From positions 8,494,001-8,558,000 of the forward strand of contig NW_026262637.1 of assembly GCF_021869535.1 (NCBI RefSeq): 64,000 nt of DNA, read 5' to 3'. Origin of the DNA: Mytilus californianus (lineage: Eukaryota). A program made the translations under genes and the position numbers. This document shows positions 1-64,000 of this stretch, piece by piece (position 1 is the stretch's first letter; every line of letters starts with the position of its first letter). Below the pieces are notes generated by a model, which saw nothing but the letters and a program-made list of their open reading frames with translations, was not told the origin of the DNA and did not search any database.

Positions 1-104
1 GACTGTTTGTATACAGGCAGGAATTCTTTTAAAAATGTTGCTGTGTAATTTGAAAGAGCTAAATTGAATGTGTCTACACACATGACATTAATATATGTGT
101 AGCT

Positions 105-369
105 CCTGCAAGTTTGCCGCAAGTTTGCAACAAACATTTGCCGCAAGCTTGCAGCAAACAATTGCCGCAAGCTTGCAGCAAACAATTGCCGCAAGCTTGC
201 CGCAAATCTAATTTGCATAATTTTGTTTGCAGCAAGCTTGCCGCAACCTTCATTTGCATGGTAAAATGGTTGCGGCAAGTTTGCAGCAAATGTTTGCCGC
301 AAGCTTGCGGCAATGTTTGCTGCAAACTTGCGGCAAATGTTTGCCACAGGGCTTATTTTTCGGTAAGGG
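105..369. mobile_element. Probable terminus of a CACTA/EnSpm-type DNA transposon; the rest would lie left of the window
   Basis: Dense array of TTGCCGCAAG(C/T)TTGCAGCAAAC-type motifs in both orientations (105-351), ending ...CACAGGGCTTATTTTTCGGTAAGGG (reverse complement starts CCCTTACCGAAAAA). This short CCC terminus plus palindromic subterminal array matches the architecture of the element at 43457-60170. The other end is not visible. Confidence 0.55.
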
Positions 370-682
370 GTGTCATTTCTAACAGTTTTTTACTTATCCC
401 TTGTTCAAATTTAATAACTCACAGTATTGATTTAGATACGAATTTTAAAATTCTATTTATAAATTATATATTCGACCATTTAAATGTATCGAGAGTGGAT
501 TATGTCAAAATAGAAAAAAAACAGTATTCGTGCGAGTATTATAATAATGATTCTTTCATTAAGTTTAGAGGCGCAAGCCCATTAATATTTGACGGATAAA
601 AATACTGTGTTATAAGATTGAGGAACAGTTATTTATAAATTGAAATTTGAATGAACAAATACTTATTATTAAAGATGGATTA

Positions 683-900
683 AAGATACCAAAAGGAACA
701 TTCATACTCTTAAGTCAAAAACTAACGGAAAAGGACATGGCATAAACCGAAAAACGACGTAAACATTAAGAAAAGTACACAAAAATCACAAAACAGAAAA
801 CTAAAGACTGCACAACATGAACCCTTTTAAAATTCGAAGGTATTCTCAGACGCTTTGAAAGGGTAACCAGATCTAGCTCAAAATGTGGCAACCGTAAAAT
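683..900 (-). repeat. Interspersed repeat similar to the tail region of the Penelope-like fragment at 32878-33150
   Basis: Shares AAGATACCAAA(A)GGAACA...ACTAAAGACT...CAGATC blocks with 32878-33070. Confidence 0.45.
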
Positions 901-1348
901 TGATGCACCTGATTCAAAACATTAACATTTGTGCACCTCATGCTTTTCATGTACAAAGATTACTGTTCACTATAATAAAAGGGTTGACCAAATAAATGCT
1001 TTGTTTCACATGAAATGTATCGAACGGGCACAAAATACAATTTAAATGTTTCCAAGCATATCAAAAAGTTTAACCGATTCAATACCAGTTACTTAATTCA
1101 CAGAATATAAAACCCTTCCGTCATTTCCGCCATTACAAAAACAAACAAATAAACTGGTTTAAACCATATGCATACCCATATGACAGTCTTCATTTTTATT
1201 CTGTTACGCAGTTCCTCAATTTATATAGTTTGTTTGATTATATTCTTTATCTGTTTATGTGTTCCAGTCTAGGAGGATTATTCACCTTTAACCTTATAAG
1301 AACTTGTAAGAATTTTATAACATCGTATCATCGTTACCTTTTCCCTTT

Positions 1349-1351
<3 letters not shown>

Positions 1352-1381
<30 letters not shown>

Positions 1382-2230
1382 GTAATTTGTGGGTGGGGCT
1401 TATCTCGCCCTTTATTTTATAACACCAAGTTGTATTTCTGGCATAGTTCTTGCATGTCATCTATTCTACTTTCGCTAAAGAGAAAGTTCTTTTTGTCTCT
1501 AATGTCTGGCCAGGTATTGAAGTTTTTACTGATTTCGGCGTAAAATTCAGGATTTTTTTTCTTTTTGACGTCTTTGTATGCCTGTAATGTGTCTGAAAAC
1601 ACCAGGACATACATGTCTTTTCTCTTCAACTTCAGTATGTAAGTTCTCTGTGGATGGTCGAAAACTATCTTTTCTACCTCATGGCTTTCTTGCTGTACCC
1701 TTTCCTTTCCTGTCGTGCTGGGTGGTGGTCGACCCTCGGCACCTTTAGTGCAGGCGGGATCTTCTTGTAAATCTTGTACAGCTTCAACTGATGGAGGTAG
1801 ATCTCTGCATTCGGTTGATGTGGTTTCCGGTAATTCCTGTACTTCCACGTCTCCCATGTCGGTTGGAGCGGGTGTGCCTATCTCCTCTGGGTTTGATGAA
1901 GTTTCATCCGCATCGGACTTCTTCTTCTGGATAAAAGCTTTGAGGCGGCGAGTATTTCTCTCTGTCCGTGCTTTCGATGATTTCTTTTTCTTTGTCGTCT
2001 CTCTTTGAGTGGTAACCTTTCCTAATGGCGGCCATCTAACTGTTAGAGTGTACTGTCCATTCCTTCTGGTTAAAGTCCAGTCGGCGGTTGTACTTCCCAC
2101 CACAGCTAGTACCGATGTAACATCATCGGGTAGAGGTAGAGTATGTTCTTGGCATGATTCACGTGAAGTCATTTCACCATATTACAAGACATCATAAACA
2201 CGTCCGTCCAGGTGAAAATCTACTCACTTG
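1352..2230 (-). mobile_element. Retroposed, polyadenylated, protein-coding insert (retrocopy or non-autonomous non-LTR element)
   Basis: Perfect 17-bp TSD TACCTTTTCCCTTTCTT at 1335-1351 and 2231-2247. Pure poly(T) to 1377, i.e. a poly(A) tail on the minus strand. AATAAA on minus at 1411-1416. The empty site is visible in the LTR copy at 20941-20960. Confidence 0.9.
1417..2172 (-). CDS. Intronless 251-aa orphan protein: basic N-terminal helix, acidic/Pro-rich linker, predicted globular C-terminal ~85 aa
   Basis: Uninterrupted ORF filling most of the insert, with its stop codon directly followed by AATAAA. Visibly more GC-rich than the flanks. No family recognised. Confidence 0.8.
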   Translation of the reverse strand: MTSRESCQEHTLPLPDDVTSVLAVVGSTTADWTLTRRNGQYTLTVRWPPLGKVTTQRETTKKKKSSKARTERNTRRLKAFIQKKKSDADETSSNPEEIGTPAPTDMGDVEVQELPETTSTECRDLPPSVEAVQDLQEDPACTKGAEGRPPPSTTGKERVQQESHEVEKIVFDHPQRTYILKLKRKDMYVLVFSDTLQAYKDVKKKKNPEFYAEISKNFNTWPDIRDKKNFLFSESRIDDMQELCQKYNLVL

Positions 2231-3155
2231 TACCTTTTCCCTTTCTTACACGTTCTCGAACTGAATTGGAAGGTCATCCCAGTACTGGAGAACATTTACG
2301 GATACGCGGGTATGTTAAGGCAATTTTTTCAGGGGCAAATAACTCTTGTGATGCTCATGAATATTAATGATCAACGTTGCGTCTCCATAGTGACGACACT
2401 GTCCGCTTCATATCTCTGGTCATCAATCGCTCTCGTATTTTGTTCTTTTTATTGATAAACTATGCAGAATTAGATAAATAATGATAATTTGTTGTAATTA
2501 AAAACCATATATCACATTATTTTACAAGCCATAACTTGTATTGTATGAAAATTTTCTTGTCGATCTCGCAACGGAGGCGTGGCTTATTTTCCTTATTTGG
2601 AAAACCGATTCAACAGGAAGCTTGAAATCCACATGTTTTGAACGGACGGATTGTTTTTGTTGCATGAGGCGAAGAATGGCTCATGTACCCAAGGATTTCA
2701 GCATACAAGCAGAATCGTACGACATAACTTGACTATGAGTAAGTATTCGGTCGTCTTTTTGCTGTTTTCTGTAGCCGACTATCTTCATTTTGACAAAAAT
2801 CTACCCTTGAAGTTGCATCTTCTCCCCCTTTTTTCCATCTGTTCAGTAGAATTTAGAAATTATCCCTGAACCAAGGATTTGTATAGTATACTATGCCTGA
2901 ACTATCTTAAATGCAAGTCCATTGATGGTCCACAGTGTTTATGTGCAATTTAGATGAAGTTTTAGAATACCCATGAGTTGTCCTGGAAATTTGTTATGCT
3001 ATAGTTACACTTTTTGATATAAAAACAAATTAATGTGCTCTAGCCTATTCCATGGTTGGCCAGTTGACATTCAATCTGTTTGAATTCATGAATCATGGAT
3101 ATTATTTCTTTTGAGAGCGAGTTATATCAGAACATGAGATTGGCAACTCTGATAA

Positions 3156-4436
3156 GGGGACGACCATTTGATATTCTGGGGGGGGCCAGGAGGATTTTGA
3201 AAATAAATAACTCAGCCTTGATAATCACAAAAATAAATGGTTTGTTCTGTGGTAGTTTGAAAATAAATTACTTGATTTGCAATGTATTGAAAATAAATAA
3301 CTCAGCAGGTCTAATCGAAAGTATGAGATGGCACCAGATTCTTCATAAATTCATCTTTTTTCCAAAAAAAAAATCGGGAAACACTTCCCATATCTTTTAA
3401 TAATAAAAGTATAAATATTATTTAAATATACTTGAAATGTCAGAAAATTGGTTTCATATAACTTGAGGTTAATTGTCTCAGGAACACTTACCTCACTTTT
3501 ATTAAATCAGGGCCGTAACTACATTGAGACAAATGCCTCATGTAGGAAATTTCAAAACCAAACGCTCGTCTCCATATCAAATTGTGTTCACCGTGAGTGC
3601 CTTGCAAGAAGCAAGTTCTGTTCTCCCTCAGACGTAGCCCCTGATTTTTTTTATTTGTCTTTTGTTCATTGATTGCCCTTCTGTATTCTGTTAGTGTTGC
3701 ATTCATTTTGTAATTTAGTAATTTTATTATTAACTTGATCATGAGTTTAAAAAAAACACAGCAGCCACAGACTTAACTATGTGAATTACATTTTTGCTTT
3801 ATCATGCATATTTGTCTTTTGATGTTGTCCCTAGAAACTTAAGTCTTACACTGAATCTATAACGTGATTTTGCTTTGAGACTAAAATATTGTCAAAAAAT
3901 TATTAAAACAGAACTTGCATTTTCAGTTTAAGAAAGGGTCTGGGGAACACCCAGAAAGCATGATTTTGCATCATTTGTTCTATAGCTTCTTGGGCCTTCA
4001 GCGGTTCAAAAACCCTTCAAAAAAAATTTTGCCTCGCTCTGCTCGGCAAAACATGTTTGCCAATATTTTGTTAAAAGAGCCTTAGTTACAACCAAACTTT
4101 AATACTGTGTATGTATGCAATACATGTACATGCATTGGGGAATATAGAAGATTCATTTCTGCAGAGGATAATAATTAATTCTGATTAAATGGTACATAAT
4201 GACTTGACTATACATGTATTATTTATAATAAACAAATAATTTAAAAATTGTATGTTTTTGAATATTATAAATATAGTTGTGAAAATAAATAATCAGTCCC
4301 TTGCTTTAATGAAAATGAAAAATCTTGCTTCAATAGTGCAGAAAATAGATAATCTGTCCTCTTAGTTTACAAAAATAAATAACCGATCCAAAACAAATCC
4401 TCCTGGCCCCCCCCAGAATATCAAATGGTCGTCCCC
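3156..4436. mobile_element. Non-autonomous DNA transposon (MITE) with a 3-bp TAA TSD (PIF/Harbinger- or Zator-type)
   Basis: 42-bp perfect TIR GGGGACGACCATTTGATATTCTGGGGGGGGCCAGGAGGATTT. TAA at 3153-3155 and 4437-4439. Subterminal AAAATAAAT repeats at both ends. Confidence 0.85.
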
Positions 4437-5680
4437 TAACAAGTTGACTGGTCTAAAATGAATCTGAAGGCAACTGTAGAAGAAGAACACACTAGACTGA
4501 ATTTTCTACATAGACCCTACCTCAATATTATCAATATAAACTCTATTGAGCACCTTTATTATCACAGAGTTTATAACTTCGCAGACAGTGTGTAGGCAAG
4601 ACACTGCCAGATGTTTTGAAGTTATCTATGTACATGTTCAAACCACACTTTCCCTCAATTTCAAAGCTGCATCATGCAAGGTCAGTTTTTAGACATGCCA
4701 AAACAACAAAAATTCTAGATTTTTATTCACTTAAAGACTTGAAAGACTTAAAATTAAGTGTAACTGTATGCTGATTGATTTTTTATTCTTTGGCTACCGC
4801 AGGCCAGATTCTTATTTTCTAAAGAAAATTCTGCATAGTACGTATACCTATTCGTCTGTCGTGTACAAAAAAAATGTAGTACTTACTAAATAGAAATTCT
4901 GAGAGACCTAAAAGAAGTTTTTTAAAAACCTGGGCTGTTGGTCCTGTGCCCAAATGTAAATCTTATATATACAAATGTATATACCCTTATTTTATTCTGT
5001 ATGCTACTTTGTACATCTGTACATGTTGTAGTTCTTTAATATGTATATGAATAAAAGGAGATGTAGGGTAGGGTGTACATTGTTCATTGTTTGTGTACAT
5101 AATCATACATCATGAGACAGCTACTGAAGTTCTTTCTGTTCGACATGTTGTACTACCAGAATAAAGTTCATTTTTGTTTCATTCTGTTTAATTATATAAC
5201 AGTCTGTATGAAATATGTTACATGTATCAAAAGGGAAAATAAATATTATAATTATTCAGCCTAAGGCTAAATTGATGTCATGTATGTCACATGGAGGTGT
5301 CTTCGAAAAATATTGAAAAACAAATGTCACCCACGGAATCAGACAAGTATCAAATAAAAAAGATTTACATTTGTATCTAGCTTTCCTCTCTTACATAATA
5401 ATATAGAATAAGTAATATCAAAACTGGAAAACATATTATGATTGCCAACAATTCACAGCATGAACAGATCCAAATGAAGTAGAAGTTAACATCTATAGGT
5501 CACAGTGTTCTCCCCAGACACTTTATTTAGCATCTTGGTAAACTGGGAAATTAGAAATATCATCTTGTTAAGGTTTTTGTTTTATGTCACTTATATATAT
5601 GACAATATAGAATTATTATTATAAAAATTATAGCATCACATTGATATTAAACATTATCTATACAAAAACTAATTCAGATA

Positions 5681-5840
5681 CAGAGGCGGATTCAATGGGG
5701 GGTCCTGGGCGCACCTTTTCTGGGGAAAATTTGGTTGTTTATATATATAGGAAATCACTGAAGCATAACTTGAGCAGGCCCCTTCTTAGGCAGTCTGTGC
5801 AGTGGGCCCCAACTTATGAAAATTTCTGGATCCGCCACTG
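5681..5840. mobile_element. Short CAG...CTG MITE with a 5-bp TSD (hAT5-like)
   Basis: Ends CAGAGGCGGATTCA and TGGATCCGCCACTG, with AGATA on both sides (5676-5680, 5841-5845). Confidence 0.75.
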
Positions 5841-5929
5841 AGATAGCATCACGTTCAAGAAATAAAGTATCACATGATGCTGAAGACCCTCGGGATCGCG
5901 AACGCTGGGTTGCTGTATGGCTTTTAATG

Positions 5930-6072
5930 CTAATTTGGTATAGGGGCCCCCCTTTTGTTGGAAAAATTTGGTTGATTATATAGAGAATCATGACTGGAGT
6001 GGACCCCCCCTTAGGTCAGTCAGCAGCCCCCCCCCCCCCCCCCCCTAATGTAAAGTTCTGGATCCGCCACTG
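5930..6072. mobile_element. Partial second copy of the same GGATCCGCCACTG MITE family
   Basis: Shares GAAAATTTGGTTG...TATATAG and the terminal TTCTGGATCCGCCACTG with 5681-5840. The left end is not found. Confidence 0.5.
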
Positions 6073-6282
6073 GTCCTATATATAGATTCGGAAAAGGCGA
6101 ATTATCTACCTAAAACCTTTTTTTTTCAACTTGGAGGCTGGAAACAAGCATTAGTTTAAATTTGTTTTGGCCTGAAGAAAATTAAATTAACAATTTTTTT
6201 TTTGCAAAAACTTGTTATATTGAATGTTAGGGACTGTTTTACAAAAATGTTAGGTGGATAGTGTTCAGTTTTTAACACACCA

Positions 6283-6925
6283 TTTTCAGCTCACCGGGGC
6301 CCTTCGGGCCCCATGTGAGCCTATGCCATCAATTGGCGTCCGTGGTCTGTCGTCGTAAACTATTTCAAAAATCTTCTCCTCTGAAACTACTGGGCCAAAT
6401 ACCTTCAAACTTGAACCAAATGTTCCTTAGGGTATCTTGTTTATAAATTGTATCCCAAGTTTTGATCCATCTACAAACATGGCCGCCATGGCTAAAAATA
6501 GAACATAGGGGTCAAATGCAGTTTTTGGCTTGTATCTCAAAAACTAAAGCTTTTAGAGCAAATCTGACGTGGGGTAAAATTGTTCAATTGGTCAAGATCT
6601 TTCAGCTCTGAAATTTTCAGACGAATCGAACAACCCATTGTTGGGTTGCTGCCACCGATTTGGTAGTTTTAACAAAATTTTGCAGTTTTTTTGTTATTAT
6701 TTTGAATATTATTATAGATATATATAAACTGTAAGCAGCAATAATCTTCAGCAAAGTAAGATCTACAAAAAAGTTAAAATGACCATAATTGTCAATTGAC
6801 CCCTTAAGGAGTTATTGCCCTTTAAAGACAATTTTACACAATTTGTTCATCAAGTTTGCTAACATTTAAAAATCTTCTCCTCTGAAATACAGGTGAGCGA
6901 TTCAGGCTCTTGAGAGCCTCTTGTT
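6283..6925 (+). mobile_element. Helentron/HINE (pearl-like) non-autonomous element
   Basis: 5' TTTTCAGCTCACC with a palindrome, GTCGTCGT microsatellite, 3' inverted GGTGAGCG, then hairpin AGGCTCTTGAGAGCCT and TTGTT. Inserted in a T-rich site. Confidence 0.8.
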
Positions 6926-7075
6926 TCACAGAATTATTGCATGTATACTTGGAATACAATATAAATCATAAATGTTTATATATGAAAAATATTTGTATCT
7001 GTAATACTGCTTACTGGATGGGTTCTTTTTTTTGTGTGTACACAATTGTAAATTGTTTCTTTTTTATTATTACAG

Positions 7076-7540
7076 GTTCAAGATGACAATGATGAGAACA
7101 AAGATAAGCCTAACACGTACATTGCAATAAGTGTCTGTGACTGCAGAATGTATGAACAGTTGGTAATCCACAAGCTTTGTGTCAAAATACGTCTTTTTCA
7201 ACACATATATCTATTGTCATCCAGAAAACATGGAAAACAATGTGTTCAGGGCAATATAACTTTTTGAAATGGAATAAAGTTAACTTTCCAACCAGATATT
7301 CCACAGTGTGATCATGGTGATGTCAAACAGCATGTTAAAAATGGTTAAAAAAAATCTAGTAAGATTCAGCTTAAAGGTTAAAGGAGGAACCAGTTATTGA
7401 CACCCACCATTTCTTGCCTGTTTTTCTGGAGAGAAAGAAAACCCTCCATTAATAGAATGTAGAAAGTGAAAGATATGGCTAATTGACTGTTTAATTTTAA
7501 AATTAATGGAACCTACAGATGGAAACGTGTGTAAAGCAAA
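7076..7540 (+). pseudogene. Decayed coding remnant, possibly a transposase C-terminus with a PHD-like finger
   Basis: Strong polypyrimidine/AG acceptor at 7075 opens VQDDNDENKDKPNTYIAISVCDCRMYEQL. Downstream CFSGEKENPPLIECRK*KIW resembles a PHD finger (I-x-C-x2-C-x2-W) if TGA replaced a Cys codon. Several stops and frameshifts. Confidence 0.3.
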
Positions 7541-8165
7541 AACTTCATTCAATCTATAAAGTAATTCAACATCTTGTAGCAGCCTCGTAGTGATCGTTCT
7601 ACAGCAGTACAGGTTGATCTAAAGTGAACAGTTCTAACTTTCAACACAGAGATTAATCTAAACAAGTACAATTTGATCAAAAAAGAATTTGTACACATAT
7701 ACATTGTATATGTATAGTGGAAAAATTACATGTGCAATTAATTACAAACAGAAGACCAACATAAAAGGGCTAAAAGTTATAGATATCTGTAAATTTACAT
7801 AAGAACAGCAGTATCAACATTTGAACAGTAACTTCATCCATTAATTTTTTGTCAAGCTTGTGTATCAAAACATTAATTTGATTAAATATTTCTTTTTATG
7901 CACTGTATTTACAATTTCATGAGTAAGTAGGTCAGATCGATTTCAGATTTTTATGAAAGTTATTGGGTCCTTCATCACAATTAGTCATAGGTCACTGTAC
8001 AGCTTTCAACAATGAGTAAAACTCTTATCATGTGCATTTATACATATAATTACCTGAGTTATGCTACATTAAATACACAAATTAAAAATAAAGACAGACA
8101 GCAACCAAAAAGAACAACATCAGCTTTAGCTTGAGAGACTGGCATATAAAATGTGACATAGTAAT

Positions 8166-8285
8166 AAAATTGAGAATGGAAATGGGGAATGTGTCAAAGA
8201 GACAACAACCCGACCACAGAACAGACAACAACAGAAGGTCACCAATAGGTCTTCAATGCAGCGAGAAATTCCAGCACCCGCACTA
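8166..8285 (+). repeat. Abundant mussel-type interspersed repeat (AAAATTGAGAATGGAAATGGGGAATGTGTCAAAGAGACAAC family)
   Basis: Related copies at ~13090-13150 and ~36655-36790 in this window. Confidence 0.6.
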
Positions 8286-8801
8286 TAGATTAAACATGTT
8301 TTTGAGAGTTTTACTGTGACATAAACATGATTAAGAAAGGGCATAAAATATCATGTACATGTACATGATGTATGGGTACAAAAAATGTACATATAAAAAT
8401 AAGAAAATGTGGTTTCATTGCTAAAAAGACAACTCTCCTCAACATAGACAAGCAACTAAATGATGTAGAAGTCAACAACTAAAGGTCAGTGTAAGGCCTA
8501 CAACTATGAGCAAAATTAAAACAACATAGCCATTTAGCTTAAATGCTCGTCTTGTAAATTGTACAGCTGCCTTTAACAATTGAGGGTGTTACAGTACAAA
8601 ATTCAATAAAAAGAAACCAGAAAAAAAGTTCAACCCTGAGAAATCCTAAGAAAATTGTGTAAATAATGACAAATGAAACATGCAGTGGTGGATCCAGGTT
8701 TAAAGTTTGAGATTCAGGTTGTTCAATAGGAGGCGGTACCCCGTACTTTTAATTCCCATGTTACAGAAAGTTTCATGCACATTCACCAGAATAATTTAGG
8801 A

Positions 8802-9883
8802 TTTTTGTCGAGCCTGCGACCTTTGTCGCAGAAAGCTCGACAAAGGGATAGTGATCTGGCGGCGGCGTTGTCGTTGGCTAACTTCTTAAAAGCTTTATAT
8901 TTTAGAAGGTGGAAGACCTGGATGCTTCATACTTTGTATATGGATGCCTCATGTTACGAAGTTTCTGTCAGTCACATGTCAAATGTCCTTGACCTCATTT
9001 TCATGGTTCAGTGACTACTTGAAAAAAAAGTTAAGATTTTTTGTAATATTAAATTTTCTCATATTATAAGTAATAGGATAACTATATTTGGTATGTGCGT
9101 ACCTTGCAAGGTCCTCATGCCCGTCAGACAGTTTTCACTTGACCTCGACCTCATTTCATGGATCAGTGAACAAGGTGAAGTTTTGGTGGTCAAGTCCATA
9201 TCTCAGATACAATAAGCAATAGGTCTAGTATATTCGTTGTATGGAAGCACTGTTAGGTGTACATGTCCAACTGGCAGGTGTCATCTGACCTTGACCTCAT
9301 TTTCATGGTTCAGTGGTTATAGTTAAGTTTTTTTTTTGGTCTGTGTTTCTTATACTGTATGCAATAGGTCTACTATATTTGGTGTATTGAATGATTTTAA
9401 GGTGTACATGTCTAGCTGTCCGGTGTCATCTAACCTTGACCTCATTTTCATGGTTCAGTGGTCAAAGTTAAGTTTTTTTTTTTTTTTTTTTTTTCTAATA
9501 CTATATGCAATAGGTCAACTATATTTGGTGTATGGAAATATTTTATGATCTATATGTCAGTCGCGCAGGTTTTATTTGACCATGACCTCATTTTCACGGT
9601 TCATTGCTCAGTGTTAAAGTTTTTGTTTTGGTCTGTTTTCTTAAACTATAAGCAATAGGTCAACTATATTTGTTGTATGGAAGAATTGTTAGCTGTACAT
9701 GTCTGCCTGGCATGGTTCATCTGACCTTGACCTCATTTTCATGGTTCATTGGTCAATGTTTAGTTTTCTTGGTACATGTTAATTTTATGTGACAGTTGTA
9801 ATAAAGCTTTATCTTTAAGACTATCAACATAATATCAATGATTAGTAAAGAAGGCGAGACATTTCAGCGTGTGCACTCTTGTT
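8802..9883 (+). mobile_element. Helentron/HINE-like element with ~6 internal ~146-bp tandem units
   Basis: 5' TTTTTGTCGAGC...GCTCGACAAA palindrome and GGCGGCGGCG stretch. GACCTCATTTTCATGG recurs at ~8991, 9148, 9293, 9439, 9583 and 9729. The 3' end is GGCGAGAC...CTCTTGTT. Confidence 0.8.
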
Positions 9884-10708
9884 TATATTTTTGTAATATA
9901 TTTAAAAGAATCTACTATAAGGTGAAAAATGTCAGTCAACATGAGAGATAATTAAAACCCAGCTGGTGACTAAGCTTAAGTATAGATATCAATGAATACC
10001 AGCAATTGACAAGTTCAAATTCCATGGACAATGCAGAAAAATAAAATAAATATATCAATAGCTCTGTAGCGAGCCAGGGGTTGACTAACCCAACAGAAAA
10101 CAAAATTTAAATCTCTGTATTCCAACCACTTGGAAAAGTATAAACTCTAGACTTACTGACAAGACTAAATAAATGATAAGTTGTTCTCCTGCTTTAATAA
10201 AAATCCGGACAATCAGATTATGAATTCAGCTAATGTATATATCCTGGTGAAAAGAACACCAAACAAGTTATATAAGTTTCCATTTTTTTTTATTATGTAT
10301 GTAGTTCACATACTAGTACATCAAATATGTATTTCACAGTTTGTACAGCAATTATAATATAATACCGAAAATTTTTAGCACCTCTCTAATCCTCTCTAAA
10401 CCAGTCCCGGAGTTCCAAATAAAAAATGTAGGAACTTGATCTTTTGAAAATATGTCAGTTTCAAAATTGGTACACAAAATACATTATTAATTGTCTTAAA
10501 ATTCATGGAAAATAGGAGGTAGTGATCTCAGTCCCATATAATACTCTATAAGGAAATGTACTGATATATATATGAACTTTTACACCTTTGAGTCTTGCTA
10601 TATAATTTACTTATTTAAACTAACATTTCTATATATATATAAAGTTTTAATAATTTCTATAGAAGATAATCAGAAACCTTTTATGATTAAGATAATTTAA
10701 GTATAGAA

Positions 10709-10865
10709 AACTGATTCCTTATCAGTTCAAAATATGTTTTAATTACTGTCAGGCCCTTCCTGATACAGTTAAAAATGTTGTTTAAAGAAATACTGTCAGG
10801 TCCTTCCTTACACAGTATTCCAAAAAAAAATATCAAGGCAACTGCCAGGTCCTTCCTGAAACAGT
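10709..10865. repeat. Three 25-bp hairpin-forming direct repeats with unique AT-rich spacers, plus one shorter related palindrome
   Basis: ACTGYCAGGYCCTTCCTKANACAGT at 10745-10769, 10792-10816 and 10841-10865 (spacers 22 and 24 nt). AACTGATTCCTTATCAGTT at 10709-10727. Confidence 0.7.
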
Positions 10866-13800
10866 ACCTATTTTAGATATCAATTAGATCCTTTCTAACT
10901 GATATCGAATTTAAATATGGTTTCCACACCTTATGGAAACCATAATACCTATTTCCAAATATTTCCTATTTATTCCTATTTAAATTTATGTGTTTAAAAA
11001 TACAAACGTCGAATAAATAACTATTTAACAGATTAACTTCAAGAAAACTAGAACTATTACAACTGAAGCATTTGCCCTGCAAAATCTATAAAAATTAACT
11101 GAATACGGTTTGAAAGTTTTTGCGACAGTTTCCTAAATTTAACTTAACATGACTGATAAGAACAAAAGATCAAAATCTTAAGAGCCCGGCTCCTAAAAGT
11201 CCGCTAAAATAAAGTTCTACTTTTAAAACTAAGAAAACATTGTTTTTACCTTTCTAATAATTTCTCGTACTAATAAAATTTAGTATAAAGTAAAGAAAAT
11301 TTCGTTATTTGCCTAAAATTTACGTAAGCCAAAATTTCTGCCTTAACTTGCCAAAGTTTTAAGCAAGACTAACGTTTCAGCGTTGTTTTACGTCACTCGT
11401 TGGATTTTGTTGGATGTTGGATTGTTGGATGTTGGAACGTTGGAACGTAAGAAATTCCCGCGGAAGTTTTAAAGAAAAATAATTATTTATAAAAATAATT
11501 CGTAAATTCAAATAAAAGATATTTTTCATCTTATTTTTATATTAGAACTTCTACTATGTTATTTAATTCAATTCTCCATGGCAACAATAAATAAAGTTAC
11601 GACTGCGCCACCGGAAAAAGCGGCTAGTCTGGGAGAACAAAACATGTGTTTGTTAGCGGCTGACAAAAATCACAGAATTCGCCGCTAAAACAACTTGACA
11701 ACTTATAAAAACTATATGAATACTTTATATTCAACTCATGGATCTACGAAATGCCGGTGAGTACGACTGTGAAAGCGTAAAATTAAAAATGGAACTAATA
11801 GTCATCAACGATTAGCTTGACATCTTATAACCACTGCGCATGAGCAGGAATTTACACATTCATTCATAAAGATCAACACTCAGAACAGGTGCTCGTAATT
11901 TACATTTCATAGTCTACAATGGAAAACTTCATATAACAACGATTCAATCAAGTGGACTGATATCAGGAATAACATTTCTTCATACAACAATCATAGTTTA
12001 TTTACAACACGCATAAAAATAGCGTATTTCTTACAGTTACACTATATGGATTGACATCAGCACATGTTTAAAAATGCAAATTAAGTTTGGAACGAGGCAG
12101 CAGACGACACTTTAGCCTTATGGAACAAGATGAAGATGGACAAAAGTTTCAACAATTTCAAATGAATTAACATAGAAGCTATATGGTTATACAAGAGTTT
12201 GTGATATATTACAGATGTTCTGGGAAGTATGTCATCCCAATTTATTTAAGCTATGAAAAGTTTCAAAGCTTTAAACTGTGAAAAGTGAAAACTTTATGTG
12301 CAATTAATATTTCAAAAAAATGAGAATATTACAGTGATGAAATTTCTAGTCAGTAATAAAATTGAATAAAATATGTTCTATTTCTGTTATGTCACTGTTT
12401 GTGTTCTAAAATGAACAATTAAAATATGACTGAAAATACTTTAAGCTGCTTGTCAAAACAACACATTTCATATGGTGAACATTCAAATAAATAACATCAT
12501 AAATCTATGCACAATTCAAACACTGTACATGTCATATAACACACACACAATAATAAATTAATATCAACAACAAAATTCTTATACTTGTATGAGCAGGGGC
12601 TTGTGCCTTACAATCAAAATTGATGTCAAACACACAAAATGTGCAAAAGGACATCAGTTATGGTAAAAGAAATATTTAAAGAAGTTAAACATAAAAGCAA
12701 CGATTTGGTATTAAACATGAATCCCAGGAAAAGTTGAACTTGTACACGTATGTTCCATTTAAAGATTGTATTTGGACAGAAAACATACTTTCAGTCGTGT
12801 TAAATTTACAGATACATGTAATAATACAGTATTGCCATTTCAATAATCAAAATTAGACACAGATGAGACTTCTTTTAATGCTTATATATTTTTCTTCTGT
12901 AAAGTTCCATTACACAGATTGCCCTTTTGCATACCACTCAAACTTTATATACTGTAAATTCAGACATTATTGAATGCGAATAATATGACTAGGTTAGTAT
13001 CGCAATAATAAGAACTTGCATTCTTATAACTGAAACATACACATTTATGCAGAATTATTTGAAATCACAATCAATAAACATTTTTTGGTAAAATTGAGAA
13101 TGGAAATTAGGGAATATGCACGTCAAAGAGACAACCCAACCAAAGAGCAGATAACAGCCATGGCAACCATTCTTCAATAATTGCAATAATAAATGCATGC
13201 AAAAATTTCAGTATTTACAGTTTTGAAAAATTGCTGGGTATCCTAATTTTACATGTTTTATAAATGTTTTTTTATCTTAAATAATAAATCATTTTTTGAT
13301 AATAAAAAGTTGAAAATTGACATATATATATATGTGAAATCCCATTTTAAATAATTCTAGTGTTGGTTATTATAAATTTATAATATATAAGTTTATCCAG
13401 ATTTTTTTCAAAGAGGGGTCAACAAGAAATCTGTAAGCAATACATGGTCACACAAAGACTTTAATGCCATTTGTCTGTTTTGATATCAAAATTAGGAGAT
13501 GTAGTATGATCGCCATTGAGACAACTATCCACCAAAGTTCAAAGGAAGTAGAATTTAGCAATTATACTTTATAGGCAACTACTGCCTTTGACAATGAGAA
13601 AATCCATAACGTATAGTGGGCTAAAAATGACTTAGACATATAAAAAAATTGAGAAACTTAACAGCCTAATTTATAACAAAACAAATATGACAGACATGAA
13701 CCAATTTAAAGGAAGCCACTGAACAAATGGTCCCTTTAATACTGTAACACAACAACACAAATTAATTTTTTTTTGTCACAAAATGAAATGTGATGCTTGA

Positions 13801-14739
13801 TAACACAATATACATGATATAGATAAAATGTATGCGAGTACTGACTGGGACATCAATTTTGAAAATGAATATCCTGGCCTGGTAAGAACTGGAAAAACAC
13901 AAAATTTAAGAAAAAAAGTGAAAATAATTTTTCACACAGCAACCCCGAGAAAAAAATATGTCTGTGTAGCAACAGATGAAACTCACTGGAAACATTCCAT
14001 TTTTCCCACCCTTAATACCAAATTCTCTTGCATTTAAAATAAAGTGGTTCTCTATACTTTTCAAGACTTCTGATTGAACTTGTCATACTCATTTCCAAAC
14101 ATATTCTGCAACTGTTCAATATGTCAGAACTGCTTCTTTTCTTTTATTCTTCTGTTATATAATTTTTAATGCATACCATTAGCATAAATTTGAAAACCCA
14201 TATTTAATAAAGGGTTTATATAGTTAGAGATCAAGGATTTCATTTATATAGTAAGAGATCAGTGATTTATATAGCAAGATCTTGCTATACACAAAATAAA
14301 TAGTCTTATATGAATATAAATCACATGCCCTGGGGCTAGAGGAAAGTAAATGGTTGATAAAAAGAACCAAGGACAACACATAACAGAACTCAGATTAATT
14401 TACTATACGCCATAAGACTACTCTTCAAAGTTGAAGCGACCAAATTTGCATAGACATTGGTAAAACAATTTATATTTATGTTGAAGGTGGAACTGCACAT
14501 ATTTTGTCAGTCCTTTTTTGGGGAAAACTCAACATTCTACATACAATTGAAGCCTTAAGAGGAGCATCAAACAAAGACAACTTGTTTTACTATTGTAGGT
14601 TACTGCAAAGGTCAAACGATTTCAACATATATTGTCAATAGGACCAATTTTTGTTGAGGTTTAATAATGTCAATATTCCCGCATCGTCAACTGTGACAAC
14701 AGAGTTGCGGTTCTTTGATGATTGTACGAGTCTTCAGTC

Positions 14740-16090
14740 TTCAGTCCAGAAACTGGAGAAGGATTTTGGAATATGGATGATAAGCCAATGCCAGTAGTTA
14801 AAACAGCAACACACATTGGAATACATAAATCAGAAAAAAAACTCAGTCCAGTTAACAGTTGAAGAAAACATCAAAAAAGCAAGACGCACTTTATATAGTT
14901 TAATGGGATCAGGTCTACATGGAACCAACGGTTTGGACCCAGAAACAATTATCTCACTAGTTAAAACTTTTGTACTACCTATTCTTACTTATGGACTAGA
15001 AATTTTGATCCCAAAGGAAAATCTCTAACAACTCTTAATCTTTACCACAAGAAATTATTAAAACAGCTACTATCATTATCTACAAATACAGCAGACCCAG
15101 CCATTTATATACTCTCTGGCATGATACCTATTGAAGCTGAGTTACATATCAAAATTTTGACATTATTTGGGACCATCACGAGATCAGAAAAAACTTCAAA
15201 TGTGTGGAGAATAGCGGAAAGGCAGCTTAAATTAAAATCTTTCAATAGTAACAGTTGGTTCATTGATATTAAAAAACTCTGTTTGTTATATAATATAGAA
15301 AATATAGAAAACTTTCTGGACAATCCACTAACAAAAACAAAATGGAAATCCTTTATAAACAATAAAGTGCAAAGCTACTGGACCAATAAAATTATTGATG
15401 ACTCAAAGTTGTACTCAACTCTTCGGTATATAAATTGTCAATATTCTATTGGGAAAATACACCCATTGATCACTACAAAAACAGCCAACAATAGAGACAT
15501 TGTAAGGATTCCTACAAGAACCAAAATTGCTACAGGAACATATATATTTCAATCGAATCGAGCATCATTCAATAAAAACAAAGTCAGTCCAACATGTAAA
15601 CTTTGTAATAAGAGTCCTGAAATCTTGTCACATTTTTTACTAACATGTGAGTCACTTGAAACCGACAGGAAAAGACTGATGGAGATAATAATTGATATGG
15701 GAAGTGAACTTTTAGCAAAATCTTGCTTTGTAGTGGAAGTAGACTTAGTTCAGCTAATAGTTAATCCCTTCTACTATACTGTGGATAAATGTAACAATGA
15801 AATTGTTCTAAATATTACTGGACAACTAGAGAGTGTGTGTAGACAGCTTATTAACAATCTGCATATGAAGCGGTATGAACTGCTAACCAAACAACAAAAA
15901 TGTGAAAAGAAAAACAATCTTTCATGAGGAGTAAATATAAAGTAAACTATATATGACATTAAGCTGATGATCAGGGTGGGAATCTCCACAGGTATCATCA
16001 GTTGTAATCGAATAAAATAGACGGTTATCAACCAATAATACATTTGGTTATTATATGGGTGCATACAGATTAAAATTAAAGATAAAATTT
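14740..16090 (+). mobile_element. 5'-truncated non-LTR retrotransposon (LINE; RTE-X/CR1/L2-like ORF2 C-terminus plus 3' UTR)
   Basis: RT C-terminal motifs (THIGI...KARRTLYSLMGSGLHGTNGLDP...LPILTYGLE), a frameshift near 15025, then ORF 15121-15927 with zinc-finger-like CKLCNKSPEILSHFLLTC. Simple GATTAAAATTAAAGATAAAA tail. The 5' boundary is approximate. Confidence 0.85.
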
Positions 16091-16869
16091 ATCTTTTTTA
16101 TTGTCAAATCATATATTAATTGTACATAACGGTGGCGGTACAGAAGTCATTTTTATTGATATATTACTAAGTATTCATAATTGGATTAGACATTCATTGC
16201 GTATTATTATATTGTGTGGTGAAGGATATATATATTCAACTCCATTTGAGGTGTGCCTACATTGGCAGAATTTATCTCGATACAGATACAGATACAGTGC
16301 GCTTGAATAACATAGACAATTTATCGAAACCATAGTTACCAATTCTAAATTCACAAAAAGCGGGTTACCAGAGACGATATTTCTCAAAAAAATAAACTGA
16401 AATAGAAAGCTATAGATAAAACCTAACAGAAAAGTATGAAACTGTAATCAAAATAGGAACGAAACTATGTACAAATGTAACGTTATATGCTGCCGGGTAA
16501 ACTAAAAATATTATTTTTATTTAATATGTTCACTTCTGGAAAATCGCGCAGCACTTTTAATTAACGGGAAAGCACAAGGATTCGTTTAAAAAAAAGTTTG
16601 TTGATTTTTATTCAGTGTAGTAACACGTTTTTTGCCAATTTGGTTAAGGCATTTTACCCCTGTAGAAGTCACGTGACCTAGGCGATCATGACCAAAATTT
16701 CGGTTTACTGAATCCTTACTACACGAATATATAAATTCAACAACTTAGATTCCTGAATTTTGGTTTAAACAATTTTATTCTTGAATTATCATAATTTTGC
16801 CACTATTTACGTTTCAAAGTTCCTTAACCTACCTGCGTAAACGTCATTTCGGACACAATTCGTGGCTAA

Positions 16870-19200
16870 CCAGGCGAGTACGTGACCTCACGGAAAAAGA
16901 TAAAGGAGCTTTCACAGAAAAACGTTACAAGTTCTGTCAGGAACTAGAGGCCCTCTGGTCAGATATAGAATCCCAGTTATTGGAAGTCACCACGCCTCAT
17001 AACGAGCTCCAGCAACTCTTAACAGTCCAGGACAAACTTGTAAAAGCCTGTACGAGTTATCGTAGGCTCACAGATGAATACCTGGTCTTTCTGAAAAGGA
17101 CCAGAACATTGGACAGTCAAAAAGACATACACAATGTAGACGATTGTAATCTCACATTAGATATTCGTCTGTCCAAAGTGGACCTGGCTCTAGAAACATT
17201 GCACGAACATCGTCTTGACCTGACAAAGGCTAAATCTACTAAAACAAAGACCTCAAAGAGTAAGAAAACTTCACATAGTGGTAGCTCTAACGTGTCTGAT
17301 ATGTCAAGCCTAGCACGGAGGAAGCGTGCCAAAGCAAAGGCCGCTAAATCAAAAATAACCTTTGTCGAACAACATGCACTTATCCTACAACAGGAGGCAA
17401 TGTTAGAGGAACAAGGCTTGTTCAGACAAACTGAAATGGAACAGGAAGCAGCACTCAAAAAGGCTGAAATGGAACAAGAAGCCGCGCGTACAAAGGCTGA
17501 AAGCCAAGTTAAACCTTCTAGAAGCACGAAGTGAAGCTGCAGCCGCAGAAGCCGAGGCTCGTATCCGAGAATATGACGACAGCCAAGCGTTAGACGATCT
17601 TCGTGAAGAAACAGAAGACCCGCTCCAACGTGTGCAAGATTTCATAAACAAACATCCTGTACCAACTGCCGTACAGGAAGTGACAGGCCCTCTAAAGAAA
17701 AAACGAACTCCTGCTTAGCTAATTCATTAAGCACCTGAGTTGTACCATCCGTGGCATTGAACTTGCCGTCACAGACACCTGCTGTCTTACCTACACATGT
17801 TTAGTCGCCAAAAGTTAAAGTATTTCCAGATCTGGGTACAGTAACTGGCATAGAAAAACAGGGCGTTTCAGCAGAGATCCCTGTCTCACACCAAAAACAA
17901 GGCGTTATAGAAGAGATCCCTGTCTCACACCATAAACAATGCGTTATAGAAGAGACCACACCTGCAACAAATCAGTCCTACGTCGAAGATAACCAGATTT
18001 CTCCTACGCAAGGACCTGCTTTTCTCCCGGCTAACAAGCTTTAACGACCGGGCAAAATCCTTTTATACATGGAAAGCCAGCTTTAAAAACGTCATAGACA
18101 AATTACAATATCGGACTCGGAACAGCTAGACCTACTGATTAAGTGGCTAGGGCCAGAATCTGCTAGACATGCAATTAGCATACGGGCATCAAATGCCAAT
18201 AACCCAACAAGAGGCCTACAGAGACTATGGGAGAGACTGGACGACCGATATGGTGCTCCAGAAATGTTGGAGGCGTCTCTCGTCAACAAACTTGTAATCA
18301 CTAGCCAGTCAACACTGAGGTTGTGAGTTCGTACCCCGGTCGCATGGGTGCACTCGACTCCAATCTTAATTGACTAGGATTGACAGTTTTCCTATCGAAG
18401 GTCAGTGGTTTTCTCCGTGCACTCCGCTTTCCTCCACCAATACAAACTGGCCGCCACGAAATAGCCCAAAAGCGGTGCTTAAAAGTGGCGTTAAAACACA
18501 AAAAATCAAATCAAATCAAATCAACAAACTTGTCAACTTCCCAACACTGACGAATAAGGACAACTCACTCCTTTACGATTTGTCACATATTATCTCAGAA
18601 ATAGAGTATCAACGAAGAAAATCCCAAGATGGGATGTTTGTTTGCTGATTTCGACTCTTCGTCCGGTATAAATCTAATTGTGGAAATACTGCCATACGGA
18701 CGCCAAGAAAAGTGAATAACAAGGGCTTCAAGATACAAGTCTAAACACGAAGTTGCCTTTCAACCTTTCACAGAATTATCTGCCTCCATCAGGGAAATCA
18801 ATAAAATTAAGAACGATCCTGGTTTCATCTTTGAGTCAAAAGTCACACCAAATACAAAAGGTGTTGCGTTAAAGTTCACACCTCAGACGTACTCTAAAGT
18901 CAACGTTCATACAACGGATGTTGAACAGCAAACTGGAGACAGCAGTCAACATCAAGATCTGTGTATCCTACACAAGACAAAGCATCCCTTAAACGAATGC
19001 CGAGCGTTCCGAGCCAAACCAATCGAGGAACGCAAGGAACTGTTAAGACAGAACAATGTGTGCTACAAGTGTTGTGAGTCAACCACACACAGAAGTCGGG
19101 ACTGCAACACAAGTATCAGTTGTAATGAGTGTGGAAGTCAACGACACACCACCGCACTACACATAACAAGGGTGCAACCGCACGAACATTCTCAATTTAG
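16870..19200 (+). pseudogene. BEL/Pao gag remnant (frameshifted, SINE-interrupted)
   Basis: ORF 16797-17534; the ...EASLVNKL|VNFP... frame is restored across the SINE; knuckles C.LHKTKHPLNEC, CYKCCESTTHRSRDC and CNECGSQRHTTALH. Confidence 0.85.
18296..18520 (+). mobile_element. 5'-truncated tRNA-derived V-SINE (bivalve type)
   Basis: Box-B-like GAGTTCGTACCCC, V-domain-like GGTTTTCTCCGTGCACTCCGCTTTCCTCCACC, (AAATC)n tail. 13-bp TSD TCAACAAACTTGT at 18283-18295 and 18521-18533. Confidence 0.85.
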
Positions 19201-19289
19201 TTCCTCTGGAACAATCTACGGCGGGGAGCAGACAGAGTCCGCTGAAATAAAGTTAACCTCTGTGAGTTCAACCGGCACAGAGATCCACA

Positions 19290-19830
19290 AAGATCCTAAG
19301 AGTGAGAAATCTTGTGCCAAGATATTACCTGTGGATGTGTACCACAAGCACAGCACAGACAAAATTATCCGGATGTACGCCATCATTGACGACCAAAGTA
19401 ACCGGTCTCTTGCCTCGCCTGAATTCTTCAGTCTGTTCAACGTTCGAGGTAAACGCGAAAACTACTCTCTAACAACATGCTTCGGCAGAGTATCTACTTC
19501 AGGGAAAAGAGGAAAAGATTTCGTCTTAAAATCTGTACATGGTGACGTACAATTTCATCTGCCTACGTTAATTGAATGTAATAATATTCTCAATAATCGA
19601 GACGAAATTCCTACTCCTGAAGTCGCAATGCATCATCCGCATCTAAAAGAACTCAGAGGAAGCATTCCACCAATAGAGGAACATTGTCAAATTCTTCTCT
19701 TAATTGGAAGAGACCTTATAGAGGCACACCACGTCCTTGAACAACACCTAGGACCATCCAGAACTCCATTTGTCCAAAAGTTGAAACTTGGTTGGGTCAT
19801 AATTGGAAATACATACATTGACAAGCAAAC
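19290..19830 (+). pseudogene. BEL/Pao aspartic protease region (DUF1758-type)
   Basis: SCAKILPV...MYAIIDDQSNRSLAS...LLIGRDLIEAH...PFVQKLKLGWVIIG within ORF 19058-20080. Confidence 0.85.
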
Positions 19831-20810
19831 TGTTCCGCTTGAAGTCAACACGAAGATAACTAACATTTCAATCACGGAACCAGAACAACGTCTTGCCTCA
19901 AGACCGGAAATAGCCTTCAAGGACGAAAATCAAATTGTTGTTCAGGATAACGACCAACACTTTAATTCAAAGCCAAGGTTGCAAAATCGCATTCCATACA
20001 ATTCCTTGAGTGTACTGGACCTAGTACCAAATCTGGTAAACTCACGAATTTCTCTAGAGAGACAGCACTCGTGTCACTAAAAGCAAAATCTGTGACTTCT
20101 ATTGAAGACCTGAAGTTCATGGAGAGGAAATCAGTCGCATTCACAAACCTATTTAGAAAGAAGGACCGATTGCCAATCTCAAGGTGCCTTTTAACAATCA
20201 ACGTCTACTCCGAATAGGAAGCAGTATCGCCACGTCCGACTTGAATATTAGTGAAAAGGAACCGGTGGTCTTTTCTTGACATCATCACAAAGTTACACCC
20301 TTTGTTCGACATTACTACGACAAAATCAAACATCGAGGTCGCCACTTCACAGATAAAGCGACTAGATCAGCAGGATGGAACGTTAGGACGAAACGCTTAA
20401 TTTCGTCTGATACTCACAAAGAAGCGACATTTCGCCAAATCGGACGAGGACCAAGTACTTACTCTCATCATACTTACCGGAGGACCATCTTCGACCGTCA
20501 TCGCCGTCTAACAACGTTGGAGGAATTAAAGTTCCTATTATCAATGGAACATTCTACAGAACACAACAATCTCATCCGATACATCCTTCTTCTAAAGAAC
20601 AAGAAACTGTGCCAAACCCAGTTTCCCGTGGAATTAATTTATTCATGAAACTTTATAGTGAAAAGTCGTAAGTTGAGACCTGATATTTTTCACACGACCA
20701 ATAGTGAACATTTCACCTGTACATATTCAATGTATGTTGGGATTTAGTTTTTTTTCTTATATTCATATGCGATTAATTTATGGAATAGTGATATCAGAAA
20801 GACATCAGTT

Positions 20811-21009
20811 TACGCAGTTCCTCAATTTATATAGTTTGTTTAATTATATTCTTAATCTGTTTATGTGTTCCAGTCTAGGAGGATTATTCATCTTTAACCC
20901 GATAAGAACTTGTAAGAACTTTAAAACATCGTATCATCGTTACCTTTTCCCTTTCTTACACGTATCTCGAACTGAATTGCAAGGTCATCCCAGTATTGGA
21001 GAACATTTA
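20811..21009 (+). repeat. BEL/Pao 3' LTR (portion alignable to 1205-2300)
   Basis: Uninterrupted homolog of the LTR at 1205-2300, ending GGAGAACA(TTTA). The true 5' start is unresolved because the PPT region appears deleted. Confidence 0.75.
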
Positions 21010-23976
21010 AGGACAAACATCATTTCGGACACAATTCGTGGCTATTAAACCACAGAGTGGGTTAATTTTATAACATTGTATCTAAAGCCTTCAAATTGCT
21101 TTTCACATATTTGGACCTTTTCTCCGTGAAATACTGGAAATTTAACTGTTCTTGAAAGTACAATATTTTCTCGCATTCAATGGACTGTGCTATCAATCAT
21201 ATATGACATTTCGTTATCATAACATTAATTTAACACATTGTAAAATTGTATTTTATTTGTATTTCAGCTTTTTACCATTTGTTAGATTGATTCATAATTA
21301 AAGTATCAGCACCAGATAGTCTTTTCTGCTTGAGCCCAATCGTCGGTTATACCTAATGGTCAGGTCATAACAATTTTTCGTTTTTTGAGGCATATTTCTA
21401 CTAAGATAAAATTTACATATTCGCAATTTTATTTTTGATTGAAAACAAATGCTTAATATATTTTAAGTATGTTATTTGTTCTTTAACTGTAACAATAGTT
21501 GAATCTGAATAGTTGAAACAAATATTACAGAATTTAGGGGTAACAAAAATTGAATTAAACCAGATATAAACTTATGTGTCATCTGTGAAAGTGCAACTTG
21601 GCTTCTCATATGCTCAATATGAATAAAATTAGTGTCATAACTATACATCTACAACTTTAAAAACCAAATGATTGCAAGTTCCTATTTAAAACATTCAAAG
21701 AAGTTTACAATATAACATTATTTTTTTTCTATTTTCAGGAATAAAAACGGTAAGGATATTCGTACATATAAACAAAAATACTGTCCAGGTTTTTCAACTA
21801 CAATATTTTTTTACACAGATTTCTATATGTAGAAATATAGCTTTCGTTAGTCGATCTCTTTTTTCCTATTCTACTTTTGAATTAAAAAAAAACATCCTTC
21901 AATTCGATTTTCGCAAAGCCGCATTTTGAACGTCCAAATTTTAAAACTGTTCGATTTTCTTGTTTGACTGGTAGTGTAGCATTTATTAGTTAGTTCTTTC
22001 ATATTTTAGGCTGTCTTTGGCATTAGTTATTTAGTATGTTACTTGTTCACTTTTCAATTTTGTTTCCTTCATTAAAGTTGGTAATCATTGATATATGATA
22101 TAATAAGCTTCTGTGTTTCTAGATTTATGTATACTTATTATTTGTTATGTTCGTTGTCATATTTCCTTGATATCAAAAGCTTCACAGGTTGAATTCCGTT
22201 GTCAATTAATCTGTATTTTTCAGACGTCAATATATGTAATAAGTATTGTTTCGAGTCATATAGTTTGCATAACAATGAGAAGATGTGATATAATTGCAGA
22301 TGATACAACTCTCCACCAAAGACCAAATGACATCAACGATAAAAAAAAATACAGATAACCTACGGCCTTTCAAATTAAGCAAGACCCATACAAAAAGAAT
22401 ATTTCTAACATCAAATTTGAGTTCAGTTATTTCACATTTAGTCGGCAAATGGAGATTGCCAATATTTCGTTTTCATTTTTGACATATGCACTGTTGTTTT
22501 AGATCCGTGGCATTGGTTCCTCCATGCAAAACGGTAAAAGAAATGTTTTTGATAAATATTAGAATTCATGTAATAAAAGTCGTACAATATTTCGTGTTAA
22601 AAGTCGTACAATATTTCGTAAACGATTTTATTCTTTGCAAATTGGTATAACTGTAATTGTACTGCATCTTATTCAAATTTTGCTCCAAATGTATCACTCT
22701 AAATGCTAAAAAAACACAGAGACTTTTTAATATATTTTTTTTTTCAATTAAGCAAGTTCAGCATCATTGATAAACGAGGCACTATTATACTAATTCGTAT
22801 TAATTATTTATGACACGATTGGAAGAATATGTCAACAAATTTCATCATCTTAACCTATGCACAAAAAAATCAATACAAACAAATGAACGTAACAAGAAAA
22901 AGCAACAAACACTAATCGCTGCATATTCAAAAGCTAAGAGTGTATAATTACTTAAAACAGATAACAATAGGTGCAAATGTCAGCAACAAAGACTGACAAA
23001 TAGCTAAATGCATCTTATTTCAACTTTGTTAGAGAGAGAGAATTGGATCCATAACTGCTCAACAAATTTATATACGAATAATTTAGGATATGTAGGTTAT
23101 AACTCATGTTTAAACCAAGTCTGGAAATTTGTTAATTGACTGATTGTGTTTTATTCCCTTTCTAGAAATATTGAATGTGGTTTGATTAGTTTCTCTGGTA
23201 AAAATTTCATAGCAGTAGACTAAATTATTGTTCGTGCGATGTTCTCACTTTTATATATTTCATAATAGAAAAAGAGCATATAGTTTATTCTAAACAAGAG
23301 TAAATTACTGTCGTGTAGCATCGCATATGGTACATGCATATTGCCCTGAGGAATAACGTGTATTACGTGTACACAAACTTCTCTGTTGCCTATTTAGATC
23401 ATGTCTCGTCACAATAAAACACACAATAAATATCTTTATCCTAAAGTTACAATAACAGAATGACCACTAATTCGCAATGAAATTTGGAAGCATGATATCA
23501 ATATACTTTTCCTTGTTTTTTATGTATTAAAGACTTTTTTTAGGTATTTGTAAAACGTTTAACGTTACGGGTCTTCTGATCTTTGAGTCACAAAGCAAAC
23601 CGATGCTTGTTGACTTTCAGTTAATGAACAGTACTATTCATATCCGACAAGGAAGCTCTTCCTCTGATGTAAGATTATCTTAATGATATATTTGATTTGT
23701 GAATTCCTACCTGTCAAATAATGCAAGTATACTAATATCAAGGTTGCATTATCTTAGGCAAAGAAACAAAGCAATAACTTTGTTTTTTGCATACATTAAG
23801 ATTGTTTCTGGATTTTTTTATTATTATTATTTGTTTATTTATTTATTTACACAAAATATCAATTAGTTAGACACAGGCTACCATTTCATTTCTTGTTTTT
23901 AAAACTTATGTCAGATTTACTGTTTAGGGAATAATATTGAATTTCTTGTTATCAAAAACTGCATATTTAATTCCAG

Positions 23977-24069
23977 AACCTGATTGCTCACAAGAACAAT
24001 TAGAAGAATATGCCGTCTGTTCCCATCTAAATGCTCTAAAGTTAAACCCAAAGTCGAATAAAAAACGAG
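23977..24069 (+). CDS. Candidate upstream exon of the caspase-like gene
   Basis: TTCCAG acceptor and G|GTATGC donor; 93 nt, phase 1 to 1; encodes (E)PDCSQEQLEEYAVCSHLNALKLNPKSNKKR(G), resembling the ...PRG segment before caspase strand beta1. Linkage to 34041 is not shown. Confidence 0.35.
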
Positions 24070-25315
24070 GTATGCATGTAGTCGTAAAAGAAAGATTATA
24101 AATGAAAGAAAAATACATTATATGCCAGTCTACTTCTTATTTCACCTTTTATAATTTTTACTGCAATGTTTCTATCACTGCAGATAACAAAAGAAAGAGT
24201 CATATGACTAAACGTAATTCATTAGTAGTTATGTACCGCTGTAATTATCTCTCTTTTCTTTATATGTCTGTAACACCGAAAAGGTAAGTACTCTATGCTG
24301 GAACTGTTTTGTTTGAATCAAGTCATTTGCAGTCTACTCAAATTTTAACAAACGACAATATTGTTGTGAGGACTATATTTATATTGTTTCCGACTTTTTT
24401 CTTGCGAATTATCATATAAAACCTTTTTCCTAAGTAAACAATCCGTCCCATGGATGCATGTAGTAGGTAGCCACAGCGTCAGCAAATGCATGCATTTGTA
24501 AACAATATCTGATCAGAAACTGTAATTTTGAATTGTACAACATTTTATTGAATTGTTGGAAAAGCTACTGAACATTACTGAATTGACTGCAGGCATATTG
24601 TTTGAACAGTACTGAAATTTCCGTTGTGGATAAGACTGAAAATTGAGTGAACGATTGAGTATGACTATATAATTTATTGTTCAGACTTTTCAGATAATGT
24701 TTAGATCGAAATGAACGTTTTCGACTTATATTCTACTAGTGATGAAATGAATGATACATTTTGTTTGTGAAATAATACATTTTTGTAGTTTATGAAATTG
24801 CAGTTTACTTTTTCAGTTCACCTTATATAGTTGAAGCTGTTGTGTTTAAGTTCATTCTTGTATGTTTTGTAAAGAATCGTTGTATGTATCTTGCATTTTA
24901 AATATTTGGTCCCCGAGAAGGTGTCAGACTACCAATTCAAAATCCCTATCTATTCAACCAAATTTTGTACTTGTAACAGCTTTCTTAACATTTGACCTTA
25001 AGTTTAACTTCATAGAAATCAGGTATATTCTGAAGTGTACATGACGGCTTAGAACTAGCTGTCATTAACTGCGAGTACTTTCAGATCAGTACTTAGTGTC
25101 TTTTTGTTGGTGGGATATACAAGTACCCGGCCACGTTCACTCTGTGTTTTTGTTAGATGTATTTCTATTTGTATCCATCTGATAAGTTGAGTCTTTTTCA
25201 ACTGATTTTCATAGTTTGTTCTTATGTTGTACTGTTACAACACTGTCCCAGGTTAGGGGGACGGTTGGGATCCCGCTATCATGTTTAACCCCAACCCATT
25301 ATGTATGTGTCGCAG

Positions 25316-26680
25316 GAAAAATGGGACACCAATCTATCGCCAAACTGGGTGAAGATAAAGTCACCAGAAACCACAAAGACTTTAGGCGTGGTATTAACTG
25401 AGGGCCATTTCCTGCATGAAACGAGTCGTCCAAGTTATAATACTTTATTATATGAATCTGTAAATATACAAATTGTAAGCCAAGTTTACAATGTGTTCCA
25501 ATAGATATGAACAGTATGCACAACTGATATATTCACATGTTCAACGGAGCTATATTCTGACATTTACTAATATATCAAAATGCGGCCTTCAAGCCAAATT
25601 ATTTGACGTCAATCATCAAGGAACATGAATATAAAATATGAATATGATATGAATGTGAAACATATAAAACTGAAAACACAAATAACATAAAATGTTTAAA
25701 AAATGGAACAAAATGGACACATATATCAGGTTACACACACACACCCTCCTGCAAAATGTTTCGTCTCGAAACTATCTCGAAATCAATATATCAAAACTAT
25801 GACACTTTTGAAATTTGAACAATCTAGATGCGCATGCGGCAAACGCCACTATACCATATAGCAATGACCAAAATTCAGGACACTTCAATAGGATTCACAT
25901 ACAAATAAAAAATTACAAAATTTTCCCTCATTACTTTGAATTCCCGTTGACAAAGATCAATCCAAATTCTTGCTAAATCAAACGTAAGATGTGATACAAA
26001 TATCTAAATTTCCCACTTTTACATTTATGTACAAAAGAAAAAATGGAGTGATAACATGATTCGTATGATTAAATTCTTTCGGTTGTCTAAGTTGTCACGT
26101 GATAAAGCAATACACATTCACTTTCACTAATATTAAATAACATCAAACATATTTACATGATGTAGTATGAGTTTCCCGGTAGATATGCGCATTATGAGAA
26201 ATATGAATTTCAAATATACCTTTCAAACATCAGGGTTTCACAATCGTAAATTCACTTTATACAAAGCAGTTGCTCACATCAAAGTTGACAAATATTTGTT
26301 GTCTCACCATGAAGTAGCGGTACGTTGTTCTGGAACGACATTCTTGACTTGACTGTATAATAATATAAACGGCAAACGCCAAATACTGGTAATGACGGAC
26401 CTGGACTTCACAAGACCATTCTCGTTATAAAATGTAGAAATCTACGTTGTCAAAACCATATAAAGTTGGACTATCTCGGTGGAACCTCCAAAATGTCGAA
26501 AAAATGAAAAATGGGACACAAATCTATCGCCAAACAGGGTGAAGATAAAGTCACCAGAAACCTCAAAGACTTTAGGTGTGGTATTAATTGAGGACCATTT
26601 TCTGCATGAAACGAGTCGTCCAAGTTTACATACAACGGAGCTATATTCTGACATTTACTAATATATCAAAATGCGGCCTT
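25316..26680 (+). repeat. Pair of diverged direct repeats (25316-25589 and 26506-26680)
   Basis: GAAAAATGGGACAC...GAGTCGTCCAAGTT and CAACGGAGCTATATTCTG...TGCGGCCTT occur in both copies. Copy 2 lacks ~100 bp present in copy 1. Confidence 0.8.
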
Positions 26681-26870
26681 GTTGCCTAACTGAATTCTCT
26701 ATTTGAATAACTTAAATATCTTTGCTTTAATTGAAACATTTAAACATGGCTAAACGAATAAATAAAGTTGCAAGTACCTGTAGCGGCGACTCTCGTCATC
26801 CGCCCTTCCTAATATATATATTGACCATTGACTAACTAAAAAGTGCTTATAATTATATATATATATATAA

Positions 26871-27194
26871 AAAGAAGATGTGGTATGATTGCCAATGAGA
26901 CAACTCTCCACAAGAGACCTAATGACACAGAAATTAACAGGAGCCTGTAATTCAGTGGTTGTCGTTTGTTGATGTGTTACATATTTGTTTTCGTTCATTG
27001 TTTGTAAATTATGCCGTTAGTTTTCTCGTTTGAATTGTTTTACATTTGTCATTTCGGGGCCTTTTATAGCTGACTTTACGGTATGGGCTTTGCTCATTGT
27101 TGAAGGCCGTATGGTGACCTATAGTTGTTAACTTCTGTTTCATTTTGTCTCTTGTGGAGAGTTGTCTCATTGGCAATCATACCACATCTTCTTT
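26871..27194. repeat. Fold-back structure: two inverted ~68-bp arms of the abundant AAGAAGATGTGGTATGATTGCCAATGAGACAACTCTCC repeat
   Basis: 26871-26938 is the near reverse complement of 27125-27194. Confidence 0.7.
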
Positions 27195-27870
27195 TTAGTC
27201 AAAAAAGCGAGACATAGCGATCCTACATTCCGTCGTCGGCGTCGTCCACAAATATTCACTCTGTGGTTAAAGTTTTGGAAATTGTAATAACTTTCTTAAA
27301 TTAAAACTATCCTGGATTTCTACCAAACTTGGAAAGAAGCTTGTTTATGATCATAAGATAGTATCCAGAAATAAATTTAAAAACCAAAATTCTGTTTATT
27401 AGTATTTTATTTATAAATGAACTTAGTTTTTCTGCCAGTAAACATTACATTCACTCTGTGGTTAAAGTTTTAAAAGTTTAAATAACTTTATTAAACTATC
27501 CTGGATTTCTATAAAACTTGGACAGAAGCTTGTTTATGATTAGAAGATGGTATCCGGAGGTCAATTTGGTAAAAAAAAATGTTTACTTATAAGTAGACCT
27601 AGTTTTTCTGCAAGTTAACATTACATTCACTCTGTGGTTAAAGTTTTTAAAGTTTTAATAACTTTATTAAGCTATCCTGGATTTCTATATAACTTGGACA
27701 GAGGCTTGTTTATGATAAAAAAAAAAACAGGTATCTAGAAGGAAATTTTGTAAAAATAATTCCAGTTTTTCCGTACGTTACTTATATATGGACTTAGTTT
27801 TTCTTCCAGTTAACATTACATACAGTCTGAAGTTAAAGTTCGTAAAACATTTATTAGAATTATAAAGTAG
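27195..27870 (+). mobile_element. Truncated Helentron/HINE-like element with 3-4 internal ~175-195-bp tandem units
   Basis: GTCGTCGGCGTCGTCC motif, then CACTCTGTGGTTAAAGTTT at 27257, 27452 and 27628, with a variant near 27803. Confidence 0.7.
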
Positions 27871-28166
27871 GCAAGAAGCTGAACCCTTACGAATTTTGTA
27901 TATGTATCATCTTTCTACATGCCAGTTTTCACCCTACCTTTCAAGTCTTACCTCCGAAACACAAGTTTTACCAAATAACCACTGGTTATCTGGAAAACGG
28001 AAATTAGTATACTATAGAGCGCATTAATCCTCAATTTTAATTTAAACTCATTAACAAGTAAATTTTGCCTCAAAATGATTTAAAAATATTTCGCTTTCAC
28101 CAAATGTGATGGTTAATTAAGTCTCCCAAACGAAGTTTGGGAAGACTTATTGTTTTTGCTCAGTTC

Positions 28167-28250
28167 TTATTATTATTATTATTCTTCTTCTTCTTCTTCT
28201 TCTTCTTCTTCTTCTTCTTCTTCTTCTTCTTCTTCTTCTTCTTCTTCTTC
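28167..28250. repeat. Compound (TAT)n(TCT)n microsatellite
   Basis: Directly visible. Confidence 0.95.
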
Positions 28251-28550
28251 CGCCGCTTTTAAATTTGAACTTGTCCGCACCCGTTCTCCAAAACCGCTTG
28301 TCAGATTAACTTAGGGTTTCACAATATGTTAGACTAACATGTCTAGTGGTGCAATCAGGGTTTTGTTTGTGCAATGGGGTTTATAAAGGGGTACTTTGAG
28401 GGGCAAAAAGAAAAGAGGGTTTTACTATAGAACCCTATGGGATTTTATTTTTTGAAATTTTCAAATGATTATAAATTGAAAACCGTTTGTGATAGACACA
28501 ATCTTTTTAATTGAAAATGTTCTAAATGATAAAGCCCATTTAATGAAATA

Positions 28551-31112
28551 CAGGGTTAGTCCCCAGGGGCCACCCCCACCCCCTGCCATTTAAGAACGTT
28601 CTAATACCTTGTAAGTGGTCAAGATCCCCACCCCTAAACCATATATATTTTGGTTTGTTATGCTAAGATGGTTTGAATGATATACAGGGTTAGTCCCCAG
28701 GGGTCATCCCCACCCCCTGCCATTTGAGAAAGTTCTAATATCTTGTAAATGGTCGAGATCCCCACCCCTAAACCATATATATTCTGGTTTGTCATGATAA
28801 AGCACATCAAATGTAATACAGGGTTAGTCCCCAGGGGTCACCCCCACCCCCTGCCATTTAAGAAAGTTCTAATATCTTCTAAGTGGTCAAGATCCCCACC
28901 CCTAAACCATATATATTCTGGTTTGTCATGCTAAGATGGTTTGAATGATATACAGGGTTAGTCCCCAGGGGTCATCCCGACCCCCTGCCATTTGAGAAAG
29001 TTCTAATATCTTGTAAATGGTCGAGATCCCCACCCCTAAACCATATATATTCTGGTTTGTCATGATAAAGCACATCAAATGAAATACAGGGTTAGTCCCC
29101 AGGGGTCACCCCCACCCCCTGCCATTTAAGAAAGTTCTAATATCTTCTAAGTGGTCAAGATCCCCACCCCTAAACCATATATATTCTGGTTTGTCATGCT
29201 AAGATGGTTTGAATGATATACAGGGTTAGTCCCCAGGGGTCATCCCGACCCCCTGCCATTTGAGAAAGTTCTAATATCTTGTAAATGGTCGAGATCCCCA
29301 CCCCTAAACCATATATATTCTGGTTTGTCATGATAAAGCACATCAAATGAAATACAGGGTTAGTCCCCAGGGGCCACCCCCACCCCCTGCCATTTGAGAA
29401 CGTTCTAATACCTTGTAAGTGGTCAAGATCCCCACCCCTAAACCATATATATTTTGGTTTGTTATGCTAAGATGGTTTGAATGATATACAGGGTTAGTCC
29501 CCAGGGGTCATCCCCACCCCCTGCCATTTGAGAAAGTTCTAATATCTTGTAAATGGTCGAGATCCCCACCCCTAAACCATATATATTCTGGTTTGTCATG
29601 ATAAAGCACATCAAATGTAATACAGGGTTAGTCCCCAGGGGTCACCCCCACCCCCTGCCATTTAAGAAAGTTCTAATATCTTCTAAGTGGTCAAGATCCC
29701 CACCCCTAAACCATATATATTCTGGTTTGTCATGCTAAGATGGTTTGAATGATATACAGGGTTAGTCCCCAGGGGTCATCCCGACCCCCTGCCATTTGAG
29801 AAAGTTCTAATATCTTGTAAATGGTCGAGATCCCAACCCCTAAACCATATATATTCTGGTTTGTCATGATAAAGCACATCAAATGAAATACAGGGTTAGT
29901 TCCCAGGAGTCACCCCCACCCCCTGCCATTTAAGAAAGTTCTAATATCTTCTAAGTGGTCAAGATCCCCACCCCTAAACCATATATATTCTGGTTTGTCA
30001 TGCTAAGATGGTTTGAATGATATACAGGGTTAGTCCCCAGGGGTCATCCCGACCCCCTGCCATTTGAGAAAGTTCTAATATCTTGTAAATGGTCGAGATC
30101 CCCACCCCTAAACCATATATATTCTGGTTTGTCATGCGAAGATGGTTTGAATGATAAACAGGGTTAGTCCCCAGGGGTCATCCCGACCCCCTGCCATTTA
30201 AGAAAGTTCTAATATCTTCTAAGTGGTCAAGATCCCCACGCCTAAACCATATATATTCTGGTTTGTCATGCTAAGATGGTTTGAATGATATACAGGGTTA
30301 GTCCCCAGGGTCATCCGGACCCCCTGCCATTTGAGAAAGTTCTAATATCTTGTAAATGGTCGAGATCCCCACCCCTAAACCATATATATTCTGGTTTGTC
30401 ATGATAAAGCACATCAAATGTAATACAGGGTTAGTCCCCAGGGGTCACCCCCACCCCCTGCCATTTAAGAAAGTTCTAATATCTTCTAAGTGGTCAAGAT
30501 CCCCACGCCTAAACCATATATATTCTGGTTTGTCATGCTAAGATGGTTTGAATGATATACAGGGTTAGTCCCCAGGGGTCATCCCGACCCCCTGCCATTT
30601 GAGAAAGTTCTAATATCTTGTAAATGGTCGAGATCCCCACCCCTAAACCATATATATTCTGGTTTGTCATGATAAAGCACATCAAATGAAATACAGGGTT
30701 AGTTCCCAGGGGTCACCCCCACCCCCTGCCATTTAAGAAAGTTCTAATATCTTCTAAGTGGTCAAGATCCCCACCCCTAAACCATATATATTCTGGTTTG
30801 TCATGCTAAGATGGTTTGAATGATATACAGGGTTAGTCCCCAGGGGTCATCCCGACCCCCTGCCATTTGAGAAAGTTCTAATATCTTGTAAATGGTCGAG
30901 ATCCCCACCCCTAAACCATATATATTCTGGTTTGTCATGCGAAGATGGTTTGAATGATAAACAGGGTTAGTCCCCAGGGGTCATCCCGACCCCCTGCCAT
31001 TTGAGAAAGTTCTAGTATTTTGTAAATGGTCGAGATCCCCACCCCTAAACCATATATATTCTGGTTTGTCATGCCAAGATGATTTGAATGATATACAAGG
31101 TTAGTCCCCAGG
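28551..31112. repeat. Tandem array of 19 full 134-bp units plus a partial unit, with dimeric and hexameric higher-order structure
   Basis: CAGGGTTAGT starts at 28551, 28685, 28819 ... 30962 and 31096; spacing is 134 bp (once 133). Confidence 0.97.
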
Positions 31113-32877
31113 CATCACTAATGCATATAACTTTACTGGATTAAACTAATTTTCACTGGACGTTGCCCAATGTCAGGCGACCCTGGGAATTACGAATTAT
31201 GGGAGCTTCGTTTGGGAGACTTCGTAACAGCATCCTGTTACAATCATTTCTTGTTTAAGTAAATAATGACATCAAAAGCACTTATTCGTGTCAGAGTAGG
31301 GCTACTTTTAAATACAGTCTAAATTATAGGGAGTGAATTGGTGGTCTGACACCTAAACGTCCCTGTAAAAAAACTGTTATCTTACAATGAATATAATTGT
31401 AATAAGTTTTACACGCATTTTAGGATGGGTGCTCATAATAAAAAATACAAATTTTGGTGAGAGATCTTTGCCATCTGGAAGTGAAGTTGGTATGTACACA
31501 TATATTTTCTATCATTGTATGACGCTATAAAATAAATATAGCATATTCTATGCTTAAAATATAACACCAAAATGAAGTTCAAGGAATTGGTACATCCGGA
31601 TGCGACACCAGTATTCTGACAATAACTTCATGCTTTACGTTTAAAGAAGTTGCAGACCTAAAAAGTAAGAATCAGATTTCGATCGTGTATTTTTTTTTGT
31701 TTAATCCGTTATATACTGTTGAATTTAATATGCTTGGTTTCGATCCGTTATATCGAAAAGTAACTTAAAATCGGGCATCTGGTAGATCAAATTAATGCTC
31801 ACAAGCCTTGCGTTGTTAAAATTATCACTGGATAAAAATTATTACCTATGTGTCTGCCTTTGCTCCTACATATTCCTACATATTCAAATATAAATGATAC
31901 ATTTCCAAAATTCAACATTCATACTAAACCTACGATAATAAAATAAGAATGCATGTTTTAGTTGTAATATATATGTTGTTTAACTGATACCACAAGGTAC
32001 CAATATTTGAGAGTGGGATGTATAAAAACATTACATCGACTGAAAACAACTGAATATGGAACAATCTGTTCGAAATTCTTAAGCCAATTTCATATGTAGA
32101 AGTTTTGTTGTTTTACTTATTTTAATAATTGTATTGGTGAATAACATGAATAACTGTACATATTTTGCTTTCATCCGATCATTAATTGATAATGAGCAAT
32201 TGTTTTCCATCGAAGCATTGAACACCAGCGTCTATTTCTTCCTTCCTTTTCTGATTTCAAATCCGGGGTATAGTTCAAAGCACAGCAGACGGTGCAATTT
32301 CAGTAGTGACGTCAATTACCTGCAGCCCATGTTTTGTTGGAACTAGAACATGGCAATGTTTCCAAAGCAAAAGAAGAATGTCATAATAGAATATAGTTCT
32401 TTTTTTTTTTGGTCTGTTGTATTGCTTGTTTAGTTTGTTTTTTAATCGCAACATTATAACAACCCTCAAAGTACCCCAACTCAGAGTAAAAATATTTAAG
32501 GGTCCTTTATCTAATTTTTGCAGCTATACCCTTTGAATGCAAACATAATTCTACTCCAAAATGATGTACCTGACAGTTTAATTTTTATTAAATTACGTCC
32601 CTGGAGATTCGTAAAATTCGTACTCTTTCTCGTCATTTCCCCGTTGACTCAATTGTAAACCTAGTAACCAAGATATATCTAGCAAAACAGGCTACTTTTA
32701 ACAGTTTAAATTGAGGGGAAATGACGTCTCGCATCGATTCGAAAAAGTGAATTGTTCGGGATTGTTTAAAATGCGGATAAGTTTGGATATGTTTAGATGT
32801 GTTGCATGAATTTTCCGACATGAGCAGAACATCATAGCTGTTGACGTATTTTAAAAGTAGCTATAAAAGAGGGGCGA

Positions 32878-33570
32878 AAGATACCAAAGGAACAGTCAAA
32901 CTCATAGATAGAAAATAAACTGATAATGCCATGGCTAAAAAAAGACAAACAGACAAATAATAGTATACAAGACATAACATAGACGACTAAAGACTACGCA
33001 ACACAAACCCCACCAGAAATTGGGGGTGATCTCAGGTGCTATGGAAGTGTAAGCAGATCCTGCTCCACATATAGCACCCGTCGTGTTGCTCATGTTATTA
33101 CAAACCTGGTAAATAGTCTAATTCGGTAGGTCACATTCGTGAAAAAGGAACGGGATTGTAGTTACGACATAAGGAACATATCCGATATCATTTGTGAAAC
33201 GGATATTCCATAACGGCCAACCAACTCGTGATAGCGTCCGTAATATTTACGACGGGATGATTTCAACTTCAGCATTTGGAACTCTTGGTTTAAAAGCTTC
33301 CTTGTGAGCAGCAACCCTCCATCAAGGAAATCATGATAGAAAATATAGGCCCGGGAATATCGTATCAATTGGGAGATATATACTCCGTATGCAGGCGCTG
33401 CTGGTATGTTGCTTCAAAGAAATGGAAAGTTCACAATTGGGAAGCTGAAATCATCTCTTTTGTCGTTAAGTTTCGTTTTCATCCGACCCTAATTGTCAAT
33501 TTCTAGATGTAAGTCGAGATATGTGGCAGACTCAACTGTATCTGTTGTATCCTTTATCTATAAATATATA
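32878..33570 (-). mobile_element. Penelope-like retroelement fragment (RT C-terminal extension plus 3' region)
   Basis: Minus-strand ...GVYISQL IRYSRAYIFYHDFLDGGLLLTRKLLNQEFQMLKLKSSRRKYYGRYHELV, typical of bivalve Penelope-like RT C-termini. Confidence 0.75.
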
Positions 33571-34040
33571 GGCATGTTGACATTAGCAAACAGGCATTTG
33601 TCTGACTAACTTGTCAACATTTAGATTTTTTAAGGGAGTGGTTATCCCCAACCTTACAAGAATACATATAGACTGTGCTAATCGGGAGAAAATGAATTAA
33701 ATGCGTTATTTGCACACTGAAAAAGTAAAAACTCTCAATGTACATCCCACAAATCAGGTCAGTACCGTAGGTTAAAATAGGAGAAACATGAATCACAATT
33801 TACAAAAAGAGATAATTCCGACCACTTTAAAGTCCAGTATGAGCATTCCGTTAAGGAGATTAACAAATATAAAGAAATGCTAACACCTTAGCTTTCTGAC
33901 CAAGTAAAAATAGCAAAAAAAATAGCAAAACTCATCTCAAGTTCACTTTCCATTAATTGAGCAGAATAAGTTTATGGTTTCATAGCGAAAAGGTTCATTA
34001 TTGAGGATGAAAGAAACAAAATATCATACTATTTTTTCAG

Positions 34041-34310
34041 AAAATCTTAAAAGTCTCTTTGAAGAATATCATTACAATGTTAGATATTACAAAGATGTTT
34101 CCGCTGACAAGCTTTTACAACATGTTGAGGCATGCGCATCCAAAGCCGATTCGAAGTGTTTTGTCTGCTTCATAAGCAGTCATGGCGACTTCTCATCAAT
34201 TGAATGCATGGGAGGTGAATGTGTTGAAACAAAAGATATCCTTAAAAAAGCAAACACAGTACAGCTTAAAGGACAACCAAAATGTATCTTCATTGATGCA
34301 TGTCGCACAG
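34041..34310 (+). CDS. Caspase-like protease (Peptidase C14), large-subunit exon with the catalytic His/Cys dyad
   Basis: TTTTTTCAG acceptor and G|GTAAGT donor; 270 nt, phase 1-1; encodes ...CFVCFISSHG...LKGQPKCIFIDACRT(G). Confidence 0.9.
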
Positions 34311-35758
34311 GTAAGTTAAGTTACAAAAATCGATAATGATATACATGATTGATTGTAGATGGTTTAATGTTCAGTGGCAAATATTTCTGCATTGATAGGA
34401 GGGGAACAAGTTTACAATGCATACAACAGGAGGAACATGTTATAGTGGTAATGAATTCAGCCTTTCACACAGGCCAACTCTAGACCTGTCTTACACAAAA
34501 CCAGGTTCAACCCACCATTTTTTCTTAAAAACGTCCTGTACCAAGTCAGGAAAATGGCCATTGTTATATTATAGTTCGTTTCTGTATGTGTTGCATTTTA
34601 GGATTGAGTTTCTGTTGTGTCGTTGTTCTTCTCTTATATTTGATGTGTTTCCCTCAGTTTTAGTTTGTAACCCGGATTTGTTTTTTTTTCTCAATCGATT
34701 TTTGAATTTCGAATAGCGGTATACTACTGTTGCCTTTATTTAAATAGTTGCTGCAATGGTTTTAACATGCAAAGCGGTGGTATCGAATTTAACATCCCAG
34801 TTGTGACCGGAATTGGATGCGTACTTATACATCCCACACAAACAAACGCACGCCAAATTTTGGCCAGTGTTTTACTTTGGATGGGAAGAAGACCACAGTG
34901 GCAAAATGTCTATTCCCCAGCCACCATTGGGGTTAATATACAAGTTTACTCTTCCTGCAGGTTTTTTTGTAGGGAATTTAAATTACAGTTTGTTTTAAGA
35001 TTACTTAAAGGATACTTTCTGTGTTAGTCTACATTATTTCCTTTCCTCAAGAAAGTTTCGCATATAAAGCTTTGTAAACTTCTAAAATATTTTGGCAAGA
35101 TACAGATTACAGTATGTGCTTGAATTATCTATGATATCTATCTAAATCATTTGCCATTAACCATGTTTGTCAGAAAATATTTCGACAAAACTACGATTTG
35201 GTCATTTTTTATGTATTTTATGAATAATAATGAAGTCGCGTTTATGCATAGTATTATGCATGGACTAATATGGTAATTGTTTCATTCAGAATAAACTAAA
35301 TTTTCTAAACAAGTATGTCGATATGCAAGCTCAAATTCTTTCAGTTCTTTCAAATCTCAATAATAATAATAATTTCTCACAATTATATATATTGATTTTC
35401 ATTCAATATAAAGGTGGCCATTGTAGAATATTGATTTAATATTAATCTAGATTTTAACAGAATAGGATAATACATAGAAGATGTAGTTTTAACATAATTA
35501 CCTATACTCCTCTTAATGGACGTGTTCCGAAATGGTATATACATGTACTCAATGATGATGTTGACAAATTAAACATTAAATGTAGGTTAAATATCAATAC
35601 ACAAAACTGATTTAAAGATTTAAGGTTTATTTCCCATAATGAAGCCCTTGTTTATGACAAAATATTCAAAGTGCAATTGTAACATAAAATATTGTTAGTC
35701 GGACAAAAAAATTCATAATGAAATAATATCCAGGACAACATTTCATTATATCCATGAT

Positions 35759-36062
35759 AATTTTTCACTTTGAAATTATGTCATTGACGGAATACTGTCT
35801 ATTATTACATTAATTCACTGTGAAATTGTGTCCATTATAATTCGTCACCTCCTTCTACACAATATTTCAATATGAAATCCTGTCCATGACAATATTTAAC
35901 TATGAAATTCTGTCCATGACAATATTTCAATATGAAATTATGTCCATGAAATATTTTTCCTATCATGACAATTTTTCACTATGAAATTCTGTCCATGAAA
36001 ATATTTCACTTTGGAATACTGGCTGTTATGACACTAATTCATTGTGAAATTTTTTCCATGAT
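35759..36062. repeat. Degenerate ~30-bp minisatellite (AATATTTCAMTATGAAATTCTGTCCATGA)
   Basis: About 8 diverged units visible. Confidence 0.75.
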
Positions 36063-36968
36063 GTCTTTTACCTTTTGTCGTAAAGTTTTGATTCGTATAC
36101 GTAAAATTGAAGTATCATAATCTAGGGATGACAACTTCTAAGTATGTCTAGCATATTCACCTTTTGTAAAATAGACTTTTGTAGCGCTTTGGCTATATAA
36201 ACTTAAAAACTTATAAAACGTTTGATTAGATCGAGGGGCAACTAGTGTAGAGAGTCGCATAGTCATACATGACCCATTAATTGATTTGTTAGGAACGTGA
36301 ATATTTTTTGTTTACATGAAATTTAATAAGAACTATTTGTACTACAAAATTATAATGCCATTGTATGCATCAACGTTAATAGTTTAAAGGAACCATTCTA
36401 TAGGACAGACATATCATACTAGAATCCGATAATGAAACGATAATTTACGGGTTTATGTTAAAAGAAGACATGACGCTGATAAGTGGTAATGACTACGATC
36501 TTTATCTATTTTACTTTTTATGAATCGCACGAAATTAAGTGTAGCAAGCATTTGCGTCAACAAAATAACACACTGTTGGTAGTTATCCAAGAAAAGTTAT
36601 ATTCGTTATTTTCTAATCTAAATATAGGAGCGTTAAATCTTTTGATTTTCAGTAAAATTGAGAATGGAAATTGGGTATGTGTCAAAGAGACAACAACCCG
36701 ACCAAAGAGCAACTGAAGGCCACCAATAGGTCTTCAATGCAGCGAGAAAATCCCGATCCCGGAAGCGTGCTTCAGCTGGCCCCTAAACAAAAATGTATAC
36801 TTGTTCAGTGATAATGGACGTCATACTAAACTCCAAAATATATCAAAGAAACTAAAATTACAAATGTATGTCACTAGCTTAAAACAAACGTTAAATTTCT
36901 TTGTTTTATCGTTTCAAAAACCTTTTATGCATGAAGCTTTTCCTCATTGATGCAGGCTGTGCATTGAC

Positions 36969-38138
36969 TTTTTAGCTCACCTGGCCCAAAAGGGCCAAGT
37001 GAGCTTTTCTCATCACTTGGCGTCCATCGTCCGTCGTCGTCCATTGACTTTTACAAAACCAAACTTAGCATAAATCATCCTTAAGGTATCTTGTTTAAAA
37101 AATGTATTCGATGACCCCGCTCGTCAACCAAAATGACCGCCATGGCTAAAAATAGAACAAGCGGGTAAAATGCAGTTATCTGAAACTAAAGCATTTATAG
37201 CAAATTTGACAGGATTAAAAATGTTTATCAAATGAAGATCTATCTTCCCATAAATTTTCAGATGCATCAGACAACCCGTTGTTGGGTAGCTGCCCCGGAC
37301 TTAGTAATTTTCAGGACATTTTGCAGTTTTTGGTTATTATCTTGAATATTATAATAGATAAAGATAAACTGTAAACAGCAAAATTGTTCAGCAAAGTCAA
37401 ATCCACAAATAGGTTAACATGACCAAAATGATCAATTGAACCAATAAAGAGTTATTGCTCTTTAAAGTCAATTTTTCACAATTATTCATCACTTGGCGTC
37501 CGTCGTCGTCCATTAACTTTTACAAAAAACTTCTCCTCTGAAACTACTTGGCCAAATTGAACCAAATTTGGCCTAAATCATTCATATGGTATTGTGTTTA
37601 AAAAGTATATCTCTTTATCCCGCCCATCAACCAAGATGGCTAAAAAAAGAACATAGGGGTAAAATACAAGTTCTGTCTAATATTTGAAACGCTATAAATA
37701 GAGAAAATCTGAAAGGAGGAAATTTCTTCAGAATAATGAGCTCTACCAATTGTCAATAAACGTCAAAATTGTTAGAAAAATTCTTATAGGAGTCATTGCC
37801 CATAAATGAAATTTAAAAAAAAGTATTTCATTTTTGCCTATTATCATAAAAACTATGATATTTAAAAAGAGAAACATTTTGTTTTCTGTTCTGCATTATA
37901 TGATTTAAATTAAAATAGATAATTAACACTTTAAATCACAAAAATTATCAGTAATGCAAGATCTATTAATAAGTCAAAGAAACTAAACAGACTGAAAAAT
38001 CAGTAATACAAGATCAACAAAATAGATAATTTTGTCAGTAAGTCTATTCTTGTCTACAATGTTGGAGAGTGTCCTTTGTTAAATATGCACATATACCAAG
38101 TCAAGGTGAGCGACACAGGCTCTTTAGAGCCTGTAGTT
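36969..38138 (+). mobile_element. Helentron/HINE-like element (same family as 6283-6925) in the caspase intron
   Basis: TTTTTAGCTCACCTGGCCC...GGGCCAAGTGAGC 5' palindrome; 3' GGTGAGCGACACAGGCTCTTTAGAGCCTG. Confidence 0.8.
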
Positions 38139-38269
38139 TGTTTACATCCTTGCATTGTGGTGTGTAGTGTAAAGTTCCATCATTTCAATCACACCACATA
38201 TCTTTATAATTTGCAATTCTTGCGATTTGTTAATTTATTCCTCAATTATGACGACTTCAGTATGTACAT

Positions 38270-38870
38270 TAAAGAGATTTATCCTGCCGAACAGACTTAA
38301 AACAAAGCTAATACTAACAATGAACACTGCCCTTTCCTGGATCTTGATATCTATATCTTTGACGGGAAGCTTTATACCAAATTCTATGATATAAGAGATG
38401 TTTTTTTTTTCATTTCCAATTGTTAATTATCCATTTTTAAATGGTGACGTTCCCTTATCACCATCTCATGGTGTTTATATATCAACTTGTTCGATTCGGT
38501 CGTGTATGTAACAACGAAAACAATCTCTGTATTACTGAAAAAAATATTACACCAGGGTTTTCGATATCACAAACTAGTCAAAACATTTACTAGATTTTAT
38601 CATCGGTACAAGGACATCATTCGTAAATAGAAATCAACATGCAGACGTCTTATACGTTCAGGTATTTCACATTCAATCTTTTATGGTAATATTCTTTATA
38701 AGGCACAAAAATGTCGGCAATCACCTCAAAAGCTATCGAAATCTTTAAACAGACTTTTTAGGAAGGGATATAGTTACGATACTGTTGTCAGTTCGTGTTC
38801 ATTAAAGATTACATATTTTGGTATTATTATTGATTCACTCATAGGGTCTTTGAATAGGAAATAAACAAAT
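38270..38870 (+). mobile_element. Penelope-like RT C-terminal fragment (decayed)
   Basis: EIYPAE..NKAN...CPFLDLDI...KLYTKFYD.RD...PIVNYPFLNGDVPLSPSHGVYIS; frameshifted. Confidence 0.75.
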
Positions 38871-39515
38871 TTATTCTAAAACATATGCATTATACAGGTG
38901 ATGTTCCTCTCATATATTTTATGATAGCATGATACTAAACCCCTAACGGTAGGGATTCTTCTTGATTTTCATATGATGAAGACATAATCTTGTAATCAGT
39001 TTAATTGAAGTCTGGAGCTGGCATGTCAGTAACTGCTAGTAGTCCTTTGTTATTTATTTATCATTGTCATTTTGTTTAATTTCTTGTGTTACCTATTCTG
39101 ACATCGGACTCGGACTTCTTTTAAACTGCGTTTTACTGTGCGTATTGCTGTGTGTTTTTTATTCTACATTGGCTAGAGGTATAGGGGGAGGGTTGAGATT
39201 TCACAAAACATGTTTAACCCCGCCGACCACCAACACCACGTAATTTATGAAAAAAAAACCTTAAAAAAATTATTTACACTCCAAAAATAAATAATTCATT
39301 ATTTATTACAAACTTTCAAGTTCTTTAAATGTAGTAAAGTTAATCGTTTAAATATGCAAGATTTCATTTTTATTTGAAAGGGAGTTTTTAAAATCTTGTA
39401 CAGCTACATGTTCACAATTCTTGAATATATAGTATAAGTGGTAATCAGTGAATTAAACTTGATATTATTTTGATTATATCTTTTTTTAAAATTCCGTACC
39501 TTTTTTGCATTATAG

Positions 39516-39684
39516 GTAGAGGAAGCAGACCAGCAATTCCGGATGACAACTTTTTTGTTGGAATGTCATCTCTTGCTTACACTGAAAGTATGGCAGATGA
39601 TCATGTAGGAGATTATTATCTTCACTGCATAGCAAACGTATTTAAGGAAAGCTTTGCGTTCCCTGCTTATGGCGATGGTTACGT
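39516..39684 (+). CDS. Caspase-like protease, small-subunit exon 1
   Basis: TATAG acceptor in phase 1, matching 34310; encodes RGSRPAIPDDNFFVGMSSLAYTESMADDHVGDYYLHCIANVFKE...; GTAAGC donor at 39685, phase 2. Confidence 0.8.
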
Positions 39685-41584
39685 GTAAGCTTTAATTTTG
39701 GATAATTCATTATATATTCTAACCAGACAAAAATTACCATATGTCGTCGAATGCACCAAACTCAATGAATATGTGCCGCTATATTAAAAGTTCCTTTTCT
39801 GTGGGTAATAAAAAACAAATTAAAAGCCAATTACAAGACTAATACACATAAGCAAAATATGGTATACCATTTACTCCAAGGCAAATTCAAAAAGGGGAAG
39901 CCCATAAAAAAAATAAATACGTGAAAAACATCTACGATATTCTTGACTTGATACAGCAATTTATCGAAGCTAAACATCATAATGTATGCCAGTTTTTTTA
40001 TAGTTCTTGTTTTATTGACAAACTTAGTCTGAAAAAAGCACCACCCTCTTCATTGCTGAAAATTTAGGTACTTGTATACATTATCTACGGGATGAAGAAT
40101 GTAAGTTGTTTTAACTATACAACAATACCTATACAGCAATGCCTATTTATATCTATGTACTATGGTAACTTTTTGTATTCTTGTCTTTCATTTTGCTAGT
40201 AGGCTTTGTCTATACATCTTTTTGTGTTTCTTTGTTACATATTTGATTGTTCTTATAGTGATTAAGACTGCTGTACCCCAATTTTGACATTTTTACCTAT
40301 TATGTCTGTCTGTTTGTTCACAGATTGTCGTCTATATAATGGTATTGAATGCAACTCTCATACAAACTAGAGGTTTAGCAAGCTATATAAGCAAATTTAA
40401 TCCACCATTTTCTACATACGAAAATGCCTGTACCAAGTCTAGAATATAACACTTGTAATCAACCCGTTTGGTGTGTTAGAGCTTTCGACTTTGCCATTTG
40501 ATTATGGACTTTCCGTTTTGAATTTCCTCGGAGTTCGGTATTTTTGTTATTTTACTTTTAGATGTATAAATACCGAAACACGTCGTATAGCAATGCAAAT
40601 TAACACCCAACAGTCATATTCAGGAATAGATTACGTTCGATATTTAACAGACCGACGACATAGATGTCAAACCACAATCTACGACTTGGTAAAAATGTCG
40701 TAAGTCAGTTTAAACACCGACACATTGTATCAACTAATTTGTGATGGTGTCCATAAAATTTATGGAGTGTCATTTTTAATATTTCCTCCTCATACCTCTT
40801 AGACAATGGTGGATTTTCAACATTCATGTATTTGGTTATGTTTCTTCATTCGGTTCGGTTAGTGTAAACATATTTTATTAATCAAATTCAAGTTAATGAA
40901 TGTACACAATTTGGCATTTACATATATATATACATAATTGAATAATTAATTGGATCCGGAAACTAGCTGTTAACTTATATTAATCCGTTTCCTAAACTAC
41001 GGTTCGGTTTGATATTGTGTTATGTCTTATCGTTTGTGGTTTGAATTCTGTATTGTCGGTACATTTCACATATGTCTTACTTGTCAGTATAGTAGAGTTA
41101 ATTTCAATTTTCTGTGGATAAGGTTTTGTGTAAGCCAACAAAATTATGACGTCGTCACAGCATTAATATAAAATAGCCTTTCAAGACCGTCATAATAATG
41201 ATAGTTATTTGGACTAGTATCTGAGTTTTTTGAAAATAATTGTGAATTTGTTGATCTCGTTTAATATAATTGTAAGCATTCCCGCTTATATGGCAATGTT
41301 AAAAATTATCGCCAAAAGGACATCATTACGTGACAGGAATACAGTACAAGCAAACGCAAGAACACTTAGCACAGAGAAACGCATACATAAATAATATAAA
41401 AGTCGTTACAACATGTTCTTTTATTCATTAAATGTCATTTCTTAAAACAGCATTTTTTCTTAATGCTACCCTTCATAATATCACTCCCTAATTTTAAATC
41501 CAGCTTAATTGTTCATGTTGTAATTTAAACAATACTTATGATGTTTATTATACTGCATGATTATTTTGTTTATATACCTTTCAG

Positions 41585-41723
41585 TCGTGACATTGATTAT
41601 CTGATGAAGAAAGTACACAGGGATGTTCAATGGTATGCTGACAGCAATGGCGATTCCCAAAAGCCAATATATGAAAGTTCACTTAAAAGTCAACTGTTCC
41701 TTCAAGGAACAGAAAACTCTTAA
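41585..41723 (+). CDS. Caspase-like protease, terminal exon
   Basis: TTTCAG acceptor in phase 2; RDIDYLMKKVHRDV...SQKPIYESSLKSQLFL fits the caspase p10 C-terminal pattern (L..V...V...Q.P...S.L...L); ends in TAA. Confidence 0.8.
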
Positions 41724-43456
41724 ATATGATATCAACTCTTATTTGTTTCGATGTACACTGTCATTTGCCAATATACATATTTTCAATGAAGCAAATGTAT
41801 GTATTATTAATTTTATATACAATACATTCTTTTAATTAAAGTTTAGGAAAATAATTTGCGAAAGGATGGACATTGTGGTGAGAAAGTTAATGAATGAAGT
41901 AATTTCCAGTTTGTAACGCATATTATACGATTTCGATACAACCCATTTTTCCCTCTTTCATTGTTTGTAAGTAGTTATTTCTTTCAGAACGACAGGTTAT
42001 TCTTTCGAAGAATCAACCCAGACGATACCAAGTTTCAATGACATTTACCTGTATAATGTCATATTTTTCTTGATAAAAATGCAAACTTTAATTACTTAAT
42101 CATGTATTTCGTTTGATAAATATCATGTGTTGTTGCCATTTTTTTATTTTCTATATTTCGCTTTTGTAAGGCAGAAACAATCTTTCCTCCGTTTATTGGT
42201 CTGAAATACCGAAACTTGCCGTTGACGCACAGTTTAACTGTCAAAACAAATAATGTGAAGTTAACTTAATTTATCGCTACGATAAAGGATACTATGTGAG
42301 ATGAATTTTATTATGCAAAACTTTTCATAAAAAAGCCAGATTTAACACATTCGTGAGTAGGATTGGGAAATCTTATTTATTCATATACTATAGGAAAATA
42401 TAATTTCACCTATGGATATTCGTTTTTCGTGTTACATGAACATGTATCATGATTTCGTGCTCTCTTAATGCAAGACTTTTTTTGTACATCTTTATATATA
42501 TCTTTTACTCTATATAATGAACAAGTGTACAAACATTCCTATTTTATATAGAATCACACACACGTACTTTAAAATGGGGAGGGGATATTATATTTCATCC
42601 CGATTCTTAAGTTGTATTAAAATTTAAAAAAAAGTGGTAGTACCAGACATAAGAGAGAAAACAATTATTCCGAATGATTATTCGTTTATAAAATTGTTGA
42701 AAAAATGATCTGCCTTTTCGCGATAAAATTTCATGAAAATACACAAAACAAAACATAAATCCCTCTTTCATAAAAAAAAAGTTGATACAATAAATTACTT
42801 ACAAAGTGACTTGTATCATTTGTACACCGTAACAATTAATGTGCGTCTTGCTTTGTGCTGTTAAAGCAATATTTCTATTGAAACTGGATAATGATTTCTA
42901 ATGTTTATGTATCTAAATTAATTAGTGAGATTTATTACACATTATAAATGAGCCGTAGGGCATATTAAAACCTGAACACATCAGCAAATAATATCCAACT
43001 ATAGTGTGGTCGGTAAAATAGAATGAAAGTACTGAAATGTTTTTGCAAAAAATAATATTTGTTGATCGCATATAAGTCAGATAATGCATATTTTAAGGTT
43101 TTTCTTGTCGTATAACACATCTCGGGATGTCAGGATTGCCCAAAGAAAGAACTCCTTACACCCGGTCTTTCATTTGACCAATCCTGACACCCCTTGGAGT
43201 GTTAAAATGGTTTACTTTTACAAATTATGACTTGGATTGAGCGTTGTTTCCTTGGCACTCATACCATATATTCTTATATATATTATCTTTAACATACTTA
43301 TCGCAATTCTAACACTTTCAAAATATATAGCCGAAATTTAACCAAAGACCCAACATAACGTGCAGGTTACGGCTGCCCTATTGACGTCTCATAAGGTTTA
43401 TGTTGTCATACAATAATGTTACTTTATCATGTTATACCATACTGCTAACTACCTTT

Positions 43457-43860
43457 CCCACCCGGCACTCAACGTCATTTCAACGTTGATAAATGATTGA
43501 TGTTTGGTCATGACGTTGTTTCAACGTTGTTTCAACGTTGAAATAACAACGTTGAGTTTAGGTTGAAGAAAGTATGTTGTTTCAACGTTGAATTTCGGTT
43601 GTTTCTACAACGTTGAATTATGGTTGCAGAAAGTATGTTGTTTCAACGTTGGATTTTGGTTGTTTCTATAACGTTGAATTATGGTTGCAGAAAGTATGTT
43701 GTTTCAACGTTGGATTTGGTTGAATCTTCAACGTTGAATTTAGGTAACAGAAAGTATGTTATTTCAACGTTTAATATAGGTTGATTCTTCAACGTTGAAT
43801 TTAGGTTACAGAAAGTACATTGTTTGCTGAATTTTGGTTGAATCCTTAATGTTGAAGGTA
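43457..43860. repeat. Left subterminal array of palindromic CAACGTTG motifs, partly in ~41-bp tandem units
   Basis: More than 10 copies of (TT)CAACGTTG between 43470 and 43850. Confidence 0.9.
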
Positions 43861-44233
43861 TATATATATATGTTGAAAAATGCTGTTTAAAAGTTGATTC
43901 TTTTATGTTCAAATCAAGGCACTGGCTGTGGTTACACACAGAAACTAAAAAACAATAAGAAATAGCTAAATTGTTATAAGCGCTGGTGAAGTGGACCCCC
44001 TTTTTTATTTTTGTGTTTCTTTTATTTAATTGACAATATTTTTTTTCATATTTCAACCTATTTTTACTCAATTTAGCTTATAGTTAATAATTATAAGTGC
44101 ATGTTCAACAGTTTTTATATTAAATGCAATTCTACTTTATACATTTTCCCTCTTATTCAATAGGATACGACTCCCGATACGACTTAAAAAGTCTCAATAT
44201 ACTTTTTTTGGTTAATTACAAACAATTAATTTA

Positions 44234-44334
44234 CAGTGGCAGATCCAGATTTTTTTTAAAAGGGCACTGACTATAACCTATAATATATAGGGGTCCGCTC
44301 TAGTCATGCTTCAGTGATTCCATTTATAATTTAC

Positions 44335-44365
<31 letters not shown>

Positions 44366-44383
44366 ACCTTTGATCCGCCTATG
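44234..44383. mobile_element. Degenerate CAGTGGC(G/A)GATCCAG MITE copy
   Basis: Ends CAGTGGCAGATCCAG and GATCCGCCTATG with an internal poly-C. TSD not preserved. Confidence 0.6.
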
Positions 44384-44549
44384 AATACTAAGCGGTGATA
44401 AAACTGAATAGCAGAAATGGTGACTTTTTCAAGTTCAGGTTGTATATAAATGCCAAACGAATGACCAACTTTAACTAATTAAGTCCACAATATAATTATA
44501 TCGTCATATTGACAAAAATGATAGTCGGAAATTATCAAATAGAACGAAA

Positions 44550-44658
44550 GCACGCGTGCGCGGCTTTTGGCGGCATTTCTCTGCATACGCGCGTTGGTCA
44601 AGTCACTCCTAAATCCAAAACAGCACATCACCCAGAAGAAGATTGTATTAGAAGTTTT
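44550..44658 (+). promoter_or_regulatory. Putative promoter and first non-coding exon of the transposon transcript
   Basis: CpG-rich patch with palindrome GCACGCGTGC (44550-44559) and CGCGCG in a CpG-poor element, followed by a GTAAGT donor at 44659. Confidence 0.4.
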
Positions 44659-45449
44659 GTAAGTATATATTAACTTGTCTACAAATATATGGATACTTTA
44701 AATTTTGTTTTATCATACTTAAATTATATATTATTCTTTCAACATCAGTTAGATAAACTGTTTAGTCGCGACAGGAAATATATATTATTGCATGGTGGAC
44801 ATTTTGAGGTGAATCAACTGAACATTCAAAGAAATTATTAATTAGCCAACACAATTTGTCAGTTTAAATAAACGTAATTAAATCAATTCATATTTATTCA
44901 GATAAGATTGCTTCTGGGTATGGAAATTATGTTTTAATTTAAAAAAACGAGGTGAATTTTGACACGGAACAAAAAACCGGAAGTATGTTCGCATTTGTAA
45001 GGATTTTAGGTAAATTTATAAACAAAAATTTGACACGCTAAATATGATCAAATATAAAACGCTCGTATTTACGCTGTCTTTGAACTAATTAAGTCATTGA
45101 GTGTAGTAGTCGGTCGAGGACCAGCTTAATATATTCTAACCAGATGATGTAAAAAAATGAAAAAGTAAGATGAAGGACCTCGTTTTGAATCCTAAACTTT
45201 TTTTCAGAAATTAATGAATATAACTGTATAACATAAATCACCTGGAACTTGTACAGCTGTCATGACTACATGTAGTCATTATTGAAGAGTGACCATGACT
45301 TCTCTAGTTGAAAAATTAACATATATTCTTGCATTTGTAAACAAATGTAATTTATGCAGTAAATCACATTGTAGTCTGTTTTGTCCCTTTTATTACAGTG
45401 CGGCCGAGATAAAGCCATTAACAAAAATTCAGTGTTGAAGATTGAATGC

Positions 45450-45790
45450 ACCACCCGGGGGGCCTACTGACCATCTTTTTGGGTATAACTGTGCCGATAG
45501 CACTTGCCAAATGAGACCCTGTTCTAACCAGAAAATATTGAAAAACATACCCTGTTCTAGACACACTCAGAACATTTATACCCTGTTTAAGATATTTAGA
45601 CTGTTATTTTACATAAGCGATCCTGTTCTAGACTGTATGTTTAAAAAGTGTCCCTGTTCTAACAACAGGACATGAAAAAAGGACCCTGTTCTAAAAGCAT
45701 GGCATGAAAGAAAAAGGGACCCTGTTTTGCGGCACACCCATACCACGTAAAATATACATAAAGATATATAATACAGAGTTTTATTTCTAC
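45450..45790. repeat. Fragment of a CCCGGGGGG-ended MITE with seven spaced CCCTGTT(CTA) motifs
   Basis: Motif at ~45517, 45551, 45581, 45622, 45652, 45685 and 45720. Confidence 0.55.
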
Positions 45791-46804
45791 TGTACTCAAT
45801 ATCCTGTACATATAAAAATAAGAAGTGGTATATATCGATGCCAATGAGACAACGAATCCATCCATCATGTCCAAGACTCAATGCAGTGAAATAATGTACA
45901 TTGTAAGTGTATACACCATGTTATATGGAAACCTGGGTTGATTTTCCTTTTTGATTCTTACAAAATAGCAGTAGTGGTAATCTTAGTATTTTATTTTTAG
46001 TAGCGAGTGATGCTTTTGTATATCTTGGCCACTTCAAATAAAATTGAGTGAACAAATACTGTTTTAAAATTCATGTAAATAATATGAATTGAACAAAAGA
46101 AGATGGGGTATGAGTGCCAATTAGACTCTTAATCGAAGATTTATTGTACATGTATTTAATTCATGTTAATTGTATATATTTAGTCAGATTCATCATTATT
46201 GTATCCATGCACTTGTAATTGACAGAAGTAGTGAATACACTATTTACTTTTGTCTGTCTCATGATGATGGGTGGCAAGGTCCTCACAAGGTTGGTGTCTG
46301 TCTCAGATGGTCATTCTTAACCTTTTTAAGAAGGTAAAAATGTACTAATGGGTGTGGTTTCATTATTTTGGTATTTTGCTTTTAACAACAAGTGACACTT
46401 TTTCAAATCCTGGCGGTTTGAAATAATAAGTAACTACAAATAGGGGCTGGTGCACACTTAGTTACAGATGTCACCATCATGTGTACCTGTATATGCTTTG
46501 AAGTTATGCATTGTATACAAAATGTCTCCAGGAGCTACATGTAGCATGGTCAGATAGATGTCAAGAAAAGATATTTTGGTCTCCTAAGAGGGATATATAA
46601 TCGACAGTTTATAAATTTATGTAAATTTTTACCCAAAGGTTTGAATTTTATTTAAATTTTTTTACCAACTATATAGCTAACTGACATTGAAGTTAGCAAT
46701 AAATGATTAAAAAATGTATAACTATTTTCACTGTTTCATTACAGGTTTTATAGTCTGTTGGTTATTTGATTATAAGTAGTCTGGATATACCATTATAAAA
46801 TAGG

Positions 46805-46834
46805 ATGGCAGAAGGAAATGGAAGAGATCTACCT
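46805..46834 (+). CDS. Shared first coding segment MAEGNGRDLP (exon probably 46745-46834)
   Basis: TTTCATTACAG acceptor at 46744, first ATG at 46805, GTGAGT donor at 46835. Phase 0 is compatible with both 49213 and 51578. Confidence 0.6.
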
Positions 46835-47149
46835 GTGAGTTTATAAAATTACTTTTTTTAAGCATTAAATTATAAAACCGAAAAACATGGCTTCACTAAG
46901 CGTTGGATGTTGATATCTTATCAATAATAAAAGTCTGTAAATTAAATACATGTATTAAATTAAATCAATTATAAAAATATAGCACTCGCAGAGAGAAATT
47001 CATCTGTGATGGTTTCTCAATTTCAGAGATGAATCCATTTTGCAGAGGAGCCTACAGGGAGGAGATAACTGCTATTTGGCATGTTGCATGAGAATGCATG
47101 TCACATGTTTTTGTCACAATCATGTTTATTAAGGATTTTGAAATATTTG

Positions 47150-47773
47150 ACCCCATAGAATAAACAAACTAGGCTATATATATATGGAACTTTAATATAA
47201 TGTTCCTTAGAGTATCTATTTTATAAATTGTACAAGTTTTGATCAATTGACAAACATGACCGCATAGCTATAAATAGAACATGGGGGTTATTTTAAGGAA
47301 ATTTTGCAGTTTTTGATCACTATCTTGAATATTATTATAGATAAAGAGAAACTGTAAACAGTAAAACTGTTAAGCAAAATAAGATCTACTAATAAGTCAA
47401 TAATACCAAAATTGTCAATTGACCTTTTAAGGATTTATTGCCCTTAAAACTTAAAGATATTTTACTTAATTTCTTTTACTTGTTAGCTTACTTTAAAAAA
47501 TCTTCTCCTTTGAAACTGCTGAATAAATTTCAGCCAAACGAGTTTCAGAGTATTTAGTATAAATTTTATATTTATTTCCTTGTACGTCAAGAAACATAGC
47601 CTGTATTGGCTAAAATAGAACATAGGGGTAAAATGCATTGTTTTGCTTTTGAAGAAGATATGACCAGATTCAAGAATATATTTATATAAATTAAAAAGCC
47701 AAAATAATCATTGATGAAAGATTTAAACAAATAATTTAAGGTGAGCGATTCAGGCTCTTGAGAGCCTCTTGTT
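47150..47773 (+). mobile_element. 5'-decayed Helentron/HINE-like element in the first coding intron of the transposon
   Basis: Homologous to 6283-6925; identical 3' end GGTGAGCGATTCAGGCTCTTGAGAGCCTCTTGTT. Confidence 0.75.
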
Positions 47774-48592
47774 TATAGTTACTTGTACAATTCTTTCCAG
47801 AATTTTATGAAACTTATGTCATAGGTTTATATCAACAATTCACATGACTCTGACAACTTCAAAATTTGGTACCAATCACTTTTTTTAATAGAAAATTTTC
47901 AAGAATTTTATAAAACAAATTCTATATAAAATAATATCAGCAATATCTCTAACAATTCTAAAATGGTTGCCATTTGACTTTTTAAAAAAGAGTGATGCCA
48001 TCTGTATTTGTAACATTTGATAAATGAATTATTTGCAACGTGGGGAACATGGAAACTATGTTCTCTTATATATTTTACTTCAGAATCACTGTTTTCTATT
48101 CTTATGCATGTAAACCTAAATGCATGCATGCAGCAGAGCCTCATGGGCCATTTTTTATATCAAGTTTTTTGTTTGATTGCTGTATTTTTTGGAAACTTTT
48201 ATGATTGAAGCCAGAGTATAGAAAACCAAGAAAATCTCTGAGGAAACTATATAAAAAATAATATGTTATAAAGTCATCCTTTAATAACAACAATTGTCCA
48301 CATATTAGTCAAAATTAAAATGGTTACCCAAGTCTTTAAAATGTACCCAAAAGCCCCCCTTCATTTTATTGTAAATTTTAAATGCTGCTGGAAAATTATC
48401 ATTGTGTGGATCTATAAGAGACAAAATAAATGTGAGCATATCTTCAAAATGGTTTTATCAAGAATAATCTTAGAATTGTCAGTTATATATACTAATATCA
48501 ATCTGAAACTTGATAAAAAAGAATATTAATTTTAAAATTTCTGCCCAGCCTACATGTATACCCTATTTTGTTTTGCCTAATCTATGAAACAT

Positions 48593-48735
48593 CAGGGGCG
48601 GATGCAGGAATTTTCAAAAGGGTGGGTGCAAAATATATGTCCCGATACAAATGCATTGATCGGCCAAAATAAAGGGGGGGTGCGAACCCCCGGAACCCCC
48701 CCCCCCCCCCCCCCCCTCCTCTGGATCCGCCACTG
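48593..48735. mobile_element. CAG...CTG MITE with a 5-bp TSD (hAT5-like)
   Basis: Ends CAGGGGCGGATGCAG and CTGGATCCGCCACTG, with AACAT on both sides (48588-48592, 48736-48740). Confidence 0.8.
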
Positions 48736-49212
48736 AACATTATGTCACAAAGAAACAATAATTAAAATTAAATAGATAATTTTCAGACTTAATAAAGGCC
48801 AGACTTTTTTTATTATTTGTTAAGAGAGAAAATTTTGGGCGAAATAGAAATAAAAGTCAAAAGTTGTGCTCAGTTGGTTCCAAAAATGAAAATACAATTA
48901 ATTATGATTAGAAAAAAAAACCTGCAAAATAACTAACGGTTCTCATTCCAGATTATTTTTTTCTGGTTCTTAACATAGGGTAGGCAGGTAGGAGGGAAAG
49001 TAAATATAAACGTTGACAAAGTCTATTTTATTTTGGTTTTCCAAAACTTAGGGTAGGCTTATGTCGTTGAAAAACAATAAAAAGTCTAGCCTAATGGATT
49101 ATCATATTTATATTAAAATGCAAACGAAATGCATGATCAACTTTCAGGAATTTTAACACAACATATAACATGTATAAACATATGCATGTAACAAAATTCA
49201 AACCTTTTACAG

Positions 49213-51189
49213 CGCTCATATCTTAGAAGATGGAGAATGTATAACACTGAGGTAGAAAACTTGGCTTGCCTAAGTGATGATGAGGAAAGTGTGTCGAGCC
49301 ATGTATCAGCTGTACAAGAAGGTTCAGAAAGAATGCATGAATTGTCTGAAAGTCAGAGCAGTAACATTAATATTAATCATGAATATGGCAACAATGAAAA
49401 TGAAGCGAGTAGTGATAATGTCGAAAGCAGTAATGATGAAGAAATAAGTAGTGAAGAAGAACAGAGTAGTGAAAATGATAGTTCTGGAAGTAGCCGAGTA
49501 TCAAGTGAAGATGAACAATCTGATTCTGATAATAATGATCTTTGTAAAGATTTAGCTGAATGGGCCACTGAGAACAAAACATCAAGAGATGGCTTAAATT
49601 CTTTGTTATTTATCTTTAGAAAATATGGACACCGCGTTCCAAAGGATTCTAGAACACTGTTAAAAACTCCTCGACATATCGATATAAATAAAAAATGTGG
49701 AGGTGACTATATATATTTAGGAATTGAAAGTGGTATTTTAAAAATTTTGACTCAAAACGCAAGACATTTTACAAGAAATAATGAGCTGTTGTTAGATTTT
49801 AACATTGATGGTGTCCCACTTTTTAAATCATCAAACACACAGTTTTGGCCTATATTATGCAGTTTGTCAAAATATGAACCTTTTATAGTGGCTTTATACT
49901 GTGGAAATTCCAAGCCAAATTCTGTGCAGGCTTATTTGTCAGATTTTTTAGGAGAGTTGGAAAATTTAAAAACGCATGGAATAACTTTTAATGAAATTTT
50001 ATACACCGTCAAATTAAATGCTTTTATATGTGATGCTCCAGCCAGGTCCTTCATAAAATGTACTGTAGGTCACAATGGTTACTACAGCTGTGAAAGATGT
50101 ACCATTAGGGGTGAGTGGAATGGCCGTGTTGTTTTTAATTCATCTGATAACAGTCCTCCATTGCGAACTGAGGAGGAATTTAGAGCATGCCTATACAGCA
50201 ACCATCAAACATCACGCTCACCATTAATAGATGCAGGACTGTTTTGCATAAATACCTTCCCACTTGACTACATGCATTTAGTTTGTCTAGGTGTAGTGAA
50301 GAGGATTCTTATGTTCCTGAAGCAAGGTCCAAGGGAGTGCAAGTTGTCACAACAACAACTTAAATTGATATCAGACAAACTAAAAAACCTCCGTGGGAAA
50401 ATGCCAAGGGAGTTTGCTAGACAGCCACGTTCTCTTGAATTGGACAAATGGAAAGCAACAGAATTCAGACAGTTTGTCTTGTACAGTGGGCCCTTAGTGC
50501 TGAAGTCTGTTCTTTCTAGGGCTATGTACAACCATTTTTTAACATTGACCGTGGCCTTAAGCATTCTTTTAGACTCAATTAAAGAAACCAGAAATGCCTA
50601 CTTGGATTATGCCCAAGAACTTATGACATATTTTGTGAAGAATGCCACAACTCTATATGGAAATACATTTGTTTCCTATAATGTTCATGCATTGGTCCAT
50701 GTTACTGATGATGTAAAAAACTATGATACATCACTCAACGATTTGAGTGCATTTCAGTTTGAAAATTATTTACACCAGATTAAAAAGAAGGTTAAAAATG
50801 GACAAAACCCTATTGTGCAAGTAGTCAAGCGATTGACAGAGGCAGAAAAGTCTAATATTCGTCGTATTCATAGTAAGACCTTTATGTATGTATCCATGAA
50901 AAAAAAGGATGGTTGTTTTCTTCTCTGGAATCAGAATTTCGCCTTTGTCAGAGAACGACGCCCAGGAAAAAAATATGTTTGTGATATATTAAAGCCACAA
51001 TATACTGAACAATTTTTCAAGGAGCCATGTGATTCCAAATTGATTAACATTGCTGTTGCTAAAAACATAGAAAGATATGCTTCAAGGCAAATGGTGGAAG
51101 AAGCTGACATTGAAAGAAAAGTTGTTTGCTTGCCATATGAAGGAGGGTACCTGTTGATGCCTATGTTGCATGGTATTGAGAGACATTAG
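49213..51189 (+). CDS. CACTA/EnSpm-type DDE transposase exon (658 codons; 668 aa with the 10-aa leader exon)
   Basis: Open 650-aa ORF extended to the TTTTACAG acceptor (RSYLRRWR...). Motifs NIDGVPLFKSS.QFWPIL, CDAPARSFIK..GHNGYYSCERC, LDYMHLVCLGV, WKATEFRQF, NVHALVH and FQFENYL. Confidence 0.95.
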   Translation, partial: RSYLRRWRMYNTEVENLACLSDDEESVSSHVSAVQEGSERMHELSESQSSNININHEYGNNENEASSDNVESSNDEEISSEEEQSSENDSSGSSRVSSEDEQSDSDNNDLCKDLAEWATENKTSRDGLNSLLFIFRKYGHRVPKDSRTLLKTPRHIDINKKCGGDYIYLGIESGILKILTQNARHFTRNNELLLDFNIDGVPLFKSSNTQFWPILCSLSKYEPFIVALYCGNSKPNSVQAYLSDFLGELENLKTHGITFNEILYTVKLNAFICDAPARSFIKCTVGHNGYYSCERCTIRGEWNGRVVFNSSDNSPPLRTEEEFRACLYSNHQTSRSPLIDAGLFCINTFPLDYMHLVCLGVVKRILMFLKQGPRECKLSQQQLKLISDKLKNLRGKMPREFARQPRSLELDKWKATEFRQFVLYSGPLVLKSVLSRAMYNHFLTLTVALSILLDSIKETRNAYLDYAQELMTYFVKNATTLYGNTFVSYNVHALVHVTDDVKNYDTSLNDLSAFQFENYLHQIKKKVKNGQNPIVQVVKRLTEAEKSNIRRIHSKTFMYVSMKKKDGCFLLWNQNFAFVRERRPGKKYVCDILKPQYTEQFFKEPCDSKLINIAVAKNIERYASRQMVEEADIERKVVCLPYEGGYLLMPMLHGIERH

Positions 51190-54100
51190 GTAAAGATTCA
51201 ATAACATATACACATTCATATTTTAAGCTAATGTGTAATGGTGTAAATAGATTTACAAGTTAATACTACAAAATGCATGTTAGAGGTTTATTGAATGTAA
51301 AACATAGAATGTTTTAATACTAGAATGGGCCTAAATTCCTTTTGTGAAATATTAAACATTTTTTAATGCATTTAAGGTACATTAGAGAGTTGGAAAAACA
51401 CCCTCTTTAAAAGAACAAAATATAATAAAATTCATGTTATAAAATGTGATAATTTTAATTTTGTGCATCCTCAAGCATGATAAATTAGTGCATGAAGCAT
51501 CATGGTACATTTTCACGCATGTTGTAGCATTAGGTTACAATATTATTGTTAATTCATATATTACAACTTTTTCATAGGAAAATAGTGAAGCAACATGGGC
51601 GTTGGCTGTTTGGAAGGAGCAGGGTGAAGAGGAGGAGGGAACTTTACCACTCTCTTGGATTGGAGAGAAACACATCATGTGGCCACCTGGCACCAATGTA
51701 AAAAGGTAAATGAAAGAGATGAAAAAACCAAGTGACAACTGGATGAAGTTTGAGTTGGTAAAAATCAAGTTTAAATCTAGTAAGTATAAATTTATTTTAT
51801 TTATATCATGCATATATATATACCAAATTTGCAAATAAACACAATTCTGAAAGCTCTTGTCCTTTTTTAATCTGTTTAACATTTTACAATGCTGATTAAG
51901 GTGTTGATTGAGTGGCTTCTGTAGACCTTAAACTTTCAAAAACTGTTATACATGTACTTTTATTTTAGTAGTCAATTATAAATCTGAAAGTACCAACACT
52001 ACATTTTAATCAGAATGTTTGAAAGGACCATTAAAAAAAGAATTTCCTTTTTTCTGTTCGTCTACTTCAATTTAAACCATATTAGAATAAAGAATGTAAA
52101 CAGGGAATATGTCAAAAAGACAACAACTCTACCAAAATAAAACAACCCAAGACCACCAATTTGAAAACCTGTACCCAGAGTTGGGCTTGAGCAGGCCTGG
52201 AAACACTAATGTATACCAGACCATGAGGATTGATCCACTCGAAGCAAAATAGAAAAAAATACACAACTAACAAACTATTTATATATGCCAAAAAAATTGT
52301 TTTAAAAGATGGGTGCACTTTTTACTAGTTATTGTAATTATTTTGATCTAAACATTTGGTTATTTCTGGAAAATTTTATGTATTAAAAAATGTTGAACTT
52401 TATATTTTGATATATTTACAGACAAAAGAAAAGAATGTGAAGATTATGACTTTACCACTACAGCTGAATTATCTCCTGATGAAGCTGATAGTGATCATGG
52501 GAAAAAAAGGATACTTAAGAAAAAAGTGTTCCAAGACTTTATTACAGGTATAAATTTCTACCAATAGATGTCGCCATAAATCAAATAATATCTTTTGAAC
52601 AATAAAAACAATTCCAGTATTTATATTGATACTTATTAACTAATAGAGAAAAAAATAATGTTTTTCTTCTGAGCAAAATTATGTGTCTCATTCTAAGAAG
52701 TCCATCAATTATTTATTCATTGATAAGATATTATTTCAACTTATGATGTTATAAATTAGTTTTAATTTCCAGTTGTCTGCCATTTGCTGAGAATGTGTTT
52801 GTCAGTCCAATTTATTTTGTGTACTTTAAGTATCAGACATATTAAAAGTGCTGGAGCTGTAAATCAATATATGGATGCTGCTATATATATAACAATAAGG
52901 ATCAATATGATCATTCTTTCTCAAAGAGGATATAAATGCAATACTGGATCAATTTTTGAACCAGATTAAAGGCTATTTCCTGTATTGCAGATCACACAAA
53001 AAATGTTTTGCTGACCTTTGGACTCCATTTATTTCAGCCGATGTCCCTAAACATTTTGCCAGGTTTTTTTTTTTACCTATAAATAATTTTACCATATTTT
53101 CTATATATTTCAGAAATTGGTAATGAAGAAGGCACAAAAGCTACTGATAAATCAGGTACAAAAAATACTCTCTCGCTATTCATTTGTTTTTACCTAATTT
53201 ATTATTTTATGTCAACAAATAGCTGCTTAAAATCAATGTTATAAATAATATTCAGACAAGTTTTTTGCTCTATCTAACAAGTAGTTGTGAGAAAAGTTAA
53301 TGTTGAACCCTGTTTTTTTTCTGTTTAATTTAAAATGTACCACATTGTAAAACTGCTTTTATTGTAGTTGGAGCATCTAAAAATGGAAAAAATAAGGATA
53401 AGGGTGAAAGTCAAGCTACTGTTCCAAGAAACCAAGGTAAGGAAAACAAAATCAGCTTAAAATTTGTGCATGATTATATATTTGTTAAAGTTAAAGACTT
53501 TAAATGTTATAAGTACATATATACATATACATGTATGCTTGAGTAATGTTATAGTTTGAAGAAAAATGCTTTTTAAATTAAAATCTAGACTTTCATGACA
53601 TGCAAACTTACGAGACTTGAGCCATTGAAAAATCAAGGTTATCTTAATCAGTTCAAGGGTTTCTGTTTTACTAATTTTAACTAGCAGTATAATTGTGGTT
53701 TTGTCATATCATTGTCTAAAGCATTTGATTTGAAGTTTGATGACTGTCTATCGTAGTTATGTGTGTAACTTTAGTGTATGGTTTCATTTCTTAAATTGTG
53801 TCATAGAGTTATACATTTGTAATTATGATACATGCATGTACAAGATCCTTTAATGTCAATTCAACAAAGAATAACACACCATACAAGATGTTATTTTAAG
53901 CATAATTTAAGTTATTCACTTAATTTCAGAAAAATCTTCATCAATGCCGAAGCCTCCCACAAAGTTAATTGAAAGAAACGCACAGTGCAAAGAATTGGGT
54001 GAGTTTGATAAATAGCTTTAATTAAAATATACATTGAACTAAATTTTTTTGTTAACTCCTGTGAAATATTGGTTGCCACCAGAGATAAAAAAGGTGTATT

Positions 54101-54331
54101 ATTAAATGAATAGATTATTCAAAATGATGCCTAGAGGATTGTGTTTTCTTTTTTGTGGAAGTATGCTGTCTAATGAGTCCATTGCTTTCAAATTATCTTT
54201 ATGAAAACTAGATCTGGGTATCAATAAATATGAAGTTGTTAAATTTTCAATCAAATTTACTTCTGTTTACCAAAAATAAATTGGTGGCCCTTTAGTAGAA
54301 TAAGCCTGTTGAATAAACCATTTTAAGGGTA

Positions 54332-54508
54332 CAGTGAAACCTGACTAAACCGAACCTCTTTGGGACTTGATATGTTGTTCGGTTTTGGCAGGTATTCGGT
54401 TTAATCAGGTTCATAATGCATAAAATGTGATATGATTGGTCTTCAGAACAAGTTTGTTTTAGACAGGTTTTCGGTTTAGTCAGGGTTCGGTTTAGTCAGG
54501 TTTCACTG
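54332..54508. mobile_element. Tc1/mariner (pogo/Tigger-like) MITE
   Basis: 25-bp perfect TIR CAGTGAAACCTGACTAAACCGAACC, flanked by TA on both sides. Confidence 0.9.
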
Positions 54509-54913
54509 TACATGTTTGTATCCATACGGGGCCACCTTTAAAAAACTACTGTTTGGTGTTGCCTTATATTATCACAGTCTGTGCCAAAAACTTTTTCATC
54601 TACTTGTACGAAATCTAAATATCAAAATTTGTCCCTATATGCCTATATTAAATTTTTGAAATTGGTACTAGTCCAAATCAATATTTACTAGTATGGTTCA
54701 TAGGACTAGTGGCAACCTCGGAGCAGGAAATAATCTGAAAATGTTTTTTGTGAAGGCTGCTTTTTAGGAGAAAAAGGCATGTTTCGATGAATTGTAATAG
54801 AAAATGTTATTTATGACGTAAACTGTTCCTGTTGTCTTTTTTATGTGCTTTTGTTATATGATTGCTTTAAATGGAAAAAGAAATAATTGTTTGCCTTCTT
54901 TTTAACTCCATAG

Positions 54914-55726
54914 TTACAGAGAAGAAGAGTTCCAGTCAGACTTCTAACCACAGAGATTCTAGATCGCCATCACAAAAATTGAGTTCCAGTCAGACTTCTA
55001 ACCACAGAGAGTCTAGATCGCCATCAAAAAAATTGAAGTCTACAAATACATTGAAGTCCACAACAAGACCATCTACCAGGCAAGAATCACCACCATTTCG
55101 TCAGAAGTCAAGATCTCGATCACCACTTATCACACAGAGGTCCAGATCAAGATCAAGATCCCCACCATTATCTCAGAGGTCAAGATCTAGATCTCCACCA
55201 AACAATCAGACATGGAGATCTAGATCAAGAAGCTATTCACCGCCGACAGATATTTTTTCAAAACTAAAATCTATTTATTCCTATTCGTCCAAGTCCACAA
55301 CAAGATCACCAACAACACAGAATCCATCACAAAGAAAACCGTCAAACACAACTCAAAAATCCACAAGACCTTCAATAGAGGAGATATTACAAGAATTGAA
55401 AAAAAGATCCTCACATAGTCTCCATACTCAGAAATCAAAATCTAGTGAAGATAGGTCACATTCAACAGGGAACAGTCAAGGGTCTAGATCTTCCTCACCT
55501 CTTGAGGATTATCTACTGCCAAGCTCACAATCTCAACCACAGAGAGTTTCTACCAACAACAACAGAGCAAGGTCTAGATCACCACTAGAGGATTGGCAGT
55601 CATTCAGCAGCAACATAAGCTCAAGGTCTCATGTCAGGGAAAATACTTCAACACCAGCTGCAAAAAATATACCATCTGGCAGAAAGACGAGTAACAATTC
55701 AGAGACATTTCCAATGTCTGATGAAC
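54914..55726 (+). CDS. Large Ser/Arg-rich low-complexity exon of the accessory gene
   Basis: 813 nt, phase 1-1; RSRSRSP runs; a 54-bp tandem duplication at 54928 and 54982. Confidence 0.85.
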
Positions 55727-55957
55727 GTAAGTGTAAATTTACATCTGCATTTCAAAATGATATCACACAAAATTTTGAATCAAACACTAGGAAATACCTT
55801 CAACATGCCTTACTATTTTGATATTTACCTGCACCACACAACTACTACTTCAATTGTTGGTTAACCCTAGATGTTTCAGTTTTATTTTGATATTTATTAA
55901 GGAAAGGTTTTGAAAATACTAATTTTTTTCTTATGAGAGCTTTCTGCATAGAAATTG

Positions 55958-56240
55958 TTTTTATGCCCCACCTACGATAGTAGAGGGGCATTATGTTTTC
56001 TAGTCTGTGCGTCCGTTTGTCTGTTCATCTGTCTGTCCTGTGTCAGGTTAAAGTTTTTGGTCAAGGTAGTTTTTGATGAAGTTGAAGTCCAATCAACTTG
56101 AAACTTTGTACACATGTTCCCTATGATATATTTTTAATTCAAATGCCAAATAAGGGTTTTGACCCCAATTTCACGGTCCACTGAACATAGAAAATGATAG
56201 TGCGAGTGGGGCATCCTTGTACTATGGACACATTCTTGTT
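55958..56240 (+). mobile_element. Short Helentron/HINE-like element
   Basis: 5' TTTTTATGCCCC...GGGGCAT palindrome, GTCCGT/GTCT microsatellite, 3' GGGGCATCC...ATTCTTGTT. Confidence 0.75.
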
Positions 56241-56357
56241 TACATATAATACATGTCACATTTACACCCTTACTATATATATGTATTGAATATACTGGGT
56301 ATTTAAGACAAGGCATTGTAATGTTGCATTAATCATACATTGGTTTTATCATTTTAG

Positions 56358-59011
56358 GTTTCCAGAGAAGAGTATTGTTTTTACTAACAGAAATAAGAGA
56401 CCTGCTGAAAAAAGATCAGTGTGCCACAACTGCACAGACACACTGTGAACTTGAAAGGGCGGAAACCTTAGACGAATTTTTTGAATTGGAAAATGCCTTG
56501 GATGATGTAGCTCAGCAGACAAGATTGGTTAGTTTTATATTACAGTTTATGTTTTTTAATAAATATAATGTTTTGTTCTGACATATAATATTTAAAAATA
56601 ATTATCAGAATACATGCTTGATAATGATTCTTTTGAAACTAGACATTTTTACTATGATTCTCCTTTAAATTATTTTATTTGTTTTTATTAGTTTCAGATG
56701 AAAATTATGCTTTGCACAGGAAAGTGATACATATTAACAATGATAATTTTTCGGAAAAATAAGCACATAAAGAATTTTAATTTCTCACAGACACATTTGT
56801 TGTTTTGAAGGGTCATTGTTAATTTCAGTCAATGCATACAAGTATACAAAAACCATTTTTGTTTATAGACAGAATATTTGAGAAGAATTGGAGGTGCTGG
56901 AAGCAGTGACCTAATGAAGAAAGCCATGACAAGGTAAGTTGAAAGAGACTACAATTTATTTACAAAAGTCTGTCGAAAAGATTAAATAATTCTGTTAATG
57001 CCAGTTGAAAAAGTAATTCATTGTGTTTAAGGGGCACTAGCTTTGGAGTTTATAAAAATTAAATTATTTTTTTGGCAAACATTTATGTGGAATTTTAAAA
57101 TAATATTTCGCTATTAGCAGTCAGTTTGGTTTACATTTTGTCATAATGAGCTAATAAATTCTCTAAATGTATTACTCAATTGAAACTGAATAATTCACTT
57201 GTTTAAATTCATATTACTTTGAACTTCAATTTGCCCCTTAACTGGCATTTGTTATGTATGAGCTTAGCAAGTTTAGTTAATATTGAAAAGAAAGAAATAT
57301 CAACCTTTCAATAGAATTGTCAATTGCACTTCCTTAATTGTCTTTTATTTTGACATATTTTGTAACCAGGTTGAAGAAAAAATGTTATACTGGGTATTTT
57401 ATTTTAATGTAGTTAGATATTGAAACTGCATATTCACTTTTAATATGTATGCAAATTTTGTTTTTTTTTATACCCTGAAAAAACAAAATTTAGGGGATAT
57501 ATATGATAAATGTTTCTTGTCAGAATTTCAAGGGAGATAACTGATTTTACTTAGTTAATATTGCAATAAATGGCAACAAGTCTTGTAAGCACAACTACTA
57601 ACAAATTAATCAATATTGATGAAACTTTACACAGTTGTTGTACACAACCCGAAGATGTGCATGATGGAGGATATTTCTGATCTGATTTTTTTCAAGGGAG
57701 AAATTGCAATTACTTAATTTAAATATCACAATATGTGGCATAACGGGATGGGGGTATCCTTAGTGAGTTAACTCATAGTTTTATGCAATACTCTTATAAT
57801 GCATAATACTATCCACACTCATCTGTGTCCACTTGTTTTTATTAGCAGTAGAAACCTGTATTCAAATATTTAAACTTCAATCCTAAGAAAATGAACTAGG
57901 TTGAAATTAAGTGGTCATATTGTATCAGATTTATATTTTGTGTTCCAGAATGATGTCAAACATTGTCATGGCAAGAATGAACCTAAAAGGGAAAAAGAAT
58001 AAGATAGCTTTCCTAAAAACAAAGCTTTACAAAGTGATCTCAGGTAAGCTTTGATAAATCAATAAACATGACAACATTATTAATTTATAGACATTTTGAT
58101 TTGCTGAACTTTTGAAAAAAAACTTTAAAAAAACCATGCATTCAATGGATTGAAACTAGACTTTGAACAGGTGCCAATTCAAAATTAAAAATTGCCACCA
58201 TGGAAGGTAAAAGGTTTGTAAAGATGATCTATTATCTAGCATTTATATATATATTTTATATTATCTTTTTGATATAATTTGATTATTTTATATATAAATT
58301 AAAGAGAAAATAAAAAAAATATTCACTTTATTCAAGCAATTAGTTTATGTTGTTGAACAGGATTTTTTTAGCATTGATATCAATCAAAAATGAAATTAGT
58401 TGCAAGCTTACTTACAAACTCCAAGGAATATTATTTGAATTGTAATTTGGGCTTCTTATTTTTGATAAATAAGTGTAAATAAGTATGTGATGATAGAAGG
58501 GTTAGCAATTTCAGGCTCTTAGGGACTTGATGGGTGCTTTGAATGTGACCTGTATAGAAACAAATTGAAATTTCAACAAAATGTTTTCAGCCTGGTGGCA
58601 TATTTCTATCTAGAAATTGTTATAAATTTATTGCAAGGAATATAAATTATAAACAATGATATTTTTCATTTCTTTTACTCAATGTATGTTTTTTTTTACC
58701 AACTAATTCTAAACTTCACTAGAAGCCTTACAGTAAGCTTTATTTGCATCAACCCTCCATTTTCAGCAAAGTACTTGTTGTGTTATTTATATTTTATTGA
58801 GTGTGCAAAGTTTTGGCAAATGACACTGTTCACAATAATTGATTTGAAGTATACATATTTTAAGACTTACCATGATGTATATGTGTTTACAGGATGCGTA
58901 ATGATGGTGTATCCTGAGATCACAGAAACTAAAGTAAAGGAAGATATTGGGAAGTTTTTAAAATATGCCCCCGAGAGAGCTGGAGGAGGGGGAAGGACCA
59001 GCAAAGATTAA
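56358..59011 (+). CDS. Four terminal exons encoding the coiled segment and DUF4806-like C-terminal domain
   Basis: FQRRVLFLLTEIRD...EYLRRIGGAGSSDLMKKAMTRMMSNIVMARMNLKGKKNKIAFLKTKLYKVISG...IGKFLKYAPERAGG fits the DUF4806 pattern (L..IGG, G...K..F....L, L..A..R.GG). Confidence 0.85.
57461..57782 (+). mobile_element. Degenerate Helentron/HINE-like element
   Basis: 5' TTTTTATACCC...GGGGATATA; 3' GGGGGTATCC followed by hairpin-like TGAGTTAACTCA. Confidence 0.55.
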
Positions 59012-59879
59012 TCCAAATTACAAAAATAAATTCAATTTTAAACAAATTTATTGCATTCATTTCACTTACTTCAATCAAGAAAGGTGTCCAAAATTAGAGC
59101 AGACATCAGTGAAATTCTGAAAGAACTTATTTTATCAGTTCACTATTTCTGTGTGTAACTACAGTTACAGAAAAATACTCAAAACTTGATTTACCGACGA
59201 TAAATTACTGTTTGCTGCTTAAAATAAATAACCTCAATTCAGACCGACTTATAGGCGGGTCAAGCCTGAATCCTCAGATTTTCAAACTGAAAAGGGCATC
59301 CGACTTATAGGCAGATTGACTTATAAGCGAGTATCTACAGTAGTTTCTTTGCTAGCTGAACCGTGAAGTCATTACTAGCTCGGATTAATACCTCCTTTGG
59401 GCGGAGTCTAGTCAGTCAGAGAACCAATAAAAAAGTGTAAACATAAACATTGTACTACAGTTTTACCTATTTAGAATCCACATGCAAGACTCATTCCATA
59501 TTTGGAAGGTGTACATGAGCTAATAATGACCTTGTGGTTCATGTAGCATGGAAGCTAATCAAACAGTTTGGTTTTACCTACACTTTAAGTCCGATGGCTG
59601 TAATAGGTATTTTTTTATTTCTCATTTTATATATAGATGAGACTCTTGGTTTTCCTGTTTGCATTGTTTAACACTGATATTTTTGCCTTGATAGCTTTCT
59701 GTTGTGTGAGCCAAGACGTCTTTCCCTGTTGAAGGCAATTATTAACCTATAATTGCTTACTTTAACAAAGTTGTGACTTGGATGGAAAGTTAGTCTCATT
59801 AGCATTCATACCACATCTAATTTATACTGTTCACCTTAATCAACTGTTTTCCTTTTCATCGATTATTCAATTTCAGTCA

Positions 59880-60170
59880 GTCTACCAAAAATCATCCTTG
59901 TTGAAACCTTGAAATAATTGTTATTTACATATTGTCAACCAAAAATCAACCTTATTTCAACGTTGAAATATGATGTTGTTTCAACGTCAACCTTTCAACC
60001 TATTCTCAACCAAAAATCAACATTGTTTCAACGTCGAAATATGACGTTGTTTCAACGTCACCTTTTCAACGTCATCTCAACTTTCAAAATCAACAGTTAA
60101 ATCAACGTCATTTCAACGTTGAAAGTCGACGTTATTTCAACGTTGAAACAACGTTGAAATGCCTGGTGGG
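59880..60170. repeat. Right subterminal array of CAACGT(T/C) motifs
   Basis: About 10 copies of TTTCAACGT(T/C) ending at the terminal GCCTGGTGGG. Confidence 0.9.
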
Positions 60171-60818
60171 TTACCAGTAGGTTGTTTATCTCAATACTAA
60201 ATACTACTACCTACATCATACTACTCAGCCCTCTGACTGGGACCTTATAAATATAGTGTGTGCGTTCACGCCGTATCACAAACTAAATTTCAAACATATG
60301 TACACTGACCACATCTTAACTCGTTAAGGTGTTTCCTGATTATGACTACTCAGCTCATCAGGAACAGGTATCACTTTCGATGAGTACACAGGTAAATGCT
60401 CAAGTAAAAAAGTGGACACCACCACCTAATTAGTTAGATGTAAAATGTGAACATGTACTGTACACTGAAATTTGCAGAATATACACGTTATAAGGTATTG
60501 ACGGTCAAATTGAAATAGAATTGACCAATCTAAATAATTATACAAATACGTAAATAAAGGCACCCTGTGACACTGGAATATTGGTACATAGAAATAGAAG
60601 ATTTACAATTGGACAGCTGAAATCATATCTTTTGTTGCACAATTTTGTTTTCAACAGACTCTCATTGTCAATTTTGAGATGTCAGGCAGACTTAACTTTG
60701 TTGTATTCCTTATCTCAAGTTCAATGGGATAGATGCAATCAACATAGTCGCCAAAATTTGAATTATTTAGAGCGAAAATTATCTATATAGCGCGGAAAGT
60801 AAAGTAAAAAGATACTGC

Positions 60819-61070
60819 TTACTTATTTTGTTTCTTCCTTAGAAGTTCCTGTATTAAGCAAGCCTCATATGAATAAAGGAATAAGTCGGCAAGCAAATTT
60901 GCACAGTTTGTTCCTAGGGAAATGTCGACTGTTGTTTCCAATTGTAACAAATATTTTGTCAAAAAAGCATCTCTGATAATGTCAGTTTCAGAGAATTGTT
61001 TGTTTGAATCAGACTTTTTTTTTTCAAAGTAAGATTTATGCCTTCCTAAGACAAGACACTTGTCCATTCT
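60819..61070 (-). mobile_element. Penelope-like RT fragment
   Basis: ...LGTNCANLLADLFLYSYEA.LIQELL on the minus strand. Confidence 0.7.
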
Positions 61071-63289
61071 TTTATATGAAACAAAGCAGGACCAACTCTT
61101 TCATATTGGCATTATACGGATTTGTTCAACAAGGAAAGTTTACCTTTCGTCGATATGTGTTCAACGATACCATACACATGTATTTCGTTCTCTGCACACT
61201 AGTTACATGTTTTTCCAGATTGGTTTAAAATACCAGAATTGAAGTCTGGTCTGTTCATTATCCGATGCTGTAACATTTTGACTGGCAAAATCATTATATG
61301 GCGAGTGATGCACGCATAGCAGGATTGTGCGTTTAAAGACATGTATATACCCTGTCTACTTCTTGGTGCCTTTCGAAATCAGGGACTTGTTTTTCTGTGG
61401 TTAATGTTGGTTTGTATATGTCATTTTTAAAATGTATTGTTATGTCATGAATCCGGCTGTTAGTTTTAATATTGGGTTAATAATACATTGTGTCATGTTG
61501 GGACTTTTACTTTGAAGACTGACTGTACGGTATGAATTTCCCTAACGGCTGAAGGCCAAACAGTCACCCAAAGTTGCTTCAAGCACGAAAAATGGGCTCT
61601 AGTGCATACACTACAAACTGCTGAGAGTCTGAAAATAAACATTTTGTGCTCGACCAGTAAAGTCGAGGTAATCTCGACAGAACTTAACTGTTCTAAACAA
61701 TCAGGTTGAACCCACCATTTCTTAAAATGTCCTGTACTAAGTCTTATTCACCACTGCTCCGTATACAATGACTTTAGAGAAAGTACTTTTAATAATATCT
61801 TTTCTAGCATGAATTACTAAATATGACCGACGATGAAAAGATTTTCTTTTCGATGATAAACTTTCCTAGAAAGCTGTCTAAGTATACAGTGAAAGCGTTC
61901 TGACATCGACGTGTAGTTATATACATATGAAAAACTTAATAACAGTGTGTTCTAATTTCCATTTTGATCATGTAGTTGACAGTGACAAGTGTATTTGTTT
62001 GTAATATTAAAATGTAAAAAGGTTACTTCATAGTCAATAGGAATAATTTCCGTTTCTTTATTATAAATATTAATTCATTATATATTCAACAGGACATTGA
62101 AGAAGTCTTTGAATTATTTCATTTTCATTTAATTTTCAATTCTTCAATTTGAATTAATTATTTTGAATTTAGCTAAATCTTTTTCATTATTTTGTTTGAA
62201 ATTCGTGATAACAGAAATGCGATTATCGATTTTGAAAGTGACTTTTAGACCCAATGGGTCGGGTGTGTTTTATTATTTATTGAATATATTTGTATTAAGT
62301 TAAACTGTTATTACACATGTCAATATAATGAAAATGTACTTACTTACTCGCAATAAAAACAAACGCCAACACACATAACATTGTCATAAAGCGGGAGGTT
62401 TGTCATGTCATTAAACCCGGTTCAACCCACCATTTTGTTTTCTCAAAATGCCCTGTACTAAGTCAGGAATATGGCAGTTGTTACCAAATAGTTCGTTTCT
62501 ATTTATGTATCATTTGCGTTTGTTTTTGTTGCACTTATGTGTTTCTGTTGTACTGTAAAAAGTAAAATCACAAAAATACTGAATTCCGAGGAAAATTCAA
62601 AACGGAAAGTCCCTAATCAAATGGCAAAATCAAAAGCTCAAACACATCAAACGAATGGAAAACAACTGTCATATTCCTAACTTGGTAAAGGTATTTTCTT
62701 ATGTAGAAAATGGTGGATTAAAACCTGGTTTTATAGCTAGCTAAACCTCTCACTTGTATGACAGACGCATAAAATTTCATTATATTGACGACGATGTCTG
62801 AACAAAACAAACAGACACAATAGGTAAAAATGTCAATAATAGGGGTGCAGCAGTCAACATTGTGCTATCATCTTAATCACTCTAGAAACAACCAAATATA
62901 GTAACAAACTTAACCATGGCGAAATACAACATGTAGCACAATGACGGGATGTATAAGTACAGAGCCACGTTATATGTAACAAAGAATTACAATAAAGCAT
63001 ATAGACAAAGCATATTAGCAAAAAGGAAAGACAAGAATACAAAAATAATCATAGAACAATAACATAATAACGGGATGTATAAGTACAGAGCCACGTCAAA
63101 TGGATACCACCAAAAGCAGACTAAACACTCTAAGTAATATTCATAAAAGAATACTACAACACGTTATTAAGATGATAAACAACAGCAGTACCAAGAATCT
63201 ATACTTCTAGACCATCGTGTATTATTTGTGAAGTTGATACCGAATATTTATCAACAAGGTCTTGGTACCTTCCGATGAACTTTTTAAGA

Positions 63290-63960
63290 AAAAGGACGAG
63301 ACGTTCTTTGACATTCCCCTGGTTCATCAATTTTCTGCTCAGACACTGGAACCGTTTTACAAAGTCTGAGTAGTTGCTGCATGCTCTTGATTACCGAATA
63401 AGTTGAGAAATGTATATCCCATATGCAGATGAAGCTGGTATATTGCTACTAAGGTGGGAGAAATTGATAATTTCAAAATTAAAATCGTCTCGTTTGTCAT
63501 AGATTCTGGTACTGAGATGACCATGTATGTCAAATTCCAGGTATAGATCTAAAACTGAGGCGGAGGAAGCCGTGTCTGTTGTTTTTTTAATTTCTAGTTC
63601 TGGTGGTTATATTAATGGAAAAGTTTGGATTGTTAATGGAAAGAAAATCATCAATATATCTGAATGTGAAATTAAATGACCTGGCGTCTTTGATCTTCTT
63701 GTTTTGATAAGTATCTGAAGGAATTCGGATTCGGAAGAGGTCGACAAGGAGAGGCGCACAGTTCGTTCCAGTAGGAATGCCGACAATTTGTTGAAAAATT
63801 CTACCTCCAAATTCAAAAAATATGTTGTCAATATAAATTTCCAGCATATTGATCACTTTTTCTTCTGTGTAGCATAATAGGGTGTCCAGTATCAAAGAAG
63901 ACGTCTAGTTAACGAGTTTAAGTTAACGGATAACACACGGCTATATTTATATGCAAACTA
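63290..63960 (-). mobile_element. Penelope-like RT fragment including the catalytic YIDD motif
   Basis: IDNIFFEFGGRIFQQIVGIPTGTNCAPLL.DLF and FNFTFRYIDDFLSINNPNF; frameshifted. Confidence 0.85.
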
Positions 63961-64000
63961 TTGGAAAATCATTATACTTTCCAATCATGAATGTCGTCGT

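Follow-up and report, generated by a model that had tools for sequence, protein, structure and literature searches.

An 879-bp insert in the stretch of Mytilus californianus DNA analysed here (64,000 nucleotides, hereafter the window) is a real, very recent retroposed copy. In our reading, to which we give a probability of about 0.6, it is a young copy that belongs to a family of mussel retroposons of the non-LTR type, which are non-autonomous and encode a protein. The insert ends in a poly(A) tail, is flanked by a target-site duplication and is missing from a second copy of the repeat in which it lies, as LINE-mediated insertion by target-primed reverse transcription leaves its products (Table 1). 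A preliminary description of the same DNA had listed a perfect 17-bp duplication, a pure A tail, an AATAAA signal abutting the stop codon, a 58-nt leader, the lack of introns and an intact 251-aa open reading frame (ORF), and every one of these features was recovered. The uninterrupted tail measures 26 or 28 nt, depending on whether two nucleotides of the plus-strand T run at 1350-1377 are assigned to the tail or to the duplication, and it begins 33 nt past the last base of AATAAA. The insert is also richer in GC than its host DNA, as had been noted (43.5% versus 33% in the flanks and in the whole window). It is the only copy of the family in the window.

Table 1. Features of the insert, of the protein that it encodes and of the surrounding repeat (positions in the window)
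Feature	Position	Strand	Remarks
Host repeat, left piece	1204..1334		95% identical to 20810-20940
Target-site duplication, element 3' side, 17 bp	1335..1351		identical to 2231-2247
Retroposed element, 879 bp	1352..2230	-	between the duplications; missing from the paralogous repeat copy
Pure poly(A) tail, 26 nt	1352..1377	-	28 nt counting the two T of the duplication
Conserved 3' UTR motif, possible 4-bp hairpin with 7-nt loop	1396..1410	-	unique in the window
AATAAA polyadenylation signal	1411..1416	-	first base directly after the stop codon
Intact ORF, 251 aa and stop, ATG to TAA	1417..2172	-	uninterrupted
C-terminal domain, aa 160-251: four beta strands, then two helices	1420..1695	-	predicted, pLDDT 89-96
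Acidic low-confidence linker, aa 90-157	1702..1905	-	pLDDT <50; pI 4.1
Basic helix, aa 61-89	1906..1992	-	AlphaFold2 model; conserved alignment block
N-terminal small domain of helix and beta-hairpin, aa 11-50	2023..2142	-	AlphaFold2, pLDDT 75-86
5' leader, 58 nt	2173..2230	-	
Module A within the leader	2195..2228	-	near-unchanged in L001, L003, L008; pattern unique in the window
Target-site duplication, element 5' side, 17 bp	2231..2247		identical to 1335-1351
Host repeat, right piece	2248..2302		about 95% identical to 20958-21013
Host repeat, second, uninterrupted copy with empty site 20941-20957	20810..21013		

The 17-mer of the duplication occurs just three times in the window, twice around the insert and once, uninterrupted, at the empty site. 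Repeat and duplication align together on both sides (1204-1351 with 20810-20957 and 2231-2302 with 20941-21013, each at 95% identity), and this match cannot be due to chance. The empty site had thus been described correctly; it is a paralogous site, neither allelic nor orthologous. The host repeat itself had been taken for an LTR. LTRs are marked by terminal dinucleotides, a flanking duplication of 4-6 bp, an adjacent primer-binding site and gag/pol between the two copies. The repeat found here is a two-copy repeat of about 204 bp without the usual terminal dinucleotides and without a matching flanking duplication. No gag/pol ORF was present among the ORFs of at least 95 aa listed between the two repeat copies, and the three ORFs of at least 245 aa that were scanned there gave just one weak match, to a LINE zf-RVT domain. 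Ends, flanks, length and the content between the copies led us to reject an LTR identity. The proposed L1-type nick site fared no better: the site is T-rich in the window, yet five other insertions of the family share no nick motif, and an L1-type target preference was rejected as a family trait.

The ORF had been called an orphan, which it is not. An exhaustive HMMER search of 1.84 billion representative proteins returned 29 related clusters at E ≤ 1e-3; of these, 22 also passed E ≤ 1e-10. All named relatives came from Mytilus coruscus, M. galloprovincialis or M. edulis, and a profile word search found 21 proteins, every named one from Mytilus. Full-length members were found at 30-44% identity. 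None of the relatives exceeds 293 aa if one fused gene model is set aside, and the 1.84 billion representatives contained no long relative. These numbers describe dozens of predicted proteins and are not a genome census; sampling by way of predicted proteins also biases the copies toward intact ORFs. Nine further genomic copies from Mytilus were read (L001, L002, L003, L005, L008, L009, L012, L013 and L014). Together with the window copy, all ten are intronless poly(A) units made up of ORF, UTRs and A tail; in each of them the ORF leads straight into the 3' UTR and the tail, and no ORF for a reverse transcriptase or an endonuclease follows the family ORF in any copy read. Five of the nine (L001, L003, L008, L009 and L012) have an A tail and a perfect duplication of their own (12-18 bp), and the flanks of these five loci do not match one another. 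With the window copy, clean duplications of their own are thus present in 6 of the 10 copies. The tails of L002 and L005 are A-rich and their duplications less clean, and an identical protein is encoded by L013 and L014, whose 3' flanks differ. L001 and L005 are degraded; L001, which lies at another locus in M. coruscus, is 92.5% identical to the window element in the aligned blocks. Of the two origins suggested beforehand, the evidence supports the multicopy one, in which non-autonomous retroelements that encode a protein behave like HAL1: many diverged copies occur in three Mytilus species, six have clean duplications, none is followed by a reverse-transcriptase ORF, and the ORF is under the selection described below.

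The family unit is about 0.9-1.1 kb long. One or two conserved modules form its leader, and its single ORF encodes 250-290 aa. The 3' UTR has AATAAA at the stop codon, contains one or two GC-rich conserved motifs and leads into the poly(A) tail. Even where the ORFs of two copies share only 37% of amino acids and 51% of nucleotides, their leader and 3' modules still agree at 90-93%; in the best local match, the leaders of the window copy and L003 agree at 43 of 46 positions. Every copy read contains the 3' UTR motif, either singly or twice, and none of 100 shuffles contained it. Longer copies carry a second 3' motif near the A tail, and the window copy stops short of that point. RNAalifold predicts a hairpin in the 3' motif, with a compensatory change in 2 of the 4 pairs. 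Covariation resting on these two changes is suggestive; the shuffle test of the hairpin was not significant, and the fold of the single sequence had a z-score of -1.55. Among the loci read, leader and 3' motifs were confined to copies of the family. A metagenome scan with the 3' motif gave two matches, both of which we regard as chance because they lie on GC-rich bacterial contigs without the family ORF. Neither the loci read nor the metagenome scan nor the protein searches revealed a LINE with the same leader or 3' motif or with a related ORF.

Selection was assessed with L008 and L012, which are both intact and occupy different loci in two species. The dN/dS ratio of this pair is 0.29 overall, a value also compatible with a host gene family whose mRNAs are passively copied. 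The N-terminal and C-terminal domains have ratios of 0.19 and 0.16, respectively, and the linker reaches 0.75. The 3' UTRs of the pair are 94% identical, compared with a dS of 0.24. Judged by these substitution patterns, the two putative folded domains and the UTR modules show purifying selection, and the neutral decay after insertion that is expected of processed pseudogenes does not describe these two copies. The greater conservation of the UTR ends than of synonymous sites would fit cis-acting signals that travel with the copy.

The strongest rival explanation is that the ORF serves the mussel: the family would be a host or long-domesticated, fast-evolving gene family whose abundant germline mRNAs are passively retrocopied by LINEs, and hence a family of retrogenes. 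The family protein is indeed unlike any known transposon protein, both the AATAAA signal and the poly(A) tail of the window copy are ordinary, a role in the host would explain the purifying selection on the folded domains just as well, and no partner LINE of shared sequence was found. Against this stand the structure of the genomic copies, all ten of which are intronless poly(A) units, six with clean duplications, and the fact that multi-exon models are limited to two (P0001 and P0021), both of which are gene predictions laid over degraded copies. Moreover, lineages that are only 30-40% identical all occur as retroposed units, so retroposition must long have been the mode of spread, and the UTR ends are conserved above synonymous sites. 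On balance, we regard a host gene family as unlikely.

The encoded protein has no detectable relative outside its own family. As had been stated beforehand, the insert encodes neither a reverse transcriptase nor an ORF1-type domain: Pfam gave no family for the window protein at E ≤ 10, and at E ≤ 1 the 18 family members gave only scattered matches at chance level. Signatures of RRM, CCHC, coiled-coil/Transposase_22, PHD or esterase domains were absent from the window protein and from the 18 members in Pfam. The PDB contained no match by sequence or by profile, PHROGs gave a match at chance level only, and an exact look-up of the window protein found no identical record. The protein was modelled with AlphaFold2 on an alignment of 18 sequences (a model from the single sequence had a pLDDT of 46.7 and was discarded), and Foldseek found no fold match for it in the PDB or BFVD at E ≤ 0.001; the top-ranked entries were WD40 blades and other trivial beta-meanders. 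In the model, two predicted domains are joined by a basic helix and an acidic linker. The segment of aa 53-88 has a pI of 11.5, with lysine and arginine making up 14 of its 36 residues, and the linker differs in length and sequence across the family. Both invariant alignment columns (D223 and R225) fall in the predicted C-terminal domain, as do all but one of the five nearly invariant ones, and the order of four strands followed by two helices in this domain differs from that of an RRM. In total, the window protein has 4 cysteines and 3 histidines.

These properties bear on a second rival, a true HAL1 analogue, in which a mussel LINE was internally deleted and kept its 5' UTR, ORF1 and 3' end. 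This would be a special case of the favoured retroposon family, with the origin of the ORF fixed as a LINE ORF1; in the favoured reading, the ORF may descend either from a LINE ORF1 or from a host gene that was captured. LINE ORF1 proteins have been grouped into types with RRM and CCHC knuckle (I), coiled coil, RRM and CTD (II), PHD (III) and esterase (IV) and into an unclassified type V, the classes of Khazina and Weichenrieder as reviewed in PMC4120745. The mussel ORF resembles them in size, in its basic segment, which looks like a nucleic-acid-binding one, in its folded domains and in being the first, and here the sole, ORF of a poly(A) retroposon; it differs in that the domains that define types I-IV were not detected and no ORF2 follows it. 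If it were derived from a LINE, it would count as type V, unclassified. A leader with a putative promoter, an ORF of ORF1 size, a 3' tail motif and an A tail are the remnant to be expected of such a deletion, ORF1 proteins are diverse enough for an unclassified class to be recognised (PMC4120745), and HAL1 arose from L1 several times (PMC5753468). On the other hand, no relative exceeds 293 aa save the fused model, no ORF2 follows in the copies read and the ORF has none of the ORF1 signatures. Since many deeply diverged lineages are without ORF2, the ORF1-only state would be old and stable and not the result of a recent deletion. An origin of this kind therefore seems quite improbable to us.

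The other origin that had been considered, a retrocopy of a cellular or viral mRNA, found no support. The window holds a single copy and its hallmarks alone would be those of any retrocopy made by a LINE, yet many copies in three species have intact ORFs under apparent selection, neither the relatives from the two protein searches nor the nine further genomic copies include an intron-containing parent, which speaks against a one-off retrocopy of a cellular mRNA, and no viral protein or, in BFVD at E ≤ 0.001, viral fold was matched, which speaks against a viral one; an ordinary single processed pseudogene or viral retrocopy is accordingly very improbable. Processed retrogenes and retropseudogenes share with the mussel copies the lack of introns, the poly(A) tail and a target-site duplication of variable length. 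They differ in having a spliced parent, which was not found among the relatives read, and usually no promoter; in the mussel family, even deeply diverged lineages have kept leader and 3' end more constant than synonymous sites. SINEs have a head derived from a small RNA and a Pol III promoter, are non-coding and are usually shorter than 600 bp. ARAGORN detected no tRNA, and Rfam was blank on the element and on seven loci; a SINE was rejected for this 879-bp element with its conserved 251-aa ORF.

How would a retroposon family of this kind spread? A polyadenylated transcript would enter the genome by target-primed reverse transcription, with endonuclease and reverse transcriptase supplied in trans by an autonomous LINE; the family must borrow LINE copying machinery because it has no reverse transcriptase of its own. 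The conserved leader could be a promoter that moves with the element, so that new copies can be transcribed. The transcript behind the window copy was polyadenylated at its proximal signal, so the distal 3' motif is not needed for insertion. The protein might serve the spread of the element itself; its basic helix and folded domains probably let it bind its own mRNA, an idea modelled on LINE ORF1 proteins and the HeT-A Gag. Its role in retroposition is purely what we infer, because neither a LINE ORF1 domain nor a Pfam family nor a solved or viral fold matches it. If the ORF does help to capture LINE machinery, it would be a new solution to the function of ORF1 and a handle on trans-mobilisation in molluscs, in which the relations between LINEs and their partners are poorly known. 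Possibly, although we doubt it, the family could be a long-lived lineage of "selfish retrogenes", mobile genes of about 1 kb whose protein is unrelated to any class of LINE ORF1. Such a lineage would combine a promoter-bearing leader and a 3' signal, with end modules swapped among sub-lineages, and would have persisted in mytilids for long purely by hijacking LINE reverse transcriptase. It would then represent a type of retroelement, non-autonomous and protein-coding, that has not been described before, and not a LINE derivative that arose by deletion.

Few retroposons are non-autonomous and still encode a protein. The textbook examples are HAL1 and HeT-A, both with a recognisable LINE Gag or ORF1. 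The mussel family is compact, its ORF appears conserved and selected, and its non-coding ends are far more constant than its coding sequence. HAL1 is a non-autonomous poly(A) retroposon that has only an ORF1-type protein, relies on the LINE ORF2 protein and forms long-lived families (PMC5753468). The mussel family likewise has a single ORF, no reverse transcriptase or endonuclease, many copies and LINE-type insertion hallmarks, but the HAL1 ORF is recognisably an L1 ORF1, whereas the mussel ORF matches no ORF1 domain or known family; moreover, the mussel element belongs to a bivalve and is only about 1 kb long. HeT-A of Drosophila has one Gag-like ORF, obtains its reverse transcriptase from elsewhere and is still abundant (PMC2173066). 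As in the mussel family, the element is of the non-LTR type, has just one ORF and encodes no reverse transcriptase. Unlike HeT-A, which moves to chromosome ends only and maintains telomeres, the mussel copies are dispersed and have target-site duplications, and the motifs of Gag type that are recognisable in the HeT-A Gag are absent from the mussel ORF. In Blumeria graminis, the huge EKA family (homologues of Avrk1/Avra10) is derived from LINE ORF1, is spread by LINEs and has evidence of translation (PMC4641428). EKA thus also consists of small protein-coding units that spread by retrotransposition, as is proposed for the mussel family; its members are truncated pieces of identifiable LINEs co-opted as effectors, whereas the mussel units are complete, have conserved ends of their own and could be traced to no LINE source in the searches described above.

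Searches of the literature by topic and by motif string found no published description of the family. Recognition of its units would clean up the annotation of Mytilus, and they may explain some of the "genes" that are present in some mussel genomes and absent from others. In Mytilus gene sets, family units are annotated as "hypothetical proteins", and some are fused into host gene models, for example one named "DDX23".

The 17-mer at positions 1335 to 1351 (plus strand) is repeated exactly at 2231 to 2247, and the 879 bp in between carry a complete gene layout on the minus strand (table). The preliminary description of this insert, with a 17-bp duplication, a 58-nt leader, a 251-aa ORF, AATAAA at the stop codon and a pure A tail, was indeed accurate. 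The T run covers 1350 to 1377, which leaves two further tail bases that may belong to the duplication instead. The insert had also been said to be more GC rich than the host DNA, and its GC content was found to be 43.5%, compared to 33% in the flanks and in the whole window. The 17-mer occurs only once more in the 64 kb, at 20941 to 20957, where it is uninterrupted and lies in the other copy of the host repeat that surrounds the insert. Positions 1204 to 1351 and 20810 to 20957, as well as 2231 to 2302 and 20941 to 21013, are ~95% identical in each case. With the insert filling one site, its paralogous counterpart empty and the duplication exactly at the junctions, chance is ruled out.

Features of the window insert, its relatives (L numbers are genomic loci or contigs carrying family members) and the modeled protein
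Feature	Position	Strand	Details
Leader, 58 nt	2230-2173	-	sequence
ORF, 251 codons	2172-1417	-	ATG to TAA, no interruption; sequence
AATAAA	1416-1411	-	first base adjoins stop codon
A tail, 26 nt uninterrupted	plus-strand T run 1350-1377	-	33 bases past AATAAA; sequence
Module A	window 2195-2228	-	also in L001, L003, L008
Module B			in L002, L005, L008, L012
L003, M. galloprovincialis			duplication 17 bp; tail ~30 nt, A-rich; unit 1061 bp
L008, M. galloprovincialis			duplication 18 bp; tail A50; unit 1050 bp
L009, M. coruscus			duplication 12 bp; tail ~A25; unit 990 bp
L012, M. coruscus			duplication 16 bp; tail ~A19; unit 946 bp
L001, M. coruscus			duplication 13 bp; short A-rich tail; unit 847 bp
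N-terminal helix and hairpin	aa 11-50		moderately confident (AlphaFold2)
Long helix	aa 61-89		AlphaFold2
C-terminal domain	aa 160-251		four strands, then two helices; confident, pLDDT 89-96 (AlphaFold2)

A word-based search with the window protein returned one relative. Exhaustive scanning of 1.84 billion representatives with HMMER gave 29 related clusters at an E value of ≤1e-3 (22 at ≤1e-10); the ORF is, thus, not the orphan that it had been taken for. The matches include a dozen full-length proteins (250 to 293 aa, 30 to 44% identity), and further relatives were added by profile search. All named matches are "hypothetical" or "unnamed" proteins of Mytilus coruscus, M. galloprovincialis or M. 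edulis, and the remaining ones are contigs of ~1 kb (Tara metagenomes, Logan assemblies and one NCBI assembly). The closest relative of the window element is the M. coruscus L001 copy, with 92.5% identity in the aligned blocks, and on this basis, the window itself most likely derives from a Mytilus-type mussel. In the public gene models P0031 (M. edulis, 1270 aa, named DDX23) and P0021 (L005), the family ORF is fused to a neighbor, either a host gene or a LINE reverse transcriptase (RT) fragment; these fusions are annotation artifacts due to the family.

The DNA around eleven relatives was read, and in every case the ORF was found in a like kind of unit. In addition to the copies in the table, L002 and L005 have A-rich tails with less clean duplications, three Tara contigs (L004, L013 and L014) terminate within a long A tail or continue beyond it, the 3′ motif of L007 is followed by no more than a short A run, and the L006 contig stops inside the 3′ untranslated region (UTR). 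The start of the latter contig (L006:1-18, GCA_029782575.1) resembles sequencing-adapter sequence and is of low quality. The proteins of L013 and L014 are identical, yet the DNA past the tail is not, and these are, thus, two insertions. Flanking sequence is not shared between different copies. In none of the copies read was the ORF followed by an RT or any other second ORF; the stop codon leads directly to the 3′ UTR and the tail. Two copies are degraded: L001, in which the ORF start is missing, carries two stops in the reference frame and four frame-shifting indels, and L005 has fourteen indels (nine frame-shifting) and two stops. Gene prediction placed the multi-exon models P0001 and P0021 over these two copies, and P0021 extends into an adjacent LINE RT fragment. 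These data show that the family is multicopy, that its units are intronless, polyadenylated and bracketed by duplications, and that its ORF is under selection, and they support the earlier suggestion of a non-autonomous, protein-coding family. The L1-type nick site proposed at the same time does not extend to the family: the target site of the window copy is T-rich, yet no nick motif is common to the six clean target sites, and the family as a whole therefore has no L1-like target preference.

An AlphaFold2 model built with an 18-member alignment gave three structured parts (table) and a disordered stretch between modeled parts. The pI is 11.5 in the segment around the helix and 4.1 in the linker. 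Across the 18 members, D223 and R225 (window numbering) are invariant and M1, K168, Y211, W221 and R236 are nearly so. For the L008/L012 pair, dN/dS was 0.19 (N-terminal part), 0.75 (linker) and 0.16 (C-terminal part), and the selection pattern tracks the modeled domain map. No Pfam match was found for the window protein at an E value of ≤10 or for the 18 members at ≤1, and the PDB gave none by sequence or by profile. Foldseek found no match to the model in the PDB or in predicted viral structures, and the family protein has none of the domains by which LINE ORF1 types I to IV (PMC4120745) are defined.

The leaders are made of two modules, A and B. In L008, B precedes A, and L012, of the same sub-lineage, is without A; comparison of L008:3620-3736 with L012:3957-4000 shows the whole module A (~58 nt) present in one and absent in the other. 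GT-AG boundaries are lacking; hence, the leader is either modular or recombining. By its position, part of module A may be comparable to downstream elements in the promoters of insect LINEs. The window copy and L003 have proteins that are only 37% identical and codon-aligned DNA that is 51% identical, whereas 43 of 46 bases agree in their best leader match and 22 of 23 in their 3′ match. The closely related L008 and L012 likewise have 94% identical 3′ UTRs, against a synonymous divergence of 0.24 in the ORF. Thus, the ends are constrained, exchanged between lineages, or both. A conserved 3′ UTR motif lies directly past AATAAA, and longer copies have a second copy of it ~60 nt further, just ahead of the tail. 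The window copy ends between the two positions; its transcript was, thus, polyadenylated at the proximal signal and still inserted, which makes the distal motif dispensable. RNAalifold predicted a 4-bp hairpin in the motif, with a compensatory change in two of four pairs; the shuffle control was not significant, the single-sequence fold was unremarkable, and Rfam had no match in this region. Such a hairpin is plausible.

Going by established target-primed reverse transcription, an autonomous LINE would provide endonuclease and RT in trans. Priming would occur on the A tail, in agreement with the dispensable distal motif, and the conserved leader would carry a promoter to each new site. The protein would work for the element, the simplest way being to bind its own mRNA and recruit the LINE enzyme. 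The main rival, a host gene family whose mRNAs are passively copied, accounts for selection on the ORF equally well but leaves unexplained why there is no spliced parent, why every deep lineage is retroposed and why the ends are better conserved than synonymous sites. A viral source of the ORF, offered earlier as the retrocopy of a viral mRNA, finds no support, since no predicted viral structure matched and all named relatives are Mytilus proteins. By analogy, the mussel element would most likely function like HAL1 (PMC5753468) and HeT-A (PMC2173066), which likewise have one Gag/ORF1-like gene and borrow their RT, and it recalls the LINE-ORF1-derived EKA family (PMC4641428). However, the HAL1 kind is defined by a recognizable LINE ORF1, and the mussel ORF is not recognizable as one. 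No earlier description of the family was found in the literature searched (Repbase and Dfam lay outside that search). That the family is an undescribed kind of non-autonomous, protein-coding retroelement rather than a LINE deletion derivative is a tentative reading, with a probability of roughly 0.3.

The empty site at 20941 to 20957 had been placed in the second copy of an LTR; the site was found, but the host repeat could not be identified as an LTR. The host repeat is ~204 bp long, with two copies 19.6 kb apart. The usual LTR terminal dinucleotides are absent from both ends, the bases outside the two copies form no flanking duplication, and the sole match among the ORFs between them is weak and subthreshold, to the zinc-binding tail of a LINE RT. 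This 268-aa ORF (15121-15927, plus strand) resembles the C-terminal end of LINE ORF2, its zf-RVT match being below the Pfam cutoff; no poly(A) tail is evident downstream, and the 3′ motif of the retroposon is absent. A 30-nt stretch adjoining the second host-repeat copy (21015-21044) recurs with 97% match ~4 kb upstream (16839-16868), and thus, the host repeat belongs to a more complex repeated landscape.

Two plus-strand ORFs, the longest (650 aa, 49237-51189) and third-longest (316 aa, 54871-55821) in the window, had no Pfam family, nor had a 161-aa "ORF" over 113 to 348, a region of dense direct and inverted repeats of an ~20-nt, GC-richer unit that matches itself on both strands (73 to 88%). 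A perfect 43-bp inverted repeat (3155-3197 and 4395-4437, ~1.2 kb apart) could be the termini of a small DNA transposon. Positions 28428 to 31238 are a tandem satellite with ~20 copies of a 134-bp unit, in which alternate units are closer (97 to 100% versus 87 to 88%), suggesting a 268-bp higher-order repeat.

What the first reader, a model, noticed from the sequence alone, without database searches (positions are those of the whole stretch)
46745..59011. One CACTA transcript, two proteins: the whole transposase behaves as a skippable cassette exon
Seen in the sequence: a phase-0 leader exon (MAEGNGRDLP, donor 46835) can splice in frame either to 49213 (transposase) or to 51578 (accessory gene). 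The transposase exon has its own acceptor and a GTAAAG donor at 51190, directly after its TAG. All ten downstream exons then join in frame to 1800 nt. Established: maize En/Spm makes TnpA and TnpD by alternative splicing of one transcript. Inference: this animal element does the analogous thing with an inclusion/skipping switch, and the DUF4806-type protein acts as the TnpA-like binder of the subterminal repeats. I know of no description of this switch for animal elements, but I could not search.
Basis: partly seen in the sequence, partly recalled or inferred. Interest (0 to 1): 0.85.

Follow-up and report, generated by a model that had tools for sequence, protein, structure and literature searches.

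The report
Mussel transposon with skippable transposase exon
A young 16.7-kb cut-and-paste transposon in the California mussel carries its whole transposase gene as one exon that splicing can probably include or skip, so one transcript could give either the transposase or a DNA-binding helper protein, much as maize En/Spm does; in this copy the helper gene is broken.

Summary
The window is Mytilus californianus. The finding lies in a 16,714-bp CMC ("animal CACTA"/TRC) DNA transposon at 43457-60170. It has CCCAC...GTGGG ends, a 2-bp target duplication and arrays of the palindrome TTCAACGTTGAA near both ends.

RNA-like contigs show the 51189|51578 and 51779|52422 joints directly, and imply 46834|49213. 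RefSeq models leader+transposase (668 aa) at this locus.

A sister copy has TTA there, so this copy cannot make the full accessory protein.

The skipping joint (leader to 51578) was not seen in the thin RNA data. RefSeq does model it at three sister copies that are about 99% identical. Neither coding exon has a usable ATG of its own, which makes the shared leader ATG the simplest reading.

Relatives in M. edulis, a clam, a loach and a starfish keep a single-exon transposase tightly bounded by splice sites.

The accessory protein matches DUF4806 at Pfam's threshold and is predicted to have a BEN DNA-binding fold (Z 10.2).

Alternative splicing of an animal CACTA-superfamily element was published in 2006 (SmTRC1). 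I rate this a new variant of a known kind, of moderate interest. The scan noted the same layout on another piece of this genome.

The parts
43457..60170 (+). Whole transposon (16,714 bp), flanked by a 2-bp target duplication TT
   Evidence: Sister copies L001 and L010 share sequence only between these ends. TSDs are TT here and AT in both L001 and L010.
43457..43467 (+). Left terminal inverted repeat, CCCACCCGGCA
60160..60170 (+). Right terminal inverted repeat, TGCCTGGTGGG (reverse complement CCCACCAGGCA)
43479..43799 (.). Left subterminal array: 9 copies of the palindromic 12-mer TTCAACGTTGAA, each with at most 1 mismatch
   Evidence: 13 of the 14 window hits lie in the two arrays, against 0.39 expected by chance. 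Also.
59956..60147 (.). Right subterminal array: 4 copies of the same 12-mer
44540..44659 (+). Possible promoter and untranslated first exon: a GC-rich patch ending at a GTAAGT donor at 44660. Inferred only.
   Evidence: Read from the sequence. There is no RNA evidence.
46745..46834 (+). Leader exon. AG acceptor before 46745, ATG at 46805, ten codons (MAEGNGRDLP), phase 0, donor GTGAGT at 46835.
   Evidence: RefSeq proteins P0274, P0002, P0122, P0271 and P0273 all begin with this peptide. The 27-letter overhang of an X1 contig is consistent with it.
49213..51189 (+). Transposase cassette exon: 658 codons plus TAG at 51187-51189. It is intact, with all family-invariant residues present. Donor GTAAAG at 51190.
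   Evidence: RNA contigs start at 49213 and join 51189|51578. XP_052088210.1 sits at this locus.
51190..51577 (+). Intron between the transposase exon and accessory exon 1. It ends with an in-frame TAG at 51575-51577. RNA depth here is zero.
51578..51779 (+). Accessory exon 1 (conserved N-terminal barrel domain). It has no ATG before the conserved residues. An in-frame TAA lies at 51707-51709 in this copy.
   Evidence: L001 has TTA at that codon. The 51779|52422 joint is seen in RNA.
52422..52547 (+). Accessory exon 2
53114..53155 (+). Accessory exon 3
   Evidence: The same joints appear in RefSeq protein P0122.
53368..53436 (+). Accessory exon 4
53930..53998 (+). Accessory exon 5
54914..55726 (+). 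Accessory exon 6, the Arg/Ser-rich disordered middle of the protein. Alternative boundaries 54920 and 55732 also keep the frame.
   Evidence: pLDDT is below 50 here.
56358..56527 (+). Accessory exon 7: a long helix and the start of the DUF4806/BEN-fold domain
56869..56933 (+). Accessory exon 8 (BEN-fold domain)
57949..58043 (+). Accessory exon 9 (BEN-fold domain)
58893..59011 (+). Accessory exon 10. Stop TAA at 59009-59011; AATAAA at 59025-59030.

Best explanation
What it is: a 16.7-kb member of the CMC (CACTA/En-Spm, Mirage, Chapaev) superfamily of cut-and-paste DNA transposons. It belongs to the animal 'TRC' type, with CCC termini and a 2-bp target duplication. It sits in Mytilus californianus and was active recently: at least four copies are about 99% identical.

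How it most likely works: the element is one transcription unit.
- A short leader exon carries the only usable start codon (ATG at 46805) and ends in phase 0.
- Its donor can pair with either of two acceptors.
- Pairing with 49213 includes the 1977-nt transposase exon. The product is a 668-aa leader+transposase protein whose stop codon is the last codon of that exon. The accessory exons then follow as untranslated sequence, as in maize tnpD mRNA.
- Pairing with 51578 skips the transposase exon. The product is leader+accessory protein.

The accessory protein has a small N-terminal beta-barrel, an Arg/Ser-rich disordered middle and a C-terminal BEN-fold (DUF4806) domain. I infer that it binds the palindromic subterminal TTCAACGTTGAA repeats and helps assemble the ends for the transposase, as TnpA does in En/Spm.

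This copy has an intact transposase, but a TAA at codon 54 of the accessory frame. It would need the accessory protein supplied by another copy.

Basis of each step:
- Shown: the element's ends, the exon structure, the inclusion joints, and the DUF4806 match and BEN fold.
- Modelled by RefSeq but not seen in reads: the skipping joint.
- Inferred: DNA binding to the repeats, and any regulation of the splice choice.
For: Element:
- Ends, TSDs and repeat arrays.
- Sister copies at 99.2%, about 99% and 99.0% identity.

Transposase:
- 2256 homologues were found.
- Invariant D199, D274, C293xxC296, H492xxxH496 and E517 fit the CMC signature quoted in PMC12730594.
- Relative P0098 hits DUF4218 (27.4 bits) and Transposase_21 (22.3 bits) in the order seen in plant CACTA transposases.

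Inclusion joints:
- RNA-like contigs cover exons only. They show 51189|51578 and 51779|52422, and a 27-nt overhang at 49213.
- XP_052088210.1 (leader+transposase, 668 aa) lies at this exact locus.

Skipping:
- Three RefSeq proteins begin MAEGNGRDLP and continue straight into ENSEATW.
- One of them (L010) has the whole transposase exon, with an AG acceptor, inside the skipped intron.
- LOC127701430 has two isoforms with different 5' ends.

Need for the leader ATG:
- The frame is closed by TAA 22 nt upstream of 49213, and by TAG directly before 51578.
- The first internal ATGs (49237, 51677) would drop residues that are invariant or nearly so: W7 and R8 in alignment A2, and A20, W22, E24, E30, P34 and W37 in alignment A4.

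Relatives:
- M. edulis, Ruditapes, Misgurnus and Patiria have a single-exon transposase with an acceptor 0-30 nt before its ATG and a candidate GT donor, read from the sequence, 0-31 nt after its stop. Only the M. edulis donor is backed by a gene model.
- Their accessory exon 1 has an acceptor 1-10 nt before its ATG.

Accessory protein:
- PF16064 scores 25.0 bits against a cut-off of 25 for this locus's own model, P0276.
- The AlphaFold2 C-terminal domain has pLDDT about 90.
- The top 15 structural matches are all BEN domains. The best is BEND6 at Z 10.2, rmsd 1.8 A over 82 residues. The next unrelated fold scores Z 3.8.
- DUF4806 is called a BEN subtype in the literature.
Against: - No read or contig shows 46834|51578. 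The only RNA joint into accessory exon 1 comes from the transposase exon.
- Accessory exons are not covered more deeply than the transposase exon. A dominant short transcript, as tnpA is in maize, is therefore not evident.
- No transcript-derived protein with the skipping joint exists in the protein collection.
- I could not see the evidence behind the RefSeq models. They could rest on ab initio or protein-guided prediction.
- The L008 copy with a skipping model has lost the transposase acceptor (AA instead of AG), which would force skipping there.
- All four copies compared carry at least one broken frame.
- DNA binding by the accessory protein is untested.
Confidence: 0.6

Rival explanations
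1. Constitutive inclusion. The element makes only the long mRNA (leader, transposase exon, accessory exons). The accessory protein is then made from the second cistron, either by reading through the transposase stop codon to give a transposase-accessory fusion, or by re-initiation. On this reading the RefSeq skipping models are prediction artefacts.
For: - The only RNA joints seen are of the inclusion type.
- The M. edulis RefSeq accessory model also uses the joint from the transposase exon's donor to accessory exon 1.
- In the inclusion mRNA the accessory frame is the same as the transposase frame, with a single stop between them, in 4 of 5 elements. The chance of at least 4 of 5 is about 0.045.
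- A fish RefSeq model (P0126) begins with a peptide resembling the transposase C-terminal tail, read straight into exon A1.
Against: - The leader ATG is also in frame with exon A1.
- Three RefSeq loci model the skip, and one gene has two 5' isoforms.
- The stop codon and its context are not conserved (TAG G, TGA A, TAG T, TGA C).
- The donors in Ruditapes, Misgurnus and Patiria were inferred from sequence only.
- A stop codon followed by ten exon junctions would normally expose the mRNA to nonsense-mediated decay.
Confidence: 0.2
2. Two separate genes. The accessory gene has its own promoter and start in or near 51190-51577 and only happens to lie downstream of the transposase gene.
For: RefSeq annotates the accessory gene at this locus as a separate gene (P0276, 542 aa, starting at a Met after the TAA).
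Against: - Exon A1 begins at a strong acceptor that is used in RNA, where it is joined to 51189.
- The intron has zero RNA depth.
- An in-frame TAG sits directly before 51578, and no ATG precedes the conserved residues.
- Relatives also have an acceptor 1-10 nt before the accessory ATG.
- The separate RefSeq model here is explained by the TAA.
Confidence: 0.05
3. Decayed relic. The copies are dead, the transcripts are noise, and the splice layout has no present function in this genome.
For: - Every one of the four copies compared has at least one broken frame. Here it is the accessory TAA. L001, L008 and L010 have frameshifts, a deletion or stops in both genes.
- Expression is very low: 2-4x word depth in three small runs, and no reads on the transposase exon in about 6% of a 25.6-Gb RNA run.
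Against: - Copies of 16.7 kb are about 99% identical, with intact TIRs and clean 2-bp TSDs.
- The transposase here is full length, with every family-invariant residue.
- All splice sites are kept in all copies except one acceptor in L008.
- The defects differ between copies, so copies could complement each other.
- The architecture is conserved across phyla.
Confidence: 0.15

Closest known systems
Maize En/Spm (CACTA): tnpA and tnpD mRNAs from one transcription unit
   Same: - One transcription unit fills most of the element.
- The transposase coding sequence lies in what is the first large intron of the accessory mRNA.
- The long mRNA carries two ORFs in tandem, transposase first (as summarised in PMC1636069).
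- There are subterminal repeat arrays, short TIRs and a short TSD.
- The transposase has the CMC motif pattern.
   Different: - Here the transposase is a single intron-less cassette exon, whose stop is its last codon.
- The leader exon is coding and gives both proteins the same ATG and first ten residues.
- The TSD is 2 bp rather than 3, and the ends are CCCAC rather than CACTA.
- The accessory protein is a BEN-fold/DUF4806 protein with an Arg/Ser-rich middle. I saw no sign of kinship to TnpA, but I did not compare it directly.
- A dominant short transcript is not seen.
SmTRC1 of Schistosoma mansoni and the animal 'TRC' family of the CACTA superfamily (DeMarco et al. 2006, PMC1636069)
   Same: - It is an animal element with CCC at the TIR tips and a 2-bp TSD.
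- It has a long transposase ORF with Transposase_21 similarity.
- It gives several alternatively spliced transcripts, including short ones without the transposase domain and one with two ORFs in tandem.
   Different: - SmTRC1's splice forms are many and its downstream products were reported as not detectably conserved.
- Here the layout is a clean two-way choice with a shared coding leader.
- Here the accessory protein is conserved across molluscs, fish, echinoderms and cnidarians.
- Sequence relatedness to SmTRC1 was not tested.
BEN-domain DNA-binding proteins (Insensitive, BEND6, BANP, NACC1), with DUF4806 as a BEN subtype
   Same: The predicted fold of the accessory C-terminal domain matches BEN domains: Z 10.2 to BEND6 and Z 8.5 to Insv. 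Solved BEN domains are bound to specific DNA in these entries.
   Different: - Pfam's BEN model did not appear among the matches at E <= 0.1.
- This protein is encoded by a transposon, not a host chromatin factor.
- Its DNA target is unknown.
Drosophila P element and PIF/Harbinger
   Same: - P element: splicing decides which element protein is made.
- PIF/Harbinger: the element needs a transposase plus a separate DNA-binding protein (mentioned in PMC12730594).
   Different: - P uses retention of one intron, not skipping of the whole transposase.
- Harbinger has two separate genes.
- Both belong to unrelated transposase superfamilies.
- These comparisons rest on my general knowledge.

Membership tests
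CMC (CACTA/En-Spm, Mirage, Chapaev) transposase superfamily | [quoted passage not shown] | tested here: met
   Invariant in 16 diverse homologues and present in the window protein: D199, D274, C293-x-x-C296, H492-x-x-x-H496, E517. The catalytic roles are assigned by pattern, not by structure.
CMC (CACTA/En-Spm, Mirage, Chapaev) transposase superfamily | Pfam Transposase_21 (PF02992) and DUF4218 (PF13960) matches | tested here: inconclusive
   The window protein has no hit. Relative P0098 scores 27.4 bits for DUF4218 (cut-off 27) and 22.3 bits for Transposase_21 (cut-off 28.6), in the expected order. Three other relatives have weak DUF4218 hits.
CMC (CACTA/En-Spm, Mirage, Chapaev) transposase superfamily | Short TIRs with CA..TG or CCC tips, a 2-5 bp TSD, and subterminal repeat arrays | tested here: met
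   Ends are CCCAC...GTGGG. There is a 2-bp TSD in four insertions: TT, AT, AT, and AA in M. edulis. The 12-mer arrays lie within about 350 bp of each end.
Animal TRC family (SmTRC1-like) | CCC at the TIR tips and a 2-bp TSD | tested here: met
   compared with PMC1636069.
Animal TRC family (SmTRC1-like) | Sequence similarity of the transposase to the SmTRC1 ORF | not tested
En/Spm-type one-transcript, two-protein expression | The transposase coding sequence is spliced in (long mRNA, two ORFs in tandem) | tested here: met
   RNA contig joints 51189|51578 and 51779|52422, and an overhang at 49213. RefSeq XP_052088210.1 is at this locus.
En/Spm-type one-transcript, two-protein expression | The transposase coding sequence is spliced out from the same leader (short mRNA for the accessory protein) | tested here: inconclusive
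   Not seen in RNA at 2-4x depth or in transcript-derived proteins. RefSeq models it at three sister copies.
En/Spm-type one-transcript, two-protein expression | The accessory protein binds the subterminal repeats | not testable with these tools
   Only the BEN fold and the palindromic repeats argue for it.
DUF4806 (PF16064) | Pfam match at the gathering score | tested here: met
   P0276, this locus's accessory model, scores 25.0 bits against a cut-off of 25, E 2.5e-5. P0273 scores 24.8. Fish relatives score 27-33 bits. The window's match sits exactly at the threshold.
BEN domain | The BEN fold | tested here: met
   AlphaFold2 model, pLDDT about 90 over residues 228-372. VIA-align gives Z 10.2, rmsd 1.8 A over 82 of 91 residues of the BEND6 BEN domain. 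The top 15 rows are all BEN domains, then Z drops to 3.8.
BEN domain | Sequence match to Pfam's BEN model | tested here: not met
   No BEN family appears among Pfam matches at E <= 0.1.

The most novel reading that the evidence does not exclude
The cassette-exon layout may be an ancient regulated switch shared by this transposon lineage across molluscs, fish and echinoderms. The transposon's own accessory protein carries an SR-protein-like Arg/Ser-rich region next to a BEN DNA-binding domain, and it could feed back on the choice between including and skipping the transposase exon. The conserved in-frame placement of the two ORFs, with a single stop between them in 4 of 5 elements, could additionally allow a read-through transposase-BEN fusion. 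That would give three products from one transcript.
Probability: 0.12. Interest if true: 0.8.

Novelty: new variant of a known kind. Interest (0 to 1): 0.5.

Why it matters
If the two-way splice choice is real, it shows that the En/Spm way of making a transposase and a DNA-binding helper from one transcript is not only a plant feature. It would be built into a widespread animal lineage of CMC transposons, in a very compact form: one cassette exon and one shared start codon.

It also gives DUF4806, a domain of unknown function that is expanded in many invertebrate and fish genomes, a concrete origin as a BEN-fold transposon accessory protein with a candidate palindromic target.

The family looks recently active in a mussel. 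The copies are 16.7 kb and about 99% identical, and one has an intact transposase. That makes it a possible experimental system and a source of structural variation in bivalve genomes.

It also explains several misleading RefSeq names for these genes, such as SRRM2-like, unc-89-like and PRP4 homolog.

Tried and rejected
Searches that gave nothing:
- Pfam on the window transposase gave no family. Pfam on single accessory exons also gave nothing.
- An exact look-up of the 650-aa ATG-started ORF found nothing on record. The same was true for P0001 and P0139.
- A search for transcript-derived proteins with the skipping joint returned only RefSeq models.
- The raw-read RNA run X11 gave no reads on the transposase exon, and only about 0.2x depth in one accessory-exon bin. 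It could not decide the question.
- A structure search with the N-terminal barrel alone gave no match above Z 3.1.
- Paper searches for DUF4806 or the BEN domain as a CMC transposon accessory protein found no description.

Readings considered and rejected:
- My first reading, that exon A1 ends at 51705, is wrong. RNA reads run through to 51712 and the real donor is at 51780.
- A 3-bp TSD with CAC termini does not fit any copy, while a 2-bp TSD fits all.
- A promoter or ATG for the accessory gene inside 51190-51577 is excluded by the in-frame TAG before 51578 and by the RNA joint.

Limits reached:
- Read laying and the look-up of sequencing runs allow one call each, so the accessory exons beyond 52600 and the region upstream of 46650 were never laid with reads.

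Full report
**Where we are.** Locus L009 was fetched with RefSeq protein XP_052088210.1. It is 100% identical to window 36805-61189. The window is therefore Mytilus californianus, assembly GCA_021869535.1, contig JAKFGE010000015.1.

**The element.** The finding lies inside a transposon that I delimit as 43457-60170.
- Three sister copies in the same genome (L001, L008, L010) match the window only between these points, at 99.2%, about 99% and 99.0% identity. Their flanks are unrelated.
- The ends are CCCACCCGGCA and its near-perfect inverse.
- Each complete insertion is flanked by a 2-bp duplication: TT here, AT in L001 and AT in L010.
- Within about 350 bp of each end lie arrays of the palindromic 12-mer TTCAACGTTGAA. 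Thirteen of the 14 window matches fall there, against 0.39 expected by chance.

**Checking the observation.**
- The leader ATG is at 46805. Ten codons end in phase 0 at 46834, followed by GTGAGT.
- There is an acceptor before 49213.
- The exon 49213-51189 is 1977 nt, and its last codon is TAG. GTAAAG follows directly.
- There is an acceptor before 51578.

A search over all nearby GT/AG pairs gives a chain of leader plus ten exons. It totals 1800 nt in one frame and ends at the TAA at 59009-59011.

Exon A1 (51578-51779) contains an in-frame TAA at 51707-51709. Copy L001 has TTA (Leu) at that codon, and relatives have ordinary residues in that column. In this copy the accessory frame is therefore cut at codon 54. 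RefSeq's accessory model for this locus accordingly starts at a Met after the stop (P0276, 542 aa).

**RNA.** I laid one raw RNA run and three small runs that behave as RNA on 46650-52600. Those three cover exons and known repeats, have zero depth in the introns, and show GT..AG joints.
- One contig joins 51189|51578 and continues to 51712.
- One contig joins 51779|52422.
- One contig starts 27 letters before 49213. Those 27 letters account exactly for the only depth in the leader bin (2.3 x 27/199 = 0.31).

The inclusion form is thus shown. The skipping joint 46834|51578 was not seen. At 2-4x depth this is no refutation. It does mean that the accessory exons are not visibly more abundant than the transposase exon.

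**Annotation and sister copies.** The public protein collection holds RefSeq models that use the same leader in both ways.
- Leader plus transposase: XP_052088210.1 at this locus (668 aa) and XP_052085169.1 on copy L001.
- Leader plus ENSEATW..., which is the skip: XP_052063929.1 (L008), XP_052061267.1 (LOC127701430 isoform X1) and XP_052065921.1 (L010, 382 aa, running to the normal C-terminus).

L010 keeps the whole transposase exon, with an AG acceptor, inside the skipped intron. L008 has AA instead of AG at that acceptor.

I could not see what evidence NCBI used. To my knowledge Gnomon predicts alternative isoforms only from transcript alignments, so the two 5' isoforms of LOC127701430 are suggestive. 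No transcript-derived protein with the skip exists in the collection.

All four copies carry at least one broken frame. The window copy is the only one of the four with an intact transposase.

**Why the leader ATG matters.**
- Upstream of 49213 the frame is closed by TAA 22 nt away. The first internal ATG (49237) would remove W7 and R8, which are nearly invariant and invariant among 16 homologues.
- Directly before 51578 stands an in-frame TAG. The first internal ATG (51677) would remove six nearly invariant residues of the N-terminal domain.

In this subfamily both proteins therefore depend on an upstream exon for their start, and the leader is in frame with both.

**Relatives.** The transposase has more than 2,000 homologues, at about 50% identity, in bivalves, crustaceans, echinoderms and fish. 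I examined loci from M. edulis, Ruditapes philippinarum, Misgurnus anguillicaudatus and Patiria miniata.
- In each, the transposase is a single exon with an AG acceptor 0-30 nt before its ATG and a GT donor 0-31 nt after its stop.
- In each, a multi-exon gene follows on the same strand. Its first coding exon has an acceptor 1-10 nt before its own ATG.
- The M. edulis RefSeq accessory model uses the joint from the transposase exon's donor to A1.
- The M. edulis element also has CCC ends, a 2-bp TSD (AA) and the same CAACGTTG core in its subterminal repeats.

The ordinary state of the family is therefore like En/Spm, with a presumably non-coding leader and two exons that each carry their own ATG. 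The M. californianus subfamily has lost both ATGs and uses a coding leader instead.

**The proteins.**
- *Transposase.* Invariant D, D, CxxC, HxxxH and E fit the CMC signature. A relative reaches Pfam's cut-off for DUF4218 and comes close for Transposase_21.
- *Accessory protein, C-terminus.* PF16064 (DUF4806) is matched exactly at the cut-off for this locus's model. AlphaFold2 gives a confident helical C-terminal domain. Its top 15 structural matches are all BEN domains: BEND6 at Z 10.2, rmsd 1.8 A over 82 residues. The next fold scores Z 3.8. Two papers already call DUF4806 BEN-like or a BEN subtype.
- *Accessory protein, N-terminus.* The N-terminal domain of about 65 residues is a confident small barrel with no clear match in the PDB.
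- *Accessory protein, middle.* The middle is Arg/Ser-rich and disordered, which explains RefSeq names such as SRRM2-like.

**Mechanism and rivals.** My best reading (confidence 0.6) is a two-way choice of acceptor from one leader. It gives either transposase or a BEN-fold helper that I infer binds the palindromic subterminal repeats.

The main rival (0.2) is constitutive inclusion, with the helper made by read-through or re-initiation. It draws on the fact that only inclusion joints were seen. It also draws on the fact that the two ORFs are in the same frame, with a single stop between them, in 4 of 5 elements (chance about 0.045; three of the donors were inferred by me).

A separate promoter for the helper is nearly excluded (0.05). 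A purely dead relic (0.15) fits the broken frames, but not the youth of the copies or the conservation of the layout.

**Known or new.** Maize En/Spm does the same in principle. DeMarco et al. 2006 described CCC ends, 2-bp TSDs and several alternatively spliced transcripts for SmTRC1 of Schistosoma, including one with two ORFs in tandem, and made the tnpA/tnpD comparison explicitly.

In the library I could search, three things seem undescribed:
- the clean single-cassette-exon form with a shared coding leader;
- its conservation across phyla;
- the identity of the helper as a BEN-fold/DUF4806 protein.

I rate it a new variant of a known kind, interest 0.5. An unchecked first-stage note on another piece of this genome (s1-345131) records the same nesting.

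Noticed in passing
window 49213-51189 joined to 51578; L003, L004, L006, L007: In the inclusion mRNA the accessory ORF is in the same frame as the transposase ORF, with a single stop codon between them. This holds in 4 of 5 elements (window, M. edulis, Ruditapes, Misgurnus) but not in Patiria. It could mean read-through fusion, a relic of an older fusion, or chance (p about 0.045).
   Followed up: partly
P0273 residues 14-88 (window 51578-51779): The accessory N-terminal domain (RAVW.E...EEG.IP..W...WPP...W..F.L.K.K) is conserved, with 600 profile hits at E <= 0.001. It folds as a confident small beta-barrel, but its best PDB match is only Z 3.1, so its function is unknown.
   Followed up: partly
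P0129 and P0223 (fish proteins): In some fish RefSeq models, unrelated N-terminal host-like exons (a coiled-coil; a zinc-finger-gene N-terminal domain) are spliced onto the accessory exon-1 acceptor. The strong acceptor seems to act like a gene trap.
   Followed up: no
P0121 (684 aa): This retroelement-like protein ends in three tandem copies of the accessory N-terminal domain.
   Followed up: no
window 47247-47843 and 52023-52221: Two stretches inside introns of the element have RNA word depth in the hundreds to thousands, many variant letters and chimeric joints. They are probably copies of abundant, highly expressed repeats that inserted into the element.
   Followed up: no
window 48590-48735 and 44225-44400: Short elements with GGC.GATCCAGA-type ends around a long poly-C run look like MITE insertions. 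The poly-C length differs between sister copies.
   Followed up: no
window 54329-54511: A perfect 28-nt inverted repeat with a 127-nt spacer lies in the intron before exon A6. It is probably a small foldback element.
   Followed up: no
window 40170-40559 and 62558-63045: Inverted repeat arms several hundred bases long (78-96% complementary) lie 22 kb apart and bracket the whole transposon. They could be two copies of another repeat or a larger composite structure.
   Followed up: no
L003 (M. edulis, OY782966.1): The M. edulis relative (13 kb, ends at 6320 and 19336) lies within the span of a large host gene with ankyrin, COR and CARD domains, on the same strand.
   Followed up: no
XP_022311055.1 (P0139, Crassostrea virginica): This oyster accessory protein starts MSQEGNER...WALAVWKE. 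The leader-like peptide resembles MAEGNGR, so the coding leader may be shared with oysters. Its genomic structure could not be fetched.
   Followed up: partly
window 51424-51429: An AATAAA lies inside the intron after the transposase exon. A transposase-only mRNA ending there would escape nonsense-mediated decay. There was no RNA depth there in the runs laid.
   Followed up: no
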